A DNA stretch of 64,000 nucleotides from a bacterium (GTDB taxonomy: Bacteria > Pseudomonadota > Alphaproteobacteria > SP197), in contig JAPPGE010000049.1 in assembly GCA_028821455.1 (NCBI GenBank), positions 24,309-88,308 of the forward strand. Reading direction: 5' to 3'. Both the position numbers and the translations under genes were made by a program. The notes below the pieces were generated by a model that saw nothing but the letters and a program-made list of their open reading frames with translations, searched no databases and was not told the origin of the DNA. Positions 1 to 64,000 of this stretch are shown piece after piece; positions within the stretch are counted from its first letter, which is position 1; every line of letters begins with the position of its first letter.

Positions 1-5
1 GGTCT

Positions 6-494
6 TCAGAAGAACACCACCAGCAGCGCAACACCGGCCAATCCACCCATGATGAAGGTAGCGGCGCTGACGATACCGGTGAGCGTGCTCCAGTCGGCAA
101 GGCGCCATGTCTGGCCTTCGATGTTGAACATGACCTGGAAGCGGTCGTCGTCGCCATCGGCGAAACGCTTCAGGGCGGTTTCGGCGCCATGCGCTTCCTT
201 GATGGAGACCAGGGTCACGAGGATCATGCTCAGCGCCGATGTCAACGTGCCCAGACCGAAGACCAGCACCGTCGCCAGCGCGAACCAGTGGAAGGCTCCC
301 TCGTTTTCACCCGTGGTGGTGCTCATGAAGCCGATGATGAGAGCAGCGCCACCGGCATTGCCGAACAGGAGAAGACGAACCGACTCGAGGAGCATCCGGA
401 ACATGACGTTGCGGCGCATGGCAACGACCTTGTATCCCTCCCGGAGCCACTCCTCGCCGGTCTCTTCCAGGGAAAAGTCATGGAGTTTCTTCAC
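6..494 (-). CDS. Small membrane protein of unknown function (about 3 TM helices), last visible gene of the metal/SPFH operon
   Basis: 162-aa ORF with hydrophobic stretches; GTG start overlaps the upstream TGA (GTGA); truncated paralog at 58173. Confidence 0.75.
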   Translation of the reverse strand: MKKLHDFSLEETGEEWLREGYKVVAMRRNVMFRMLLESVRLLLFGNAGGAALIIGFMSTTTGENEGAFHWFALATVLVFGLGTLTSALSMILVTLVSIKEAHGAETALKRFADGDDDRFQVMFNIEGQTWRLADWSTLTGIVSAATFIMGGLAGVALLVVFF

Positions 495-1672
495 TCGGCG
501 GCCTCCCTTTCGGAATTGTAGCCGGAAAGGTCAACGATTCGCACGTAGTCCGAGCCGACATTGCTACCCTCGTCGAAGGAGACCACCCAGTCGTCGATAT
601 GGACGGGATCCCGCGACAGTGCCACTGTCAGAAAGACCTCCCGACTCAACTCGTCCGGCATGCGTTTCAGAACTTCGACGATGAAACGACCCACGATATA
701 GCCTTCCAGGCTGAACAGGTTCACGACACCCTCCGCGATCTCCGGTTCGGTGTTCCGGTAGGCGTCGAGGGCGAGGCGGAAGCGTCTCACCAGCGCAATG
801 TTCTCGTTGGCGAAGTCTGGAATGACTCTCGTCAGGAAGATCCGTTCGTTCGAGAAGTCCAGCGACGCCTCGAGGCGCCCGCTGTCAACAAAGGACAGGA
901 GGCCGAAGGAATAGTCGTTGCCGAGGGATCGCGATGTGTTGATCACTTCGGCGGCCGGTCCGAGAGTGGTGGCCAGCAACACGACGTCCAGATCCGCCTT
1001 TTCCATGTCGAACACTGTCGAGTGCACGGCATGGGAGTGCCGCGAGTAGGCCGCCTTGGCAAGAATCGAGAGATCGAAGGATCTCAGGGCGTCCTCGTAG
1101 CTGTCGATCACGGTGCGACCGAACGAGTCGTCCTGATGAATGATACCGAACCGGCGGGCGTTCAGGTTTTCGACGAAGTGCTCGACCAGGTGCCGCGTTT
1201 CCTCGGAGTACCCGGCGCGCAGGTTCACCACGTTGGGATTTCGCCGGGTGTCGCTCAGAAAATCGGCCCCTGTGAGGTGGCCGACGAAGGGCATCAACGC
1301 CTTCCTGAAGATAGATACCATGCGTTCGGTCGTCGGCGTGCCGACACCGCCCAGGACGGCAAACACTTCCTCGCCATCGACGAACCGGTCCGCGTTGGCT
1401 GCCGCCCGGTCCGGATCGTAACCGTCGTCCAGCGCCAGGAGCACCAGTTGTCTGCCGTTGACACCGCCGCCGGCGTTGAACTCATGGAACGCGGTCAGTA
1501 TGCCATCGCGGTACTGGATTCCCGCGTACCCGCAGGAGCCGCTGAAGCAACCGCTCTGTCCAAAGACGATAGAATTCTCGGTTACGCCTGGCGCTGCTGC
1601 CGACGCGTCGAAGGAAGCCTCCGCCGTCAGCACAATGAAGATGGCGGCAACACGGCTAATGGTCGCCGCCAT
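491..1672 (-). CDS. Periplasmic substrate-binding protein, LivJ/branched-chain amino acid (PBP type 1) fold
   Basis: Signal peptide; GGVNGRQL..DDGYDP, GGVGTPT, QDDSFG and SLEGY motifs; paralog at 56975. Confidence 0.85.
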   Translation of the reverse strand: MAATISRVAAIFIVLTAEASFDASAAAPGVTENSIVFGQSGCFSGSCGYAGIQYRDGILTAFHEFNAGGGVNGRQLVLLALDDGYDPDRAAANADRFVDGEEVFAVLGGVGTPTTERMVSIFRKALMPFVGHLTGADFLSDTRRNPNVVNLRAGYSEETRHLVEHFVENLNARRFGIIHQDDSFGRTVIDSYEDALRSFDLSILAKAAYSRHSHAVHSTVFDMEKADLDVVLLATTLGPAAEVINTSRSLGNDYSFGLLSFVDSGRLEASLDFSNERIFLTRVIPDFANENIALVRRFRLALDAYRNTEPEIAEGVVNLFSLEGYIVGRFIVEVLKRMPDELSREVFLTVALSRDPVHIDDWVVSFDEGSNVGSDYVRIVDLSGYNSEREAAE

Positions 1673-3044
1673 CTTGTTTCTCTTCTGCCGGCGCGCTTTG
1701 TCCTTCCGACGGCTCGGTTGTCATTGCCGTCGAAGTTTCCCGTCCCTTCTGGACGTCTTCGCTTGTATCAATGATCGTCGTCTCGACCATTGGCTGCTCG
1801 GACTGCTCCACCGCCGTCCAGACAGATGTAGGCGCGACATGGCGATGAGAGAAGATGGAAAGATCGTCGAAAATCAGGGAACGCAGTTCGGCAGTGCCCA
1901 GATGATGGCGTTCGCTCCTGGGCGAATGGAAACGTCCGTCCAGGAGATAACGATCCGACTGCACCGCCTCGATACCGTGTGCTCCTCTCTCACTTGCGAG
2001 CGTGATCGAGGGCCCGGCCCCGATCAGGCTCCCCGCGGGCTCCGCAGCTGCCGTGGTCACCTCGGGCAGCCTGCCAACGCCGGGCACGAAACTCTCGATC
2101 ATGTTGATGTCGATGGTCGAGGTGTCGTCCGGGTTGACCTTTGCCAACGTCGCATCCCGGAAGACTTCACGCATTCTCTGCCAGTAGCGTGTCGTGGAGA
2201 CCGAAGAGGGCTCGCTTCGATATGCGTCCAGCAGGTCCAGGTAGGCTTGCGCGCTGCTTGCGGCCTGCAACCGGCGTTCTCTCGCCCTGGCCCTGGCGTT
2301 CAGCACCACTGCCTCGGCCTGACCCCTGCTGCGGGCCAGGAGCTGTTCCGCCCGCCTGTTGGCCTCGCTCACGGTCTCGATGCTCTCGGCGATGGCATCA
2401 CTCACATCGCGGAAGGCGGCCACGGTTTCATCGATGGGACGCAGGCCCACGATATTGAGCGCCAGCAATTCGACGCCGATGTCGTTGGCGTCCAGAAAGG
2501 TCTGCGTTTCCTCGAACAGGCGCCGTTGAATGATATCGCGGCTGTTGGTGAATATGAGATCGATGAAGCTGTTGCTCATGTTGCCGACCAGGCGTTCGCG
2601 GACGACGAGGGCGAGCACGGCATGCGGGTCGGAAGTCGCGTAGAGATAGTTCCTCAGACTGCCGATCCTGTATTGCAGCGCCACGTCCACCTCGAAGAGG
2701 TTCGTGTCGCCCGAGAGGATCGAAAAATAGACGTTGCCGTCTGCATCCTGTGTCGCCACGTTCTGCCGGGTCACGCGCATGACCTTCCGCACGTGGGCCT
2801 GTTCAATCAGCGGGAACACGTAGTGAAGACCAGGCGAGACCTTCATGTTCACCACCTTGCCGAAACGCGTGACGACCGCCTGTTCCTCCTTCTTCACGAC
2901 GTAGAAACCGCTCGCCAGCACGGCGAGCACGGCAAGCAACACGAGTGACAGCAACAGAGGCCGACGCCGTTCACGCACCCAGTCAAAGCTCGAGTAGATG
3001 AAGCGTGTGCTCCAGGGGAGTTGTTCGGCAGACGTGTCAGACAT
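1656..3044 (-). CDS. hflK: HflK-like SPFH (band 7) membrane protein with a His-containing, acidic C-terminal extension
   Basis: TM anchor then GFYVVKKEEQAVVTRFGK..PGLHY, LSGDTNL..V..QYRI, AFRDV, ARSRGQA motifs. Confidence 0.8.
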   Translation of the reverse strand: MSDTSAEQLPWSTRFIYSSFDWVRERRRPLLLSLVLLAVLAVLASGFYVVKKEEQAVVTRFGKVVNMKVSPGLHYVFPLIEQAHVRKVMRVTRQNVATQDADGNVYFSILSGDTNLFEVDVALQYRIGSLRNYLYATSDPHAVLALVVRERLVGNMSNSFIDLIFTNSRDIIQRRLFEETQTFLDANDIGVELLALNIVGLRPIDETVAAFRDVSDAIAESIETVSEANRRAEQLLARSRGQAEAVVLNARARARERRLQAASSAQAYLDLLDAYRSEPSSVSTTRYWQRMREVFRDATLAKVNPDDTSTIDINMIESFVPGVGRLPEVTTAAAEPAGSLIGAGPSITLASERGAHGIEAVQSDRYLLDGRFHSPRSERHHLGTAELRSLIFDDLSIFSHRHVAPTSVWTAVEQSEQPMVETTIIDTSEDVQKGRETSTAMTTEPSEGQSAPAEEKQDGGDH

Positions 3045-3056
3045 GAGTTCGACCCG

Positions 3057-3962
3057 TCACTCCGGCGCCGGCGGCGGCAGCATCCCGTCGCCGTCAAGAT
3101 ACCTGAACAGCTCGCTGTCGGCGGGGAGTATCAGCGTCGTGTTCCTGTCAATGATCGCATCGTAGCTGTCGAGCGCCCGGATGAACTTGTAGAATTCAGG
3201 GTCTTCACTGTACGCGGCGGCCAGCGTGGACATCGCCTCGGCTTCGGCTTCTCCGAGAATGGTGGTGGCTTCGGCATGGGCGGTGGCCATGAGCTTTTCG
3301 TGCTCGTGGATGGCATAGGCCTCGATGCGTATGGCCGCTTCCTCTCCCTCGCTGCGGTAGCGTGCGGCAATCCGGGCGCGTTCGGAGATCATCCGCTGAA
3401 TGACACTGGGACGGTTTTCGGCCGGCAGGGTGTACTCGACGATTCCGATCTTCATGACGTCTATGCCGTAGTCCTCGGCAATCGGTTTGACCAGATCGAG
3501 GATCTCGCCGGAAATCAGGGAGACGTCCTCATGTTCCAGGCCGAGGCTCACGAACACTTCACGGGGCTTGTTGCTGACCACGATGCCGGCGCTCGATCGG
3601 TACAGGTCGCTGAGGCGCTCGACGGCCCTGACCTCGGTTCTGATCGATTCCACGTAGCGAACCGGGTCCGTGACGCGCCACAACAGATAGCCGTCGACCA
3701 GGACGTTTTTCTGGTCTTCGGTAATGAGCTCCTGGCTCAGGTTGGTGAGCGGATGGATGCGACGGTCGACCTTGTAGATCTTCGAGACGGGCCACGGGAA
3801 CTTGAAATGCAGGCCCGGTTCCTTCACCGGCGGCGCGATCTTGCCGAAGTGGGTGAGGACGCCTTGCTGCGATTCATCAATGGTGTAGATGCTGTCGTAG
3901 ACAACGATGGCGAGCAGCAGGACTGCGATCACGGCCGTGATCCGTTTGCCTCCTCTGGTCAT
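3057..3962 (-). CDS. hflC: HflC-like SPFH protein
   Basis: IDESQQGVLTHFGK..EPGLHFK.P, ITEDQKN..VD, RMISER, RSEGEE, DPEFYKFIRALDSY; AGGAGA RBS before ATG 3962. Confidence 0.85.
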   Translation of the reverse strand: MTRGGKRITAVIAVLLLAIVVYDSIYTIDESQQGVLTHFGKIAPPVKEPGLHFKFPWPVSKIYKVDRRIHPLTNLSQELITEDQKNVLVDGYLLWRVTDPVRYVESIRTEVRAVERLSDLYRSSAGIVVSNKPREVFVSLGLEHEDVSLISGEILDLVKPIAEDYGIDVMKIGIVEYTLPAENRPSVIQRMISERARIAARYRSEGEEAAIRIEAYAIHEHEKLMATAHAEATTILGEAEAEAMSTLAAAYSEDPEFYKFIRALDSYDAIIDRNTTLILPADSELFRYLDGDGMLPPPAPE

Positions 3963-4023
3963 GGCGAGTCTCCTACGGTTCCAGTCGCGGTCGCATCCCG
4001 AAGGACGCGCCCGGTAGGTCGTC

Positions 4024-6306
4024 TCAATGGTGGGGCGCCATTGGCGTGGCACCGCCGTTCGATGATTTCCACAAGGCTACCTTGTTCAGGGTTTCTTCGC
4101 TTGGAACGATGATCTTGTTCCTGCCGGAAAGCGAGGTCTCCAGCTTCTCTCTCCAGAGCATGTTGTGAAGGACGCCAGGCGTCAGGCGAACCACGTCGGC
4201 AATCACGCGAATGGCTTCGCTCTCCGCCTCGGAGGTGATCGTCCGGCGTGCCGCTTCTCCCTTGGCCTGCTCGAGTTCGTAGAACGCGTTGCCATGCGCC
4301 CGGGGTATCAACATGACCAGCAGGCGCTGGGCATTGACGATGATGCGTTCCCTGTCGTCCTGGGAGCTCGAAACCTCCCTGAAGGCGCTCATCGTTGCTT
4401 CGATGGGTTTCGCGGAAAGCAGGTTCACCTTGACGAGTTCGATGGTGTCGAGCACTTCGCTGTCCCCGCCCGCGGCACGGTTCTCGAAGACATCCGCAAT
4501 GTGGGCCTGCAGGGCCGCGCGCTCGACGTTCAGCAGCTCGTCCAGGGTCCGTCCGGCCACGAACTTGCGGAGTTCCTTGCGCACATTGTCGACGATGGCC
4601 TGTGCCGGGTTCGCGGTCCGATAGTGATAGGTATAGGGGTCGCTGACCCGGTACTGCACGTTCACCGACATTGACATGAGATTGACATCGCCGGTGAGAT
4701 ACTCGTAGCTGTCACCGCTGTTGATGGACTTCACTTCGCTGACCGGCCACTTGTCAGCCCTGACGAAGGGGCTTGGCGCAAGATAATGCAGGCCCGGCGC
4801 CAGGTCTTTCCAGACGACTGCGCCGAAAAGGCGTCCATAGCCGACTTCGCCCGGCTTCACGATGGTGAAGCCGCTCAAAAGGAACGCGGCGACGAGTGTC
4901 AGCCAGACGGCCCTTCCGGCGGGCGTGCGCGGGTTGACGGCCCCCGTTACCGGTCGATCGCGGGTGGCGCGGGACCACCATGCCTTGAAAGGCACGGAAA
5001 CCGGGCGCAGGTTCGAAAGCAGATCATGGTATCCGCTCGCCAACGCTCCGGCGCGGAACCGCCAGATGATGAGGGCGATGAGCCCGATAGCGCCGCCCCA
5101 CTGCACGATCATGATTGCCGGCGAATCGGAAGCGTCCAGGTTCACGGTCAGCGAGAGGCCAAACGCGATCATGAGCAAATCGATGGCAATGCCCAGCGCC
5201 ATCGTAACCACCACCACGGAGCCGACGTAGATGGACGCGAAGCGCGCGCCGAACTGGCTTACGATGATGGCGATCGTCCCGGTGTTGGTGGCAGGACCGG
5301 TCATCAGGAAGATGAGCGCCGCGCCGGGACTGAATCCCTTGGCGACCAGGGCCGCCGCGATCGGCGTGCTGGCGGAGGCGCAGATATAGAGGGGGATACC
5401 CACCAGGACCATGACGGGGTACGAGATCCAGCGGGCGTACTCGTGGGCCATGAGGTCGCTGGGTATCGCGAGGTAGATGAGGCCGCCAAGCGCAACACCG
5501 ACCAGCAGGGCGAACAGGATATCGTCGGCGACGTCGACGAAGCCGTAACGCAGAATGTGTCGGCAGACGGTCGCGAACGTGACGCCACCAAGGTTCCGCT
5601 CCGACTCGGAACTCGGAGACGGGGTCTCCCGGGAAGGCGTTAGGTACTCGCGGTAGAACTCCGGCTTGATCCATGTGGTGGTCCGAATGCGCCCCACGCT
5701 TTCGCTCAGGCGACGAATCCAGACCAGGAAGAATCCCCTGAGTTCGCTCGGACTCACATAGCAGTCATCAGCGCCCGGAATGAGCGGTTCGTGGTCGTGG
5801 GAGTGACCATGACTGTGATCGTGGCCGTGACTGTGACTGTGATCGTGGACTTCATGGTCCTCGTCTTCCGCGACCGTTTCGAAGGCGTCGCGACCGCGGA
5901 TCAACCCGATACAGAAGATGCCCGCCACCACACCCGTGATGAAGCTGACGACGGGTCTCACGACTGCGGGAATGAAGCCGAAGAATGCCTGGGTGACCAG
6001 AATCGAGTCCACCCCGGTCTCCGGAGCGGTGATCAGGAAGGACATGCAGGACGATCGGGATGCTCCCTTGCGGCGCATCTCCGCCACGACCGGCACCACC
6101 GAACAGCTGCAGAGCGGCATGGGAACACCGATGGCCGCGCTGGAAGAGACCGACTTGAGGCTGTCCTGCTTCAGCCACTTGAGAACGGCCTCCCGTGATA
6201 TGAACACATGGATCAGTCCCGCCAGGAACAGGCCGAGAAGGAGCATCGGCGCCAGAACGAGAAACGACGACCACAGGAAATCGAAGAACAGCGTCAGTTG
6301 GTCCAT
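4024..6306 (-). CDS. ArsP/DUF318 (SO_0444-like) metal permease with a His-rich loop, fused to a C-terminal HflK-like SPFH domain
   Basis: PLCSCSVVP, APETGVDS, PLYICASASTP, GPATN motifs; HDHSHSHGHDHSHGHSHDH loop; C-terminal GFTIVKPGEVG..FG..PGLHY, LTGDVNL, QYRV, IPRAHGNA. Confidence 0.85.
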   Translation of the reverse strand: MDQLTLFFDFLWSSFLVLAPMLLLGLFLAGLIHVFISREAVLKWLKQDSLKSVSSSAAIGVPMPLCSCSVVPVVAEMRRKGASRSSCMSFLITAPETGVDSILVTQAFFGFIPAVVRPVVSFITGVVAGIFCIGLIRGRDAFETVAEDEDHEVHDHSHSHGHDHSHGHSHDHEPLIPGADDCYVSPSELRGFFLVWIRRLSESVGRIRTTTWIKPEFYREYLTPSRETPSPSSESERNLGGVTFATVCRHILRYGFVDVADDILFALLVGVALGGLIYLAIPSDLMAHEYARWISYPVMVLVGIPLYICASASTPIAAALVAKGFSPGAALIFLMTGPATNTGTIAIIVSQFGARFASIYVGSVVVVTMALGIAIDLLMIAFGLSLTVNLDASDSPAIMIVQWGGAIGLIALIIWRFRAGALASGYHDLLSNLRPVSVPFKAWWSRATRDRPVTGAVNPRTPAGRAVWLTLVAAFLLSGFTIVKPGEVGYGRLFGAVVWKDLAPGLHYLAPSPFVRADKWPVSEVKSINSGDSYEYLTGDVNLMSMSVNVQYRVSDPYTYHYRTANPAQAIVDNVRKELRKFVAGRTLDELLNVERAALQAHIADVFENRAAGGDSEVLDTIELVKVNLLSAKPIEATMSAFREVSSSQDDRERIIVNAQRLLVMLIPRAHGNAFYELEQAKGEAARRTITSEAESEAIRVIADVVRLTPGVLHNMLWREKLETSLSGRNKIIVPSEETLNKVALWKSSNGGATPMAPHH
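5791..5848 (-). repeat. Low-complexity His-X codon repeat in the permease loop
   Basis: Repeated gtgact/gtgatc/gtggcc units encoding HDHSHSHGHDHSHGHSHDH. Confidence 0.7.
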
Positions 6307-6443
6307 GACAGCGTGTCGTCCAGCGGTCTCCGGTGCCACACGGTACCCGATGGCAGGGGATGTGTCGATGTAGTCCTAGGGAATTCTGGTGACTGCGGGT
6401 GATCCTCCCGAAAGTCGGATGTCCGGTCTGCTTGCCACCGGGT

Positions 6444-7436
6444 TCAGGGGTCTCCCAGGCACCCGGCGATGGCGTCACCGAGGGCGCGCATCATCTCGAA
6501 CCATGCGTCCGGACCCGGTTCGAAATCGACACCGATTGGGTCGAGTTCCGCGGTGCGCACGGTCGTTCCCTCGGTCAGGGTCTCCACGAGGTCCGGTGGA
6601 AACTGGGGCTCGATGAAGACGCAACGGACATCGTGCTCGACAAGGGCCTCGCGCAGTTCGACGATCCGCTTCGTGCCGGGCGGGCGGCCCGGATCGACGG
6701 CGACGGCACCCACGGTGTTGAGACCGAATGCATGCTCGAAATACTGGTAGCCGTCGTGGAACACGACGAATGCACGCTCATGTACCGGCTCCAGCTGCTC
6801 CGCGAGTGACGCTTCCAGTGTGGCGATGCGCTCAAGCATCGAATCGGCGTTGCTGAAATAGATTTCGGCGCCGTCAGGGTCGATGCGGCTGAGCGCGTCG
6901 GCGGAGACTTCGACAATCCGGCTGGCATTTCCGGGATCGAGCCAGATGTGCATATCGAATTCGCCGTGATCGTGACCGTGATCGTCATGTTCGTCGACGT
7001 GTGCTTCCTTGTGCTCGTCGTGCTCGTCGGGCCATAGACCGCCCTCGCGGGTGGGCAACAACTCCATCCTCGCCACTTCGTGCAAGGTGACGACTTCGGC
7101 GTCGGCTCCGAGGTTCTCGATGGGACGCTCGAGGAACATTTCCATGTTCTCGCCGATCCACACGATGAGGTCCGCCGCGTTCAGCGCCTGCGCCTCGGAC
7201 GGGCGCATCTGGTAGGTATGGGGCGACGCGGCGCCCGTGACCATCAGCCCGGGTTCACCGGTCTCTCCCATCACGCCGGAGACAAGGGAATGGATTGGCT
7301 GGATGCTCACGACGACATCCGTTGCCTGAGCATGCGGCACGGAAACGAAGGCAAGGCCGCAAAGGGCGGTACAGACCGCACCCTTGCGCACGGTCATCGA
7401 CCGCGCGGAACACAAGAGGCGCATGATACTCTGCAT
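6444..7436 (-). CDS. znuA: Zinc/metal substrate-binding protein (ZnuA/TroA cluster)
   Basis: VVVSIQPIHSLV, SPHTY, His/acid-rich loop, DMHIWLDP, FHDGYQYF, EPQF, LDPIG; GGAGA RBS before ATG 7436. Confidence 0.88.
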   Translation of the reverse strand: MQSIMRLLCSARSMTVRKGAVCTALCGLAFVSVPHAQATDVVVSIQPIHSLVSGVMGETGEPGLMVTGAASPHTYQMRPSEAQALNAADLIVWIGENMEMFLERPIENLGADAEVVTLHEVARMELLPTREGGLWPDEHDEHKEAHVDEHDDHGHDHGEFDMHIWLDPGNASRIVEVSADALSRIDPDGAEIYFSNADSMLERIATLEASLAEQLEPVHERAFVVFHDGYQYFEHAFGLNTVGAVAVDPGRPPGTKRIVELREALVEHDVRCVFIEPQFPPDLVETLTEGTTVRTAELDPIGVDFEPGPDAWFEMMRALGDAIAGCLGDP

Positions 7437-7589
7437 GATGTGTCTCCAGTTTGAATTGCAGGGCGAAGGCCCCGCAGGTTCGCCTGGTGATCGCTCCCCC
7501 TTGAAGGATGGAAAGCAAGGAGCCCCGTCGCGGACGGCCTTCATCAAGGCCCGCGTCAGCCTGGACATGGCGGCCATGCCGACTTCATC

Positions 7590-7628
7590 GTGCCTCTTGG
7601 TTCAGTTCAAGCAACCACCAAGAGGCAC
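7590..7628. promoter_or_regulatory. Perfect 12-bp inverted repeat upstream of znuA (operator or RNA hairpin)
   Basis: GTGCCTCTTGGT (7590-7601), 15-nt spacer, ACCAAGAGGCAC (7617-7628). Confidence 0.45.
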
Positions 7629-8019
7629 AGGATAGTGTGCAGGGAGGCTCTTGCAACTCTCCCGGGATGTGAGGCGAGGATCCCGCGATGTCGGAGGCTT
7701 GTCCGAGGACCACCCTCGGTCATCAGTGGATTCGGGTCGGCGGACATGCGGCACAAGGCGCGGTGCCGATGGCGCGCCGTTTGACGCATGACGTCGCGGA
7801 CGCCTTGCGCCTTCCCTGGCAAGAACCCTGCGTCATGATCCTGGGAAGGTGCCGGCATCGTCCGGGAGTCCTGAGAATTGGTCGCTCAGGCGGATGACTG
7901 ACCGGGGCCGACGGCTGTATGGTGTGGTTCCTTGTTCCCCACGCGCGTGCGTTGAGTTCGGGCCGAATGTGCGTTGGAACGCCCATGCCGAACGGCGTTG
8001 ACCCCGGGAGACGCGCTTC

Positions 8020-9294
8020 GTGGACATGAGCCTGACAATCATTCTGATTGCGGCCATCGCCGCCGGTCTCTACATGGCCTGGGCGATCGGCGCCAACGAC
8101 GTGGCAAACTCGATGGGAACGTCGGTCGGCTCGGGCGCGATCACGGTCGGCGGCGCCATCGTGATAGCCGGAACGTTCGAGTTCCTGGGGGCGTTTCTTG
8201 CCGGCGGTGAGGTCACCTCGACGATCCGCAAGGGCATCATCGACGCCGAGGCGCTCGAGCACGATCCCGACCTGCTGGTCGTCGGCATGCTGGCAGCGCT
8301 TCTGGCGGCTGCCTCCTGGCTCACGGTCGCCTCCAGGTTTGGATGGCCCGTATCGACGACGCACTCGATCGTCGGAGCCATCATCGGGTTCGCCGTGGTC
8401 GCAATCGGCATCGAGGCCGTCCACTGGTGGGATGTGGCAACGATCGCAGCGAGCTGGGTGGTCACCCCGGTGCTCGCCGGATTGATCGCATTTCTCCTGG
8501 TGCTGAGCGTGCAGTGGCTGATCTTCGACAAGGACGATCCGGCCATCCAGGCCCGCCGGTATGTGCCCATCTACATCTTCGCCGCAGTGCTCGTGACCGC
8601 CACCGTGACCTTCGTCAAGGGCCTCAAACATGTCGGCCTGGATCTGAGCATGCCGATGGCGATCCTCTATTCGGTGCTCATGGCCGGCATGGTTGCCATC
8701 ATCTGCCGGCTGGTCATCAACAGATTGCGCTTCCGGAGCCTCGACGCTCCCACAGGGGGACAATCGCGGTTCAACGACGTCGAGAAAGTGTTCGGCATCC
8801 TCATGATCGTGACCGCGTCGGGCATGGCCTTCGCGCACGGCTCAAACGACGTTGCCAACGCGATCGGGCCTGTCGCCGCGATCGTGGGCGTGGTGTCGAC
8901 CGGCGGGGTCGCCGCAAAGTCGGCGGTTCCGGTCTGGGTGCTGCTGGTCGGCGCGGCCGGAATCGTCGTCGGCCTGGCGACGTTCGGTTACCGGGTCATG
9001 GCGACCATCGGCAGGAAGATCACCGAGCTCACGCCGAGCCGCGGATTCGCCGCCGAGTTCGCCGCCGCATCGACGGTCGTCGTGGCAAGCGGCACGGGAC
9101 TGCCGGTTTCGACCACCCAGACGCTGGTGGGCGCCGTGCTGGGGGTAGGGCTCGCGCGCGGGGTGGGGGCCCTCGATTTGGGCGTGGTCCGCAACATCTT
9201 CGTATCATGGGTGGTGACGCTTCCGGTCGGGGCGGCGCTCGCGGTTGCGTTCTATTTCGTCCTGTCGGCGATATTCCTTCAAGGGGCCGGATGA
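8020..9294 (+). CDS. pit: Inorganic phosphate transporter, PiT family
   Basis: GANDVANSMGT and HGSNDVANA signatures, PVSTTH/PVSTTQ, multiple TM helices. Confidence 0.93.
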   Translation: MDMSLTIILIAAIAAGLYMAWAIGANDVANSMGTSVGSGAITVGGAIVIAGTFEFLGAFLAGGEVTSTIRKGIIDAEALEHDPDLLVVGMLAALLAAASWLTVASRFGWPVSTTHSIVGAIIGFAVVAIGIEAVHWWDVATIAASWVVTPVLAGLIAFLLVLSVQWLIFDKDDPAIQARRYVPIYIFAAVLVTATVTFVKGLKHVGLDLSMPMAILYSVLMAGMVAIICRLVINRLRFRSLDAPTGGQSRFNDVEKVFGILMIVTASGMAFAHGSNDVANAIGPVAAIVGVVSTGGVAAKSAVPVWVLLVGAAGIVVGLATFGYRVMATIGRKITELTPSRGFAAEFAAASTVVVASGTGLPVSTTQTLVGAVLGVGLARGVGALDLGVVRNIFVSWVVTLPVGAALAVAFYFVLSAIFLQGAG

Positions 9295-9959
9295 TGAGGA
9301 TTGCCGAGGAATTCCTTCTCCTGCTCCGCGACGAGGACGGAGCACTGTCGCGGGCTCCGGAATGGCTGGTCCGCTACGCGCTGGGCGGGGCGGTCCTGAT
9401 GGACCTCGCATTGGAGAACCGCATCGACACCGACGCCGAGCGGCTGTTCCTGATCGATGCGGCGCCGGTTGGCGATCCCCTGCTCGATCCGATACTCGTC
9501 GAGATCGCGCAATCCGGAAGGACCCATGACGCGCTCTACTGGGTGGAGCATGCGACCCACCATGCCGACGAAATTCGCGAGACCGCGCTGACACGGCTGG
9601 TCAGGAACAGCGTCCTGACTGTCAGCGATGACCGCTTCCTCAGGATATTCGGAACACGGCACTATTTTCTCGCCGATGCGGAGGTCGAGCGCGATCTGTT
9701 CCGGCGAATTCGGGACGTGCTCCTGACCGACACGATTCCCGAACCGAGGGATATCGTGATCGTCACCCTGGCAGACGGCTGCGGGCTGATCGGTCATGTC
9801 TTGTCCGCCGACGAACTGGCCGGGGTCTCCGAACGCATCGCCCTGGTGCGAAAGCTGGAACTGATCGGCCGGACCTTTCTGACCGCGCTTGACCTCGCCA
9901 TCCAGCCCGCCGGGGGAAGGTTCAGTCACGGTCCGTCCAAGAGCTCCGGTGACGGATAG
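9291..9959 (+). CDS. GPP34/GOLPH3 family protein
   Basis: IAEEFLLLL..GAVLMDLALENRI..GDPLLD..L motif; ATGA overlap with the pit stop. Confidence 0.8.
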   Translation: MMRIAEEFLLLLRDEDGALSRAPEWLVRYALGGAVLMDLALENRIDTDAERLFLIDAAPVGDPLLDPILVEIAQSGRTHDALYWVEHATHHADEIRETALTRLVRNSVLTVSDDRFLRIFGTRHYFLADAEVERDLFRRIRDVLLTDTIPEPRDIVIVTLADGCGLIGHVLSADELAGVSERIALVRKLELIGRTFLTALDLAIQPAGGRFSHGPSKSSGDG

Positions 9960-10066
9960 CCAAACGCGGTTCCGTCCTCCGCCCGATCCTTGAACGAACG
10001 TTTCGAAAATCTGTTGAAAGGCATCGACGCCGTGGCACAGAGGTAGAGATCCATATCTTCCTCCCG

Positions 10067-10095
10067 CGGTGGACCCCAGCGGGGGCGGGGAATAG
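10067..10095 (-). CRISPR. Single degenerate type I-E-like CRISPR repeat (no array)
   Basis: Minus strand 29-mer CTATTCCCCGCCCCCGCTGGGGTCCACCG resembles I-E repeats (GTGTTCCCCGC..GCGGGGAT..ACCG); no second copy at 61-nt spacing. Confidence 0.3.
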
Positions 10096-10149
10096 TGTGC
10101 GGGCCACCACCGGGGCTAACAACGCTTGCGTGGTCGGGATTGACGTCGC

Positions 10150-11295
10150 ATGAACCTTGAGCCGAGTGCGGAACAGATTGCCTTGTTCGACGTGGCCCGG
10201 GCCTTCGCGCGCGACCGTCTGGCGCCCGTGGCCCGGGATCTCGAGGAGGCCGGGACCATACCGCGATCCCTGCTTCGCGAAGCCGGCGAACTGGGCCTCG
10301 GAGGCCTGTTTGTCACCGGGGAACTCGGGGGTGCGGACCTTTCCAGGCTCGACGGCACCTTCGTGTTCGAGGCCCTGGGTGCCGGATGCCCCTCGATCGC
10401 GGCCTACGTCTCGATCCACAACATGTGTGCGGCCATGATCGACCGGTACGGCTCACCGGACCAGCGCGCACGATGGCTCCCGGGGCTGGTGGCCATGGAT
10501 CTCGTCGCCGCCTACTGCCTGACCGAGCCCGGCAGCGGATCCGATGCCGCCGCCCTTGTCACGAGCGCCCGCGAAGACGGCGAATCTTTTGTGCTCAACG
10601 GCACCAAGAGCTTCATCTCCGGCGCCGGACTTGCCGACCTCTACCTCGTCATGGCGCGCACCGGCGATGCGGGTCCGCGAGGCATCTCCTGCATTGCCAT
10701 CGAGGCCGGCACCCCGGGCCTTGGTTTCGGTGCACCGGAAGAGAAGATGGGATGGCGGGCACAGCCCACGGCCGACGTGATCATGGACGAATGCCGCGTC
10801 GACGCCGGCAACCTCGTGGGCGAGGCCGGCGCCGGTTTTCGCCAGGCGATGGCGGGGCTCGACGGTGGCCGTCTCAACCTTGCCGCCGTCTCCCTTGGCG
10901 CGGCCCAGGAAGCCCTCGACCGCAGTATCGCCTACATGAGCGGGCGCCGCGCCTTCGGCGCCACCCTTGATCAGTTCCAGGCCCTGCAGTTCCGGCTGGC
11001 CGACATGGCGACGGAACTCGAGGCATCGCGCAGCCTGTTGCGCCAGGCTGCATGGAAGCTCGACCACGGCGCCGGCGATGCCACGGTGCAGTGCGCCATG
11101 GCAAAGCGCTTCGTCACCGACACCGCGTTCCGCGTGGCCAACGACGCCCTGCAGCTCCACGGAGGTTATGGCTATCTCGCGGACTACGGCATCGAAAAGA
11201 CCGTGCGCGATCTCAGGGTGCACCAGATACTTGAGGGAACCAACGAGATCATGCGCCTCATCATCAGCCGTGCGCTGACCGGTCCGCGTACGTGA
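10150..11295 (+). CDS. Acyl-CoA dehydrogenase (isobutyryl-CoA dehydrogenase-like)
   Basis: YCLTEPGSGSDA, LQLHGGYGY, RVHQILEGTNEIMR; valine catabolic context. Confidence 0.9.
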   Translation: MNLEPSAEQIALFDVARAFARDRLAPVARDLEEAGTIPRSLLREAGELGLGGLFVTGELGGADLSRLDGTFVFEALGAGCPSIAAYVSIHNMCAAMIDRYGSPDQRARWLPGLVAMDLVAAYCLTEPGSGSDAAALVTSAREDGESFVLNGTKSFISGAGLADLYLVMARTGDAGPRGISCIAIEAGTPGLGFGAPEEKMGWRAQPTADVIMDECRVDAGNLVGEAGAGFRQAMAGLDGGRLNLAAVSLGAAQEALDRSIAYMSGRRAFGATLDQFQALQFRLADMATELEASRSLLRQAAWKLDHGAGDATVQCAMAKRFVTDTAFRVANDALQLHGGYGYLADYGIEKTVRDLRVHQILEGTNEIMRLIISRALTGPRT

Positions 11296-12341
11296 CAGGG
11301 GACCTCCGGACATGGCGTGAGGGAGGCCTCGGCCGCCTTGTGCTCGACAGGCCCGGGGCTCTCAACGCCCTCACCCACTCCATGGTGAGGGAACTCCTGG
11401 AGGTGCTCGGCGCATGGAGGGACGTCGATGACGTCACCGGTGTCGTCATCGAGGGAAACGGTGACAAGGCGTTCTCGGCGGGCGGCGACATTCTCGGCCT
11501 GTGGCAGCACGGCAGGCGCGGAGACCACGCCTTCGGGCGCGCCTTCTGGCGCGACGAGTACCGGCTCGACCGGATGATCGCGCGCTATCCCAAGCCCTTT
11601 GTCGCGCTCATGGACGGCATCGTGATGGGCGGCGGCGTGGGCGTGTCCGCCCATGGATCGCACCGCATCGTGACCGAGCGGTCCGTCGTCGCCATGCCGG
11701 AGGTGTCCATCGGCTTCCTCCCCGATGTCGGCGGCACCTGGATCCTGTCGCGCGCGCCGGGGCGACTGGGCGAGTATCTCGCCCTGACGGCCACGCGCCT
11801 GGGTCCGGCGGACGCCATTGCCGCCGGTTTTGCCGACCGCTTCATGGCATCCGATCGCCTCCCGGAACTGGTGAGGCGCCTGGAGACCGAGGGAACGTAC
11901 TGCGTCGACCGGCTGGCCGGTGCACCGCCCGGCGGTTTCCTCGAAGCGCGCCTCGACGAGATCGACGAAGCGTTCTCGGCGGCAGACGGCCCGGCCATCG
12001 TCGCCCGGCTGGAGAGTTCTTCCTCGCCATGGGCAGACGAGGCTGCCAGCGCCATCCGGCGTCACTCGCCGCTGTCGGTCGCCTGTGCGCTGGAGGCCGT
12101 GCGCGCGGCACGCCGGCTGGCAGATCTCGAAAGCTGCCTTGCCATGGAGTTCCGCTTCGCCTGGCGGGCGACGCAGCAGACCGACTTCCTCGAGGGCATC
12201 CGCGCCGCGATCATCGACAGGGACGGGCGTCCGTGCTGGCGCCATGCCCGTCTCGAGGACGTGACACCCGCCGAGGTCGCCCAACTGTTCGCGCCCCTCG
12301 GCGACGAGGAACTTGACCTCAAGGGAGACAGAGAACGATGA
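11292..12341 (+). CDS. 3-hydroxyisobutyryl-CoA hydrolase (crotonase family)
   Basis: AFSAGGDI, GIVMGGGVG, MPEVSIGFLPDVG, DFLEGIRA. Confidence 0.88.
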   Translation: MTGDLRTWREGGLGRLVLDRPGALNALTHSMVRELLEVLGAWRDVDDVTGVVIEGNGDKAFSAGGDILGLWQHGRRGDHAFGRAFWRDEYRLDRMIARYPKPFVALMDGIVMGGGVGVSAHGSHRIVTERSVVAMPEVSIGFLPDVGGTWILSRAPGRLGEYLALTATRLGPADAIAAGFADRFMASDRLPELVRRLETEGTYCVDRLAGAPPGGFLEARLDEIDEAFSAADGPAIVARLESSSSPWADEAASAIRRHSPLSVACALEAVRAARRLADLESCLAMEFRFAWRATQQTDFLEGIRAAIIDRDGRPCWRHARLEDVTPAEVAQLFAPLGDEELDLKGDRER

Positions 12342-13225
12342 CCTCAGTCGGATTCATCGGCCTTGGCAACATGGGAACGCCCATGGCCTGCAACCTGGTG
12401 GCAGCGGGTCTCCAGGTCACCGGCCACGACGTGGCGGAGGGAGCCCGCACCGTGGCGGCTGCGAAGGGTGTCGACATCGCCGACAGCGCGGTCGCCGCGG
12501 CGGCGAACCGCGACGTCGTCATCACCATGCTGCCGGACGGTGCCGCCCTCCTCGAGGTCTACCGCACGATCATGGCCGACGTGCGGGCGGGCACGGTCTT
12601 GATGGACTGCTCGACGGTCGACATCGCATCAGCAAGAAAGGCGCACGACATGGCGGCGGAACGAAACCTGCCGTCGGTCGATGCGCCGGTTTCCGGGGGC
12701 ATCGCCGGCGCCGAGGCGGGAACGCTCACCTTCATGGTCGGCGGGGATCCACAAGCCTGCGAGGCCGTCCGCCCGCTTCTCGACATCATGGGCCGCACGA
12801 TCGTCCTGTGCGGAGGCCCGGGATGCGGCCAGGCGGTCAAGATCTGCAACAACATGATTCTCGGAATCTCGATGATCGGCGTCTGCGAGGCGCTCACCCT
12901 CGCCAGGGAACTCGAGCTCGAGCCTGAGCGGGTGTTCGATGTCGTCTCGACCTCGTCGGGGTCGTGCTGGTCGATGAACGACTATTGCCCGCTGCCGGGT
13001 GTCGGCCCGGAGAGCCCGGCCGATCACGACTACAGGCCGGGATTTGCCGCAGCCCTCATGTTGAAGGACCTGGGCCTGAGCCAGCAGGCGGCCGCGTCGG
13101 TGGACGTCGCCACCCCGATGGGAGCGATGGCGGCCTCCGTCTACGAGACCATGGTGGCGTCGGGCATGGGCCACCTCGACTTTTCGGCGGTCATCCGGCA
13201 TGTCCGGTCGCTGACGAGGGAGTGA
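12338..13225 (+). CDS. mmsB: 3-hydroxyisobutyrate dehydrogenase
   Basis: FIGLGNMG, DAPVSGG, KICNNMILG, LMLKDL. Confidence 0.93.
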   Translation: MTSVGFIGLGNMGTPMACNLVAAGLQVTGHDVAEGARTVAAAKGVDIADSAVAAAANRDVVITMLPDGAALLEVYRTIMADVRAGTVLMDCSTVDIASARKAHDMAAERNLPSVDAPVSGGIAGAEAGTLTFMVGGDPQACEAVRPLLDIMGRTIVLCGGPGCGQAVKICNNMILGISMIGVCEALTLARELELEPERVFDVVSTSSGSCWSMNDYCPLPGVGPESPADHDYRPGFAAALMLKDLGLSQQAAASVDVATPMGAMAASVYETMVASGMGHLDFSAVIRHVRSLTRE

Positions 13226-13231
13226 TCCAGC

Positions 13232-14002
13232 ATGTCGGAACACATCATCGTCGAGCGCGACCGGAAGGTCCTGCTCGTCCGTCTCAACCGGCCCCAGGCA
13301 CTCAACGCTCTCAACACCGCCCTCGCCAGGGAACTCGTCTGTGTCCTCGAAGAGGCCGACCAGGACCCCGGCATCGGCGCTCTTGTCATCACCGGCTCGG
13401 AGAAGGCCTTTGCCGCCGGCGCCGACATCCGGGAGATGGCATCCAGGGACTTCGCCTCCGTCTTCGGAGACGACCCTTTTTCCGAGTGGGATCGCTTTCA
13501 GTCCCTGCGGACACCTACCATCGCCGCTGTCGCCGGCTATGCCCTGGGCGGCGGATGCGAACTCGCGATGATGTGCGACATCATCATCGCCGCCGAGGAT
13601 GCCCGGTTCGGCCAGCCGGAAATCAGGCTTGGCGTCATGCCGGGCATGGGCGGCACGCAGCGCCTTGCCCGGGCGATCGGCAAGGCAAAGGCCGTCGATC
13701 TCATCCTGACCGGGCGCACGATGGATGCCGCGGAAGCCGAACGGTCCGGGCTGGTGGCGCGCGTCGTGCCCGCCGACCGGCTGATCGACGAGGCCCTCGA
13801 GGTGGCGCATGCCATCGCCGGACACGGCCGCCTCGCCACGCGCATGGCCAAGGAGGCGATCAACCGCGCCTTCGAGACCTCGCTCGCCGAGGGTCTCGCC
13901 TTCGAGAAACGCGCCTTCCAGTCTCTCTTCGCCACCGACGATCAGAAGGAAGGCATGGCCGCCTTCATCGAAAAACGCCCACCCCGCTTCACGAATTCCT
14001 GA
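13232..14002 (+). CDS. Enoyl-CoA hydratase
   Basis: [41 protein letters not shown]. Confidence 0.92.
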
Positions 14003-14009
14003 CGGGCGG

Positions 14010-14840
14010 TCAGTCCCTCAGGAGTTCGTTGATGCCGGTCTTGGCGCGCGTCCTCTCATCCACCTGCTTGATGATGACGGCGCAGTAGAGCGAGGGGCCG
14101 CCCGGGACCTTCGGTGGCAGCGCTCCCGGCACCACCACCGAACCGGCGGGAACGCGCCCGGTGATGGTTTCTCCGGTTTCACGATAGACGATCCGGGTGG
14201 AGGCGCCGATGAAGACACCCATGGAGAGCACCGAACCCTTCTCGACGATCACGCCTTCGACGACCTCGCTGCGGGCGCCTATGAAACAGTCGTCCTCGAT
14301 GATCACGGGTGCTGCCTGCAGAGGCTCGAGGACGCCGCCCAGACCCGCACCTCCGGAAATGTGACAGTTGCGGCCCACCTGGGCGCAGCTCCCCACGGTG
14401 GCCCACGTGTCCACCATCGTCCCCTCGCCGACCCAGGCGCCGACGTTGACGAAACTCGGCATCAGCACGACACCGGGAGCGACATAGGCGCCGTGACGGA
14501 CGATGGCGTGCGGCACCGCCCGGAATCCGGCCGCCGCGAACCGGGCCTCATCCCATCCCTCGAACTTGTTCTCCACCTTGTCGTACCAGCTGGCATCGGT
14601 GCCCGGGGCGCCCGGAATGGTCCGGGTTTCGGTCAGCCTGAAGGACAGCAGAACCGCCTTCTTCAGCCATTCGTTGATGATCCAGCCGCCGGCGCCCGGT
14701 TCGGCAATGCGGCATTCACCGGAATCCAGCAGGTCGACTGCCTGGAGAACCGCGTCCCGGACGGGCCCTTCGGTGGCGGTGTTGATCGTGGTCCTGGCGT
14801 CCCAGGCCTCCTCGATCGTGGTCTGGAGATCGTGCGTCAT
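14010..14840 (-). CDS. dapD: Tetrahydrodipicolinate N-succinyltransferase
   Basis: [38 protein letters not shown]. Confidence 0.96.
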
Positions 14841-15538
14841 CGGGGGACACCTTTCCGTCTGGTGGAGAGCGAAGCGCCGCCGGATCGGAGAAGGGCGGCC
14901 AGCCAGACGGCGAGATCCGGCGTGTGATGGTCGATGTGATCGCCGGCCGCGTCTGACGGTTCACCGACCAGGACCGTGGTCATGCCGAGATCCTTGGCCG
15001 GCTTGAGGTTGCGTGCGAGGTCCTCGAAGTAGATGGCCCGGGCGGGATCGATGTCGTGACGCCGGATGAGCGCCTGGTAGACGACGGGATCGGGCTTCGG
15101 GATGTATCCCGAGGCGACGATGTCGAACACGGCCTCGAAACAGCCGGCGACCCCCAGGCGCTCCATGGCGCGCATGGCGTGCGGCCGATCGCCATTGGTG
15201 AAGATCAACTTGCGTCCCGGCAGTTCCTCCAGCGTGCGGGCAAGATCCGGATTCTCCGGTATCGGCGACCAGTCGATGTCGTGCACGAAGGCGAGGAACT
15301 CCTCGGGGTCACAGTCATGGATCTTCATCAGGCCGTTCAGCGTGGTGCCGTGCTCGAGGTAGTACTGCTTCTGCAACGCCCGTGCCTGGCCGTGCTCGAG
15401 CCCGAGGAACTCCGCGATGTAGATGGTCATGCGGTCGGTGACCTGGTCGAAGAAGCCGAACCGGGCGGAATAGAGCGTGTTGTCCAGATCGAAGATCCAG
15501 GTGTCCACGTTTCCGAAAATGCGTTCTGCGGCTCTCAC
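14837..15538 (-). CDS. Pyrimidine 5'-nucleotidase (HAD family)
   Basis: [33 protein letters not shown]. Confidence 0.9.
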
Positions 15539-16455
15539 GCGTTGATCTTCGTGCCGGTGCCGTTTTCCGTGAACAGCTCGAGCAGCAGGACATGGGGAAT
15601 GCGGCCGTCAAGGACGTGGGCGGCGCCGACGTCGCTCTCCAGGGCCGTCAGACAGGTCTCGAGCTTCGGAATCATGCCGCCGGTGATGGCCCCGGTGTCG
15701 AACAGCTTCTTCGCTTCCAGGAGCGACATCTCCGAGATGAGCGTGCCCTCGGCGTCGAGCACTCCCGGGACATCGGTAAGCAACAGCAGCTTCGGCGCCT
15801 TCAGCGCCACGGCGATGGCGCCGGCCGCGGTATCGGCGTTGATGTTGTAGGTATCGCCGTTCTCGGCAATCCCCACCGGAGCGATGACAGGTATCGCCTG
15901 GGTCGACGCCAGGAGCGTCAGGATGTCGGCGTTGACCTTCTCGGGCTCGCCGACAAATCCGAGGTCGATGACTCCCTCGATGTTCGAATCGGGATCGCGG
16001 GTCAGACGCTCGACCTTGCGGGCCTGCAGAAGACGCCCGTCCTTGCCCGAGATGCCGATCGCAAGACCGCCCTCGGCATTGATCGACGACACGATCTTCT
16101 TGTTGATGGAGCCGGCCAGGACCATCTCCACCACGTCCATGGATCGCTTGTCGGTGACTCGCAGGCCGTCGACAAACTGCGACTCGATCGCCAGGTCGTC
16201 GAGCATGGAACCGATCTGAGGCCCGCCACCGTGGACGATGACCGGGTTGATTCCCACCTGCTTGATGAGGACGACGTCGCGGGCGAAGTCCCGCGCCAGC
16301 TTGTCGTTCCCCATGGCGTGACCGCCATACTTGATGACGAAGGTGCACCCGGAAAACTGGCGCAGATAGGGCAGTGCTTCCGCCAGGGTCTCGGCGGTTC
16401 TCAACCAGTGCTTGGTGACAGCGATGTTCTTTTCGGCAGTGCCGCGCCTGATCAT
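15535..16455 (-). CDS. argB: Acetylglutamate kinase
   Basis: IKYGGHAM, VHGGGPQI, NINAD, GGMIPK. Confidence 0.96.
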   Translation of the reverse strand: MIRRGTAEKNIAVTKHWLRTAETLAEALPYLRQFSGCTFVIKYGGHAMGNDKLARDFARDVVLIKQVGINPVIVHGGGPQIGSMLDDLAIESQFVDGLRVTDKRSMDVVEMVLAGSINKKIVSSINAEGGLAIGISGKDGRLLQARKVERLTRDPDSNIEGVIDLGFVGEPEKVNADILTLLASTQAIPVIAPVGIAENGDTYNINADTAAGAIAVALKAPKLLLLTDVPGVLDAEGTLISEMSLLEAKKLFDTGAITGGMIPKLETCLTALESDVGAAHVLDGRIPHVLLLELFTENGTGTKINA

Positions 16456-16547
16456 GGAGGGCCGCCTTCATTCACCCGAATCCGGCAAGGGATGGCTCAG
16501 AGGATAGTCCGGTTGTTCCGGCAGGTGCAAACCGGCTGCCTCGGGCC

Positions 16548-17348
16548 TCAAGCCTCGGCGGAGTGCAGGATCTGGCTCAGGAAGAGCTTGGTGCGGTCGC
16601 TCTTCGGATTCCTGAAGAACTCCGTCGGCGGCGCCTGTTCGACGATCTGCCCCTCGTCCATGAAGATGATCCGGTTGGCGACCTGGCGGGCGAACCCCAT
16701 CTCGTGGGAGACGACGAGCATCGTCATGCCGCTTTCCGCGAGATCCACCATGACCTCGAGAACCTCCTTGATCATCTCCGGATCGAGCGCCGAGGTCGGT
16801 TCGTCAAACAGCATGACGCGCGGTTCCATGCACAACGACCGGGCGATGGCCACCCGCTGCTGCTGGCCGCCGGACAGCTGGCCCGGGTACTTGGAGGCCT
16901 GTTCGGGAATCTTCACCCTCTCGAGGTAGCGCATGGCGGATTCATCGGCTTCGGCCCTGGGCATGCGCCGCACCCAGATCGGCGCCAGGGTGCAGTTCTC
17001 CAGCACGGTGAGGTGCGGGAACAGGTTGAAGTGCTGGAACACCATGCCCACCTCGCGGCGCACCTGGTCCATCTTCTTGATGTTGTCGGTCAGTTCGATG
17101 CCGTCGACCTCGACCCTGCCGCGCTGGTGTTTCTCGAGCCGGTTGATGCAGCGGATCATGGTCGACTTGCCTGAGCCCGAGGGACCGCAGATCACGATTC
17201 GCTCGCCGCGGTAGACGGTCAGGTTGATGTCCTTCAACACGTGGAAGTCGCCGAACCACTTGTTCATGGACGTGATGTCGATCACCACCTCGTCGCTGAC
17301 CGCGCCGGTGAAGGCTTCCTCGGAACCCTGGATGTCCTGATCAGTCAT
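16548..17348 (-). CDS. aapP: Amino acid ABC transporter ATP-binding protein
   Basis: [28 protein letters not shown]; probable start MTDQ at 17348. Confidence 0.92.
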
Positions 17349-17358
17349 CGCATGTGTC

Positions 17359-18465
17359 CTAGTGACCGGTGTGCAACCTGCGCTCGAGCCATGCGGAGTA
17401 GCGCGACATGCCGAAGCAGCACAGGAAGAAGAAGATGGCAACGAAAATGTAGACCTCGGTCGACAGGCCCTGCCACGTGGTGTCGGAGAGCGTCGCCTTG
17501 CCGATGCCGAGGGGATCGAGAAGGCCGATGATGATGACGAGCGTCGTGTCCTTGTAGAGCGCGATGAAGGAGTTGACGATTCCGGGGATCGAGATCTTCA
17601 GCGCCTGGGGCAGGATGACGAGTCTCATGGTCTTCCAGTAGGGAAGGCCCAGGGACTTCGCGGCCTCGTACTGCCCCGCCGGCATGGCCTGGAGCCCGCC
17701 GCGGATGACCTCGGCGAGATAGGCGGCCGAGAACAGGGTGACCATGATGAGGACGCGCACCAGCAGGTTGAAGCTGGTGCCGGGCGGCATGAAGTAGTTG
17801 AGCAGGGTCGAGGCGACGAAGAGCAGCGTGATGAGCGGCACGCCGCGTATGAACTCGATGAAGGCGACGCACAACACCCTGATGATGAAGAGATCGGACT
17901 GCCGGCCGAGCGCCAGCAAGATGCCCAGCGGCAGCGAGGCGGAAATCCCGGTGATGCCGATGACGATGGTGAGCAGAAACCCGCCAAATCGCGCGGTCTC
18001 CACTTCCGGCAGGCCGAGGCCGCCGATCAGCAGGATGTAGGCGACCACGGGATAGCAGATGGAAAACCCGACGAGGTGCCGCCGCCACGGGATCCTGTCG
18101 TAGAGCACCGGCGCCAGGGCCACGAACAGCAGGACAAATGCGAGATTCGCTCTCCAGCGTTCGCTCTTCGGGTAGTCACCGTAGACGAACTGGTCGAAGC
18201 GCGTCACCACCACCGCCCAGCAGGCGCCGTCAGCGGTATCCCAGCACTCGGCGCGCGACGCGGCGACCCACACCGCGTCGAAGATCGCCCAGTCAAGGAA
18301 GGGCGGAATGATCAGCCACAACAGATAGATCACCACGAAAGTGAGGACGATGTTGGAGGCCGACGAGAAGAGGTTCTCCTTCAGCCAACGGGCGATCCCC
18401 ACCGACATCACGGGCGGCGGCAGGGTCGGCGCCTTCTCGTGAACGATATGGGTGGCGCGCTCCAT
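17359..18465 (-). CDS. aapM: Amino acid ABC transporter permease
   Basis: [33 protein letters not shown]. Confidence 0.92.
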
Positions 18466-18469
18466 GGTC

Positions 18470-19666
18470 TCACCGCTCCACCAGGCGGATGCGCCGGTTG
18501 TACCAGTTCATGAACGCCGAAATCGTCAGTGAGATCAGCAGGTATATGGTGAGCAGGATGGACATGCACTCCAGCGCCCGGCCGGTCTGGTTCAGCGATA
18601 TGCGGCCGATGGTGGCGGTGAGGTCCATGTAGCCGACGGCGATCGCCAGGGAGGAATTCTTGGTCAGGTTGAGGTACTGGCTGATGAGCGGCGGAACGAT
18701 CACCCGCAATGCCTGCGGGATGATGACGAGGCGCATGGTCCAGCCGGGCTTGATGCCGAGCGAAAAGGCGGCCTCGGTCTGCCCGTGACTGACCGCCACG
18801 ATGCCGCTGCGCACGATCTCGGCGATGAACGCCGCCGTGTAGATCGACAGGGCGAACCACAGGGCGAAGAACTCGGGTTTCAGTGCAATGCCACCCTGGT
18901 AGTTGAAGCCCTTGAGGGCGGGCCAGTCGAGACTGACCGGGGATCCGGAGGCGAAGTAGGCGATGACGGGAGCGGCGACGATGGCCGCCAGGGATATCGA
19001 CAGGACGGGGTAGATTCTCCCGGTCCGTTCCTGGACGCGCCGCGCGTGGCGGGCAAACAGGAAGAGGCCGACGAGGGTGACGATGAGACTGGCCGGAATC
19101 ACCCAGGCGAAATCCTCGAAGATGGGACGCGGCAGGTAGAAGCCGCGGTTGGAGAGAAAGAGCCCGCTGACCGGCTCGATCGCCTGTCTGGGATGCGGCA
19201 GGACGTGGACGACGATGCCGTACCACAGGAGGATATGGAGAAGCACCGGCACGTTGCGCGTGAACTCGATGTAGGCGGTCATCAGCCTGGAAACGAGCCA
19301 GTTGTTCGACAGGCGCAGGATGCCGACCATGAAGCCGAGGAGCGTGGCGAAGATGATGCCGGTCACCGCGACCAGCACGGTATTCAGGAATCCGACAAGG
19401 GCGGCGCGGGCATGGGTCGAGCGCGAGGTGTAATCGATCAGTCGCTGGTTGATGTCGTAGCTGGCCGGATGCCCGAGGAAACCGTACCCGGTCTCCACAC
19501 CCAGATTCTCGAGGTTCTGGACCGTGTTGTTGATGATCCAGCCCAGCGTCGCAAGCAGGACGACGAGGGCGGCAATCTGGATCACGAGGGACCGGGACCG
19601 TTCGTTGGTCCATATGTCGGACAGGCGAAAGGTGCTGCCCGGCTCAACACCCGGATGAACGGTCAC
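18470..19666 (-). CDS. aapQ: Amino acid ABC transporter permease
   Basis: RNVPVL, AFIAEIVRSGI..GQTEAA, YLNLTKNSSLA. Confidence 0.92.
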   Translation of the reverse strand: MTVHPGVEPGSTFRLSDIWTNERSRSLVIQIAALVVLLATLGWIINNTVQNLENLGVETGYGFLGHPASYDINQRLIDYTSRSTHARAALVGFLNTVLVAVTGIIFATLLGFMVGILRLSNNWLVSRLMTAYIEFTRNVPVLLHILLWYGIVVHVLPHPRQAIEPVSGLFLSNRGFYLPRPIFEDFAWVIPASLIVTLVGLFLFARHARRVQERTGRIYPVLSISLAAIVAAPVIAYFASGSPVSLDWPALKGFNYQGGIALKPEFFALWFALSIYTAAFIAEIVRSGIVAVSHGQTEAAFSLGIKPGWTMRLVIIPQALRVIVPPLISQYLNLTKNSSLAIAVGYMDLTATIGRISLNQTGRALECMSILLTIYLLISLTISAFMNWYNRRIRLVER

Positions 19667-19710
19667 TTAAGAATCCGGTCCCGGAAGATCAGCGATCATG
19701 CCAGGAGCCA

Positions 19711-19746
19711 CAACCGGCACCCGTTCAGGTCAACGGGTGCCGGTTG
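19711..19746. terminator. Intergenic stem-loop after aapJ (partial terminator or mRNA stabiliser)
   Basis: Perfect 15-bp stem CAACCGGCACCCGTT / AACGGGTGCCGGTTG with a 6-nt loop. Confidence 0.7.
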
Positions 19747-19770
19747 CGATGTCTCGAAGATCAGCTCAGA

Positions 19771-20787
19771 TCAACGGAACGGCGGGGCGTAGAGGATGCC
19801 ACCGTCGAGATAGGAGGCATTGACGCCACGCGAAAGGCCGATCGGCGTATCGGGACCGATGTTGCGATCGAAGATCTCGGCGTAGTTGCCAACGGCGTTG
19901 ATGACGTTGACGACCCAGTCCTGGTCGAGCCGCAGCATCGCGCCGAACTCGCCTTCGGTACCGAGCATGCGATTGATCTCGGGGTTGTTGGTGCCCTGGG
20001 CAAGATCATTCACGTTCCCGGAATCGATGCCGTATTCCTCGGCAAGGATCAGCGCGTTGAGCGTCCAGCGGGCGATGTCGCCCCACTCGTCGTCACCGTG
20101 CCTCACCAGCGGGCCAAGCGGCTCCTTCGAGATGATCTCGGGCAGGACCACGTGGTCATCGGGGTTGTCGAGGGCCGCACGGGTCGCGGCGAGACCGGAA
20201 CGGTCCGTCGTGTAGACGTCGCAACGCCCTGCCAGGTAGTTCTGGCGCGCTTCCTCGTTGTTCTCGATGGGAACCGGCTCGTAGCTCATGCCGTTCGCCC
20301 GGAAGAAGTCCGCGAGGTTGAGCTCGGTGGTCGTGCCGGTCTGGATGCAGACCGAGGCGCCCTCGAGATCATGGGCACTCTCGACGCCGAGCGCCTTGTT
20401 CACGATGAACCCCTGGCCGTCATAGTAGTTGACGCCAACGAAGGTGAGCTTGAGATCGTTGTCGCGGCTGTAGGTCCAGGTCGTGTTGCGCGACAGGACA
20501 TCGATCTCGCCAGCCTTGAGGGCTTCAAAGCGTGTGGCGCCGGTGAGGTTCGTGTACTTCACCGCGCCGGCATCGCCGAACACCGCGGCGGCCAGTGCCT
20601 TGCAGTAGTCAACATCGAACCCCTGCCAGTCGCCCGCTTCATCCTTGAATGCAAAGCCCGGCAGACCGGTGTTGATGCCGCACTGCACATGACCCTTCGC
20701 CCGGACATCATCGAGCGTCGCCGCTCCGGCGACGGACGTGACGGCTGCCAGTGCTCCGGCTGCGATCAGTAAGATCAGTTTTCTCAT
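19771..20787 (-). CDS. aapJ: Amino acid ABC transporter substrate-binding protein
   Basis: SRNTTWT, YYDGQGF, ISKEPLGP, VGNY, YAPPFR. Confidence 0.94.
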   Translation of the reverse strand: MRKLILLIAAGALAAVTSVAGAATLDDVRAKGHVQCGINTGLPGFAFKDEAGDWQGFDVDYCKALAAAVFGDAGAVKYTNLTGATRFEALKAGEIDVLSRNTTWTYSRDNDLKLTFVGVNYYDGQGFIVNKALGVESAHDLEGASVCIQTGTTTELNLADFFRANGMSYEPVPIENNEEARQNYLAGRCDVYTTDRSGLAATRAALDNPDDHVVLPEIISKEPLGPLVRHGDDEWGDIARWTLNALILAEEYGIDSGNVNDLAQGTNNPEINRMLGTEGEFGAMLRLDQDWVVNVINAVGNYAEIFDRNIGPDTPIGLSRGVNASYLDGGILYAPPFR

Positions 20788-20969
20788 GTGTCTTGGTCCC
20801 TTTCAGTGTTGTTCGTATGCCAGGAGAGTGCCTCTGACAACGAGGGTCTCATCCTCTCCCAACCGGGGCCCGACTGTCAATTGCGCGCACCTCGCCGGCG
20901 AGCGTTCCGCAAGCGTGGTCCGGCGTCTCTTTCACAGGCGGGAAAGAGGCATGAACCGGACGTCTGCGC

Positions 20970-21587
20970 TCAGGAGACGAGGGCCGCGACGGCAGAGCGC
21001 AGATCGTCGATGCCCCGGCCCTTGCGGGCGCTGGTGACCAGGATGCCCGGAACGGCGGCCGGCCGCCGCTGGAGTTCGCGCGCCACCCCGGCAACCACGT
21101 CGTCGAGACCGGCCTCCTTCACCTTGTCGGACTTGGTGAGCACGGCCTGCCAGGCGACTCCGGCGGCATCGAGACTGTCGAACGTCGCACGGTCCCTGTC
21201 GGTGATCCCGCGGCGCGCGTCGAGCAACAGGAAGACGCGCCGCAGCGCTGGGCGAAGGGCAAGGTAGTCATCCACGGCCCGTGTCCAGCCAGCGATGTCC
21301 GCCTTGCCGGCGACGGCATAGCCATATCCGGGCAGATCGACGAGATGCATGCGCCCGTCCAGGCTGAAGACATTAATCGATCGCGTCCTGCCCGGCGTCC
21401 TGGAGGTTCGCGCCAGGCTTCGCCGCCCCGTCAGCGCGTTGATGAGCGACGACTTGCCGCAGTTCGAACGTCCCGCAAAGGCGACTTCGGGAACCTCAGG
21501 GTCGGGCAGTCCCTCAAGCGACGTTGCCGCCACGACGAACCTGCAGGGCCGCGCAAAGATCTGGCGCCCGGCGTCTTTCGCCATCAT
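20970..21587 (-). CDS. yihA: Ribosome biogenesis GTPase YihA/EngB
   Basis: GRSNCGKSS, TPGRT, DLPGYG, TKSD. Confidence 0.94.
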   Translation of the reverse strand: MMAKDAGRQIFARPCRFVVAATSLEGLPDPEVPEVAFAGRSNCGKSSLINALTGRRSLARTSRTPGRTRSINVFSLDGRMHLVDLPGYGYAVAGKADIAGWTRAVDDYLALRPALRRVFLLLDARRGITDRDRATFDSLDAAGVAWQAVLTKSDKVKEAGLDDVVAGVARELQRRPAAVPGILVTSARKGRGIDDLRSAVAALVS

Positions 21588-21588
21588 C

Positions 21589-22368
21589 TCAGGCCGGCCC
21601 TGCTCGGCCGGTTACCTCGCCAGACATCCCAGGGTAGCGGACGGCGGCGAGGTAGAGTCCGTGGGCCGGGGCGATCATGCCACAGGCCTGGCGGTCCCTT
21701 TGCTCGAGGGCACGCCGCAGGTCGCCGGCGGTCCACCGGCCTTCCCCGACGTGGACGAGCGAGCCCACCATGCTGCGGACCTGGCGATGCAGGAAAGAAC
21801 GGGCGCGGGCGCTGATCACGATGGCGTCGTCAGCGCCCGTGACGCCGAGTTCATCGAGCGTCTTGACGGGCGAGGGCGCCTGGCAGCCGGCATCCCTGAA
21901 GGTGGTGAAATCGTGCCTGCCGACAAGGCCCTCAGCCGCCTCGTGCATGGCCACCGCGTCGAGAGACCTCGGCACGTGCCAGGCCCGGTTGAGATCGATG
22001 GTCAGGGGCGCCCGCCGGCACACGATCCGGTAGCGATAGAGACGCTCGACGGCATCGAACCGGGCATGAAAGTCCGCCCCGGCCCTCGCCGCCTCGAGGA
22101 TGGCAATCGCCTGCGGGCGCAGGTGCTGGTTGACCGCGTTTCTCACCGTGGCGGGCGGCCAGTCCCGGACCAGGTCGACGTGGGCCACCTGCCCCAGGGC
22201 ATGAACGCCGGCGTCCGTGCGACCCGCCGCCACCAGGTTCACGTCATCCTGACAGAACGACCGGAACGCCTCCTCCAGCGCCTGCTGGACGGAAGGCCGG
22301 TCATGCTGCCTTTGCCATCCGGCATAGCCGGTGCCGTCGTATTCCAGTGTGAGGCGATAGCGCGGCAT
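21589..22368 (-). CDS. truA: tRNA pseudouridine(38-40) synthase
   Basis: EYDGT..GWQ, AGRTDAGVHA.GQ, FHARF, SFLHRQVR. Confidence 0.95.
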   Translation of the reverse strand: MPRYRLTLEYDGTGYAGWQRQHDRPSVQQALEEAFRSFCQDDVNLVAAGRTDAGVHALGQVAHVDLVRDWPPATVRNAVNQHLRPQAIAILEAARAGADFHARFDAVERLYRYRIVCRRAPLTIDLNRAWHVPRSLDAVAMHEAAEGLVGRHDFTTFRDAGCQAPSPVKTLDELGVTGADDAIVISARARSFLHRQVRSMVGSLVHVGEGRWTAGDLRRALEQRDRQACGMIAPAHGLYLAAVRYPGMSGEVTGRAGPA

Positions 22369-22370
22369 GG

Positions 22371-23294
22371 TCAGGCGAGACGCTGGGGCGGCTCGAGGCG
22401 CTGGCCGCGCAGCCAGGCGGCGCCATCGGTGGTCTCCCGCCCCGCCGCGCGGACCTTCAGGAGACGCAACGCACCCCTGCCGCATGCCACGACGGCACTG
22501 CGGTCGATCAGCGTTCCCGGCGGGGCCTCGCCGGCGACCGACTCGGCCTCGAGGATTTTCACCGGCGCCGATTCCGGTCCGAAGTGAACCCCGGGGCGCG
22601 GATTGAGACCCCGCACCATGCGATCGATTTCCCCGGCACTGCGTTGCCAGTCGATGCGGCCGTCCGCCCGTGTGAGCTTCCTGGCGTAGGTGGCGTCCCG
22701 GTCGTTCTGGGGTTCAGCCCTCGCCAGATGGCGGCCGAGATCCCGAACGAGTCCCGGGAGGACATCGCCGGCAAGGTCGGCAAGGCAGGATTCCAGGCTC
22801 TCGGTGGTGGCGCGGCTGGGCACGGGCAGGCGATGGCGGCAGAGAATGGCGCCGGTATCGAGGCCTTCGTCCATGCGGAAGACCGTCAGGCCGGTTTCGC
22901 GGTCGCCATGGAGGATGGTGTGGGCGACCGGGGCGGCGCCCCGCCAGCGCGGCAGGAGCGATGGATGAAGATTGATGCAGCCAAGCCGCGGCGCGTCGAG
23001 AACGGGCCGCGGCAGGATCAGTCCATAGGCGGCGACGACTGCGGCGTCGACATCGAGCGCCCGGAAGGCGGCAGAGGCCGAGTCGTCCCGCAGCGAGACC
23101 GGTGTTCTCACGTCGAGGCCAAGGGCTTCGGCCCGCTCGCCGACCACGGAGGCGCGCATGCGCTGGCCGCGCCCGGCGCGGCGCGGCGGCTGCGTGTAGA
23201 CGGCCGCGATGTCATGGCCATCGCGACACAGGGCCTCCAGCGCCGGCAGGGCGAAGGGCGCCGTTCCCATGAACGCAAGCCTCAGGGGAGTCAC
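22371..23294 (-). CDS. fmt: Methionyl-tRNA formyltransferase
   Basis: FMGTAPFA, AYGLIL, NLHPSLLPRWRGAAP, GLDTG. Confidence 0.95.
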   Translation of the reverse strand: MTPLRLAFMGTAPFALPALEALCRDGHDIAAVYTQPPRRAGRGQRMRASVVGERAEALGLDVRTPVSLRDDSASAAFRALDVDAAVVAAYGLILPRPVLDAPRLGCINLHPSLLPRWRGAAPVAHTILHGDRETGLTVFRMDEGLDTGAILCRHRLPVPSRATTESLESCLADLAGDVLPGLVRDLGRHLARAEPQNDRDATYARKLTRADGRIDWQRSAGEIDRMVRGLNPRPGVHFGPESAPVKILEAESVAGEAPPGTLIDRSAVVACGRGALRLLKVRAAGRETTDGAAWLRGQRLEPPQRLA

Positions 23295-23815
23295 GCGATG
23301 TCGCGCAGCCGCGCCTTCTTCCACTTGATCATCTTGCGCAGGATCAGCCGGCGGCGCAGGGCCGAGAGGTGGTCGACGAAGAGAATGCCGTCGAGGTGGT
23401 CGATCTCGTGCTGCAGGCAGCGTGCCAGAAGGCCCTCGGCGTGAAGCTCCCGGACGGCGCCGCTCTCGTCGAGGTAGGTGACGTCGACCGATGCCGGGCG
23501 CTCCACCATGGCGTAGAGATCCGGAAAGGAAAGACAGCCTTCGTCAAACTCAACCCGTTCCTGCGACGCCGCGGTGATATCCGGGTTGACGAGCGTCATC
23601 GGCTCCGGAGTCCCGTCGCGCTGCGCCACGTCGACAACCACGATGCGCCGGGGGACGCCGACCTGGATTGCCGAGAGGCCGAGTCCCTTTTCGGCGTACA
23701 TGGTCTCCAGAAGATCATCCATGAGCCGGCGGACACCGTCATCGACGCATCCCACGGCCTCGCAGACCACCTGGAGACGCGGATCGGGAGCATGAATGAC
23801 TGGCATGACCGTCAT
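23291..23815 (-). CDS. def: Peptide deformylase
   Basis: GLGLSAIQVG, EGCLS, QHEIDHLDG. Confidence 0.96.
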   Translation of the reverse strand: MTVMPVIHAPDPRLQVVCEAVGCVDDGVRRLMDDLLETMYAEKGLGLSAIQVGVPRRIVVVDVAQRDGTPEPMTLVNPDITAASQERVEFDEGCLSFPDLYAMVERPASVDVTYLDESGAVRELHAEGLLARCLQHEIDHLDGILFVDHLSALRRRLILRKMIKWKKARLRDIA

Positions 23816-24234
23816 TGCAACTCGCCCTCTTCACCCTGTCGGCATGGCGCAAGAGTAGGTTCAGGACCCGGGGCGATCAAGACATGGCTCTCCGGGACGT
23901 TACCGGGACATCCCCGGGCGAATCGCCATCTTGACGTAGCCCTTTAACCCTGCATAGCCTTCCCCATCGCCAAACACATCCGTGCGGCTCCATGCCGGGC
24001 CGCCCGCCGCGATGCGGGAATCTTCTATGCACGGATGATTGTTTGGCGACCGGCCCGGCACCACGTCGGGCTGACCGATCGCCTGGAGCGGTCGGAACCG
24101 GAGGGCAATCCGGCTCCGACCAAGCAAAGGGGTCTCGGGGCAGCTGGGAGAGCGTGACCGAGACCCCACCGCTTCAAGCACGCTAGACGTTGCCATGCGT
24201 CCACTCAAGCACGCTCTCCCAGTGGGGGAGAGAC

Positions 24235-25008
24235 GTGAAAGCCATCGTGATCAGTCTGCCGCACGCCCATGAGCGACGGAAACGCGCGTCGCAGCGGTTT
24301 GCCGAAATCGGTCTGTCTTTCGAATTCCTTGATGCCGTTGACGCGGGTGAACTGACCGACGCGGACATCGTTCGGATGGATGCGCGATACCGGCGCCGGT
24401 GGGGTCTTCGCCCTTTGGCCGCTACCGAACTTGCGTGCTGGCTGTCACATGTCCGCGCGATCCACCAGGCAAGCATCGGATCCGATGAAGTGACCGCCAT
24501 ATTCGAAGACGACGCCATGCCTCGGCCCGAATGCACATCTGTGCTGACCGCCTTGGAACACTGTCTCATCAACTTCGATCTGGTCAGCCTCGGCCGAAGG
24601 AACACGACTCGGGCGCATGTTGACGTGCACGCCCTTGAAGCCGGTCGATCTCTCTGCCGGGTCCGGTTCAGTGAGTACGGCGCGTTCGGTTACGTGATCA
24701 CGAAAGAAGCGGCACTTCGCCTCGGTCCCCGCCTGACCCGGATGCGCGTCCCGATCGACATGGATCTCATGTTCTTCTGGGTCCACCGGCTCAACCTGTG
24801 GTTTCTCGATACGCCGGTGGTCGACCACGATGACGACGTGCCTTCGTATCTCACTGCCGACCGTGAACGAATGCTCGTCGGATGGAAACCTTCGCGACTA
24901 CGTCGGATCGCCTACCGTCTACACATGGCAGTGGCCAAGCGGATCGGATTCCGGCGGCTCGTACAAGGGCGCTATGCGAGCAAACAGAAAACGACCCGTC
25001 GCATATGA
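24235..25008 (+). CDS. Glycosyltransferase family 25 (LOS/LPS galactosyltransferase-like)
   Basis: VISL..ERR, F..AVD, ELACWLSH, IFEDD, GYVIT..AA, PID. Confidence 0.85.
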   Translation: MKAIVISLPHAHERRKRASQRFAEIGLSFEFLDAVDAGELTDADIVRMDARYRRRWGLRPLAATELACWLSHVRAIHQASIGSDEVTAIFEDDAMPRPECTSVLTALEHCLINFDLVSLGRRNTTRAHVDVHALEAGRSLCRVRFSEYGAFGYVITKEAALRLGPRLTRMRVPIDMDLMFFWVHRLNLWFLDTPVVDHDDDVPSYLTADRERMLVGWKPSRLRRIAYRLHMAVAKRIGFRRLVQGRYASKQKTTRRI

Positions 25009-25811
25009 CTCCCTTCCTCATTAGGAACTGTCCGCGTTGCGGCGCCGACAATTCCACCACACGCGTCCTTTCCTATTCCTGGCGGCATTGGCGTCTTCGC
25101 CACTGCATGGCGTGTGCCTTCGTCTACCTTGAGAACCCGCCGGACTATGCCGATCTGAGCGTGGACTACGCATGGGAGACGGACGACTACACACTACGCA
25201 TGCGTCAGGAATATCCCTTCACCCGTCGAGTATCGCGCGGCTGGCGAAGGGTTCGCCGCCGGTTGATCCCAAGGCCCGATAAGTTGGCCCGACGGGTTAC
25301 CGCGCATGTCCCACCGGGCCGTGTGATCGACGTGGGTTGCGGCAGCGCTGGACACCTGATGGCGCTCGCGCCGCACTACATGATTGTCGGGATAGAGATT
25401 TCCGTGGCATTGGCCGCCGAAGCGAACGCCCGTCTCGCCAAGCGCAACGGCACGGTCGTCAACATGCCGGCGATCGAAGGACTCGCCGACATGGCCGCGG
25501 CCTCGGCAACCGGCGTGCTGATGCGTTCCTTCCTCGAACACGAACACAGACCCGCGACGCTGCTCGCCCAAGTGGCGCGCGTTCTCGCGACCGGCGGTGC
25601 CGTTGTCGTCAAGGTGCCCAACTTCGCCTGCCTGAACCGGCGGGTCATGGGATCCCGCTGGTGCGGGTTCCGCTTCCCCGGTCACGTGAACTACTTCACG
25701 CCGACGAGCCTCAAGGAAATGGTCGAAGATGCCGGTCTGACGATATCGGCCTTCGATCTTTTTGATCGGTTCCCTCTGGCGGACAACATGTGGCTGGTGG
25801 CACATAAGTGA
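25005..25811 (+). CDS. Class I SAM-dependent methyltransferase with N-terminal CxxC..CxxC
   Basis: CPRCG..CMAC, IDVGCGSG, LEH, VPNF, HVNYF; ATGA overlap with GT25. Confidence 0.85.
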   Translation: MTPFLIRNCPRCGADNSTTRVLSYSWRHWRLRHCMACAFVYLENPPDYADLSVDYAWETDDYTLRMRQEYPFTRRVSRGWRRVRRRLIPRPDKLARRVTAHVPPGRVIDVGCGSAGHLMALAPHYMIVGIEISVALAAEANARLAKRNGTVVNMPAIEGLADMAAASATGVLMRSFLEHEHRPATLLAQVARVLATGGAVVVKVPNFACLNRRVMGSRWCGFRFPGHVNYFTPTSLKEMVEDAGLTISAFDLFDRFPLADNMWLVAHK

Positions 25812-25891
25812 GATTGGATTGCAACGCCCGGAACGGGCGGATGGCCCAGACAGTCAAAGTGAGACACTACCCCTCTGCGGGCTGGCGGAAT

Positions 25892-26500
25892 TCAGCCCGG
25901 CGTAAGCGTGCGGCGGGCCTGCATCGCAGCACCGAGCGTACCGTCGTCAAGGAAGTTGAGCTCCCCGCCAACCGGAACACCAAGCGACAGGCGCGACACG
26001 GTGACATCGCAGGCGGCAAGCATGTCGACGAGGTAGTGGGCCGTGGTCTGCCCGGCAACCGTGGCGCTGGTGGCGAGAACCACTTCCCCGACGCCCGTCG
26101 CCCGGGCGCGGGCAACGAGGCCCGGGATCCGAAGATCCTCGGGGCCGACGCCGTCGAGCGCCGACAGGGTGCCCCCGAGAACGTGATAGCGGCCGGAAAA
26201 CACGGCCGAACGCTCCATGGCCCACAGATCGTCGACATTCTCGACGACACAGATGATCGAGGAGTCACGCCGCGCGTCCGAACAGATGGCGCAGGGGTTT
26301 CGGACATCGAGATTCCCGCACTGGCTGCAGGTCGTGACGGCCTCGCCCGTCTGCTCGAGCGCCTGCACGAGGTTGACCAGCAGGGTCTCGCGGTGCTTGA
26401 GGAGGTGGAGGACGAGCCGGCGCGCCGAGCGCGGCCCCAGACCCGGCAGGCGTGCCAGCAGGGTCGTCAGACGGTCGATCTCGGGGCTGGCATGGACCAT
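25892..26500 (-). CDS. recR: Recombination mediator RecR
   Basis: [11 protein letters not shown], CxxCGN..Cxx[15 protein letters not shown]. Confidence 0.96.
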
Positions 26501-26538
26501 CTCTCAAGGACCCGCGAACGGGAGCCGTGCCAAACCCA

Positions 26539-26859
26539 TCAGAAGGGCAGCTTCAGCCCCGGGGGCAATTGGAACTCGCCGGCGATGTCGGCCGTTCTCT
26601 CCCGGACCGTCTCCTCGGCCTTGCTGTGCGCATCGTTGATGGCCGCAACGATCAGGTCCTCGAGCATGCCCCTGTCGTCGGTCGTGACGAGAGAGGGATC
26701 GATCGACAGGCTGTTGAGCCGGTGCTGGCAGGTCATCGAAGCCTTCACCATGCCGCCGCCGGAGACCCCCTCGACCTCGATCCGGCCGAGGTCCTCCTGG
26801 AGGCTCTCCATGCGCGACTGCACTTCCTGCACCTTTTCCATCATCTTCAGAAAATTCAT
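26539..26859 (-). CDS. ybaB: YbaB/EbfC nucleoid-associated protein
   Basis: GGGMV, LEDLIVAAINDA, LPPGLKLPF; lies between dnaX and recR. Confidence 0.94.
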   Translation of the reverse strand: MNFLKMMEKVQEVQSRMESLQEDLGRIEVEGVSGGGMVKASMTCQHRLNSLSIDPSLVTTDDRGMLEDLIVAAINDAHSKAEETVRERTADIAGEFQLPPGLKLPF

Positions 26860-28466
26860 GGGCCGCCGTTCCTTGCATGCGATTTGTCGTCCTTCCGGAC
26901 CTCGACGATCTCGGCTCCGGGAAAGGCCTCGAGTATGCGCGAGAGGTCCGGTTCCCTGGCCGTCTCTTCCAGGAGGGCCTTCCTCTCCTGCTCTTCCGAA
27001 CGTGCAACCGTGGGTGCGCCGTCGCTCGTCGACGGCGTCACCCGCCAGGCCATGCCCGTCCAGGTGCCGAGCAGCCTGGCAAGGTCGGAGGGAAGCTCGG
27101 GGGGCGCATCCTTGCCGAGCCTGATCACGATGTCACCGACGGCGAAGGAAACGAGGTGGACACTGGTGCGCAGGTGGGTATGGAGGATGGCTTCGCGGTG
27201 GCGCTTCACGAGATCGAGCACCGCCTCGAAACTTCGTGGCACCGCGTCGCCGGCGTCCCCGGCTGCGGCAGGCGCCCGGCTTTCGGACGCCATCGCCGGC
27301 GCGCGCCCTAGCGCCTTCAGCGCCTCCTCGGGAGTCGGCAGTGTCGCGCTGAAGGCCAGCCGGACCAGGGTCATTTCAACGGCCTGCAGGCTGTCAGGAG
27401 CATCACGCGCCTCGCCTATGCCCTTGAGGAGAATCTGCCAGGCCCTCGTGAGGTGCGGTATGCCGAGGGACTCCGCCATCTCCGCCCCTTCCGTGCGCTC
27501 GAACTCGGGCGCCGCCTGCCGGGCAGTTTCGGGAGTAGCCTTGCAACGCGTCAGCCAGTGCGTAAGCTCGAGCAGATCCTCGAGAACGACGACCGGATCC
27601 ACGCCGGATCCGTACTGCTCCGCCAGGCCCTCGAGCGCATCGGCGATCCGGCCGGCCATGACATGGCGATAGAGTGTGAACGTCCTCCCCCTGTCGGCGA
27701 GTCCGAGCATGGCGCGCACATCGTCCCCGGTCACGGTGCCACGGCCCTGGGCGATGGCCTGATCGAGGATGGATAGGCCGTCACGCACCGAACCATCGGC
27801 GGCGCGGGCGATCAGGGCCAGCGCCTCATCGCTCGCCGATGCCTGTTCCCTGGAGGCAATCTCGCCGAAGTACCGGGCAAGCTCCCCGGCATCGATCCGG
27901 CGCAGGTCGAACCGCTGGCAACGCGACAGGATGGTCGCCGGAATCTTGCGCAGCTCTGTCGTCGCGAAGACGAACTTCAAGTGCTCCGGCGGCTCCTCCA
28001 GTGTCTTCAGCAACGCGTTGAAGGCCGGTCCGGACAGCATGTGGACCTCGTCCATGACGTAGACCTTGTAGCGGCCGAGGGAGGGCCGGTAGCGCGCCGC
28101 ATCGAGCAGGCTTCGCATGTTGTCGATGCCCGTGTGACTCGCGGCATCGACCTCGAGGACATCGACATGGCGATCGGCGGCGATGGCAACGCAGTGTTCG
28201 CAGACGCCGCAGGGCTCGGCCGTCACATCACCCGTGCCGTTCTCGCCGACACAGTTGAGCATGCGCGCCAGAACGCGCGCCGTCGTCGTCTTGCCGACCC
28301 CGCGAACGCCGGTCAGCAGGAAGGCCTGGGCGATCCTCCCGGTCTCCACCGCATGGGTCAGTGTGCGCACGAGGACATCCTGACCAATCAGTTCACCCAG
28401 GGTCTGTGGCCGGTACCTGCGGGCCAGGACACGGTACTGCGGATTGTCGTGATCAGGAGGTGCCAT
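26856..28466 (-). CDS. dnaX: DNA polymerase III subunit gamma/tau
   Basis: YRVLARRYRP, GVRGVGKTT, DEVHML, LKTLEEPP, SRCQRF. Confidence 0.96.
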   Translation of the reverse strand: MAPPDHDNPQYRVLARRYRPQTLGELIGQDVLVRTLTHAVETGRIAQAFLLTGVRGVGKTTTARVLARMLNCVGENGTGDVTAEPCGVCEHCVAIAADRHVDVLEVDAASHTGIDNMRSLLDAARYRPSLGRYKVYVMDEVHMLSGPAFNALLKTLEEPPEHLKFVFATTELRKIPATILSRCQRFDLRRIDAGELARYFGEIASREQASASDEALALIARAADGSVRDGLSILDQAIAQGRGTVTGDDVRAMLGLADRGRTFTLYRHVMAGRIADALEGLAEQYGSGVDPVVVLEDLLELTHWLTRCKATPETARQAAPEFERTEGAEMAESLGIPHLTRAWQILLKGIGEARDAPDSLQAVEMTLVRLAFSATLPTPEEALKALGRAPAMASESRAPAAAGDAGDAVPRSFEAVLDLVKRHREAILHTHLRTSVHLVSFAVGDIVIRLGKDAPPELPSDLARLLGTWTGMAWRVTPSTSDGAPTVARSEEQERKALLEETAREPDLSRILEAFPGAEIVEVRKDDKSHARNGGP

Positions 28467-28522
28467 CGCGGTCCCTGATGAACGGGGCGGGAATTCGCGC
28501 AACCGTTGGTGCAGCGGATGAC

Positions 28523-28616
28523 TGGAAGGCCGGACTGACCCGGTTGAACACGCTACGGCTGCTTCCTCTCGGACCTGACCGGGTTCACGAGCCAATTCCG
28601 TCCATTCCGGCCCCCG
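28523..28616 (-). ncRNA. ffs: Signal recognition particle (4.5S) RNA
   Basis: Minus strand contains the domain IV motif TCAGGTCCGAGAGGAAGCAGC with closing stem GGGGCCGGA..TCCGGCCTT; canonical position upstream of dnaX. Confidence 0.92.
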
Positions 28617-28693
28617 TCGGCAACACTAGCCGCCGTGGCCGACGGCACGCAAGCCTGATTGCACGACGACGGGCCTCGTGCGAACGTCCTTCC

Positions 28694-29593
28694 ATGGTCG
28701 ACGTCTCCCACTACAGAGGCGATCTGATCGATCGCGCCAGCGAGCTGCGCCGGGATGATGAGTGGATTGCCGCCAGGCTGCGCGATCCCGCAACCCGGCT
28801 CGTTCCCGTTCACCGGGGACGCAGCCTGCTGCGCGGCAGGAATGCGGCCTTTCTGGCGCCCGGCGATGTCGATGGATTCCCCGACGATCCCCTGATGGAG
28901 CCGATCTTTCTTGGAATCGACGAGACCGGTCCGCTGTTTGCCGTCGACATGTCGCATCTCGATGAAGGGGTTCTTGCCAACCCGGGAGAGGACTGCGTCC
29001 TCGAGGAACTCTATGGCATCGCGACCCAGCTGTTTCGCCGCGATGCCTCGCTCCTTTCCCATGCGGCCTGGCTCGTGCGATGGCGGCGCCACCACCGCTA
29101 CTGCGGCGTGTGCGGCCATGTCACCGAATCACGGGAGGCCGGGCACGTGCGGGTCTGCACCAACGACACCTGCAGGACCCTCGCCTTTCCGAGGACCGAC
29201 CCGGCCGTCATCATGGTGACCGAGTTCGCCGACCGGTGCCTGCTGGCCCGCCAGAAGAACTGGCCGGGCGGCCTGCATTCCTGCCTGGCGGGATTCGTCG
29301 AACCCGGTGAATCGGCGGAAGAGGCCGTGGTGCGCGAGGTGCGCGAGGAATCGGGACTCGAGGTACGCGACGTGCGCTACCACGCCACCCAGCCATGGCC
29401 CTATCCGTCCTCGCTCATGCTGGGCTACTTTGCCGTCGCCACGCACGACGACGTCGTCATCGATACCGACGAGCTGGCCGCGGCGCGCTGGTTTACCCGG
29501 GAGGAACTCGTGTCGCTCCCCGCCGGTGTCGAACTGCCACGCCGCGATTCCATCGCCCGCGCCCTGATCGACGCCTGGATCGCCTCAGGCTAG
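28694..29593 (+). CDS. nudC: NAD(H) diphosphatase, Nudix family
   Basis: Zn ribbon CGVCG..C..C, FPRTDPAVI, Nudix box GFVEPGE..REVREESG, QPWPYP. Confidence 0.93.
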   Translation: MVDVSHYRGDLIDRASELRRDDEWIAARLRDPATRLVPVHRGRSLLRGRNAAFLAPGDVDGFPDDPLMEPIFLGIDETGPLFAVDMSHLDEGVLANPGEDCVLEELYGIATQLFRRDASLLSHAAWLVRWRRHHRYCGVCGHVTESREAGHVRVCTNDTCRTLAFPRTDPAVIMVTEFADRCLLARQKNWPGGLHSCLAGFVEPGESAEEAVVREVREESGLEVRDVRYHATQPWPYPSSLMLGYFAVATHDDVVIDTDELAAARWFTREELVSLPAGVELPRRDSIARALIDAWIASG

Positions 29594-29630
29594 AGTGACG
29601 GCCGCCTTGCCTGTGCATGAGGAGCCGCCC

Positions 29631-30401
29631 ATGAGCCGTCTCGAGATCCACCAGATCCCGGTTCTCTCCGACAACTACGTCTATCTCGCGCATTGCCCCG
29701 AGACCGCGGCCACGGCGGTCGTCGATCCGGCCGTCACCAAACCCGTACTCGACGCGGCCGCGGACAAGGGATGGCCCATCACGCACATCATCAACACCCA
29801 CCATCACGGCGATCACACGGGCGGCAATCTCGACATCAAGAGGACCACGGGGTGCACCATTGTCGGGCCGGGACCGGACCGGGACCGCATCCCGGGGATC
29901 GACATCATGGTCGACGAGGGCGACACCTTCATGCTCGGGGCGGCCGAGGCCCGTGTCTTCTTCGTCCCCGGGCACACGCGCGGGCACATCGCCTACTGGT
30001 TCGCCGACTCGGCGGCGCTCTTCTGTGGCGACACGATGTTCGCCATGGGGTGCGGCCGGCTGTTCGAGGGAACCCCGGTCCAGATGTGGGCTTCACTGCA
30101 GAAGCTCATGGATCTGCCCGGCGACACGCGTGTCTATTGCGCCCACGAGTACACCCAGGCCAACGGCCGGTTTGCGCTCACGGTCGATCCGCAGAACACC
30201 GATCTCGTGCGCCGCATGGCGGTTGTCGACGACATGCGCTCCAGGGATCTGCCGACAGTTCCCTCGACCATCGCCGAGGAACGGGCGACCAACCCCTTCC
30301 TCAGGCCGCGCAGTCCGCTTGTCATGAAGGCCCTCGGCATGGAGGGCGCCGATCCGGTGACGGTGTTCGCCGAACTGCGCGCCCGCAAGGACAGGTTCTG
30401 A
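29631..30401 (+). CDS. gloB: Hydroxyacylglutathione hydrolase (glyoxalase II)
   Basis: THHHGDHTGG, PGHTRGH, GDTMFAMGCGR, CAHEYT, TNPFLR. Confidence 0.94.
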   Translation: MSRLEIHQIPVLSDNYVYLAHCPETAATAVVDPAVTKPVLDAAADKGWPITHIINTHHHGDHTGGNLDIKRTTGCTIVGPGPDRDRIPGIDIMVDEGDTFMLGAAEARVFFVPGHTRGHIAYWFADSAALFCGDTMFAMGCGRLFEGTPVQMWASLQKLMDLPGDTRVYCAHEYTQANGRFALTVDPQNTDLVRRMAVVDDMRSRDLPTVPSTIAEERATNPFLRPRSPLVMKALGMEGADPVTVFAELRARKDRF

Positions 30402-30421
30402 ACCCACGTGCCGGCGGCGGA

Positions 30422-31303
30422 TCAGCCGCTGGCGTCACCACCATGGCTGCTCCACCACGCCGTCCACCGGTCGTAGTCCGGTCCGATATCGGCGCCGGTG
30501 ATGGTGCGCAGTGACCACGAGGAGAACCAGCGAACGTCCTGCGAGGAGTCCTGGAGGGCCTCGATCAGCGCAGTGACCGCCGCCGGGTCACCGATGCGGC
30601 CAAGCGACCATGCCGCCTCCCAGCGAACGCGGTCATGTTCGTCCTCGAGGGCCTCGACGAGCGCCGGCACGGCCGCCGGGTCGGTGGTGTCGCCGAGGGC
30701 CGAGGCCACCGAAAAGCGCACTTCATGGCCCGGTTCGTCGAGAGCGGGGAGAACGCTCGCCACTCCCCAGACATCGATCATGACGTTGACCAGCGCCTCG
30801 AGAAAGCCGTCCGGCTTCACCAGCGCTTCACGAAACGGAGCATTCTCCGGCTTCTCGTAGCCGTGATCGATCAGGACCTCGAAGGGACGTTCGACCGTGG
30901 ACGTGAAGAGCCGCATGCTTTCGCTCGCCCCGGGACCTGTGATCGTCACATCGCCCGCAAGGTCGGCGCCGGTGTAGAGATAGGTTCTCTCACGGCCAAT
31001 GTAGAGCCTGCCGAGTGCCCGCCCCTCCAGGGAGACCCGGAGTTCCCAGCTCTCGCCGTCGGCGTCACCGTCGAGGGGCTCGATGTCCGCCGCCAGGAGC
31101 ATGTCCTCGGCATAGTCGATGAGCGGCAGCTCATAGTCCTCCAGAATGTGGGGCTCGGGCAGTGACGCCTTGCGGTACTCGAACACCTGTTCGATGGTGA
31201 TCACGACCACATCGGGGAGCGGCGCCCGGGAGGCGTCGGAGCGGGAAGGCGCCAGCACGAGGCCGGCGACGGCAACCAGGATGAAGAGCGCACGCCTGGA
31301 CAT
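30422..31303 (-). CDS. Exported protein with C-terminal HEAT/PBS-lyase repeats
   Basis: Signal peptide; repeated A..ALxxALxD....VRW.AAWSLG units. Confidence 0.8.
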   Translation of the reverse strand: MSRRALFILVAVAGLVLAPSRSDASRAPLPDVVVITIEQVFEYRKASLPEPHILEDYELPLIDYAEDMLLAADIEPLDGDADGESWELRVSLEGRALGRLYIGRERTYLYTGADLAGDVTITGPGASESMRLFTSTVERPFEVLIDHGYEKPENAPFREALVKPDGFLEALVNVMIDVWGVASVLPALDEPGHEVRFSVASALGDTTDPAAVPALVEALEDEHDRVRWEAAWSLGRIGDPAAVTALIEALQDSSQDVRWFSSWSLRTITGADIGPDYDRWTAWWSSHGGDASG

Positions 31304-31341
31304 GACACGGCCATTCTAGACCGCATCACCGGGTGGAGTCC

Positions 31342-32049
31342 CTACCTAGTCTCTGCTTCCAGCCAATCCTTCAAGGCGGCCGCGCCGCGTTCCCGCGTGG
31401 TGTCATCGAGAGTGCTCTCAAGGCTGGCCAGGTTCGTCGACGCGATGTCGTCACCCGCCCGGGCAGCGAGGCTGAGCCACAGATAGGCGCCGACGGGGTC
31501 GAATGGTTCCACGGTCAGGAGCAGGAATCCGAGAAGCGACATCGCATCCCGTTCCCCGGCCCCGGCCGCCGCTTCAAGAAGTGTCCGGGCACCGTCCGGA
31601 TCCGCCGGACCCCCTTTCGCCTCGAGAAGCAGGCGGGCAAGGCGCACCCTCGCCCGGTCGTGTTCCTGTGCGGCAGCCTCGCCGTACCAGTGCCGTGCCT
31701 CTGCCAGATCAACGGGGAAGGGATTCGGGTCTCCCCATACATGGCCGAATGTCGATCCGGTCTCGTAGCCATAGCCCAGGAGGAACTGCGCCTCGGCGTT
31801 GCCCGCCTCGGCTTCGACGCGATACCACGTCATCGCCTCGACAAAGGTCTCGGGAACTTCCGCAGCAACGGGCAGCCCCGACCACCCGGTCACCAAGGCT
31901 GCAAGCACGACAAGTCGCGTGTGTCGGAGGGTTCCATTCACCAGGCCCAAAACAGTCACTCCCGCCCTGATCAGCTCATCCAGGCAGCACGGCGATGCCA
32001 ACAGTCCTGAAGCCTCATGAACCGGCCGAGCGTTCATATTACTCTCCAA
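31342..32049 (-). CDS. Sel1-like repeat protein (start uncertain)
   Basis: AEAGNAEAQFLLGYGY, EARHWYGEAAAQ, AYLWLSLAA. Confidence 0.8.
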   Translation of the reverse strand: MESNMNARPVHEASGLLASPCCLDELIRAGVTVLGLVNGTLRHTRLVVLAALVTGWSGLPVAAEVPETFVEAMTWYRVEAEAGNAEAQFLLGYGYETGSTFGHVWGDPNPFPVDLAEARHWYGEAAAQEHDRARVRLARLLLEAKGGPADPDGARTLLEAAAGAGERDAMSLLGFLLLTVEPFDPVGAYLWLSLAARAGDDIASTNLASLESTLDDTTRERGAAALKDWLEAETR

Positions 32050-32108
32050 CCACGGGGATTGACCACTGTTTTGACGCCTGCAGATGGGGACACTCTCGCG
32101 GCGGGGCG

Positions 32109-33062
32109 TCAGCCGGAATCGTCACGGCCAGCGAGGGTCTGCAGCAGGTGAAGGGCGGCATCGTCGATTCCCCTGGTACCGTCTGCCACGGCATCGGCAA
32201 GGTCGGTCAACCCGGGGTGGCGAAGAGCCCGTTCACGGGCCAGCACCAGGGCCGTCTCGATGATGTCCTGGCGCAGGCCATGCCGGGTGCGCCGTGGCGA
32301 TTGCCCGCCACGATGACCCTTGTCAACGAGGAGACCGGCAAGCTCGCCAACCCCGTCGCCGCGCGTGGCGACCGTCATGAGGACCGGAGGCACGTGTTCG
32401 CCTCTCCAGGACACTGCCGCCTCCAGTGCGGCCTTCGCGGCAAGTGCGCCTGGCTGATCGGCCTTGTTGACGACAATCAGATCCACGGTCTCCAGAATCC
32501 CGGCCTTTGCCGCCTGGATGTCGTCGCCGGACCCGGACGGCCACACCAGGATGCTCCAGTCCGCCAGGCGGGTGATGCCGGTCTCGGACTGGCCCGAGCC
32601 GACCGTCTCGACGATGATGATGTCGCAGCCGGCAGCATCCATCACGTCGATGACGCGTGACGTCGTCGCCGCGAGACCGTCCGGTCGGCCCCTGGAGGCG
32701 TGGCTGCGGATGAAGACCCCGCGGTCGGCAGAGTGGCCGGACATGCGGATGCGGTCTCCGAGAAGGGCGCCCCCGGTCACGGAACTCGACGGATCGACGG
32801 CGAGGACCGCGACCAGCCTCGAGCTGCGGCGGAACTCCCGCACCAGGGCGTCCGTCAGCGTTGACTTCCCGGCGCCGGGAGGGCCGGTCAGTCCCAGGAC
32901 GAACGCATTGCCGGCTTGCGCGCGCGCGGTCTCGATGATCGCGGAAGCGTCCGGATAGTCGTTTTCCACGGCGGTAATGGCACGGGCGACGGATGCGCGC
33001 TCGCCCCGCCTCATGGCGCCAACCCAGGAAGGAGTGTCCGGCACGCAAGCAGGATCTGTCAT
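32109..33062 (-). CDS. meaB: MeaB/ArgK family G3E GTPase (B12-mutase chaperone-like)
   Basis: GPPGAGKST, AVDPSS..GGALLGDRIRM, ETVG.GQSE, NKAD. Confidence 0.88.
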   Translation of the reverse strand: MTDPACVPDTPSWVGAMRRGERASVARAITAVENDYPDASAIIETARAQAGNAFVLGLTGPPGAGKSTLTDALVREFRRSSRLVAVLAVDPSSSVTGGALLGDRIRMSGHSADRGVFIRSHASRGRPDGLAATTSRVIDVMDAAGCDIIIVETVGSGQSETGITRLADWSILVWPSGSGDDIQAAKAGILETVDLIVVNKADQPGALAAKAALEAAVSWRGEHVPPVLMTVATRGDGVGELAGLLVDKGHRGGQSPRRTRHGLRQDIIETALVLARERALRHPGLTDLADAVADGTRGIDDAALHLLQTLAGRDDSG

Positions 33063-33117
33063 GGCAGGGGAGAATACTCCTGCCGGCGGGACCGGCAACC
33101 GGCCGCCCGTGGAGAAT

Positions 33118-33537
33118 TCAGGGATTCCCGTCCCCGAGGGACATCAGGTAGGCGATCACGTCGGCGCGCTCGTCCTCGTCCTTCAGCTTGAAGACCATCT
33201 TGTTGCGCACCCTGGTGGCGTCCAGCGTTTCCTTGAGGAAGGCCTTGGGATCCGCGATGTAGGCGTCCACCAGTTCCGGCGTCCACACGAGACCCGCCTC
33301 GCCGGCCTCGATCATGCTGGTGGAGAACCTGTAGTCCACCGTTCCCGCCTGGCGCCCGAAGAGACCGAGCAGGTTCGGACCGGTCGGCTTCGTCCTTCCG
33401 GCCTCGACCGAGTGGCAGGCCTTGCATTTCCGGAACACCTTCTCGCCGCGCACGGGATCTCCCGGCGTGAAGGCCACGCTGAAGGTGGTGAACAGGATCA
33501 CCGCCAGCAACCCGGAAAGGAACGCGGCACGCATCAT
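33118..33537 (-). CDS. Class I cytochrome c (c2-like)
   Basis: Signal peptide, CKACH haem motif, GPNL, KM axial Met. Confidence 0.92.
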   Translation of the reverse strand: MMRAAFLSGLLAVILFTTFSVAFTPGDPVRGEKVFRKCKACHSVEAGRTKPTGPNLLGLFGRQAGTVDYRFSTSMIEAGEAGLVWTPELVDAYIADPKAFLKETLDATRVRNKMVFKLKDEDERADVIAYLMSLGDGNP

Positions 33538-33773
33538 GTCTTTCTCTCTTCAGGATACACCGATCGCCGGTACGGGTTCTCGCCTTCCACCATGATGGGA
33601 GCGATCCCCCGACACGCCTACCTTGTCCGTCAGGGATGTCGATGTCGACTCCGCGGCTCTTGTCTTTCAGGGCCGGGTGCCGGGTTGCCATGACAATTCC
33701 CTTCATTGACAAACCATTGAGCGTGGTTCAATTCCGCGTGTGGTGTCGTGTCCCTCAAGCCAACGGTGATCGG

Positions 33774-34466
33774 ATGGTCTCTGCCAAACGCTCTCGACAA
33801 CGCAAGCAGTCCGGCGGGGAGGAGGCGCAGTCGGCTCTCAACCTCGTCGAGTTCGCGGCTGATCGCCTTGGCAGCCATGAACCGTCGTCCGACCTCAAGG
33901 TCGCGATCGGCCAGGAATTGCGATACTGGCGCAACCATCGCGGCCTGACCGGCGTGAAGCTCGCCGATCTCTCGGGCGTGTCGGCGGGCATGCTGACCAA
34001 GATCGAGAAGGGAGACGTGGCGCCCTCGATCCAGACGCTCGTGCGCATTGCCGACGCGCTCGAGGTCCCCACCTCGATGTTCTTCCATCGCCTGAACAGG
34101 CGCCCGTCGGTTAACTTCGTTCCCGCGGGCAAGGGACTGGTGACCGACCGCAGCGGGAACCGCGGCAACCAGGTCTACGAGCTGCTCGCCCACAACCTGC
34201 ACCACACCATGGGTATCGAGCCCTTCCTGGTCACGATGGACGCCAGTGCCGAACCCTACCCGGTGCTGCAGGAGGAAGGTTTCAAGTTCCTCCACATGCA
34301 GCAGGGCGAGGTGATCTATCGCCACGGGCACCGGACCTTCCACCTGCGGCCCGGCGATTCGCTGACCTTCGATGCGATGGCGCCACACGGGGCGGAGAAA
34401 CTGCTGACGGAGAGCGCCACCTGGCTCTCCGTCGGTTTCTATCCTCACATTCACAATGCACGATAG
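33774..34466 (+). CDS. XRE-family HTH plus cupin transcriptional regulator
   Basis: HTH LADLSGVSAGMLTKIEKG..PSIQTL; cupin PGDSLTFDAMAPH. Confidence 0.88.
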   Translation: MVSAKRSRQRKQSGGEEAQSALNLVEFAADRLGSHEPSSDLKVAIGQELRYWRNHRGLTGVKLADLSGVSAGMLTKIEKGDVAPSIQTLVRIADALEVPTSMFFHRLNRRPSVNFVPAGKGLVTDRSGNRGNQVYELLAHNLHHTMGIEPFLVTMDASAEPYPVLQEEGFKFLHMQQGEVIYRHGHRTFHLRPGDSLTFDAMAPHGAEKLLTESATWLSVGFYPHIHNAR

Positions 34467-34671
34467 GACGGTCCCGGAGGACCAGACGCCTGCGCGCAAG
34501 GCTGAGGAACCAGGTGACCTCGCTCAGCCGTGACGCCTAGCGAGAGAAGAAGGTTGCATCGTGCCCGCGGTCCGCACACACGACCACACAAAGACCTTGA
34601 CTGTCATGCAATGCAATTGATCAGATAGAAATGTTGGTCTCTCCCCTTCCCGGAAGGTCACGGCACCGCGC

Positions 34672-36750
34672 ATGACCCGCGATCCACGCCACGACATTCT
34701 CTTCGAGCCGGTGCGCATCGGACCGGTCACGGCTCCGAATCGCTTCTATCAGACCCCCCAGTGCAGCGGCATGGGGCGGAACTATCCCTCTTCGTGGGCC
34801 GTGATGCGCGGCATCAAGGCCGAGGGTGGCTGGGGGGTGGTCTTCGCCGAGCAGTGCGACTTTCATCACAGCACCGACAACCCGCGCAACGTGCGCCTGT
34901 GGGATGCGCAGGACCTCGGCATCGTCACCCGCATGGTCGAGGAGGTGCACGCCCAGGGCAGTCTCGCGGGCCTCATGCTGGCGCACAACGGTTTCGTCAC
35001 GCCCAACCTGATCAGCCGTGAAACGCCCCTGGCGCCCTCGATGATGCCGTTGTTCGGCACCGCTCCCGGTCATGCCCGTCCACTCGACAAGGCCGACATC
35101 CGCACCCTGCGCCAGGCGCACCGAAGCGCCGCGCTGCTCGCCTGCGAGGCAGGCTTCGACATCGTCAACGTCTATGCCGGCCATGACCTGGCGCTGCCCA
35201 TGCACTTCATCGCAAAGCGCTACAATCAACGCCGTGACGAATACGGCGGAAGTCTCGCGAACCGGGCGCGCCTGCTCAGGGAACTGATCGAGGACACGAA
35301 GGAGGCGATCGGCCACCGCTGCGCCGTCGGCGTGCGCTTCGCCGTCGACGAGTTGATGGGCGAGGCCGGAATCACCTGCGAGGGCGAGGGCCGCGAGGTC
35401 GTCGAGATGCTGGCGGAGCTGCCCGATATCTGGGATGTCAACGTGTCGCCGTGGGCCAACGACTCGATCACGTCGCGCTTCGGCGAGGAGGGTTCCCAGG
35501 AACGGTATGTCGCCTTCGTCAAGCAGGTGACGACAAAGCCGGTCGTCGGTGTCGGACGGTTCACCAGTCCGGACACCATGGTTTCGCAGATCAGGCGCGG
35601 CATCCTCGACATGATCGGCGCGGCACGTCCGACGATCGCCGACCCCTTCCTGCCGCGGAAGATCGAGGAAGGGCGGCCGGAGGACATCCGCGAGTGCATC
35701 GGCTGCAATGTCTGCACCACCAACAACTTCATGATGGTGCCGATCCGCTGCACCCAGAATCCGACGATGGGCGAGGAGTGGCGCCGCGGCTGGCACCCGG
35801 AGCGCATTCCCCCGAAGTCGACGGCCGACAGCGTTCTGATCATCGGCGCCGGTCCGGCAGGCCTGGAAGCGGCTCGTGCCCTGGGCCAGCGGGGTTACGA
35901 CGTCATGCTGGCCGAGGCGAGGCGCGAGCCGGGCGGCCGGGTGAGCCGCGAATCGCGCCTGCCAGGACTTGCCGCCTGGGCGCGCGTGCGCGACTGGCGC
36001 CTGGGTCAGATCGCCAGGATGGCCAATGTCGAGATGTTCCTCGAGAGTCCCATGGCGGCCGCCGACGTGCTGGAGACCGGCGCAACGCTCGTCGGCGTCG
36101 CGACCGGCGCGTCCTGGCGGCGCGACGGAGTCGGCCGCCACCACCGCAGTCCGGTGGCAGGCAGTGAACGTCCACACGTCATGACGCCGGACGATCTCAT
36201 GGACGGGAGAGAGACCACAGGCCACGTGGTGATCTGGGACGACGATCACAATTACATGGCAAGCGTGCTCGCCGAACTGCTCGTCAATTCGGGCTGCACC
36301 GTGACCATCGTCACACCCCAGGCCTCGGTCTCGGCCTACACGCAGTACACCCTGGAGTTCGATCACATTCACCGCCGCCTGGCCAGGCTCGGCGTCGCCA
36401 TCGTCGGCCACCATGCCGTGACGCGAATCGCCGACGGTGGCGTGGATCTTGCGAACGTGCACGGCGGATCCGATTCCACACTCGACTGCGACGGCGTGGT
36501 GATGGTGACGGGCCAGGAGCCGAACGACGCCCTTTGCCGGGAACTCGCGGCCCTGGCGGACGGGCCGCGTTCGGTCGCCATTGGCGACAGTCTCGCACCG
36601 TCTTTCATTGCGGCTGCGGTCTATGCGGGTCATCGCTTCGCCCGCGACCTCAGATTCGATTTGAGCGCCACCACGCCCTTCCTGCGCGAGGACGTCGCGA
36701 TGGCGCCGCGACCACAGCCAGAGCGCGTCGCCATCCAGGGCAGCGGCTGA
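34672..36750 (+). CDS. Trimethylamine/dimethylamine/histamine dehydrogenase-family FMN-[4Fe-4S] oxidoreductase
   Basis: RDPRHDILFEP..NRFYQTPQC (flavinylation Cys), KAEGGW, VYAGH, CIGCNVC..C, GEEWRRGWHPE, GAGPAG. Confidence 0.88.
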   Translation: MTRDPRHDILFEPVRIGPVTAPNRFYQTPQCSGMGRNYPSSWAVMRGIKAEGGWGVVFAEQCDFHHSTDNPRNVRLWDAQDLGIVTRMVEEVHAQGSLAGLMLAHNGFVTPNLISRETPLAPSMMPLFGTAPGHARPLDKADIRTLRQAHRSAALLACEAGFDIVNVYAGHDLALPMHFIAKRYNQRRDEYGGSLANRARLLRELIEDTKEAIGHRCAVGVRFAVDELMGEAGITCEGEGREVVEMLAELPDIWDVNVSPWANDSITSRFGEEGSQERYVAFVKQVTTKPVVGVGRFTSPDTMVSQIRRGILDMIGAARPTIADPFLPRKIEEGRPEDIRECIGCNVCTTNNFMMVPIRCTQNPTMGEEWRRGWHPERIPPKSTADSVLIIGAGPAGLEAARALGQRGYDVMLAEARREPGGRVSRESRLPGLAAWARVRDWRLGQIARMANVEMFLESPMAAADVLETGATLVGVATGASWRRDGVGRHHRSPVAGSERPHVMTPDDLMDGRETTGHVVIWDDDHNYMASVLAELLVNSGCTVTIVTPQASVSAYTQYTLEFDHIHRRLARLGVAIVGHHAVTRIADGGVDLANVHGGSDSTLDCDGVVMVTGQEPNDALCRELAALADGPRSVAIGDSLAPSFIAAAVYAGHRFARDLRFDLSATTPFLREDVAMAPRPQPERVAIQGSG

Positions 36751-36753
36751 CAC

Positions 36754-37896
36754 ATGACCGGGTCCGCCAGACCCGAACTCCCGCTCGCCGGCCACAAGGT
36801 CGTCGAGATCGGCTCGTCGGTCGCCGCGCCCTACGCGACGTGGATCCTTGGCATGCTGGGCGCCGACGTGATCAAGGTGGAGAACGCCGAAGGAGGCGAC
36901 GACGCCCGGCGCTGGGGCCGCATTTTGCCCGATGGACGGTCGTCCTTCTTTCTTGCGCTCAATGGCAACAAGCGCTCGGTACGGGTCAACCTCAAGGACG
37001 AGGCCGATCGCGCCTGGCTCGCCCGGTCGTGCGCCGGGGCCGACGTCGTCATACAGAACATGCGGCCCAACAAGATCGCGCGCTATGGCCTTGACGGGCC
37101 CTCACTGGTCGCGGCCAACACGCGCCTGGTCTACTGCAACCTCGGTGCCTTTGGCGCCACGGGACCCATGAAGGACCGGCCCGGCTACGATCCCCTGATG
37201 CAGGCCGCCGGTGGCATCATGAGCGTCACCGGCGAGCCTGACCGGCCGCCCGTGCGCGTCGGCGTGTCGATCGTCGACATGGGAACGGGCATGTGGTGCG
37301 GCATCGGCATCCTTGCTGCGCTCTACGCGCGCGAGCACACCGGGCGAGGCTGCATCGTCGATGCCTCGCTCTACGAGACCGCGCTCGGCTGGGTCGCGAA
37401 CCAGGCCGCCATGGTGCAGGTCGACGGTGTCAACCCGGAAAAGGTCGGTTCGGGGGCGCGTGGCCTGGCGCCCTACCAGGCCTATCGCTGCCGTGACGGC
37501 TGGCTGGTCGTGAGCGCGCCCAACGACCGTCTCTTCGAACGGCTGGCCGGGGCGCTCGGTCATCCCGAGTGGCCGGGGGACGAACGCTTCTCAGGCAACC
37601 AGAAGCGCTACGCCAACCTCGGCGACCTCAACGCGCTCATCGAGCCGATCCTCGCAGCCCGGACCCGCGATCACTGGATCGGCGTGCTCGATGACGCCGG
37701 CGTGCCCTGCGCGCCGGTGCGGGAGATCACCGAGATGCTGGCCGATCCACAGACCGAGGCTCTCGGCATTGTCCAGCGTCTGGGCGCGGAAATTCCGCTG
37801 ATCGGCCTGCCGCTCAGTTTCGACGGTGTCCGGCCGCCGCTGCGCAGCCTGCCGCCGGATCTCGGCGAGCACGACGCACTGAAGGAGGCGGAATGA
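36754..37896 (+). CDS. Class III CoA-transferase (CaiB/BaiF)
   Basis: LGADVIKVE..GD..R, NGNKRS, GYDPLMQA, PPDLGEH. Confidence 0.92.
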   Translation: MTGSARPELPLAGHKVVEIGSSVAAPYATWILGMLGADVIKVENAEGGDDARRWGRILPDGRSSFFLALNGNKRSVRVNLKDEADRAWLARSCAGADVVIQNMRPNKIARYGLDGPSLVAANTRLVYCNLGAFGATGPMKDRPGYDPLMQAAGGIMSVTGEPDRPPVRVGVSIVDMGTGMWCGIGILAALYAREHTGRGCIVDASLYETALGWVANQAAMVQVDGVNPEKVGSGARGLAPYQAYRCRDGWLVVSAPNDRLFERLAGALGHPEWPGDERFSGNQKRYANLGDLNALIEPILAARTRDHWIGVLDDAGVPCAPVREITEMLADPQTEALGIVQRLGAEIPLIGLPLSFDGVRPPLRSLPPDLGEHDALKEAE

Positions 37897-38687
37897 GGAG
37901 CGACTTCGAGACACTGAAGCTCGAGCGCGTGGGCGATCACGTGCTGCTGGTCACGCTCAACCGTCCGGAGGTGCTGAACGCGACCAACACGACGATGGGC
38001 CGCGAACGCCTGGAACTCTTCGGCGGCCTCTACGTCGACCAGGAGGACGTGCGCTGCATCGTGCTGACCGGCGCCGGCCAGAGGGCGTTCAGCGCCGGCG
38101 GCGATCTCAAGGAGCGCAAGGGCATGTCGGATGCCGACTGGCGCCGCCAGCACGCGATCTTCGAGCAGGGCGCCATGGCGCTCAAGCAGTGTCCCGTGCC
38201 GGTGATCGCGGCGGTCAACGGCGTGGCTTACGGCGGCGGCTGCGAAACCGTGCTCTCCTGCGACTTCGCCTATGCCTCGTCGACCGCGACATTTGCGCTG
38301 ACCGAGGTGAGGATCGGCATCCTGCCGGGCACCATGGGCACCCAGCAGCTGCCGCGCGCCGTGGGCGAGAGACGGGCCAGGGAGATCCTGATGACCGGCA
38401 TGCCGTTCACGGCCGAAGAGGCCTTCGCGTGGGGAATGGTCAACCGCGTGTGCGAGCCCGACCGCCTGCTGGAGGAGGCACTCGAGACCGCGAGCGTGAT
38501 CGCCGGAAACGCGCCGCTCGCCGTGCAGCGCATCAAGCGCGCCGCCGGCGTCGCGGGCGATCTTGATCTCGCCTCCGGTTTCCAGTTCGAGCTGGAGGCC
38601 TACAACCGGCTGGTCGTCACCGAGGACCGCCAGGAGGGCGTCAACGCCTTCAACGAGAAACGCAAACCGCAGTTCAGGGGCAGGTGA
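37893..38687 (+). CDS. Enoyl-CoA hydratase/isomerase
   Basis: AFSAGGDLKER, AYGGGCE, EGVNAFNEKRKP. Confidence 0.9.
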   Translation: MRSDFETLKLERVGDHVLLVTLNRPEVLNATNTTMGRERLELFGGLYVDQEDVRCIVLTGAGQRAFSAGGDLKERKGMSDADWRRQHAIFEQGAMALKQCPVPVIAAVNGVAYGGGCETVLSCDFAYASSTATFALTEVRIGILPGTMGTQQLPRAVGERRAREILMTGMPFTAEEAFAWGMVNRVCEPDRLLEEALETASVIAGNAPLAVQRIKRAAGVAGDLDLASGFQFELEAYNRLVVTEDRQEGVNAFNEKRKPQFRGR

Positions 38688-38688
38688 G

Positions 38689-39633
38689 ATGAGCGAGATT
38701 GATGTCGTCGTCCAGGAAGTCGGGCCGCGGGACGGGCTGCAGAATGTCGAGCGGACCATGCCAACGGATGCAAAGATGGAGTGGATCGGCGCTGTCTGCG
38801 AGGCGGGCGTGCCGCAAGTCCAGGTCGGAAGCTTCGTGCCGCCAAGGCTGATCCCGCAGCTTGCGGACACGGGGGAGATCGTGCGGCGCACCCGTGAAGG
38901 CTGGCCTGACGTTGCCCTCTCCGTGCTGATTCCGAACCTCAAGGGCGCCGAACTCGCCTTGCCGACCGGGCCCGACCAGGTGGCTTTCGTGCTCTCTGCC
39001 TCGGCCGCCCACAACGAGCGCAATGTGCGCCGCCCGGTCGACGAGTCCCTTGCCGACTTCGCCCGCATCGTGGCGCTGCGCAACGAGCTCGATCCCGGGC
39101 GCCGCGTGAAGGTATCGGGCGGCATCGCGACGGCGTTCGGCTGCACCATGCAGGGCGCGGTGCCGGAGGCGGAGGTTCTGCGGCTGGCCGAGACTCTGGC
39201 CGAGGCCGGCGCCGACCGCATCGGCATCGCCGACACCGTGGGCTACGCCAACCCCGGACAGGTGCGGCGCGTGTTCACGGATGTGCGGGCAGCCATCGGA
39301 CCCGACATCGCGCTGGGCGCGCACTTCCACGACACCCGCGGACTCGGACTCGCCAACGTGCTGGCCGCGCTGGAGGCGGGCGTGCGCCAGTTCGACGGCG
39401 GCATGGGTGGTCTCGGCGGCTGCCCCTATGCGCCAGGCGCCACCGGCAACATCGTCACGGAGGACCTCGTCTTCATGCTCGAATCCATGGGTCTCAGAAC
39501 AGGCATCGACCTCGAGAGACTGGTCGCTGCGCGGCGCATCATGGAAGCGCACCTGCCGGGCGAGCCGACCCATGGCACCTTTGTCAAGGCCGGCGCGCCC
39601 AAGGGCTTCGTTCCGGCGAGCCGGGCGGCCTGA
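38689..39633 (+). CDS. HMG-CoA lyase family protein
   Basis: EVGPRDGLQ, ADTVG, HFHDTRG, GGCPYAPGATGN..TED. Confidence 0.92.
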   Translation: MSEIDVVVQEVGPRDGLQNVERTMPTDAKMEWIGAVCEAGVPQVQVGSFVPPRLIPQLADTGEIVRRTREGWPDVALSVLIPNLKGAELALPTGPDQVAFVLSASAAHNERNVRRPVDESLADFARIVALRNELDPGRRVKVSGGIATAFGCTMQGAVPEAEVLRLAETLAEAGADRIGIADTVGYANPGQVRRVFTDVRAAIGPDIALGAHFHDTRGLGLANVLAALEAGVRQFDGGMGGLGGCPYAPGATGNIVTEDLVFMLESMGLRTGIDLERLVAARRIMEAHLPGEPTHGTFVKAGAPKGFVPASRAA

Positions 39634-39635
39634 CC

Positions 39636-40820
39636 GTGGCGGAGATGCCGGTGATGGAGCTCGGCGAGGACTATCCCGAGCTGCGCGAACAGGTGACGCG
39701 ACTGTGTGCCCGCTTTCCCGGGGAGTACTGGCGCGATCTCGAAAGGCAGCCGGTCGAAGAGTCCTATCCCACGGCCTTCATCGAGGCCATGACCGAGGCG
39801 GGCTATCTTGCCGCGCTGATTCCCGAAGACTACGGCGGGTCGGGCCTGCCGCTGCGCGCCGGCGCCGTGATCCTCGAGACGGTCAACCGCTGTGGCGGCA
39901 GCGCCGCGGCCGGCCATGCCCAGATGTACACGATGGGGACGGTGCTGCGGCACGGCAGCGACGCCCAGAAGCAAAAATACCTGCCGGGGATTGCCTCAGG
40001 CGACTTGCGGCTGCAGGCCTTCGGCGTCACCGAGCCGACGTCGGGTTCGGATACGACGCAGATCACCACGCGGGCCGAGCGCACCAGCGAAGGCTACGTC
40101 ATCAACGGACAGAAGGTCTGGACCAGCCGTGCCCTGCACTCCGACCTGATGCTGCTCCTTGCCCGCACGACGCCGCTCGCCGAGGTCGAGAAGCGCCACC
40201 ACGGCATCTCGACGTTCCTGATCGATCTCCAGGATGCGAGACAGGGCGGCTGCACGATCCGTCCCATCGACGCCATGATCAATCACCACACCACCGAGGT
40301 GTTCTTCGACAACGTCGTGGTGCCCCACGATGCGCTGATCGGCGAGGAAGGCCGGGGGTTCCGCTACATCCTCGACGGCATGAACGCCGAACGTTGCCTG
40401 ACGGCTGCCGAGGCGATCGGCAACGGCCGCTATTTCGTCGACAAGGCCGTGGCCTATGCCAGCGAGCGCGTCGTGTTCAACCGGCCTATCGGCCAGAACC
40501 AGGGCATACAGTTCCCGATCGCCGAGGCCCACACGCATCTCGAGGCGGCCGAACTGATGGTGCGCCGGGCGACAGCGCTCTTCGACGCCGGCGAGCCCTG
40601 CGGCGCCGAGGCCAACATGGCGCGCTATCTCTCGTCGCAGGCCGCCTGGGACTGCGCCGAGGCCTGCTTCACGGCCCATGGCGGCTTCGCCTTCGCCCGC
40701 GAGTACGACATCGAGCGCAAGTGGCGCGAGGCGCGCCTGTCGCGCACCGCGCCCATCTCTCCCAACCTGATGCTGAGCTTCATTGCCCACCATGTTCTCG
40801 GCCTCCCCAAGTCCTACTGA
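39636..40820 (+). CDS. Acyl-CoA dehydrogenase
   Basis: AFGVTEPTSGSDT, NGQKVWTS, HGGFAF, LGLPKSY. Confidence 0.92.
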   Translation: MAEMPVMELGEDYPELREQVTRLCARFPGEYWRDLERQPVEESYPTAFIEAMTEAGYLAALIPEDYGGSGLPLRAGAVILETVNRCGGSAAAGHAQMYTMGTVLRHGSDAQKQKYLPGIASGDLRLQAFGVTEPTSGSDTTQITTRAERTSEGYVINGQKVWTSRALHSDLMLLLARTTPLAEVEKRHHGISTFLIDLQDARQGGCTIRPIDAMINHHTTEVFFDNVVVPHDALIGEEGRGFRYILDGMNAERCLTAAEAIGNGRYFVDKAVAYASERVVFNRPIGQNQGIQFPIAEAHTHLEAAELMVRRATALFDAGEPCGAEANMARYLSSQAAWDCAEACFTAHGGFAFAREYDIERKWREARLSRTAPISPNLMLSFIAHHVLGLPKSY

Positions 40821-41003
40821 TGGGCCTAACGGCGCGCTCACCGGTCTCGAACCGCCGGCACCAGGCGCGGACGGCATGCGTTGAGTTCAACGCCGTCGTC
40901 ACGGGTGCGTGTGGTACGCTCCCGGGCGCGGGGCCCGGGTTTGGGCACACTGAACGAGCCCGTGGTTGGGGATTGAAGCCTGGTCGGTCACCTGGGGAAG
41001 GCC

Positions 41004-42116
41004 ATGTTCAAAGCTCGTGATCTCGGAATCGACATCGAGGAGATCGATCGGCGCCTGGCGGACAACTGGAGCCTGCCGACCCGGTTCTACTGGGATCCGA
41101 AGATCTTCGATCTCGAGATGGAGGCGATCTTCGCCAGGAACTGGCTTTACTTCGGATCCGTTCACCAGGTCGCCAGGCCCGGTGATGTCGCGGTGCGGCG
41201 AATGGGGCGCTTGCCGATCGTCGTGACGCGGGACAGGAGCGGCACGCTGCGGGCCTTCCTCAACATCTGCCGCCACCGTGGCTACACGGTCGTGGAAGGC
41301 AACAAGACGAACTGCCTGCGCCTCGCGTGCCGCTACCACGGCTGGTCCTACCATCTCGACGGCACCCTGGCGCACGCGCCGGATGCTGCGGGCGAGGCCG
41401 GTTTCTGCAGGAACGAACTGGGCCTCGCCACGGTCGCGATCGAGCAATGGGGCCCGGCGCTCTTCGTCAATCCCGATGCCGAAGCCGGCCCGATCGCGAG
41501 CTTCTGGGGCAGGGGCTACGCCAGAAGCGAGGCCGAGGGCCTCGCCCCGGACGCGGAAGGGTTCGAGCTCGTGCGCGAGGTGATCTACGACGTGGAGACC
41601 AACTGGAAGCTCTGGTACGACAATGGCGCGGAGTGCTACCACTGCGCCCTGATACACGGCGAATCCTTTGCCAACGCCTACCAGTCGGATGCCGGCACCT
41701 ACGAGACCGAGACCGGCCCGAACTTCAGCTTCAACATGTACCACGGCAAGCCGCGCGAGGGCGCAAACGCCGGCCCGGCGAGCGACAATCCGGTGTTGCA
41801 GGCCTTCCCCGGCTTCGTCGGCTTCCGCGACGGCGACATCCTGCATCACGCCGGCATGGTGCCGGTCGCGCCGGACCGCACCTGCCACGTCACGCACTAC
41901 TACGCGCGGCCCGGCACGGACCCCGATTACGTCAAGGCATGGTGCGACCTGTGGGACCAGACCTACCGCGAGGACAACGTGGTGACCGCGGATCAGCACC
42001 GCAATCTGGCTGCGGCCCAGCAGCCCTGGAATCGCTATGTTGCGAGCCGCGAGTTCGGGGCGCAGCACATCAGCCGGGAGATCTGGCGGCACTGCAAGGC
42101 CGCGCTTCAGGCCTGA
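41004..42116 (+). CDS. Rieske non-haem iron oxygenase alpha subunit (choline/carnitine monooxygenase-like)
   Basis: Rieske CRH..CRYHGW; NWKLWYDN..ECYHC..IH mononuclear Fe site; ED near the C-terminus. Confidence 0.88.
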   Translation: MFKARDLGIDIEEIDRRLADNWSLPTRFYWDPKIFDLEMEAIFARNWLYFGSVHQVARPGDVAVRRMGRLPIVVTRDRSGTLRAFLNICRHRGYTVVEGNKTNCLRLACRYHGWSYHLDGTLAHAPDAAGEAGFCRNELGLATVAIEQWGPALFVNPDAEAGPIASFWGRGYARSEAEGLAPDAEGFELVREVIYDVETNWKLWYDNGAECYHCALIHGESFANAYQSDAGTYETETGPNFSFNMYHGKPREGANAGPASDNPVLQAFPGFVGFRDGDILHHAGMVPVAPDRTCHVTHYYARPGTDPDYVKAWCDLWDQTYREDNVVTADQHRNLAAAQQPWNRYVASREFGAQHISREIWRHCKAALQA

Positions 42117-42362
42117 CCCCCCGGCAGCGCCCCCGCATCCTTCACGGTCGAAGTCCACGATCGAGGCCCGGCCGGACGTCACGCATGAGCCAGTTCCCGA
42201 AACTCTGCTGCAGCCAGGATACGTGTTCGACTGGACCCGAGCCGGTGCTGGAAGAAACAGGTACCCCCAGGGCCGCCGGGTGACTTGCCATCGGACCGGC
42301 CTCTGTGGTCTAGATGGCGGCCGCCGCAACAGCCGGGCAGGCGCATGATCTAAGGAGACGAG

Positions 42363-43655
42363 GTGATGAGTGACGGCAAGACGATTGTTTTCTTCCCCGA
42401 GGCCGCATTCGGGCCGGCCCTCAATTCGGTGGGCATCGCCCAGGTCTGCCGCGACATGGGGCACCGGCCGGTGTTTCTGGCGGATCCGGGATTCACCGGG
42501 GTCTTTGCGGACTACGGCTTCGAGGAGCATGCCGTGCCGATGTCCGAGCCCATGGAGCCCGAGGCGATGGCGCGATACTGGTCGGACTTCATCAACGGCC
42601 AGATTCCGAACTTCCACACGCCGCCCATCGAACAGGTCTCGACCTACATCAAGGCCTGCTGGGAGGCGATCGTCGAAACCGCCGTGTGGGCCGAGAAGTC
42701 CCTTCCCGGCGTCCTTGCAGAAGTCGAGCCCGATCTCATCTGCGTCGACAACGTGGTGCTCTTCCCCGCCACCAAGCGTCACGGCGCGCCCTGGGTGAGG
42801 ATCATCTCGTGCAGCGAGAACGAGATCGAGGACCCGGATATCCCGCCCCATCTCTCCGGGTGCCGCGAGGATGATCCGGAAGGCTTCCGCCTCTATCGCG
42901 AGGCCTTCGAGAGGGAGATCGCCCCCATCCACGCGCAGTTCAACGAGTTCATCGTCTCTTGCGGCGAGGAGCCCTATCCGCTCGGCCAGTTCTTCGAAAC
43001 CTCCCCCTGGCTCAACCTCCTGCACTATCCCAAGCCCCTCGCCTTCCAGCGCCGCCACCCCCTGGACGAGGAGACGTTCGTCTACCTCGAGGGCTGCATC
43101 CGGGAGGAAGACCCCTACACCGTCCCGGACTTCCCCGTGAACCAGGCGAAGCCGCTCGTCTACGTCAGCTTCGGCAGCCTGGGATCGGGCGACACGGATC
43201 TCATGAAGCGCCTGATGGCGACGCTGGGCACGCTGCCCGTGAGGGTGCTGGTCAACGTCGGGGACTATGGCGAGGCCTACGACCATGTGCCGCCGAACTG
43301 CCATGTCGACAGCTGGTATCCGCAGCCTTCGGTCATCGCCGAAGTCGATGCCGTCATCCATCACGGCGGCAACAACAGCTTCAATGAGTGCCTCTACTTC
43401 GGCAAGCCGTCGCTGATCATGCCTTACTGCTGGGACGGCCACGACAACGCAACCCACATCGACGAGAGGGGCTACGGCCTCGCCATGGAACGCTACACGT
43501 GGAAGGACGCGGACATCGCCGCCGCCCTCGAGAGGCTGTTGAGCGACGCCGCCATGAAGCAGCGACTCGAGTCCCTCTCGGCGCACATGCAGGCCGAGGA
43601 CGGACGCCGCAAGGGCGCCAGGGCCCTCGACCATCTGCTCCGGAAGGGCGCATGA
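42363..43655 (+). CDS. UDP-glycosyltransferase (GT1/MGT-like)
   Basis: VYVSFGSLG, WYPQ..HHGGNNSFNE..GKP..MP..D (PSPG-like box). Confidence 0.88.
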   Translation: MMSDGKTIVFFPEAAFGPALNSVGIAQVCRDMGHRPVFLADPGFTGVFADYGFEEHAVPMSEPMEPEAMARYWSDFINGQIPNFHTPPIEQVSTYIKACWEAIVETAVWAEKSLPGVLAEVEPDLICVDNVVLFPATKRHGAPWVRIISCSENEIEDPDIPPHLSGCREDDPEGFRLYREAFEREIAPIHAQFNEFIVSCGEEPYPLGQFFETSPWLNLLHYPKPLAFQRRHPLDEETFVYLEGCIREEDPYTVPDFPVNQAKPLVYVSFGSLGSGDTDLMKRLMATLGTLPVRVLVNVGDYGEAYDHVPPNCHVDSWYPQPSVIAEVDAVIHHGGNNSFNECLYFGKPSLIMPYCWDGHDNATHIDERGYGLAMERYTWKDADIAAALERLLSDAAMKQRLESLSAHMQAEDGRRKGARALDHLLRKGA

Positions 43656-43990
43656 CCGAGGCGTCGGTCCTCGCCGACGGACCGCTTGTCGACTGGGGAC
43701 CGGTCGAGACACCGCTGGGCGAGCCCGTGTCGCGGACGTCGGGACGGCTCCTTGAAGGCGGGTCCGGCCGCTTCCCCGAGGCCGGGTACTGGCGCTGCAC
43801 CGAAGGCCGCTGGCGCTGCGAAATCGCGCGGAGCGAGTTCTGCCACTTTCTCGAGGGTGACTGCACCTACACGAGCGATGATGGCGCCGTCATCGACGTG
43901 ACCGGCGGAAAGACAGTGTGGTTCCCCGAGGGCTGGAAAGGCGAATGCCGGGTCCTGAAGACCGTCTCCAAGGTCTACCTCATCGTCTGA
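43652..43990 (+). CDS. Cupin (DUF861/EutQ-like)
   Basis: GYWRCTEG.W, EFCHFLEG, FPEGWKG, KVY; ATGA overlap. Confidence 0.85.
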   Translation: MTEASVLADGPLVDWGPVETPLGEPVSRTSGRLLEGGSGRFPEAGYWRCTEGRWRCEIARSEFCHFLEGDCTYTSDDGAVIDVTGGKTVWFPEGWKGECRVLKTVSKVYLIV

Positions 43991-45294
43991 CCGCCCTCCC
44001 AAGACGCGCCGGGAGCTGTCTTGCTCTCCTTTGCGTCCTGGGGTTCCACGTGTCGGCCTGGGGCTCCGCCACCACAGCACGACTCGAAGAACTCACCAGA
44101 ACCCTTCTGGAGGCGGGCCTCGGCGGGGATGCCATCACCTACCGGATCGCCATCGCGGAAGGGGACGATGGCGCCATCGTCGCAAGTCTCTCGGACATCG
44201 CCGTGGGCGATGCAACCACGCCTCTCGTTGTCGACGACGTCGCCGTCACCTGGAGGCCGGCAGGCGACCGCCTCTACACCGCTACTCTGACAATACCGGC
44301 TGTCAGCGTACTCAATGACGAAGGCGACACGATTGCCAGCCTCACGGCAGGCGGCGGGAAACTCAACCTGCTGGTCCACATCGATACCGGGCTCCTCAAA
44401 TCCGGCACCATGGACGCCACCGGCGTGACCGTGTCCCTGGCCGGGGGCGCGACCATGGTCCGCATCGACCACCTGGCAGCGTCCGTGATTCCCGAAGAGA
44501 CCGCACCTGCAACCTGGGCGGGTCAGGCTCAACTTGACCTGGTCGGGCTAGCCGTGACGGGAGATGACGGGACGGCTGTCGCGCTGACCCGCGGCCGTGC
44601 CGCCGGATGGTTCCGCGACATCCCGGCGACACCGGTCCTGGGAAGCCTGCCCGAAGGAGCCTCCCTCAGGGGCGAGGTAGCCCTGGAGGACCTGTCCGCG
44701 GCCGGCGGATCCGGCTTGCGGGCCGGCATGGAGTCATCCCTCCTGGAGTTCACCGTGGCGGGCACCGGCGGCGACCTCGGCTCCATCGCGCTCCGCTACA
44801 GCCACGAGGGTCTCGCCCTGGAGGACGCCGGCCTGGCGCCGGTCGTGCCACGGTCGCTCGCTGGCGACGTGAACCTCGATGCCGTGCCGGTCGCCGACCT
44901 CGTCGCGGCCTTCGACCGCCCGTTCGCAAGCAGCCTGCCGGAAGGCGCCACGCTCGGCCTTGAGCTGGACTGGACATGGCCGGACGGCGCCGGCAACGCC
45001 AGCGGCCGGCTCGCCTCGGCGCCTCTCGCACCGGTTCCGGCCACCGGGACCGTCAGGTTCATCACCGGCGGCATGGCGGACCTGGTCGAGAACGTGATCG
45101 CGGCGGCCCATGCCGGCAATCGCCAGGCAAGTCACCTTGTCACCTACCTCGCTCTCTTCAGGGCCATGGGCCGCCACGACGAGACGCAGGCAGAGCCACG
45201 CCTCGTCCACGACATCGAGCTGCTGCCCGACAACAGGATCCTGGTGAACGACAACGACATCAACATCCTCCTCAGCCTGCTGGGAGCCGACTGA
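43918..45294 (+). CDS. Exported hypothetical protein, paralog of 45457-46959 (true start uncertain, possibly near 43987)
   Basis: Signal-like N-terminus; colinear similarity to the neighbouring ORF. Confidence 0.7.
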   Translation: MVPRGLERRMPGPEDRLQGLPHRLTALPRRAGSCLALLCVLGFHVSAWGSATTARLEELTRTLLEAGLGGDAITYRIAIAEGDDGAIVASLSDIAVGDATTPLVVDDVAVTWRPAGDRLYTATLTIPAVSVLNDEGDTIASLTAGGGKLNLLVHIDTGLLKSGTMDATGVTVSLAGGATMVRIDHLAASVIPEETAPATWAGQAQLDLVGLAVTGDDGTAVALTRGRAAGWFRDIPATPVLGSLPEGASLRGEVALEDLSAAGGSGLRAGMESSLLEFTVAGTGGDLGSIALRYSHEGLALEDAGLAPVVPRSLAGDVNLDAVPVADLVAAFDRPFASSLPEGATLGLELDWTWPDGAGNASGRLASAPLAPVPATGTVRFITGGMADLVENVIAAAHAGNRQASHLVTYLALFRAMGRHDETQAEPRLVHDIELLPDNRILVNDNDINILLSLLGAD

Positions 45295-45456
45295 ACCGGC
45301 TGCCGCACGGGCGGGATCCTTGTACTTCGCTGGTCGGACTGTCGCGAGGGACATCCATTCCTGCCGACGAGCAGGGCCGGACCCCGCGCAGCGGTCCGAA
45401 GAACTCGAGCGCCCTCCGGCGCATCAGGGCTTCGGGCTTGCGACACGGGACGAGCC

Positions 45457-46959
45457 CTATTGCATCGCGTCTTCCAGCACCGGACCTCCCATATCGTTGC
45501 CGTTGAGCAGGATGCGGCCTTCCGGAGTGAGCTCGAGGTCGTAGACGTGCCTTACCGCGCTGGCCTCCTCGACGCGCCGGCCCATCGCCTGCATGGCCGC
45601 GAGCACTTGTGCGGTCTCCTGCGCTCCGGCATCGCCCGAGGCCGCCATGCCTGCCAAATGCTCTGCGAGGCCGTCGAGGCCGAGCACCTCGAGCCGCGCC
45701 GTGCCGACGGCCATCATGGGCGACTGTCCGGATGCGGTGAACCGCCCGGCAAGGTCCGCCCGCAGCGCGGCGCTCTCGTAGCCCAGACGCTCGATTTCGA
45801 ACACGCTCCCGGCCCGCAGTACGTGCTGCAGCGCGAGCATCCCGAAGTCCCGGGCATCGAAGGGGACGAGGTCGTTGAGGGCGTTCCGAAACATGTCCCC
45901 GCCCAGCACCGCCAGATCGAGGGAGGGGAGATCGCGGAACGCCAGGCGCAGGTCGACGTCATGGGGCACGAGATCGCCCTCGAGGCTCCCCACCGGAACG
46001 GTGAGACCGGCGTGGCCGTACTCGACGACGAAGGAGGCAGCGTCGGTGTCCAGCCCCTCCATCACCGTGCCAAAGTTCACGGCGTCGAAACTGAACTCCT
46101 GGAGCGAGTCGGGATCGCGCAAGAAGAAGTCCGACAGGTCGACCGTCATGGACACGCTCTCCATGAGAGGCGCCCGCGCCATGGCCAGATCCGCGAGCCG
46201 AGCAGCGGTCTCCTCCATCCAGTCCTCGCCCGGCGGTTCGGTGCCCTCTATCTCCTGGAAGGCTTCGGTGGCGGCGGCGAGGAAAACGAGGTCCCAGCCG
46301 CCATAGGCGACCTCGGCATCAAGTCGCGCGAGTCCGAGCCCGTCAAAGCCGTTCAAGGCGAGCCGGACGCCCTCGACGCTCATGGAGCCAGGGCCGCTCC
46401 ATTTCCCGTCCCGGTCTTCCTGGAGCGACGACCGCAGCGCCACCTGATCGACGGAGAACCGAAACTCCCCCTCGTAGGGAAATGTTCCGTGGAAGATCAG
46501 GTCCGTGAAGAGGCAGTCGGAGTCGGTCCAGGCGTCGACGTCGGGAACGTAGGACCCGACGCACCGCTGGCTGCCGAGAGAGGTACCGCCGAGCAGGGCG
46601 CCCCCGTCGTCGTAGAGCGACGTGGTCCGGGGCAGACGCAGCGTCGAGCGGTAGCGGTCCGGACCGTCCGGAACCAGATCGAGTCCCGCTTCGCCGATCG
46701 CCCAGACGAAGTCGGGTCCGGAAAGAGCAATGTCGCGCACGACAAGCGAGATGGCACCACCCGCGTCCTCGCTCACGTCGACGACGTAGCCGACACCACC
46801 GCCGTTGCGTTCCAGCTCGATCGAGATCTGGTCCATGAACCTCTCGACCTGCTGTCGCAGAAGCGAGGCCGCGTCGGACTCGTCGGCCGTGACCTGCGCC
46901 ACGGCGGGAGAGGCTGCCAGGGCCGCGCACAGGAGAAGGGCGGAAATCGACCGGGTCAC
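45457..46959 (-). CDS. Exported hypothetical protein, paralog of 43918-45294
   Basis: Clear signal peptide (AVA-Q); acidic beta-rich body; shared C-terminal motif. Confidence 0.78.
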   Translation of the reverse strand: MTRSISALLLCAALAASPAVAQVTADESDAASLLRQQVERFMDQISIELERNGGGVGYVVDVSEDAGGAISLVVRDIALSGPDFVWAIGEAGLDLVPDGPDRYRSTLRLPRTTSLYDDGGALLGGTSLGSQRCVGSYVPDVDAWTDSDCLFTDLIFHGTFPYEGEFRFSVDQVALRSSLQEDRDGKWSGPGSMSVEGVRLALNGFDGLGLARLDAEVAYGGWDLVFLAAATEAFQEIEGTEPPGEDWMEETAARLADLAMARAPLMESVSMTVDLSDFFLRDPDSLQEFSFDAVNFGTVMEGLDTDAASFVVEYGHAGLTVPVGSLEGDLVPHDVDLRLAFRDLPSLDLAVLGGDMFRNALNDLVPFDARDFGMLALQHVLRAGSVFEIERLGYESAALRADLAGRFTASGQSPMMAVGTARLEVLGLDGLAEHLAGMAASGDAGAQETAQVLAAMQAMGRRVEEASAVRHVYDLELTPEGRILLNGNDMGGPVLEDAMQ

Positions 46960-47545
46960 GGAGGCCTCCCACGGGTGGGGATGCGATCCTGAAGGTTAGG
47001 GCATGGAGCCCTGGTGCGACAACCCCGCACGCACCGCCCGAAGTGGGCCGCCCGGTCGCCGACATCGGCCGGGAATCGGCGAACAACCGGTTCCACCTCC
47101 CTGCGGATGACGTCGATCACGGCCACTCCCCGCTAGTAGGCAACCAGGCTTCGATGCACCAGGAGGCCGTCCAGGCGCAGCAATTCGGTGTGAACCACCA
47201 GGTCACCTCCTATAGAGGCACCACAACTGACAACGACCCTGCTTTCCCTCTCGCCAATAGAGCACATTATCAAAGTGTTGAATGGCGCGTCAACACCCTT
47301 GTGGCCCGGCTCACATGACCGTATTTCACTGGCACTCCTCGTTGGAGGAGTTGCATTTCCGGAACGCGACATTACGTCACGGGCAATGCCATGACGAAGC
47401 ACCACTTCTGCCATTGTACGAACTTGTTGCGAAGGCAGACCTACGGTAATTTACGCAGGAACACCAAACCAACGGAATCCGTCATGGTCCTGGTCGTCGG
47501 ACCTTTGCACGAGGAGGGCGAACGCCATTCCATCAGACCCCAATA

Positions 47546-47669
47546 TGACCACAACACGCGATCCTCCGGCAACCACAGGACACACCTTGCAGACACCATA
47601 CGACTGACCACATTTTGACCATACCATGATCCGGATGTCACCATCCAGCCTGACCACAACATGACCTCA
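47546..47669 (+). repeat. Cluster of TGACCA direct repeats upstream of the RHH genes
   Basis: TGACCACAACA at 47546 and 47651; TGACCACA 47605; TGACCATA 47616; TGACCTCA 47662. Confidence 0.65.
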
Positions 47670-47678
47670 GGAGGAGCC

Positions 47679-47981
47679 ATGAACGACGCACCGAGGAAGC
47701 AGCGCGCGGTCATGATGACCGACGCCGAGTGGCAGGACCTGAAGGAGAGCGCGACCGCCGCCGGAATGCGCGTCTCGCCCTTCATCGTCCACCGCCTCGC
47801 CGCCCTGCGCGGCGACGACGGGGATGCCGACATCGCCGACACCCTGGCCCGCATGGAACGCTCCCTGGCCTGTCTCGAGGAGATCGAGCGGCTGCGCCAC
47901 GCCGGCGATCCGCAGACCTGGAAGACCATCGGCGAGCGGGTCGATGCCCGCCTCGCCCTGGAGCGGAGGCTGGGCGGATGA
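47679..47981 (+). CDS. Ribbon-helix-helix/MobC-like protein 1
   Basis: AGGAGG RBS; RAVMMTDAEWQDLKESATAAGMRVSPFI matches the MobC RHH pattern. Confidence 0.75.
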   Translation: MNDAPRKQRAVMMTDAEWQDLKESATAAGMRVSPFIVHRLAALRGDDGDADIADTLARMERSLACLEEIERLRHAGDPQTWKTIGERVDARLALERRLGG

Positions 47982-48286
47982 CCGGCGAGCGGGCCCGGCA
48001 GAGGAGCTACTACTGCTCGGCGAAGCAGCAGGCGATCATCGTGAAGCGGGCGAAGAAGGCGGGCATGACGAGATCGGCCTTCATGGTCGCCTGCGCACTC
48101 CACGACGAGCCGGTGGGCGCCGAGGCGCTGGCGAGCCGCGCCGAACAGAAGGCCCTTCTCGAGCAGATCCAGGCCGCCGGCGAGGCGGCGATGCGCCTCA
48201 ACGCGCCTCTGCCGGATCTCGGCATGACCGTCATCGACGCGCTTGAGGTGCTGTGCCGCCTGAAGGGCCAGGAGGCGGCTCCGTGA
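47978..48286 (+). CDS. Ribbon-helix-helix/MobC-like protein 2
   Basis: RSYYCSAKQQAIIVKRAKKAGMTRSAFMVACAL; ATGA overlap. Confidence 0.72.
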   Translation: MTGERARQRSYYCSAKQQAIIVKRAKKAGMTRSAFMVACALHDEPVGAEALASRAEQKALLEQIQAAGEAAMRLNAPLPDLGMTVIDALEVLCRLKGQEAAP

Positions 48287-48720
48287 CGCGCCGTCCGAAG
48301 AGACCGGACAAGCATTCGCTCTCCTGCACCGACGAGCAGTGGGAGAGGATCGGCGCCCGGGCGTCCCGTGCCGGCATGCCGACCTCGGCCTACCTCGTCC
48401 AGGCCGCTCTGGCGGTCGATCCTACACGGGCCAAAGTCGATGTCGCCCGCGCCATGGAACTCCAGCAGGAGATCGCGGACGCCGCCCGGCGGATCGTCGC
48501 GCACCTTCCTCCGGTGCCGCCAGAGACGGCGGCATCGTTCTGGACGACCCTCCACGACCGCATCTCCTTCATCGTGCGCATGACGATGAACGACATGCTG
48601 GCCCAGGGGCGCCGCGGCGAACTCGAACGCCACCTCGACCGCCAGTTCGGCGCCGGCGAGGGTGCTGCCAGGGTCGCCTCCTACCTGGAGCGCACGGGAC
48701 GCGACGACATGCCGGAGTAG
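48283..48720 (+). CDS. Ribbon-helix-helix/MobC-like protein 3
   Basis: HSLSCTDEQWERIGARASRAGMPTSAYLVQAAL; GTGA overlap. Confidence 0.75.
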   Translation: MTRRPKRPDKHSLSCTDEQWERIGARASRAGMPTSAYLVQAALAVDPTRAKVDVARAMELQQEIADAARRIVAHLPPVPPETAASFWTTLHDRISFIVRMTMNDMLAQGRRGELERHLDRQFGAGEGAARVASYLERTGRDDMPE

Positions 48721-48948
48721 ACCGTTTTCCGGAAGTGTCGCCGGCCACCACAGGAGAGCTCAGCCCGCCGTCCGGTGGGGCTATGTCAACAAGGGTGACC
48801 GTGCGGCACACACTGGTGATCCGATATCAGACGCGGATGCCCGAGAGTGGGGTGCCGTCCCCGGGGTCGAGTGGAAAATGCGCATGGCATGCATCTCGAA
48901 CAATGGGGGGGTGCGAACATCCTCCCCGCCCGGAGCCGGAATGCGCGA

Positions 48949-49551
48949 TCAGCGTGCGGATCTGACCGCAATGGCCAGCCCGGAAGCCCAGGCCACCTCG
49001 ACCACCGTGCAGTCCGGCCGCTGCTTCAATGAGGCCAGCAACCCGGCAACTCTCTTGCCATGACCATCGGGCCAGTTCCCTTGTGGCAGCATGTCGTCAA
49101 CGACATAGATGCCGCCGGGACTCAGACGCTCCCAGACGCTCGAGAACTGCACGTACTTGCCCGGGATGGCGTCAGCAAAAATGAGATCGAACGACAGGTC
49201 TGCGTTGGCTTCCAGCCAGCCTATGGCGTCTGCGACGACAAACCGCACTCTCGGATCCTGGCCCAGAATTCGTTCCGCCACGGCCACCACGTCGCGATCG
49301 GTGTCGATCGTTTGGAGCAACGAGGCGCCGTCCATGCCGTCGAGCAGCCAGGCAGTGGCGAGTCCCGTGCCGGTTCCGATCTCAAGCAGTCGGCCTGCCG
49401 GCTTGCTGGCGGCCAGAACACGCAACAGCGCCCCGGTGTCGCGCTCGCTCGGCATGCCAAAGCCCTGCCTGGCGGTTGCCTCCTCGATTGCCGTGAGCTG
49501 TGCGGGCAACCGCATGCCGGCGTTCTCGTGCATCGCAAAATCAACTCTCAC
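48949..49551 (-). CDS. Class I SAM-dependent O-methyltransferase (start uncertain)
   Basis: LLEIGTGTG, FDLIFADA..GK, L.PGG.YVVDD. Confidence 0.85.
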   Translation of the reverse strand: MRVDFAMHENAGMRLPAQLTAIEEATARQGFGMPSERDTGALLRVLAASKPAGRLLEIGTGTGLATAWLLDGMDGASLLQTIDTDRDVVAVAERILGQDPRVRFVVADAIGWLEANADLSFDLIFADAIPGKYVQFSSVWERLSPGGIYVVDDMLPQGNWPDGHGKRVAGLLASLKQRPDCTVVEVAWASGLAIAVRSAR

Positions 49552-49557
49552 GCGCGG

Positions 49558-52500
49558 TCACATGGAAAGACCGCGACCGCGGCTCTGCGACCAGGACTGC
49601 CGGCGCCTTTCCTCCTCCTGGCGTTCCCGTTCCAGTCGCACGGAATCGTCCGGCTCGCCATGGGTGGTCCGCGTCTTCTCGAAGCGGGCGATCATCTCCT
49701 CCAGGACCTGCCGCGTATCCGCGCCGTCGTGGAGAACCACGGCAACGTCCCGGTCGCCGCCGGCCAGAATCGTGCGGACCCGGTCTTCCAGGTTCCGGGA
49801 CTCGTCGCACCACACTTCCCAGGCCAGGCTCTGCTGCAGGGTGAGGTCCTCGCGCCGTGCCCGAGCCCCGAGGAACAGCGTGTCGCCGTCGTGGGCCTTC
49901 AGATCGTCGAGAAGGCCGGCGACCTTGTTCCGGGTTTGCATGAGTGCCTGGTATCTGTTGATCTCGCCGCGGAGCGCCACGCGCCGCGGGTCGTTCTCCT
50001 TCAGGCCCGCGTCGAGGCGCTGCATCTCGGAGACGATCCCGGCGTACTCGTCCGTCATGGCCGGATGCACGGCGGCCCCGGCCCTGACCGCGTTGTCGTG
50101 GAGACGCAGCAGCAGCCACCCCGGCAGACCGTCGAGGCGGCCGCTGGCCGCAAACTCAGCCCCGACGCGCCGGGCCACGCCCGTCTTGTCGAGGTGAGCG
50201 AGCAGCGCGGCGTCGGTGGCATCGATGTCGGCCGCCACCGCTGCGGCTGCATCCCGCCAGCGCTTCCAGTCCCTGTTGAAGCGGCGGTTGAGCGGCCGGG
50301 ACTTCTTGCCCTCGCGCTTCAGCAGGGAGCGCCGCATGACATCGACCTCCCTCGCCCGGACGATGAGTTCGCTCGCCCGGGCATGGGCCCGTTCGTGCTC
50401 GGCCAGCCGTTCGAGCGCGGGTTTGAGAACCTGGGGCATCATGGCGTGGAGGGGTGAACCGGCCTGAAGCGCGTTGAGCTTCGCCGCCAGGGCTTCGCCC
50501 CTGGCCCCGAGGAAGGGGTTCGTTTGCCTTGTCGGACGCCGGGTGGTCAACCATGCGTGGACAACTTCGTAGGCGCGCTTTTCGAAGGCGATGAGGTCCT
50601 CGAGGACCGCCGCCCTGTTCGACAGCAGCGGATCGGCCTGGCCGGGGTCCATCGCCGCCCGCCAGGTGTCGAGGGCCTCCCGGGTCTCGCGGCACCAATC
50701 GGCGATGTTCGAAAGCTGACCGGCCGTCTCCCTGGCTGGCGCGTGGCAGGCACGGTAGTCCTCGAGGGCGCGCTCGATCCGCGCCGCCGCCTGGTCGCGT
50801 TCCGCGATCCACGCCTCGTGGCGGCCGAGGGCGCCAAGCGCCCGCCGGAGCGACGGCAGCAGCTCCCCATGGCGCGGCAGACCGGCCTCGAGAGCGCGCA
50901 GGTCCCGGGCCAGGGCTTCGCCGCCGGGCGTCAGGAAGGGGCGCATCGTGGCATGGGTGATGACGGCGCGGCTGGCATCGTTCCACCTCACGCGAAGATC
51001 GCGGGCGCGTTCCTCGAAGGCGATGAGATCCTCAAGGACCGCCGCCGTCTCCGACAGCGCCGGAGCCCGTCCGTCGGTCTCCGTCAGGGCGCGCCAGGTC
51101 TCGATGGCCTCCCTCGTCCCGTCGCACCAGGCGCCGAGCTCTTCCACCTGCTCAAGGAGTCTCTCGCGGATGCGTTCGTGGCACGCCGCGTAGTCGTCCA
51201 GGGCGCCTGCCACCACGGCGGCCGCGCGCTGGATTGTCTCGTTCCGGGCGACCGCTGATCCGTGGTCGTCGAGGTCCGCCAGCGCCTGCCGGAGGTCGGG
51301 CAGCAGCACCCCGTGGCGAGGGAGAGCGGCTTCCAGCGCCTTGAGGTTCCGGGCCAGGGTTTCGCCTTCGGGTGTCAGGAAGGGCGACGCCAGAGCGCCG
51401 GCGATGCCGGCCAGGACGGCGCCGTTCCACCGGTTGAGAAGGTCCCCGGCGCGTTCCTCGAAGGCGATCAGATTCTCAAGATCGGCGGCCATGGCCGCCA
51501 GCGCCGGATCCCTCATCTCCGCTTCCGTCAGGACCCGCCATGTGTCGATCGCATCCCTGGTCTCAGCACACCAGGCGCTCAAGTTCCGGACCTGCTCACG
51601 GGGACTCTCGCCGACATGCGCGTGGCGGGCGGCATAGTCGTCGAGGGCTCCGGCCACCGCGGCGACCGCGCGTTGCCGCTCCTCGTTCCGGGCGAGCGCC
51701 GTCTCGTGGTCGTCCAGTTCCCGTGAGGCCTGCCGCAGGACGGACAGCATCACGGCGTGATCGGGGACATCGGCCTCCAGCGCACGCAGGTCGGCGGCCA
51801 GGGTCTCGCCGTCAACCCCGGCGAACGGATTGGCCGTGCGATCGTCGCCCCTGGCGTTTCCCAACCTGACGGCCAGATCGAGGGCGCGTTCCTCGAAGGC
51901 GACGATGCCCTTGAGGATCGCCGCCGTCTCCGACAATGCCGGATCCATCTCGCCCGCCGCCGTCATGAACTGCCAGGCTTCGATGGCCGCCTTCGTCTCG
52001 CCGCACCATGCGCTGATGACGGAGAGCTGCCTCGCCGAGTCATCCATCGGCTGGTGGCAGGCGCGCCAGGCGTCGAGACCCCGTGCGATGGCAGCAGCTG
52101 CGCGTTGCCGCTCCTCGTTCCAGGCGACTGCCGTCTCGTGATCGTCGAGTTCCCGGGACGCCTGCCGCAGCGCGGGCAGCATCGCGGCGTGATCCGGAAG
52201 ACCGGCCTCGAGCGCTCGCAGGTCCGCGGCCAGGGCATCGCCGTCAACCCCGGCGAACGGGTTGGCCGTTCCGTCATCGCCCTTGGCGTTCCGCAGCCTG
52301 GAAGCCACGTCGAGGGCGCGTTCCTCGAAGGCGACGAGGTTCTCAAGGTCAGCGGCCATGGCCGACAGCGCTGGATCCCTCTCGTCGGCCACCGTCAGGG
52401 ACCGCCAGGTCTCGATGGCCGCCTTCATCCCGTCGCGCCACACCCCGATGCCGGAGAGCTGGCTGGCCGTGTCATCCATCGGTGCCTGACAAGCGCGATA

Positions 52501-55500
52501 TGCGTCGAGACCCCGTGCGATGGCGGCCGCCGCCGTCTCCCGTTCCGCGCTCCGCGCCCGGTGGCGGGCGAGGATCGCTGTCAGAACCTCAAGCGGTTCC
52601 TCGCCCTCGGGTGGGTCGCCGGCGAGTTGGCGGATTCGCGTGAGAAGCGGTTCACCTGCGCCCATGTCGACCGCGTCCACGCCCCGGGCGCGCGCCTCGG
52701 CCTCGAAGACGGACCAGTCGGCGACCACCGCCGCCGCCTCGTCGTCATGATCGAAGGCTTGCGTGAGACGGAGCATGTCGTCGAGACCGCGCTGTTCCCG
52801 CATCCCATCCCGGACCACCGCCTTCGGAAAGTCGGCGCTGGCGGCCTCGGCCCGTTCCCGCCACGCGGCGTAACCGGCGAGTGCATGAAGGGGCCCGCCC
52901 TGCGCCTCGGCCCTCAGCGCCTGCCGCTCGTCCTCCACGGCGTGAAGTGCCTGTTCCGCCCGGTCGAGCCGGGCCACGATTTCAGCCTCGGCCCGCGCCG
53001 CCGCCTCGTCCTCTGCCCGGTGCGCCGCCGTGACCTCGTCCAGGAACGAGGGGAGACCCCGGGGAACATCCGCCGGACGTGGGGCCGTCTCCACGAGGGC
53101 CCGGCCGCGGGCGACCAGCTCGCCGATTCCGGGATGGAAGGCGACGTCCTCTCCGGCCGCGCCGGCCTCCCGCACATGGCGCTGCAGGTCACAGGTGAAG
53201 GCGTCCAGGCGGTCGTCGAAGGCCACAAGACTCGCGAGGAGATCCGCCTTGCCGGCGCCGCCCTCATGACTGCCCGCCTCGTCGCGCCACGCCTCGACCG
53301 CCGCCCGCGCCCGCCCGCGCCATGCCGCGTGGTCCGCCTCGACGGCCAGGGCCGGGGTCGCTTGAAGGCCGGGACGGCGGCCGGCCAGCGCCTCGCGTTC
53401 GGCGAGACGATCGTCGAGACGACTCTCGATGGCAGCGCGGACTTCCTCATTCCAGGCCCTCGCGTCGCCCAGGACCTCTGGCGGAACCGCGTCCTTCGCC
53501 ACCACGGCCACCTCCGGCGCATCGTCCCGGAACTGCTGGCCGATCGCCTCGAGAGCCGAGAGCTCGTCTCCCGTCGCCGTCTCCAGGGCCTCCACCAGGC
53601 CGTCGCGGTCGTCGGTCAGCAGCACCGCGTTGTCGCGCGCCCGCGTCAGCTCGACGTAGAACGCCGCCTGGCCGGCGATGGCGCCCTGGTTGGCGTCGAG
53701 AACCGCGATCACCTGGTCGCAGGTGATCCCCTGGGCCGCGTGCACCGTCGAGGTCCAGGCATGGTCGATGAAGTGAAGCTGGGAATCGTCGTGGGCCATG
53801 ACGAGATCGCGGCCGTCGGCGGTGCGAAGCCTCAGGTTCTTCCGTCCGATGGAGAGGATCCGCGCCTCCTCGCCGTTCAGAAGCGCGCGGTCCCTGTCGT
53901 TGCGCGTCCAGCGGATCTTCTCGCCGGCCTGGAGTTCGATCGTGTCCGTCTCGAAGAGATCGACCCGGTAGCGCAGATACTTCGACGGATCGGCCCGCCG
54001 GGTCCTGCCGTCCGGGTGCTTGAGCAGAACCTTCTCCTCTTCCGAGCCGATCACCTCGAAGATGTCGCCCGACTTCGCCTGGACGCCGTAGACCTGCGCG
54101 TGGAACACTGCCACGTCGCCCTCGCGCCAGTTGGCGAGATCCCCTTTCTGGGCCCGGGTGAGGTGAAGGTTGACGTAGCGCTCCACCTCGATCGTGCGAC
54201 CGTGGAGGCTCCCTTCGGCCCTCAGGCCCTCTCGGATGCTGTCGGTGATCTCGCGGCGCAGCAGGTGGGTCGGGGCCAGCACCGCCGTGGCGTCGCGCTC
54301 TGATGCGTCGAGATCGAGCCACAGGGCCGCGGCTCTGGAACCGAGTTCTTGCCCGTCCATCTCCAGGACGCCGGGACCGAGTTCGTCGAGGGCGAGATCC
54401 GGCTTGCCCTCGATCATGTGAAGCACCGCCGCCTTCAAACCCTCGTTGCGCTGGCGCAGCACCTCGTCCATCACCGCCGTCTCCATGCCGGACTTCTGCA
54501 GCACCCGGAAGGGCTGTCCGGCCTCCACCGAGCGCAGCTGCGCCGTGTCGCCCACCAGGGCGACCCGGGCGATCCCCGTCGCCTCGGCGATGCGGGCGAG
54601 ACTGTGCATCTGCGCCATGCTGACCAGCGACGCCTCGTCCACCACCAGGAGCGTGCCTTCCAGGGCCGCTCTGGCCGTCTCGAGGGCCTCCTCGTCGGCG
54701 CAACCGTCGCCGACGTCCCGGTAGCGGGTGAGGAACCATTGCAGCGTCTTCGTGCCGAGCCCGGTCTCGCGGCTGAGCGTGCGCGCCGCGCTGCTCGAGG
54801 GGGCCAGGGCGACGATCCGCTCCGCCCCTGCGAGTTCCACCACCTCTCTCAGCATCGTCGTCTTGCCGGTGCCGGCGTGGCCCTGCACCCCGCAGGCGTG
54901 GCGGGGCGACAGCAGCAGGGTTCGCACGGCCGACTTCTGACCGGCGTTGAGGGCACCGGCGGCGAGGTGGCGCTCGACCTCCGCGGCGTCGATCCCGAAG
55001 TCGCCTGCGGCGTCGCTCTCCTTCTTCATCCAGCGAACGACGGCACGCTCGGCCTTGACCGCCCGGTCGGTGACGAAGGCGAGATCGGAGCGCGCCTTGA
55101 TTGCTTCGACGAGGTGGCCCTCCTCGCGCATCCGGGCGATGGCCGCATCGATCTCCGGCAGCGTCCACTGACCCGGCGCCAGGACCAGAGCCCGCAGCAT
55201 GGTGGCGGTGAAGACCGTGCGCCGCTCCTCGAGATGCTCCACCGCCTGCCTTACTGCGTGAAGCGCCGAGGGAGACCGCCGGTTCGCGGCATCCCGGCGT
55301 CTGAGGTGCCAGCGCTCCAGATCCGCCTGCGAACGGGTCGCCGGGCGGTTGCGGGCGACGCGCCGGTTGCGGGGCTCCATCTCCGCCATCCGTGCCTGCC
55401 AGATGCGGGTGAGCTCCTCGCGCGACGGCTCGTCTTTGCGCTTGCGGGTGTAGAGCACCGCCTGCTGCATCACGGCGGCGGAGGCCGTATCGAGGTTGCG

Positions 55501-56268
55501 TTCCCGCGCCCACGCCAGGGCTTGAGCCCGGCGGGTCGAGAAGGCCCTCAGCGTCGCCTTGCCGTAGCCGGCGATCTCGAAACCCGGCACGCTGCCCACC
55601 ATGGTCTGCTCCGTGGCGTAGCCCAGGGCCTCCAGCCGGCGTTTGAGTTCGCCGCGGTAGTGAGCGCCGATCAGGTGCTTCGCGCGTTCGATCTTGATGA
55701 AGTCGGCGCTTCGCCATTCGCCCTGGCTGTTCTGCGTCATGTTGGCGACGACGCTGTGCGTGTGGAGCTGCGGATCGAGGTTGCGGCTGGCGACGTGGCG
55801 GAAGGTCGCCGCCACCAGGCCATGGCCCCTGATGCGGGGACGCCTGCGGGTCGCCGGGTCCCAGCCCCGGGTCTCCAGAAGCTCGTTCTCGATGAAGTCC
55901 AGCGTCGCCGTCACCGCCTCGTCGTGGGCGCGGATGATCCGGGCTGACGCCTTCGGCGCGGCGTGGACCAGGGCTTCCAGCGATACCGACTTCGGGGCCG
56001 AGAATGTGATGTCGAGACCGGGACGGTGCTCGTGTTTGCCGTCCCGCAGGCGGCCGAGGCGGGTGGTCGTGCCGGGGATGCGGCCGGAGAGGACCTCTTC
56101 GAAGCGTTTGGATTTGACGGGGCCGTGAAGGCCCAGGGCCGCCACGGCCTTGCCGTGCCAACGGCTCGCCTTGCGATGCTCCGGATCGTGTTTGGTGTAG
56201 TAGCCGTCCGCCTCGAAGTAGTGGACCGTCGATGCGGCTTCACTGAGACGGGTGACGGTGGCAACCAT
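49558..56268 (-). CDS. MOBF (TrwC/TraI-like) conjugative relaxase-helicase with a long C-terminal repeat region
   Basis: YFEADGYY, DITFSAPKSVS, H..SRNLDPQLHTH (HUH); helicase GHAGTGKTT, VDEAS, GD..QL, TVHAAQG, YVELTRAR; basic C-terminus RGRGLSM. Confidence 0.93.
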   Translation of the reverse strand: MVATVTRLSEAASTVHYFEADGYYTKHDPEHRKASRWHGKAVAALGLHGPVKSKRFEEVLSGRIPGTTTRLGRLRDGKHEHRPGLDITFSAPKSVSLEALVHAAPKASARIIRAHDEAVTATLDFIENELLETRGWDPATRRRPRIRGHGLVAATFRHVASRNLDPQLHTHSVVANMTQNSQGEWRSADFIKIERAKHLIGAHYRGELKRRLEALGYATEQTMVGSVPGFEIAGYGKATLRAFSTRRAQALAWARERNLDTASAAVMQQAVLYTRKRKDEPSREELTRIWQARMAEMEPRNRRVARNRPATRSQADLERWHLRRRDAANRRSPSALHAVRQAVEHLEERRTVFTATMLRALVLAPGQWTLPEIDAAIARMREEGHLVEAIKARSDLAFVTDRAVKAERAVVRWMKKESDAAGDFGIDAAEVERHLAAGALNAGQKSAVRTLLLSPRHACGVQGHAGTGKTTMLREVVELAGAERIVALAPSSSAARTLSRETGLGTKTLQWFLTRYRDVGDGCADEEALETARAALEGTLLVVDEASLVSMAQMHSLARIAEATGIARVALVGDTAQLRSVEAGQPFRVLQKSGMETAVMDEVLRQRNEGLKAAVLHMIEGKPDLALDELGPGVLEMDGQELGSRAAALWLDLDASERDATAVLAPTHLLRREITDSIREGLRAEGSLHGRTIEVERYVNLHLTRAQKGDLANWREGDVAVFHAQVYGVQAKSGDIFEVIGSEEEKVLLKHPDGRTRRADPSKYLRYRVDLFETDTIELQAGEKIRWTRNDRDRALLNGEEARILSIGRKNLRLRTADGRDLVMAHDDSQLHFIDHAWTSTVHAAQGITCDQVIAVLDANQGAIAGQAAFYVELTRARDNAVLLTDDRDGLVEALETATGDELSALEAIGQQFRDDAPEVAVVAKDAVPPEVLGDARAWNEEVRAAIESRLDDRLAEREALAGRRPGLQATPALAVEADHAAWRGRARAAVEAWRDEAGSHEGGAGKADLLASLVAFDDRLDAFTCDLQRHVREAGAAGEDVAFHPGIGELVARGRALVETAPRPADVPRGLPSFLDEVTAAHRAEDEAAARAEAEIVARLDRAEQALHAVEDERQALRAEAQGGPLHALAGYAAWRERAEAASADFPKAVVRDGMREQRGLDDMLRLTQAFDHDDEAAAVVADWSVFEAEARARGVDAVDMGAGEPLLTRIRQLAGDPPEGEEPLEVLTAILARHRARSAERETAAAAIARGLDAYRACQAPMDDTASQLSGIGVWRDGMKAAIETWRSLTVADERDPALSAMAADLENLVAFEERALDVASRLRNAKGDDGTANPFAGVDGDALAADLRALEAGLPDHAAMLPALRQASRELDDHETAVAWNEERQRAAAAIARGLDAWRACHQPMDDSARQLSVISAWCGETKAAIEAWQFMTAAGEMDPALSETAAILKGIVAFEERALDLAVRLGNARGDDRTANPFAGVDGETLAADLRALEADVPDHAVMLSVLRQASRELDDHETALARNEERQRAVAAVAGALDDYAARHAHVGESPREQVRNLSAWCAETRDAIDTWRVLTEAEMRDPALAAMAADLENLIAFEERAGDLLNRWNGAVLAGIAGALASPFLTPEGETLARNLKALEAALPRHGVLLPDLRQALADLDDHGSAVARNETIQRAAAVVAGALDDYAACHERIRERLLEQVEELGAWCDGTREAIETWRALTETDGRAPALSETAAVLEDLIAFEERARDLRVRWNDASRAVITHATMRPFLTPGGEALARDLRALEAGLPRHGELLPSLRRALGALGRHEAWIAERDQAAARIERALEDYRACHAPARETAGQLSNIADWCRETREALDTWRAAMDPGQADPLLSNRAAVLEDLIAFEKRAYEVVHAWLTTRRPTRQTNPFLGARGEALAAKLNALQAGSPLHAMMPQVLKPALERLAEHERAHARASELIVRAREVDVMRRSLLKREGKKSRPLNRRFNRDWKRWRDAAAAVAADIDATDAALLAHLDKTGVARRVGAEFAASGRLDGLPGWLLLRLHDNAVRAGAAVHPAMTDEYAGIVSEMQRLDAGLKENDPRRVALRGEINRYQALMQTRNKVAGLLDDLKAHDGDTLFLGARARREDLTLQQSLAWEVWCDESRNLEDRVRTILAGGDRDVAVVLHDGADTRQVLEEMIARFEKTRTTHGEPDDSVRLERERQEEERRRQSWSQSRGRGLSM
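50385..52535 (-). repeat. Five tandem intragenic repeats of about 432-444 bp (144-148 aa) in the relaxase
   Basis: Recurring A..LD.Y.AC..W....AI.TW....DP.L...AA.LE.L.AFEERA...PF....G..LA..L.ALEA..P.H. Confidence 0.88.
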
Positions 56269-56391
56269 GACCGGGAGTGTAACGCATTGGAGGGGAAGAC
56301 GGCATGACGCCGGACAGGACTGATGATCACCGCATCGCTGCGGAGCTTCGGCACCGTCAGCTCAGGTGGTCACGCATGACATGGATGCGCG

Positions 56392-56564
56392 GAGCAACGT
56401 TGCTCGCGAACCATCAGCCCTCACGGTCCGCTGCAACGTTCCGCGATGGATCGGGAAGCTCAAGGAGGGGTACGTGGAGAGAGCAGCACACATCGTGTCC
56501 GAAGCGGCTCGCCTTCCCTGACCTCCAGGTTGTCGCTATACACGGACACCCATCGCACACGCAC
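56392..56564 (-). promoter_or_regulatory. Candidate oriT: palindrome plus MOBF-like nic sequence upstream of the relaxase
   Basis: Palindrome GAGCAACGTTGCTC (56392-56405); minus strand GTGCGTGTGCGATGGGTGTCCGTGTATAGC (56564-56535). Confidence 0.4.
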
Positions 56565-56974
56565 TGACGGGCAGGAGACGCACACCGTATGGACAGAACG
56601 ACGGTCGACCCGTGACCGCGGTCGCCGAAGTTTGACTACAATCAAGCTGAATTCCTCAAAGGAGGCAGCAGAAATCTGGTCTGTGCAGGCCGGTCCTCGG
56701 TCGATGCTGGAGGCAACCCGCAGCACGACAGCCACATCCGGAACCTGGACGGCACCTGCGGGCTGTCGGGGGGGGGGGCCTCACGTCCATGTTCCAACCG
56801 CCTTTCGGAGGCGATTGCGATCACGGTGGCGAGACACGGAAGGAATCAGGGGATGACGACAAGGGCGCTGCCGACGGGGGCCGCCAACGGATCCGGGCAC
56901 GAGACCCATGCGGCACAGGACGGGGAGGTTGTTGAAGAGGAGGCCGTGTTTCAGGGAACCGGAGGTGAGGAAGA

Positions 56975-58186
56975 ATGACGACGCCAGTGACACCGGACCG
57001 TCATGGCGCCGCGGTCGCATCGGCGATCCGCCTGACGGCCTGCTGCCTTGCCTGCTGGTTGACCGTGCTGGCGCTTTCCGGACCCGGTGCTGCGGAATCG
57101 GGGGTGGACGGGACCTCGATCACCTTCGGTCAAAGCGCGGTCTTTTCGGGTCAGAACCGGATTCTGGGCCGGGACTATCGCGCCGGCATCCTGGCAGCCT
57201 TTCGTGAAAGAAACCTGGAGGGCGGCGTTGCCGGCCGCACGCTGAGCCTCATCGCCCACGACGATGCCTACGAACCTGATCTGGCCGCGCGGAATGCGGA
57301 ACGTTTTGTCGCCGACAACAATGTCTTCGCTGTCATCGGCGGTGTCGGCACTCCAACCGCCAGGCGCATTGCGCCGGTGCTCCGGTCCGCGGACATTCCC
57401 TTCGTGGGGCAGCTGACCGGCGCAGATTTCCTGCGCGACGCCGAACGCTTTCCCGGCGTCATCAACCTCAGGTCGGGCTACATGGACGAGATCCGGCTGC
57501 TGGTGGACTATCTCGTTCGTGAACGGGGCAAAAGCCGCTTTGGAATCATCTATCAGGACGATGCCTTCGGACGTTCCGTTCTGCAGAACTACCTGACCGT
57601 CCTCGAAGAGTACGATCTGCCGCTTCTTGCAAAGACCGGATACTCGAGAAACACGCACGCCGTCCATGCCACCCTGTTCTCGGCGGCGCAGGTGGAACCC
57701 GACACGATACTCGTGGTCGGTTCCTACGCGGCGAACGCCGAGATCATCAATCTCGCCGAAACACTGGGTCACGAGTACATCATGGCTAACCTGTCCTTCG
57801 TCCTGTCCCATGAACTGAAGAAACGAATTGACGAGCCGAGCGAGCGTGTTCTGGTGACCGAAGTGGTCCCGGACGCCACGGACACCTCCATGAAAATCGT
57901 CAGGCGCTACCAGGACGCCATGAGGACTGAATTTGCGGATCGGGAGTTCAACGAAGCGTCCCTGGAAGGTTACATCCTCGGACGCTTTGTCATCGCCGTT
58001 CTTGAGCGCATGGAAGGCGAATGGACACGGGATCTCTTCATGCAACAGGCCCTTCGTTCCGGACCTTTCCATATCGACGACTGGACGGTGGAGTTTCAGC
58101 CGGGAGGGAACACGGGTTCGACCTACATCCGACTCACCGACCTAGGCGAGATGACGAGGGGAGACCGAGCCGGCGAAGAAGGTTGA
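56975..58186 (+). CDS. LivJ-fold periplasmic substrate-binding protein, paralog of 491-1672
   Basis: Signal peptide; colinear motifs FGQS..FSG, GGVGTPT, LTGADFL, QDD.FGR, HAVH, SLEGYI.GRF, HIDDW. Confidence 0.87.
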   Translation: MTTPVTPDRHGAAVASAIRLTACCLACWLTVLALSGPGAAESGVDGTSITFGQSAVFSGQNRILGRDYRAGILAAFRERNLEGGVAGRTLSLIAHDDAYEPDLAARNAERFVADNNVFAVIGGVGTPTARRIAPVLRSADIPFVGQLTGADFLRDAERFPGVINLRSGYMDEIRLLVDYLVRERGKSRFGIIYQDDAFGRSVLQNYLTVLEEYDLPLLAKTGYSRNTHAVHATLFSAAQVEPDTILVVGSYAANAEIINLAETLGHEYIMANLSFVLSHELKKRIDEPSERVLVTEVVPDATDTSMKIVRRYQDAMRTEFADREFNEASLEGYILGRFVIAVLERMEGEWTRDLFMQQALRSGPFHIDDWTVEFQPGGNTGSTYIRLTDLGEMTRGDRAGEEG

Positions 58187-58415
58187 CGGGTTCTCCCTGG
58201 AAGAAACCTCAGGGGAATGGCTCCGGGAACTCTGCAAGGTGGTGGCGCAACGCCGTGGGGTCGTGTTCAGGCTCATCATGGAGTCCATTCGTCCCCTGCT
58301 CTTCGGCGACGGCGGCAGCACGGTTCGATGGCAGCATGGTCGAAATGCCCGTGCGGGAACGCGAAAGATACACTGCTTGCTCCTTGACGTTCGAGGAAGT
58401 GAGAATGACGTCTGA
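58173..58415 (+). pseudogene. Truncated, start-less paralog of the membrane protein at 6-494
   Basis: Translates (A)KKVDGFSLEETSGEWLRELCKVVAQRRGVVFRLIMESIRPLLFGDGG versus MKKLHDFSLEETGEEWLREGYKVVAMRRNVMFRMLLESVRLLLFGNAGG; GCG replaces GTG; similarity stops after about 48 codons. Confidence 0.8.
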
Positions 58416-58559
58416 GCTGTCTTGCAGCGTGGTCTTGCGGTTCCGGGAAAGAGCGCAGACAGGGGCTGGATACAGCATCCCGGATCCCGGACTGTCCGGT
58501 CAGGTTCGGTTTCGTCGGCAGACTGTTGATCGAGGTTCATGCGCGAGGGGGTTGCGGGA

Positions 58560-59411
58560 ATGTCACGCCGGTTTCGCCTTGAAGGAGCGGTATCGCGGCC
58601 CGCAGGCCGCATCAACGACGATGCGTTTGACGCGTTGGATCGCATTGCATGGGTACTGGACGGGGCTACGGGCATCTCGCCGGATCGTCTGCTTCCGGGA
58701 CAAGGCGATGCAAACTGGTTTTGCGGCACACTCCGGAAATGCCTGCGGGAGGCGGCCGGCAGTGCGGGATCGAACCGGATCATGTTGGAAATGGCTCTCT
58801 CGAAAACGTCGGCGAGCTTTCAGCGGTTCAAGAAGCGAGAAGAGAAAGACCGGGCCGAATTGCCGGCGGCGAGTTGCGCAATGGCTGCGATCCGGGATGG
58901 TCTCATCGAGATATCGGTCATCGGTGACTGCACGGTGTTTCTCGACGACGGCCATGGCGGCATCGAAAAAATCTCCGATCAACGGGTCAGGCGGTATGAC
59001 GATGCCGTTGTGGACGGGATAGTTCAACTCATGGAGGGCGGGAACGTATCCTATGCCGAGGCGCTGGAACGTGCCAGGTCGACCATTTGGCGTAACCGTG
59101 AAATCCGCAATCGCGATACAACGTATTGGGTGCTCGAGCCAAATGTCGGTTCGCTGAAAGGAGTCATGACATCGACGCATGATCTTTCACGAGCGAAGCG
59201 GCTCGTGATGATGACCGATGGATTCTACCGGCTCGTGGACAGTTATGGCGCATACACCGACGATGGTTTGCTTGAAGCCGTTATGGAACAAGGTTGTCAC
59301 GCGCTTTGCTCGGAACTTCGACAGATCGAGGGAGGTGACACCGAGTGTCGACGATATGTTCGGATCAAGGCCTGCGATGACGCGTCCTGTGTGGTGCTTT
59401 CTGTCGAATGA
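58560..59411 (+). CDS. PP2C-like (PPM) phosphatase domain protein
   Basis: NDD, VLDGATG, IGDC, MTDGF, DDAS metal-binding motifs. Confidence 0.82.
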   Translation: MSRRFRLEGAVSRPAGRINDDAFDALDRIAWVLDGATGISPDRLLPGQGDANWFCGTLRKCLREAAGSAGSNRIMLEMALSKTSASFQRFKKREEKDRAELPAASCAMAAIRDGLIEISVIGDCTVFLDDGHGGIEKISDQRVRRYDDAVVDGIVQLMEGGNVSYAEALERARSTIWRNREIRNRDTTYWVLEPNVGSLKGVMTSTHDLSRAKRLVMMTDGFYRLVDSYGAYTDDGLLEAVMEQGCHALCSELRQIEGGDTECRRYVRIKACDDASCVVLSVE

Positions 59412-59595
59412 TGGTGGGTGCTGAATGATCCGTGGTCTGACGGAGAGCAAGGAAGCGGGGCCATATGCCCGAATTGTACGCACGGACAACTGCGGGCCGT
59501 GTCGGCCAGTGGACCGACTCTGGAGACAGTCCTGACCTTGCAGCTCGGTACCTCGGCACCCAATACTGCCACCGGCGAGAGCGGGACAGGGTGTC

Positions 59596-60444
59596 ATGAT
59601 TCGTGTGGTCAGCTGGAACATCAGCAAACGGGACGATCCCTGGCGTTGCCTGGCACGGATGAAGGAGCGTGGCGAGGCTGATGTCGCGTTGCTGCAGGAG
59701 GCCGGCAGCCCGCCTGATGATCTGTGGACGTCCTTCTACTACGAAGACAACGTCTTCTGGCCGCGTTCCTTCTATGACCGCTGGCCGCTGATCGTCCAGT
59801 TGTCAGACCGGGTCGAAATCGACTGGTTCCGCCAAGTGCCGCCCTTCAGCGGTGTCGGCGAACGTGAAATCGGTACGAGCGGCATCGGACTCATGGCCGT
59901 CGCGAGAGTGATGCCACACGGTCGCCCGCAGGAAGCCTTCATCGCCGTCTCCATGTATGCGCGTTGGATCACGGCCCAACCGACCACCTCGAAGAATCCC
60001 GGCGATCACGCCGATATCTCGGTGCATCGCATTCTCTCGGATATCCAGGTCTTCATGGATTACGCGGACCCCTCCCGATACCGTATTCTTGCAGCAGGCG
60101 ACCTCAACCTGATCTACACGCCAAACCGCAGGGGCGCGTGGTTCGCGCGCGAACGCCTGGTATGGGACCGCTTCAAGACGCTTGGCCTTGAGTTCCTCGG
60201 ACCGCAGGCTCCGAACGGACGCCAACCGGAAGGGAAGCAGCCGGGTACGAATGCGGATACGAAGAACGTCCCGACCTACTACACCAGGCGGCAGGGACAC
60301 GCGGCCAAGGCGGTTCGCCAACTGGACTACGCTTTCGCCTCACGCGGGTTCCACGAGCAAGTCAGAGTCTTCGCGCTCAACTGCATCGACGAGTGGGGAC
60401 CAAGTGATCACTGCCGGCTTCTAATCGAGATCGAGACCGGCTGA
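59596..60444 (+). CDS. Endonuclease/exonuclease/phosphatase (EEP) family protein
   Basis: VSWNI, ALLQEA, AGDLN, LDYAF, SDHC. Confidence 0.87.
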   Translation: MIRVVSWNISKRDDPWRCLARMKERGEADVALLQEAGSPPDDLWTSFYYEDNVFWPRSFYDRWPLIVQLSDRVEIDWFRQVPPFSGVGEREIGTSGIGLMAVARVMPHGRPQEAFIAVSMYARWITAQPTTSKNPGDHADISVHRILSDIQVFMDYADPSRYRILAAGDLNLIYTPNRRGAWFARERLVWDRFKTLGLEFLGPQAPNGRQPEGKQPGTNADTKNVPTYYTRRQGHAAKAVRQLDYAFASRGFHEQVRVFALNCIDEWGPSDHCRLLIEIETG

Positions 60445-60739
60445 GAGTCACTGACGTGTTGAGTTGAAGCGCACCCCTGCCAACTGCAGGAGCAAGCGCC
60501 TACTGTCGCATCGCTGCATCGACCAGAGGCCATCAAAGCAAAGTTGGAGCCGGTCCGTTATAGGTGGCCCACGCCGATTATCGTCGCAATGGTTAAACTG
60601 ATGAATTGCGTCCGCTACTACCGGATTGCATTGTTGCGTCCAAGGCGTATCGAGTAAAGTAGCCAATGCGCCGTAGGCCCCGTTGCTTTACTGTCCCGGA
60701 GCATTTCAAGCTGCCCGAGTAAGTGTGGAGGAATTACAC

Positions 60740-61096
60740 ATGTTCCTGAAGGGACAAACTATCGAACCTCTGGAGTTTCGTGGTCTTCAAGTCCAAGACT
60801 ACACCAGTTCAATCGAGTGTGGTGCATCTCTGGCAATTGTGACTGTGCCGCCTCAGGGAGGTCATCCTGCCGCGTATTCGGAGAGATCGGAGAAGCTCTA
60901 CTTCGTCGCCCGGGGAGCTATATCTTTCGCCATTGGCGATGACATTGCGACGCTGAACGCGGGGGATGCGTGTCTGGTGCGGCGTGGCGAGGTGTTCTCC
61001 TACCAAAACCATACTCACGAAACTGCTTGCCTCGTTCTGCATCACACACCTGCCTTTGATTACCGCTACGAGAAACTGATCGACTCAGCAGATTGA
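60740..61096 (+). CDS. Cupin domain protein
   Basis: GGAGG RBS; VPP.GGHP, EKLYFV.RG, LNAGD...V, Y.N, TPAF. Confidence 0.75.
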   Translation: MFLKGQTIEPLEFRGLQVQDYTSSIECGASLAIVTVPPQGGHPAAYSERSEKLYFVARGAISFAIGDDIATLNAGDACLVRRGEVFSYQNHTHETACLVLHHTPAFDYRYEKLIDSAD

Positions 61097-61571
61097 AATC
61101 GGGATTACATGTTCGAGTAACATCCGGACGGGTCAGCCATTGTCGTTCTGGACCCTGACCGCCGTGACCTAGAGCGCAACACGAGCCAGTTTCGTCGGTG
61201 TAGCGTCGAAACTGACACCCGCCTCCATTTCCGCCCGGACCGTCTCCATCCGATGACCACGCCTTCGCCTCGTGTTCCGGGTGGAGATTGTCTCGCCTTC
61301 TGTCCATGTCGAGCATTTATACGTATTGCTCGGGACTTTATGACATTCTGCCAGCATTCTTGACATCGAGGCGAGCCGACACCTACGCTCTCTATCGCAA
61401 TCGTTGACATGCGTCCCGGTCCGTCGGGTCGCCCGCCGAATAGAACAGCCTCTTGATCCGGCGCGACTAGCTGCCCCGCTCGGCGAATAGGCGGGGTCTC
61501 TTACGTTCGCGTGTCGATGATTGCAACGACCCGGCACTCGGTCGGATCCATCGGACTCATGGGAGTAAGGT

Positions 61572-62297
61572 ATGGACGGGTATTCTCGTGAGGTTTTCAA
61601 GGAACTCAAGCACTACGTTTACCGGTTGGTGGACCCGCGCAATGGGAACACGTTTTACGTTGGCAGAGGGCAGAAAAATCGAGTGTTCGCACATGTTCAT
61701 GCCAGTTTGAAGCCGAGTAGAGTAGACGAGGATGACACCTCGTTGAAACTCGATTACATCAGAGAACTCAATGGGAAGGGAATCGCGCCCATTCACGTCA
61801 TTCATCGTCACGGGCTCACCAGTGACGTGGCAGTCGAGGTCGAGGCTGCGTTGATCGACTGTTACCCCGGACTGATGAACGAGTTGGCCGGTGCTGGTTC
61901 GTTCGCGCGGGGATCGGCGACCGCGAAGGAGATCGAGGAGCAATACGCCGCCACGATCATGGAGCCGGCCAAAGAGCACAAGTTACTCTACATCAAGACA
62001 GGGGCGAGTACCGTCAGGGAGAGAGGCTTGTACGAGGCCGTTCGAGGAAACTGGATCGTGAACGAACGACGAGTAACAGAAGCCGACTACATCATTGCTG
62101 TGGTCGACCAGATATGCAGGGGAGTGTTCCTGGCAGACATCTGGCAACCCACCCCTCACAGGAGAGGACGATATTACTTCCGCGGTCGTGAAGCCCCACC
62201 TGAGGTCATCGATCGTTATCGCGACAAGCGCATACCGCAGAAATATCGAAAAAAGGGTATGGCTGGGCCAGTCGTCTACGGGTGGCCGCAACCCTAG
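61572..62297 (+). CDS. LEM-3-like GIY-YIG nuclease domain protein
   Basis: YVYRLVDPR...FYVGRG..NRVFAH, EAALID, L.N. Confidence 0.82.
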   Translation: MDGYSREVFKELKHYVYRLVDPRNGNTFYVGRGQKNRVFAHVHASLKPSRVDEDDTSLKLDYIRELNGKGIAPIHVIHRHGLTSDVAVEVEAALIDCYPGLMNELAGAGSFARGSATAKEIEEQYAATIMEPAKEHKLLYIKTGASTVRERGLYEAVRGNWIVNERRVTEADYIIAVVDQICRGVFLADIWQPTPHRRGRYYFRGREAPPEVIDRYRDKRIPQKYRKKGMAGPVVYGWPQP

Positions 62298-62446
62298 CTC
62301 TCGTTCGTCAAGTGTTGGAGCCGTTCTCTGCGGAATTTAGCCGTTTTGGTAACTACTTTGCGCCAGGTCAAACCCATGCGACCCATGGTGTGTACTCATT
62401 CAAAAGGACTCCCCACGAACCTGCGAACAGTTACCGGCGCAGGACG

Positions 62447-64000
62447 TTATGACTGTTGCCGCCTTCGTTGCCTACTACGCTTGGTTCCTTGCTTCGAAGT
62501 CAACAACGGAGCTTGTCTTTTCTCACGTAACGAAAACAGATGCTCGACGCGCTCACGTTCGGATGCGAAACCGTTGCGCCGGTAGAGCCGGTCCACCGCA
62601 CGGTCGAGGCTCTGATGAGCTGTGCGCAAGGCTGGAGGCATGGCATCTTGGTCGTAGAGTACATCAAGCGGTGAATCCGGAAACTTGGCGCGCGTGTCGA
62701 GAACGGCTTGGGACAACTCCTCTATCCGTTTGCACTGTTTGTCGCTCATCTCCGGCCAAGGGAACGAGTTGTAGACCGATGGCGAGTAGCTGTAGTCGCT
62801 CTTCAGTCGGCCTGCGACCGTCCGCATCCAGGACATATGCATCGCCGACGTGAGAATGCCGAAGTAATGCAGAGGCGCGCCGGGAATGAGCTGGAGCTTG
62901 CTGGATGCAATGACAGTCGGTGGCAGTATGGCAATCGGGATGTACTCCCGCGTCTCCGACGAGACCTCGGGTATCGCGAGATAGTCCGTATCTGGCTGGC
63001 GGTCTTGCGTAAAGAGCGTCGGGTAGCTTGCGAGTTCCCGCACGCCGGCCGTCGGGCTTTGAAGTCGGCCCGAGCGCACGCGCTCCAATCGCTCGATAAT
63101 CGGCTCGGACGCCTTCAGTTCGGAAGGATCTGCACTCTTCAACCACAGGCACCAACGCCATTGGCCGGAGATCAATTCCTCGCCGCCAACATAGGGTTTC
63201 AGCCACTTCTCGCAATTTGGGTCAGCATTCAGAAGCTGCTCGCGGTCACTGTCTTGCAATATCAGGTTGCTGAACTTGAGATAGCCGCCTCCCGGCTTTC
63301 TGAGGCGGGCACCATCGGTCGGCTGGCTGCCCTTGTGCATCGCCGGCCGGCCTTCGGGCGGCTTCGTGCGGGCCGGCACCGCATACTGCGGACCATCGAT
63401 GAGGTAGCCGTTGATGCGGCCAACTTCAGAGACGTGCGGCTCGCCGCGCGGACTATCGTAGTCGTAGAGACGCCTGCGACATTCCTTGGCGAATGTCAGG
63501 CCGACGATGACGCAGTGGACCGCGGCTCTGCCCCGTGCCTCGCTGTTCCACTGAAAGGTCCGGTGAGCGAAGCGGATGGAGAGTTCCCGGGCGAACACGG
63601 CTGGCCACAAGATGCCGCATTGCTCGCCCTGGGTGATCGAGTTGGTGGCGACCAGGGCGATCTCGATGTCGCGGTTGTCTGCTGCATAAGCCGTCGCCTT
63701 GTTGAACCAGCAGGTGACGTAATCGAGGCGGTTGACCTGTCCCGTCCGACCCCAGACGCCGGCCATGTCGCGCTGCTGCGCCTGCGTCCGCCACTGATGG
63801 CCGACGAACGGAGGATTGCCGATGATGTATGAACACTTCTCCGCAGGCAGGAGCGCTTGCCAGTCCATGTCGAGCGCGTTTCCGACTGTGATGTGCGGCG
63901 ACTTCTCTAGCGGGATGCGGACGAAGCTGTGGCCGAACTCGAGGCTCAGCCGGTTATTCAAGATGTGGTCCATCATCCACAGCGCGGTTTCTGCGATGCG
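62447..64000 (-). CDS. MmeI-like (type IIL/YeeA) N6-adenine methyltransferase-restriction enzyme, C-terminal part; 5' end outside the window
   Basis: RIAETALWMMDH, GNPPFVG motif IV, TNSITQGEQ, FAHRTFQW, PEVSSE.REYIP, GRLKSDY.YS, LDRAVDRLY; frame open to base 64000. Confidence 0.9.
   Translation of the reverse strand, partial: RIAETALWMMDHILNNRLSLEFGHSFVRIPLEKSPHITVGNALDMDWQALLPAEKCSYIIGNPPFVGHQWRTQAQQRDMAGVWGRTGQVNRLDYVTCWFNKATAYAADNRDIEIALVATNSITQGEQCGILWPAVFARELSIRFAHRTFQWNSEARGRAAVHCVIVGLTFAKECRRRLYDYDSPRGEPHVSEVGRINGYLIDGPQYAVPARTKPPEGRPAMHKGSQPTDGARLRKPGGGYLKFSNLILQDSDREQLLNADPNCEKWLKPYVGGEELISGQWRWCLWLKSADPSELKASEPIIERLERVRSGRLQSPTAGVRELASYPTLFTQDRQPDTDYLAIPEVSSETREYIPIAILPPTVIASSKLQLIPGAPLHYFGILTSAMHMSWMRTVAGRLKSDYSYSPSVYNSFPWPEMSDKQCKRIEELSQAVLDTRAKFPDSPLDVLYDQDAMPPALRTAHQSLDRAVDRLYRRNGFASERERVEHLFSLREKRQAPLLTSKQGTKRSRQRRRQQS

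Follow-up and report, generated by a model that had tools for sequence, protein, structure and literature searches.

In the window analysed here, a stretch of bacterial DNA of 64,000 nucleotides, a single gene encodes an SO_0444/ArsP_1 permease joined to an HflK-like SPFH domain. This fusion gene is real and widely conserved, with no assembly error involved. We favour the reading, at a probability of roughly 60%, that it belongs to a dedicated 'caged transporter' module for zinc (thiophilic-metal) homeostasis, in which the permease is tethered to its own HflK/C-type cage. The fusion gene and its parts, in window coordinates, are as follows.

4024..6306, minus strand: fusion gene, SO_0444/ArsP_1 permease plus HflK-like SPFH domain, 760 aa (ORF list, translation, Pfam, NCBIfam)
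5047..6306, minus strand: permease domain, residues 1-420, two repeats and an extra ninth TM helix at 396-418 (NF033936; AF2 helices)
6103..6111, minus strand: CSC motif, C66-S67-C68, at the break between the short helices 50-60 and 67-79 (alignment, model)
5791..5856, minus strand: His-rich tract, H151-H172, in the central loop, residues 136-243 (read from the sequence)
5374..5388, minus strand: YICAS motif, residues 307-311, at the break between helices 290-303 and 310-322 (alignment, model)
4924..5052, minus strand: basic linker, residues 419-461, with a long helix at 421-448 (composition; helix from the model)
4858..4923, minus strand: HflK-type TM anchor, residues 462-483 (hydropathy; aligns to the start of the E. 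coli HflK TM segment, residue 79)
4084..4857, minus strand: SPFH domain and coiled coil, residues 484-741 (Band_7, hflK profiles, PDB matches)

The sequence-only reading had claimed one uninterrupted ORF running from the permease into the SPFH domain, and the ORF list and translation confirmed it. The frame is open on the minus strand at 4024..6339 from a GTG or at 4024..6306 from an ATG (760 aa), and in the alignment the homologues begin at the position equivalent to the ATG. The product starts with the permease (residues 1-420), which a basic linker connects to a single TM anchor and a full HflK-like SPFH domain with its coiled coil. Pfam placed ArsP_1 (PF03773) on residues 5-375 (E 1.8e-44, 152.5 bits against a cut-off of 32.3) and Band_7 on residues 482-655 (E 5.7e-11), and the same two domains were found together in 117 of the 120 homologues listed. 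Among the NCBIfam profiles, the SO_0444 Cu/Zn efflux family (NF033936) matched residues 12-414 above its cut-off (325.5 against 300 bits). The CSC and YICA motifs and the 19-residue His tract named earlier are all present in the translation. The soluble insert described between the permease halves proved partly ordered, with a helix at 186-208 in the model, and the TM anchor corresponds to a hydrophobic segment at 464-483, beyond which the SPFH domain is joined by a 73-residue coiled-coil helix at 636-708 in the model.

That the fusion is no assembly error follows from its recurrence and from contigs that bridge the junction. Close homologues are not always split into two genes: 38 of 78 related genome loci are fused and 36 are stand-alone permeases, the taxon labels of these loci being mostly those of metagenome bins. 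Likewise, 110 of the best 150 50%-identity cluster representatives carry the fusion, at 28-60% identity. In run X1, possibly the source sample, a 904-nt contig matches 4350-5253 exactly, and a 422-nt contig of X3, from another study, covers 4673-5094 with 27 differences and 0 gaps; no indels were listed in four runs, and neither a stop nor a frameshift was seen at the junction. Among the runs listed for the stretch, none was of RNA. It is thus most improbable that a lost stop, a frameshift or a chimeric assembly merged two separate genes. We found nothing in favour of such an artefact beyond three short forms (L038, L044, L077), which show that the region can break but are truncations rather than intact separate genes. 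Moreover, the 38 independent loci include several on assemblies titled 'chromosome' (2.5-7.2 Mb), and the linker is conserved in the alignment. With the same query, none of 300 other genomes from the window's own phylum contained the fused form, only separate permeases or HflK genes. No published description of an ArsP_1/SO_0444-SPFH fusion was found in the open-access literature searched, and term searches of PMC2636767, PMC7176098, PMC13086221 and 10.1101/2022.07.06.499078 returned no mention of it.

The fusion protein was modelled from an alignment of 129 fused homologues (pLDDT 84.5); an earlier model from 22 close homologues (pLDDT 49) was discarded. Throughout the 129 sequences, C66, C68 and C309 are invariant. 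The His tract alternates from H154 to H172 (19 residues, 10 of them His), with H151 just before it; it has a pLDDT below 50 in the model and is variable over the deep family. Four pairs of short helices (50-60/67-79, 84-96/99-109, 290-303/310-322 and 327-339/342-352) are predicted; basic residues prevail in loops 36-49 and 78-85, acidic ones in 281-289 and 383-395. Because the paired short helices in the model and the loop charges fit, we suggest that the permease is an inverted repeat and that its three invariant cysteines lie where two putative re-entrant hairpins are broken. Flanking loop charges further suggest that the His-rich loop is cytoplasmic.

The best structural matches of the permease (residues 1-385, 250-283 aligned) were ArsB and the hairpin-elevator carriers (10tp, 8r33, 5l24, 4f35). 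ArsB 10tp_A ranked first with Z 13.1 for model residues 2-379, and Pho90 (11.6), CNT (10.6), AbgT (10.4), TRAP-QM (10.2) and DASS (9.9) followed for residues 1-385, although Z values of 10-13 are close to what chance alone yields for helical bundles and identity is 6-13%. Carriers of the hairpin/elevator class are built as inverted repeats that contain re-entrant hairpins and broken helices. The fusion permease differs from them in its three invariant cysteines, and PMC7176098 places ArsP in another superfamily, TOG, with a parallel 4+4 topology from hydropathy analysis, which disagrees with the inverted-repeat reading. The likeness to SO_0444 of Shewanella oneidensis, a member of the ArsP_1 family, lies in the NF033936 score, in the CSC motif, which is discussed for the ArsP_1/SO_0444 family in bioRxiv 10.1101/2022.07.06.499078, and in two homologous halves around a hydrophilic loop (alignment; PMC7176098). 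SO_0444-type proteins, however, are stand-alone permeases (profile of 351 positions), whereas the fusion subfamily adds the C-terminal HflK domain. SO_0444 is said to be predicted as ZntR-regulated in PMC3219624, while the fusion subfamily accompanies ZnuABC, ZIP and Zur-box-like sites.

The linker between the two domains is strongly charged, with a mean of 6.95 K+R versus 1.89 D+E over residues 417-463 in the 129 sequences (net +5.1). Beyond it, the fused SPFH domain matched the HflK chain 7vhp_E by sequence (E 5.2e-18) and by Foldseek (E 3e-13), and model residues 462-736 superposed on its residues 79-345 at 266 of 267 positions (VIA Z 15.5). It has the layout of solved HflK proteins, namely one TM anchor, SPFH domain, long coiled coil and C-terminal segment. 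Since it scores 114.6 bits on the hflK profile TIGR01933 (residues 482-741), below the cut-off of 159.4, while the canonical HflK reaches 260.4, the fused domain is HflK-like but not an HflK equivalog. Loop charges and the model suggest that the SPFH domain would be periplasmic.

Four further genes on the same strand complete the cassette.

3057..3962, minus strand: HflC-like gene (hflC'), 301 aa, 61 nt downstream of the fusion (TIGR01932, 173.1 versus 134.4)
1656..3044, minus strand: second, free HflK-like gene (hflK2), 462 aa (Band_7; hflK 125.5 bits, below cut-off)
491..1672, minus strand: Peripla_BP_6 (LivJ-type) periplasmic binding protein with a hydrophobic N-terminus (Pfam E 2.9e-43)
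6..494, minus strand: 162-aa membrane protein with three hydrophobic segments (no Pfam family)

These genes are tightly spaced or overlapping: the start of the binding-protein gene overlaps the end of hflK2 by 17 nt, and the start of the 162-aa gene overlaps the binding-protein stop by 4 nt. Both hflC' and hflK2 follow the fusion in 36 of the 38 fused loci, the other two being cut by contig ends, and also in four (L104, L133, L142, L148) of the five distant fused loci returned by a metagenome scan, which define the distant gene context. HflC' and HflK2 each have one N-terminal anchor preceded by basic residues, which, together with the positive charge of the fusion's linker, is evidence for a periplasmic side. 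A separate canonical pair of hflK (260 bits) and hflC (196 bits) lies elsewhere in the genome. The cassette copies are 27-32% identical to the canonical ones, the fused domain being 27% identical to the host HflK and HflC' 32% to the canonical HflC; HflK2 is 28% identical to the fused SPFH domain. In its C-terminal segment (about residues 370-400), at least 95% of 37 sequences retain H373, E378, H381, D393 and H400.

The binding protein and the 162-aa protein are conserved cassette members in the window's clade and are lacking from the distant fused loci. The closest solved structure to the former is 4kv7, a 'probable Leu/Ile/Val-binding protein' (154.8 bits); its CFSGSC cysteine pair was considered as a metal site and rejected, as it is not conserved among 35 orthologues. 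The 162-aa protein occurs in 34 of the 38 fused loci with 70% mean column identity (25 sequences), and it matched no Pfam family and only unnamed 'hypothetical' clusters in the Atlas, on which grounds we rejected it as an NfeD homologue. Complex prediction of fusion residues 1-490 with this protein gave 0.02 and 0.00, no-answer scores that speak neither for nor against an interaction. Both proteins are probably accessory subunits in the window's clade. The combination resembles TRAP (P+Q+M)/TTT systems in parts only: an elevator-like permease (TRAP QM, Z 10.1-10.2, near chance level) is encoded together with a small membrane protein of about 160 aa and a periplasmic binding protein. It differs in that the binding protein is of the LivJ/Peripla_BP_6 family and the small protein has no detectable family, and permease relatives, like the distant fused loci, occur without either partner.

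The cassette is embedded in zinc-uptake genes, and the free HflK2, the binding protein, the 162-aa protein and this context are all new beyond the single-gene view. Two features lie upstream of the fusion gene.

6444..7436, minus strand: gene for a ZnuA-like zinc-binding protein (Pfam ZnuA E 5.8e-67; NF007091 243 bits, below the 268 cut-off)
7590..7656, minus strand: candidate promoter TTGCAA ... TATCCT and strong leader hairpin upstream of znuA (read from the sequence)

The longest znuA ORF extends to 7577, with translation probably beginning at the MQSIM methionine, as it does in locus L002. Gene order in the window is znuA, the cassette, znuC, znuB and then a Cu/Zn-SOD-like gene; distant locus L104 has the order fusion, hflC, hflK, znuA, znuC, znuB. 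Genes for znuA, znuB and znuC were each found in 11 of the 38 fused loci, and ZIP follows in 18 of them as well as behind 27 of the 36 stand-alone permeases. In seven loci, palindromes resembling a Zur box (at most two mismatches) occur 80-420 nt ahead of the fusion, all three perfect matches included, with none before the 36 stand-alone permeases and only six two-mismatch matches elsewhere in about 1 Mb; these counts rest on an assumed Zur consensus, which may not fit other phyla. The window itself contains no Zur box at two mismatches or fewer and three at up to three mismatches, all away from the cassette, against 1.8 expected by chance.

The leader hairpin upstream of znuA has a fold energy of -29.7 kcal/mol (z -3.67). 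Hairpin and candidate promoter both recur in loci L001 and L002, where letters of the stem differ. This promoter was absent from the output of the consensus promoter scan, and no Rfam family matched the leader. Scanning the cassette's minus strand for promoters and terminators returned weak terminator-like sites only, below the shuffled expectation. The only Rfam hit over positions 1-9000, a sub-threshold fluoride-riboswitch match in coding sequence (18.2 bits versus 34, E 0.25), was taken as chance.

Together, the gene context suggests a zinc-acquisition role for the subfamily, rather than or besides efflux. Efflux or detoxification nevertheless has to be weighed. Here the permease would export zinc, copper or another thiophilic metal or organometal, and the ring would only cluster, stabilise or gate it, for example by keeping exported metal off sensitive periplasmic targets. 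The permease does pass the threshold of NF033936, the equivalog profile for SO_0444 Cu/Zn efflux, and the only experimental data on the family point the same way: according to PMC3219624, SO_0444 mutants are Zn/Cu-sensitive, the annotation deriving from sensitivity and complementation. ArsP relatives are described as exporters in PMC7176098, and RND/HlyD/OEP or other efflux genes stand beside some cassettes (RND or other in L026, L034, L047 and L056; ArsP_2 in L049; a P-type ATPase near L133). Yet the cassette sits between znuA and znuCB in the window and adjoins ZnuABC in the distant L104, ZIP genes are frequent neighbours of fused and stand-alone forms alike, and Zur-box-like sites precede the fusion in seven loci. 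The cassette moreover encodes a periplasmic binding protein, as importers typically do, and no MerR/ZntR or ArsR gene was found among the scanned neighbours. We regard efflux or detoxification as rather unlikely.

HflK/C modulates FtsH. The fused HflK could accordingly dock the permease into the host FtsH-HflK/C complex, with FtsH proteolysis setting its abundance. The structural match to HflK of solved FtsH-HflK/C complexes and the canonical hflK/hflC genes in the genome are compatible with such control. We consider it improbable, as the cassette carries its own HflC' and a second HflK with no protease gene, identity to the canonical proteins is low, and the fused domain falls below the hflK equivalog cut-off.

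The caged-transporter reading would work as follows. The fused HflK domain, HflC' and HflK2 would come together on the periplasmic side of the membrane as an HflK/C-type ring or dome, tethering several permease copies in or at one fenced membrane patch, and the free HflK2 would set the number of permease-bearing ring positions. The permease would be an inverted-repeat, hairpin-type (elevator-like) carrier whose metal site comprises C66 and C68 on the cytoplasm-entering hairpin and C309 on the periplasm-entering one, adjoining two broken helices (TAPETG and TGPATN), with the His-rich loop facing the cytoplasm. In at least some hosts, zinc limitation would switch the module on through Zur. The sequence-only reading had held that the transporter is itself a subunit of the SPFH ring. 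This stands as plausible because hflC' and hflK2 adjoin the fusion, the fused domain superposes on HflK and the canonical pair is separate, whereas co-assembly itself is inferred. As for direction, the chances are about even that the module serves uptake, or zinc handling for the periplasm under limitation; efflux, as for SO_0444, has well under an even chance, and the rest falls to other possibilities. A more specific version, which we hold to be doubtful, would make the cassette a binding-protein-dependent, elevator-type secondary importer of zinc or a zinc-ligand complex, with its permeases covalently integrated into a dedicated periplasmic cage of HflK/C type, at whose dome the conserved His/Asp/Glu segment of HflK2 might bind metal. 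If this were true, the importer would consist of the permease together with the LivJ-like binding protein and, as its small subunit, the 162-aa protein, a partial analogy to TRAP/TTT, and the cage would be a fenced periplasmic chamber above a transporter cluster.

How far the permease depends on its ring can be judged from relatives that lack it. On the tree, stand-alone and fused permeases are intermixed, and truncated remnants exist; the SPFH block therefore appears to have been lost repeatedly, at least about 12 times, with the permease retained. Since the permease is kept after such loss, the ring would not be needed for permease retention and would be dispensable in many hosts. This argues for a scaffold that is accessory or regulatory rather than obligatory.

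Compared with the E. coli HflK/HflC-FtsH cage (7vhp, 7wi3, 9cz2), the module shares the N-terminal TM anchor, SPFH domain and long coiled coil as well as an adjacent HflC-type partner gene. It differs in that the cytoplasmic N-terminus of the HflK-like subunit is extended by a permease about 420 residues long and in that the cassette has a third SPFH gene, the free HflK2, no protease gene and a zinc-transport context. Two structures in which an SPFH oligomer associates with one particular channel, transporter or small membrane protein were among the fold matches of the fused domain. In those systems the client is separate and non-covalently recruited, whereas here client and SPFH domain form one polypeptide; no NfeD match was obtained for the 162-aa protein.

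To our knowledge, the roles and enclosed membrane proteins of bacterial SPFH assemblies (HflK/C, flotillin, stomatin-like) are largely open beyond FtsH. For the ArsP_1 family, the model suggests a hairpin/elevator architecture with a three-cysteine site, and the context of many database entries named only 'SO_0444 family Cu/Zn efflux transporter' suggests zinc acquisition instead of, or besides, efflux. The fusion offers a natural example in which the client of a probable SPFH cage is known, being covalently attached to it, and the partner subunits are encoded next door. One small operon thereby makes ring stoichiometry, the position of the client inside or outside and the effect of the cage on transport directly testable, and the natural 'cage-less' permease derivatives can act as controls.

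The fusion is genuine. As the sequence-only reading had proposed, one unbroken frame encodes it; the gene is on the minus strand, and its ATG is at the position where homologues start in an alignment. The CSC and YICA motifs, the His tract, the insert, the anchor and the SPFH/coiled-coil region named there were each located in the product.

Features of the fusion gene and its neighbours (all on the minus strand; residues are those of the fusion product)
4024..6306 (4024..6339 from GTG): fusion ORF, 760 aa from ATG, one unbroken reading frame
residues 5-375: ArsP_1 (Pfam, E 1.8e-44)
residues 66-68: CSC motif
residues H154-H172: alternating His tract, 19 residues
residues 307-311: YICAS motif
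residues 464-483: hydrophobic anchor
residues 482-655: Band_7 (Pfam, E 5.7e-11)
6444-7436 (longest ORF to 7577): ZnuA-like gene, first in minus-strand order, before the fusion
3057-3962: HflC-like gene (hflC'), directly after the fusion; TIGR01932 173 bits, above the 134 cut-off
1656-3044: free HflK-like gene (hflK2), after hflC'
491-1672: Peripla_BP_6 binding protein, after hflK2
6-494: 162-aa membrane protein without any family, last in the window

With NCBIfam models, the N-terminal part scored above the cut-off for the SO_0444 Cu/Zn efflux family (325.5 vs 300) and the C-terminal part below that for the hflK equivalog (114.6 vs 159.4). The permease insert is ordered in part, and the C-terminal half comprises a full SPFH domain plus coiled coil. 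Regarding misassembly, the junction is crossed by an exact 904-nt contig from run X1, possibly the window's source sample (4350-5253), and, gap-free, by a 422-nt contig from a different study, X3 (4673-5094); no indels were listed among contigs aligned to 4300-5700.

A search for near-length homologues gave 1073 matches at E <= 1e-3 among 8000 scored candidates, and 117 of the best 120 (60-95% identity) carry both ArsP_1 and Band_7. One fused homologue of 796 aa, P0066, additionally matches the Pfam family Zip (PF02535); it has the longest His-rich insert of the homologue alignment A1, which may be the source of this match. Cluster representatives at 50% identity, searched exhaustively, gave 8115 matches at E <= 1e-3. 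The best 150 comprised 110 with both domains, 38 with the permease only and 2 with the SPFH part only, so the fused architecture persists at identities as low as about 28%. With one genome scanned per species, 78 loci were obtained and sorted by ORF calling and phmmer into 38 fused genes, 36 stand-alone permeases (400-480 aa) and four partial forms; close homologues are thus not always two separate genes. Among the partial forms, L012 is partial only through its contig end, and L038, L044 and L077 are true truncations. Within the window's own phylum the fused form is uncommon: it occurred in none of 300 other sampled genomes, which hold separate permeases or HflK genes only.

A quick maximum-likelihood tree built from 83 permease domains mixes fused with stand-alone forms, its starred branches requiring 12 changes or more. 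A second tree, made with FastTree, has 170 rows: 40 of those 83 and 130 of the 150 representatives, leaving out representatives with an incomplete permease domain and fused ones under 650 aa. It nests the window's clade (100% local support) in a ladder of deeper fused representatives. Five loci resemble what deletions in the cassette would leave behind: in L038 and L077 the SPFH part is cut at about residue 626-650 and directly followed by ZIP, L044 holds split pieces, and in L029 and L036 the permease is followed by the 162-aa gene and then ZIP. Taken together, the trees and remnants indicate an ancestral fused state here and many deletions of the SPFH block. Both trees come from fast methods without a true outgroup, and the number of losses is approximate.

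The cassette genes are spaced as in an operon, with gaps of 61 nt (fusion to hflC') and 12 nt (hflC' to hflK2) and overlaps of 17 and 4 nt at the next junctions. Past the window edge, znuC, znuB and a gene encoding a Cu/Zn superoxide dismutase domain come next on the minus strand. With znuA ahead and znuC and znuB beyond, the cassette sits inside a znu cluster. The dismutase-domain gene that ends this series (12729-13586 (-) of L079, the own-genome locus just outside the window) encodes a periplasmic zinc/copper enzyme and adjoins the zinc transport genes. A candidate promoter, TTGCAA ... TATCCT, precedes the likely znuA start by about 150-200 nt (7590-7656 (-)). It is followed by a hairpin with a perfect 11-bp stem (-29.7 kcal/mol, z -3.67), which no Rfam family matches and which may act as a regulatory leader. 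A hairpin of different stem sequence occupies the corresponding position in L001 and L002. Elsewhere in the window, a bacterial GPP34 (Golgi phosphoprotein 3) domain homologue (about 9300-9959 (+)) follows a PHO4 phosphate transporter gene, and in L056 (2470-4596), upstream of the cassette, a GPP34 domain and a cytochrome P450 form one fusion.

The order fusion, hflC', hflK2, binding protein is kept in 36 of the 38 fused loci, the other two ending too early. The 162-aa gene comes next in 34; three misses are contig ends, and in the fourth, L048, it was not found and the binding-protein gene is interrupted (pieces at 10441-11187 and 13944-14255 of L048:10441-14255, about 2.7 kb apart). Titles of the related loci, which include assemblies titled 'chromosome', name Pseudomonadota, Gemmatimonadota, Latescibacterota, Acidobacteriota and Spirochaetota. 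Permease domains that are near-identical yet labelled with different phyla point to horizontal transfer, or to mis-binning in the case of some bins. When distant fused representatives served as seeds for a metagenome scan, most of the genes recovered were stand-alone permeases and five were distant fused genes. Downstream of four of these five (L104, L133, L142, L148) come hflC and a free hflK; the binding protein and the 162-aa gene are absent. The core is therefore the trio of fused HflK, HflC and free HflK, to which the window's clade has added the binding protein and small membrane protein. The gene order in L104 is fusion, hflC, hflK, znuA, znuC, znuB.

Band_7 occurs at six loci of the genome. 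Among them is a canonical pair, hflK (260 bits) with hflC (196 bits), which neighbours degP on a different contig. The cassette's versions share only 27-32% identity with this pair, and its two HflK-like domains share 28% with each other. HflK2 has a long C-terminal extension; at residues about 370-400, H373, E378, H381, D393 and H400 are kept in >=95% of 37 orthologues, a possible metal-binding feature atop the presumed dome.

An AlphaFold2 model from 129 fused sequences (mean pLDDT 84.5) matched E. coli HflK in its C-terminal part (Foldseek E 3e-13; VIA Z 15.5 over 266/267 residues, model 462-736 to chain 79-345). HflC' and HflK2 each have a single N-terminal anchor preceded by basic residues, and the linker 417-463 carries a strong positive charge (net +5.1 across 129 sequences), so the SPFH domains should be periplasmic, as in HflK/C. 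Each permease half of the model has two long helices, with a short-helix pair (50-60/67-79; 290-303/310-322) and then a broken helix (84-96/99-109; 327-339/342-352) between them; a ninth helix at 396-418 comes after the two halves. The invariant cysteines lie at the breaks of the short pairs and may form a three-cysteine site. The loop charges (36-49 and 78-85 basic, 281-289 and 383-395 acidic) fit an inverted repeat, in which the CSC pair would enter as a hairpin from the cytoplasmic side and the C309 pair as one from the periplasmic side, and the His-rich loop would be cytoplasmic. In contrast, a hydropathy study of ArsP (PMC7176098) proposes a parallel 4+4 topology. Residues 1-385 best matched the fold of ArsB (Z 13.1), then Pho90, CNT, AbgT, TRAP-QM and DASS, all hairpin/elevator carriers, with Z near the helical-bundle chance range.

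Zinc genes recur around these loci: ZIP follows the cassette in 18 of the 38 fused loci and directly follows 27 of the 36 stand-alone permeases, and znuA, znuB and znuC each occur in 11 fused loci. Applying TGTTAT-N3-ATAACA, which we take to be the Zur-box consensus, we found sites with <=2 mismatches ahead of the fusion, at a distance of 80-420 nt, in L006 (two), L007 (two), L012, L017, L031, L039 and L052, including all three perfect matches; none lay ahead of stand-alone permeases, only six two-mismatch hits occurred elsewhere in about 1 Mb, and the window itself has no match. The paired palindromes of L006 (2577-2611) and L007 (5756-5794), with 0-2 mismatches, immediately precede the fusion gene. 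Those of L006 come after znuA and would thus control the fusion cassette itself. We give uptake or zinc-limitation handling a probability of about 50%. Counting against pure uptake, RND-type efflux genes flank some cassettes, and efflux is the only experimental annotation of the SO_0444 family (PMC3219624); efflux is the less probable direction, though a serious one.

The fusion, its partner genes and its genomic setting are established, and the module is probably a transporter for zinc homeostasis held by an HflK/C-type cage of its own, with which it would co-assemble and which could affect transport. In the E. coli cage, HflK and HflC form a ring of 24 subunits around FtsH hexamers. A ring of this kind could hold up to twelve 10-helix permeases, and the 45-residue linker would also let them sit outside; that a free HflK is constantly present suggests that some K positions lack a permease. 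Defined clients are known for some SPFH cages, namely FtsH for HflK/C and, for stomatin, aquaporin-1 and UT-B (PMC12407830). SO_0444/ArsP permeases are likewise known, and source names among the homologues listed include 'SO_0444 family Cu/Zn efflux transporter'; no published description of the fusion was found in the open-access literature searched. What is new is the covalent union of an SPFH-type domain and an SO_0444/ArsP permease as a deep, widespread family, with a fixed trio of SPFH genes, a zinc-importer context and evidence for repeated loss.

Follow-up and report, generated by a model that had tools for sequence, protein, structure and literature searches.

The MOBF relaxase encoded in the window (the whole 64,000-nucleotide stretch of DNA analysed, from an uncultured alphaproteobacterium) carries a tail of 1,336 residues, composed of tandem, predicted helical modules of ~145 residues, C-terminal to an intact relaxase-helicase. 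The tail varies in module number, is under selection, and tentatively reads as a docking or translocation-signal rod for the coupling protein of a helper. To our knowledge, no protein other than the relaxase accompanies the DNA in conjugation, and we are aware of little understanding of relaxase recognition by coupling proteins beyond a few model plasmids.

Catalytic part of the relaxase

The whole gene (49558..56268, minus strand; stop codon at 49558-49560) encodes 2,236 residues with no internal stop. The TrwC/MobF relaxase domain occupies residues 1-300 (55369..56268, minus strand). Pfam TrwC (PF08751) matches residues 14-297 with an E-value of 2.8e-75 and 254 bits against a cut-off of 25, and the NCBIfam MobF model NF041492 reaches 242 bits, its cut-off being 100. 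In the translation, a candidate catalytic tyrosine lies in VHYFEADGYY near the N-terminus, and the histidine (HUH-type) motif LHTH lies in LDPQLHTHSVV. The SF1B (RecD/TraI-like) helicase is located at residues 440-900 (53569..54951, minus strand), where Pfam detected AAA_30 (residues 440-629, E = 1.3e-46), Viral_helicase1 and UvrD_C_2, with the helicase C-terminal pieces at residues 829-884. Walker A is GTGKT within GHAGTGKTT, and Walker B is VVDEAS. With the family thresholds exceeded, the N-terminal motifs present and an SF1B helicase fused, the protein is assigned from its sequence to the MOBF (TrwC/TraI-type) relaxase-helicases.

The order of an N-terminal TrwC-type HUH relaxase and an SF1B helicase is that of TrwC (R388) and TraI (F). 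Among the matches listed, the first 900 residues align over 96-100% of their length to plasmid MobF genes, with only 33-36% identity to the best-listed plasmid MobF relaxases. TrwC (966 aa) ends soon after the helicase, and TraI (1,756 aa) contains another helicase-like region and differs in its C-terminal domain; unlike both, the present relaxase adds the 1,336-aa repeat tail. A tblastn search with this tail gave no match in any of the 72,556 PLSDB plasmids. Together with the length of TrwC, this result agrees with the initial annotation, in which TrwC was said to lack such a region.

Repeat units and the non-repeated tail

Pfam showed no match beyond residue ~900 at E≤0.1, and the repeat matched no known relaxase domain. 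Tandem Repeats Finder detected periods of 432 and 444 nt with 74-81% matches in the tail DNA, and five units were delimited by chunked blastp and an HMM, each with an E-value between 1e-67 and 1e-73. The five tandem repeats that the initial annotation had placed after a TrwC-like relaxase and helicase were recovered by blastp and the HMM, with their starts shifted by 18-30 nt. All lie on the minus strand, each starting at its higher window position: R1 (residues 1253-1396, 52081..52512), R2 (1397-1540, 51649..52080), R3 (1541-1688, 51205..51648), R4 (1689-1836, 50761..51204) and the terminal unit R5 (1837-1980, 50329..50760). Two degenerate units, also suspected upstream of R1, were found on the same strand. 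D1 (residues 981-1095, 52984..53328) was detected with E-values of 2e-5 and 9e-6 in two HMM searches and, at domE≤0.01, 18 of the 19 family members have it. D2 (residues ~1128-1252, 52513..52887) is weak here (E = 0.05); its counterpart in the paralogue on C16 reached 1.8e-5, and an HMM of the other repeat type matched residues ~1168-1281, in the D2 region, with an E-value of 7.7e-7.

When the five units are aligned, W25, W36, A61-F62-E63-x-R65-A66, P85-F86 and P106-x-H108 are invariant, which bears out the W, AFE.RA, PF and P.H motifs reported earlier. The reported closeness of repeats 1/2 and 3/4 was likewise seen, the identities being 71% and 58%, respectively, against 39-51% in the other eight pairs. 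The repeats are not an assembly artefact, a concern of the initial annotation, because the copies have diverged from one another and the five units recur in another assembly, L001, which is 97% identical.

The net charges of R1 to R5 are -11, -11, -9, -7 and +2, R5 being the only non-acidic unit, and the pI values of R1-R4 are 4.5-5.2. Residues 901-1836 carry a net charge of ~-65 over 936 aa, or ~-0.07 per residue. The 256 residues between R5 and the protein end (residues 1981-2236, 49561..50328, minus strand) form a non-repeated helical tail, which is kept in all family members and contains a three-helix bundle at residues ~2106-2211. It ends in the Arg-rich sequence RRRQSWSQSRGRGLSM, a C-terminal motif conserved in the 19-row alignment of the family. 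The basic, T4SS-signal-like character ascribed to this end holds for the last 16 residues (five Arg, no acidic residue) and fades beyond them, the net charge being only +1 over the last 30 residues and 0 over the last 50.

Predicted structure and family membership of the module

The models of residues 1253-1540 (R1-R2, pLDDT 92.8) and 1837-2236 (R5 and the tail, pLDDT 83.5) were all-helical. Each unit is predicted to have three long helices and one short helix, of ~25, 31, 13 and 31(+8) residues in order. The Foldseek and VIA lists for the modelled units contained generic helical bundles only. Because the module has no family match in Pfam, NCBIfam, PHROGs or PADLOC and no sequence match among solved structures, and because it is confined to a single genus, we regard it, as judged by sequence, as a new domain that matches none described.

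Two candidate identities were rejected on sequence. Spectrin and plakin repeats count among the nearest described systems. A spectrin repeat is a three-helix bundle of ~106 aa whose helix continues into the next repeat; no spectrin family was among the Pfam matches at E≤0.1. A DNA-mimic anti-restriction protein of the ArdA/Ocr type found no match in Pfam, PHROGs or PADLOC, with the net charge of ~-65 spread over 936 aa.

The BID domain is a further close analogue among described systems. In the part of the BID literature drawn on here (PMC6509941), alphaproteobacterial relaxases bear one or two helical-bundle BID domains of ~100 aa, conservation is higher in terminal than in non-terminal BIDs, BID surfaces are mainly positive, and a VirB/VirD4 locus is typically found linked to BID substrates. 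The present tail is similar to the BID regions of TraA relaxases and Bartonella Beps, as far as that part describes them (PMC6509941), in that helical bundles of ~100-145 aa lie, sometimes in tandem, at the C-terminus of an alphaproteobacterial relaxase, conservation is highest in the terminal copy, and a basic tail follows, here with five Arg and no Asp or Glu in the last 16 of the 256 residues after the last unit. In contrast to BID domains, the units are acidic, 144-148 aa long and made of three long helices and one short one. They number up to 7, against 1-4 in BID proteins; the relaxase is of the MOBF class, whereas the BID-bearing relaxases described are TraA-type; and no VirB/VirD4 locus was found. 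The profile PF17841 (Bep_C_terminal) matched neither the protein at E≤0.1 nor the six-frame translation of its own genome at E≤10. BID family membership was therefore rejected on the profile, on T4SS linkage (in MAGs, from which plasmids may be missing) and on charge (net charge being a proxy for the surface).

Distribution and evolution of the tail

The tail is common to ~22 relaxases, all from one genus, in which 8 of the 23 genomes bear it, and it is confined to that genus. The search for copy-number variation with a repeat HMM, which the initial annotation had proposed, found 1-5 strong units in each relative; three paralogues within one genome have 5, 3 and 2 units. Because genes that look intact carry anywhere from 1 to 5 copies, the internal units are dispensable for the basic function. 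In the tree, the last units of all 19 proteins form one clade and the internal units group by lineage. This topology indicates that the last unit is ancient and that the internal units were duplicated lineage by lineage.

No part of the relaxase evolves faster than the tail, whose rate is three to four times that of the catalytic domains. In all three paralogue pairs, its dN/dS was 0.32-0.48, against 0.02-0.16 in the catalytic parts; the value for the repeats was 0.43-0.48, below 1 throughout. In the 19 family proteins, the reading frame stays open through repeat DNA of 0.4-2.2 kb. A dN/dS of 0.32-0.48 means that the tail is constrained yet fast-evolving, which is the pattern expected of a partner-recognition surface. 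The tail is best explained as an elongated array of helical bundles and as an amplified version of a three-unit post-helicase region ancestral to one genus-level MOBF clade; it comprises two degenerate units of old origin, four internal units specific to the lineage, an old terminal unit and the helical tail. The members of this family differ naturally in module number (1-5) alone, with the terminal module and tail conserved, and offer a ready-made deletion set for testing large structured translocation or docking signals.

The relaxase module and its genomic copies

The relaxase gene sits in a module of ~8-9 kb that consists of the relaxase, two NikA-like genes and an oriT-like end. The NikA/MobA-like ribbon-helix-helix accessory gene (48253..48720, plus strand, 155 aa) matches PF21983 with an E-value of 3.1e-7 and NF041264 with 8e-5, the latter below cut-off; it is convergent on the relaxase and kept beside every copy. 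The second small accessory gene (47619..47981, plus strand, 120 aa), a conserved neighbour, shows weak NikA-like similarity (PF21983, E = 8.7e-4, below cut-off). The module end (47185..47400, minus strand) was defined by alignment of five copies, a promoter scan and the limits of homology. It contains, in order, a 17-nt box, an outward sigma70-like promoter (47293-47266; promoter scan 10/12), the imperfect inverted repeat GTGACCtggtGGTTCAC and CACCGA. The inverted repeat and CACCGA were present in all five aligned copies and are a candidate oriT-like site; in the cognate oriT of MOBF relaxases, nic lies a few bases 3' of an inverted repeat. The conserved module contains no coupling-protein gene, and no integrase was found in its shared part. 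At the 3' end of this copy, a methyltransferase gene has been acquired.

Homology among most copies spans from the relaxase ATG to the inverted repeat-CACCGA end. In two other genomes the uninserted flank reads TCGGTGTGcAgCACCtGGTC, where the element end reads TCGGTGTGaAcCACCaGGTC. Copies within one genome are 86-88% identical in nucleotide sequence, against ~79% to copies from other genomes. The own genome contains 12 TrwC genes, and a complete 4.7-Mb chromosome contains 16 and one broken copy. VirB4, VirB10, VirB6 and AAA_10 were not found in the own genome (98.6% complete), nor VirB4 in either of the two related genomes searched, and none of these genes lies in the relaxase loci; the genomes are MAGs, from which plasmids may be missing.

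Possible roles of the tail

Of the roles considered, protein docking is the likeliest, at less than even confidence. Since the minimal module is without its own coupling protein or T4SS, a coupling protein and a T4SS supplied in trans would recognise the relaxase-DNA complex. The translocation signal proper would consist of the conserved terminal unit together with the tail and its Arg-rich end, and the acidic, fast-evolving, copy-variable internal units would add docking sites or reach. Such a rod would act like BID-plus-basic-tail or TraI translocation signals, outside those families. From this context we infer that the tail may bind the coupling protein and mediate translocation, and the adaptor for foreign coupling proteins suggested in the initial annotation fits the same context, in which no T4SS genes were found and the module has no coupling-protein gene. 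A precedent for large relaxase fusions is given in the part of a report used here (PMC11513951), where a Cas protein fused to a relaxase and transferred by a T4SS showed Cas activity in recipients. Some observations speak against docking. The protein has no sequence link to BID (PF17841), and the internal units can vary in number from 1 to 5 and are thus dispensable for the basic function. R1-R4 are acidic (net -7 to -11), whereas BID surfaces are mainly positive, and no VirB/VirD4 locus was found in three genomes, whereas BID substrates are typically linked to one. With 12-17 relaxase genes per chromosome and no T4SS genes found, the elements might equally not conjugate.

The units could instead form a structural rod, in which a spectrin-like array sets the distance of the tail domain from the relaxase-helicase, copy number setting the length, or scaffolds the relaxosome with partners such as another relaxase molecule or the pair of NikA-like proteins. 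We consider this doubtful. The polar and aromatic positions that recur in every unit (E63, R65, R72 and H125 invariant across units, H108 nearly so) suggest that the units are more than filler, and no single rod length appears to be required, because the three paralogues of one genome carry 5, 3 and 2 units. That the internal units are neutral in-frame duplications in a non-essential linker is highly improbable. Their variable number (1-5), their lineage specificity and the rapid evolution of the tail would suit such an origin, but the repeat dN/dS is 0.43-0.48 rather than ~1, 35 columns are invariant in a two-unit alignment of 23 sequences, the frames stay open across the repeat DNA of 19 proteins, and the modelled helices are confident and well packed. 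The initial annotation had also proposed DNA coating, which is disfavoured by the net charge of residues 901-1836 and the low pI of R1-R4, and an anti-defence decoy, for which no positive support was obtained. As a co-delivered cargo, the acidic rod would enter the recipient on the DNA and block restriction or other defences. The relaxase does enter the recipient together with the DNA in the account drawn on (PMC11513951), the tail is acidic and fast-evolving, as arms-race proteins often are, and this copy gained the methyltransferase gene. We nevertheless judge a cargo role very unlikely, with no family match in PADLOC, PHROGs, Pfam or NCBIfam and dN/dS below 1 throughout. The ~-0.07 charge per residue is modest, far below that of the DNA mimics Ocr and ArdA.

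It is also unlikely, to a lesser degree, that the tail serves intragenomic mobility, tethering the relaxase to a host factor or helping target choice while the relaxase integrates the ~8-kb module at oriT-like sites in the manner of TrwC. The bounded homology of the copies, the two uninserted flanks, the integrase-free shared module, the numerous TrwC genes in two genomes with VirB4 found in neither, and the closer similarity of copies within a genome are consistent with such integration, and site-specific integration mediated by TrwC is documented in the part of the literature consulted (PMC3264647). However, the searches recovered no empty site in which the two flanks are joined, no circular junction was among the joints listed from metagenome contigs, MAGs may have lost plasmids, and nothing links the tail, rather than the N-terminal relaxase domain, to integration.

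The many diverged relaxase-only modules per chromosome, the T4SS genes not found and the homology from the ATG to the oriT-like end raise the idea that MOBF relaxases can drive their own integrative spread, and the genomic context may matter more than the repeats. At the far end of this idea, and with a probability that we rate as rather low, the ~8-9 kb units would be autonomous relaxase-driven integrative elements, the bacterial equivalent of Helitron/IS91-type rolling-circle transposons with a conjugative relaxase-helicase as their basis. Cleavage would occur at a nic site next to the inverted repeat-CACCGA end, the outward promoter would drive relaxase expression only in a circular or tandem form, and the elements would have multiplied to 12-17 copies in chromosomes without T4SS genes found, with the rod as a fast-evolving adaptor to a host or helper factor. 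In the portion of a preprint used here (bioRxiv 10.64898/2026.01.13.699239), the iMOB class of integrative mobilizable elements is a chromosomal relaxase without MPF genes, and an integrase occurs in 81% of ICE/IME intervals. The present relaxase is likewise chromosomal, with no MPF genes found, and belongs to a family known to integrate DNA at oriT-like targets (PMC3264647, in the part cited). In contrast to most ICE/IME intervals, the shared unit has no integrase and is bounded by the relaxase ATG and the oriT-like end, and it differs from iMOB and from TrwC integration in its many diverged copies per chromosome.

Relaxase gene and repeat units

The relaxase gene (window 49558-56268, minus strand) is a single uninterrupted frame of 2,236 codons. 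Pfam assigned a TrwC relaxase domain to residues 14-297 (E = 2.8e-75), an AAA_30/SF1 helicase core to residues 440-629 and helicase C-terminal pieces to residues 829-884, and NCBIfam placed the N-terminus in the MobF family (242 bits against a cut-off of 100). The translation contains the N-terminal tyrosines (VHYFEADGYY), the histidine motif LHTH and both the Walker A and Walker B motifs. Since the expected motifs and domain matches are all present, the relaxase-helicase enzyme looks intact at the level of sequence. Compared with the best-listed MobF genes of plasmids, its first 900 residues show 33-36% identity, and none of the plasmid matches reached 60%. Beyond about residue 900, no Pfam match was found at E <= 0.1.

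Tandem Repeats Finder reported periods of 432 and 444 nt with 74-81% matches. Chunked blastp together with a repeat HMM delimited five strong units of about 145 residues (R1-R5) at residues 1253-1396, 1397-1540, 1541-1688, 1689-1836 and 1837-1980. The initial annotation, made from the sequence alone, had already described five such repeats, and the computed unit starts differ from its starts by only 18-30 nt. The motifs that it listed (W, W, AFE.RA, PF and P.H) are invariant columns of the unit alignment, and the pairs that it named as most alike are indeed the closest, with 71% identity for R1/R2 and 58% for R3/R4 against 39-51% for the remaining pairs. It had also proposed about two degenerate units further upstream. 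Both were picked up when 63 units, drawn from 19 proteins, were combined into a profile: one at residues 981-1092, upstream of R1 (E = 9e-6), and the other at residues ~1128-1252, weakly in this relaxase (E = 0.05) and with E = 1.8e-5 in a paralogue. In the tail, residues 2141-2198 gave a weak partial match to the first repeat HMM (E = 1e-3).

The units R1-R4 are acidic (net charge -7 to -11), and R5 carries a net charge of +2. The C-terminal 16 residues, RRRQSWSQSRGRGLSM, are Arg-rich and contain no acidic residue. The basic tail of the initial annotation is thus found in these 16 residues; the final 30-50 residues are near neutral. The initial annotation had judged an assembly artefact unlikely; the copies are in fact too diverged for one, and a second assembly (L001, G008:C1:1312887-1325170, 97% identical) contains the same five units. 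The relaxase gene copy of this sister genome is 91-92% identical. Its repeats sit in a frame of just 1,096 residues, which means that a frameshift or an assembly error has split the gene at L001.

Predicted structure of the tail

The model of two consecutive units (residues 1253-1540, from a 23-row alignment) was predicted to be all helical with a mean pLDDT of 92.8. Each unit consists of helices of about 25, 31, 13 and 31 residues, the last of which continues, kinked, towards the next unit. The terminal unit and the tail (residues 1837-2236, 19 rows) were likewise predicted to be all helical, with a pLDDT of 83.5. For neither model did Foldseek find a PDB match at E <= 0.001 (best E = 0.27 and 0.07). 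In VIA, a wide, alignment-independent structure search, only generic helical bundles were among the matches listed for both models. Structures of BID (the helical-bundle translocation-signal domain of other alphaproteobacterial relaxases and Bartonella Beps), TraI and other T4SS substrates were absent from the best 50 rows for each model, an absence that is no proof of differing folds. The ESM Atlas, queried with the two-unit part, returned no usable match, and the tail was unmatched in PHROGs and PADLOC. When two tail alignments (A1 and A2) were searched as profiles against PDB sequences, the best match was a ribosomal protein (E = 0.0088), which was taken as chance.

Distribution and evolution of the repeat

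Among 61 genomes, comprising the window's own genome and its relatives, the repeat was found in eight, all from the window's genus (8 of its 23 genomes), and in none of the 38 genomes outside it. Just eight repeat loci were found among 185,579 species genomes and just three among 241 million metagenome records, and tblastn with the tail gave no match in the 72,556 plasmids of PLSDB. Three sponge-metagenome runs, all from one study, contain over half of the words sampled, and no RNA run was listed as containing the sequence.

The repeat region, queried against 5.8 billion proteins in a word-indexed search, matched 18 proteins. All 18 contain SF1 helicase families, and 15 contain the TrwC relaxase domain. 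The other three (P0006, P0010 and P0015) look 5'-truncated or interrupted. At L003 (2208-12052) and L005 (2160-12463), an inserted block of ~2.4-3.4 kb interrupts the relaxase gene near residue 900. The blocks have ORFs in common and probably represent an insertion sequence; P0006 and P0010 lack the TrwC domain because of these splits. When 1.84 billion representatives were searched exhaustively with a profile, only 20 proteins, mostly fragments, were found.

A search for copy-number variation with a repeat HMM, as the initial annotation had suggested, showed one to five strong units among the homologues. Proteins with 1, 2, 3, 4 and 5 strong units are ~1,653, 1,792, 1,940, 2,084 and 2,240 residues long, respectively, and the remaining domains keep their places whatever the unit count. 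When the 63 units were placed in a tree, the terminal units of all 19 proteins formed one clade and the internal units clustered by lineage. It follows from this branching that the terminal unit is old and that the internal units were made by repeated local duplication.

Identity to the 18 homologues is 86-94% in the relaxase region, 84-90% in the helicase region, 48-74% in the post-helicase region and 59-90% in the tail. Among three 4-unit paralogues from one genome, the catalytic part (relaxase, linker and helicase) had dN/dS values of 0.02-0.16, compared with 0.33-0.39 for the post-helicase region, 0.43-0.48 for the repeats and 0.32-0.37 for the tail. Selection acts on the tail, but it is evolving three to four times faster. 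We concluded that this helical rod is real and modular, that it is under selection and that it is restricted to the genus.

Other giant relaxases

Of the 12 TrwC-domain genes in the own genome (4.36 Mb in 104 contigs, 98.6% complete), three bear the repeat, with 5, 3 and 2 units. The genome also encodes other giant MOBF relaxases of 1,305-2,188 residues, in which different tandem helical repeats follow the helicase and match no Pfam family. A unit of ~170 residues is present in 3.5 copies at C90:13000-21500 (L021). A unit of ~130 residues is present in 6-7 copies at C20:4000-19500 (L022) and C13:1-7000 (L023), and in 2-3 copies at C40:21500-26500 (L024) and on C90. At its far end, the stop-to-stop frame on C20 has an AMP-binding match below the Pfam cut-off.

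Residues 901-1252 of the window relaxase, used as a query, added four distant relaxases (P0040-P0043, 31-33% identical), each with two degenerate units and one clear unit. In these four proteins, the ~145- and 130-residue profiles match overlapping stretches around one unit with an offset of ~40 residues (E = 1e-14 to 1e-16 and 1e-6 to 1e-9). The 130-residue profile also matches the window relaxase at residues ~1168-1281 (E = 7.7e-7). Direct comparison of the two profiles by hhalign was weak (E = 0.019), and the link between the repeat types therefore rests on the dual matches in P0040-P0043 and the one match in the window relaxase. The two repeat types are likely to be homologous, although this is not proven. 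We conclude that the common ancestor of the relaxase clade already had a helical post-helicase module and that this module was amplified independently.

The relaxase module and its ends

Every relaxase copy is followed by two small genes on the opposite strand. In the window, these are a NikA-like gene at 48253-48720 (E = 3.1e-7) and a weakly NikA-like gene at 47619-47981. The relaxase, these two genes and a further ~430 bp form a unit of ~8-9 kb (window 47185-56268; C16, C54, C82 and C37 of the own genome; L004, L006 and L008). DNA homology of the aligned paralogues runs from the relaxase ATG (window 56268) to window 47185, and the upstream DNA is unconserved. Some other copy pairs do have upstream DNA in common, and the flank upstream of L004 occurs in no other genome, except for 508 bp that it has in common with another relaxase copy. 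The start of homology at the ATG is therefore true of the aligned copies, not of every pair.

The end near 47185 contains, in five copies and in this order, a 17-nt box, a promoter, an imperfect inverted repeat and a terminal CACCGA. The promoter is sigma70-like (47293-47266, minus strand; TTGACG-16-GATAAT, 10/12) and points out of the unit. The left flank is uninserted in two other genomes, with a look-alike of the element end at the junction; in both, the continuation past this flank is unlike the window's right flank. Among the joints listed from metagenome contigs of four runs, none connects the end of the module with the start of the relaxase; these contigs are fragmented across the element and cannot reveal rare circular forms. 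The arrangement suggests relaxase-mediated integration at pseudo-oriT sites, with the relaxase expressed from a circular or tandem form.

VirB4, VirB10, VirB6 and AAA_10 were all unmatched in the own genome. Its single coupling-protein gene is located apart from the module, in a repABC-like region that also encodes a relaxase-primase. The plasmid-like region C16:1-40000 (L019, L020) contains RepC, ParA and a coupling protein at 4945-6255, inside a 1,061-residue open frame, together with a DNA methylase-HNH gene, a resolvase and a 1,946-residue TrwC-helicase fused to DUF7146 and a Toprim primase domain; VirB4 was not seen there. The complete 4.7-Mb chromosome of G001, a genome of the same genus (same coordinates as G016), contains 16 TrwC genes, with one more locus that is broken, and gave no VirB4 match.

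Possible role of the tail

Full-text searches of an open-access library found no paper that describes a relaxase with a copy-variable tandem helical tail. The reading that we tentatively favour is that the tail would serve as a docking or translocation signal for the coupling protein of a helper. It is favoured because of the position of the tail in the protein, because the terminal unit, the tail and the Arg-rich end are conserved, because the module is without any transfer machinery, and because there is a parallel with the BID-plus-basic-tail signals of other alphaproteobacterial relaxases. In those signals, the terminal domains are the more conserved (PMC6509941), and the terminal unit of the window relaxase is likewise the more conserved. 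Unlike BID, however, the tail has no PF17841 match, is acidic and has no linked VirB/VirD4 locus that we could find, and membership of the tail in the BID family was rejected on these three points.

It is worth noting that there are other interpretations. The tail might be a passive spacer or scaffold; this is rather unlikely. An adaptor for relaxase-driven integration inside the genome seems unlikely. The initial annotation had thought of a cargo delivered against the defences of the recipient, which we consider improbable. It had also offered DNA coating, which is unlikely because the tail is so acidic. Neutral expansion of the repeats is very improbable.

Genes around the module

The module is adjoined by ORFs at 43918-45294 (plus strand, 458 residues) and 45457-46959 (minus strand, 500 residues), which have coding-like GC3 and no Pfam or NCBIfam match; they are part of the flank that is conserved in other genomes of the genus. 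On the other side, an MmeI-type restriction-modification gene (62447-64000, minus strand) with methyltransferase, TRD and C-terminal domains runs past the window end. Between it and the relaxase lie a GIY-YIG protein (61572-62297) and a PP2C-like gene (58539-59411).

A SAM-dependent methyltransferase gene (48949-49551, minus strand, 200 residues) directly follows the relaxase stop. It has a partial match to 'mad2' of PADLOC (E = 5e-14), and an 87% identical copy is present on C69. This gene is an insertion peculiar to the window copy: the C16 and C54 copies are without it, and in three metagenome runs there are contigs that skip it, 48688 being joined directly to 49569.
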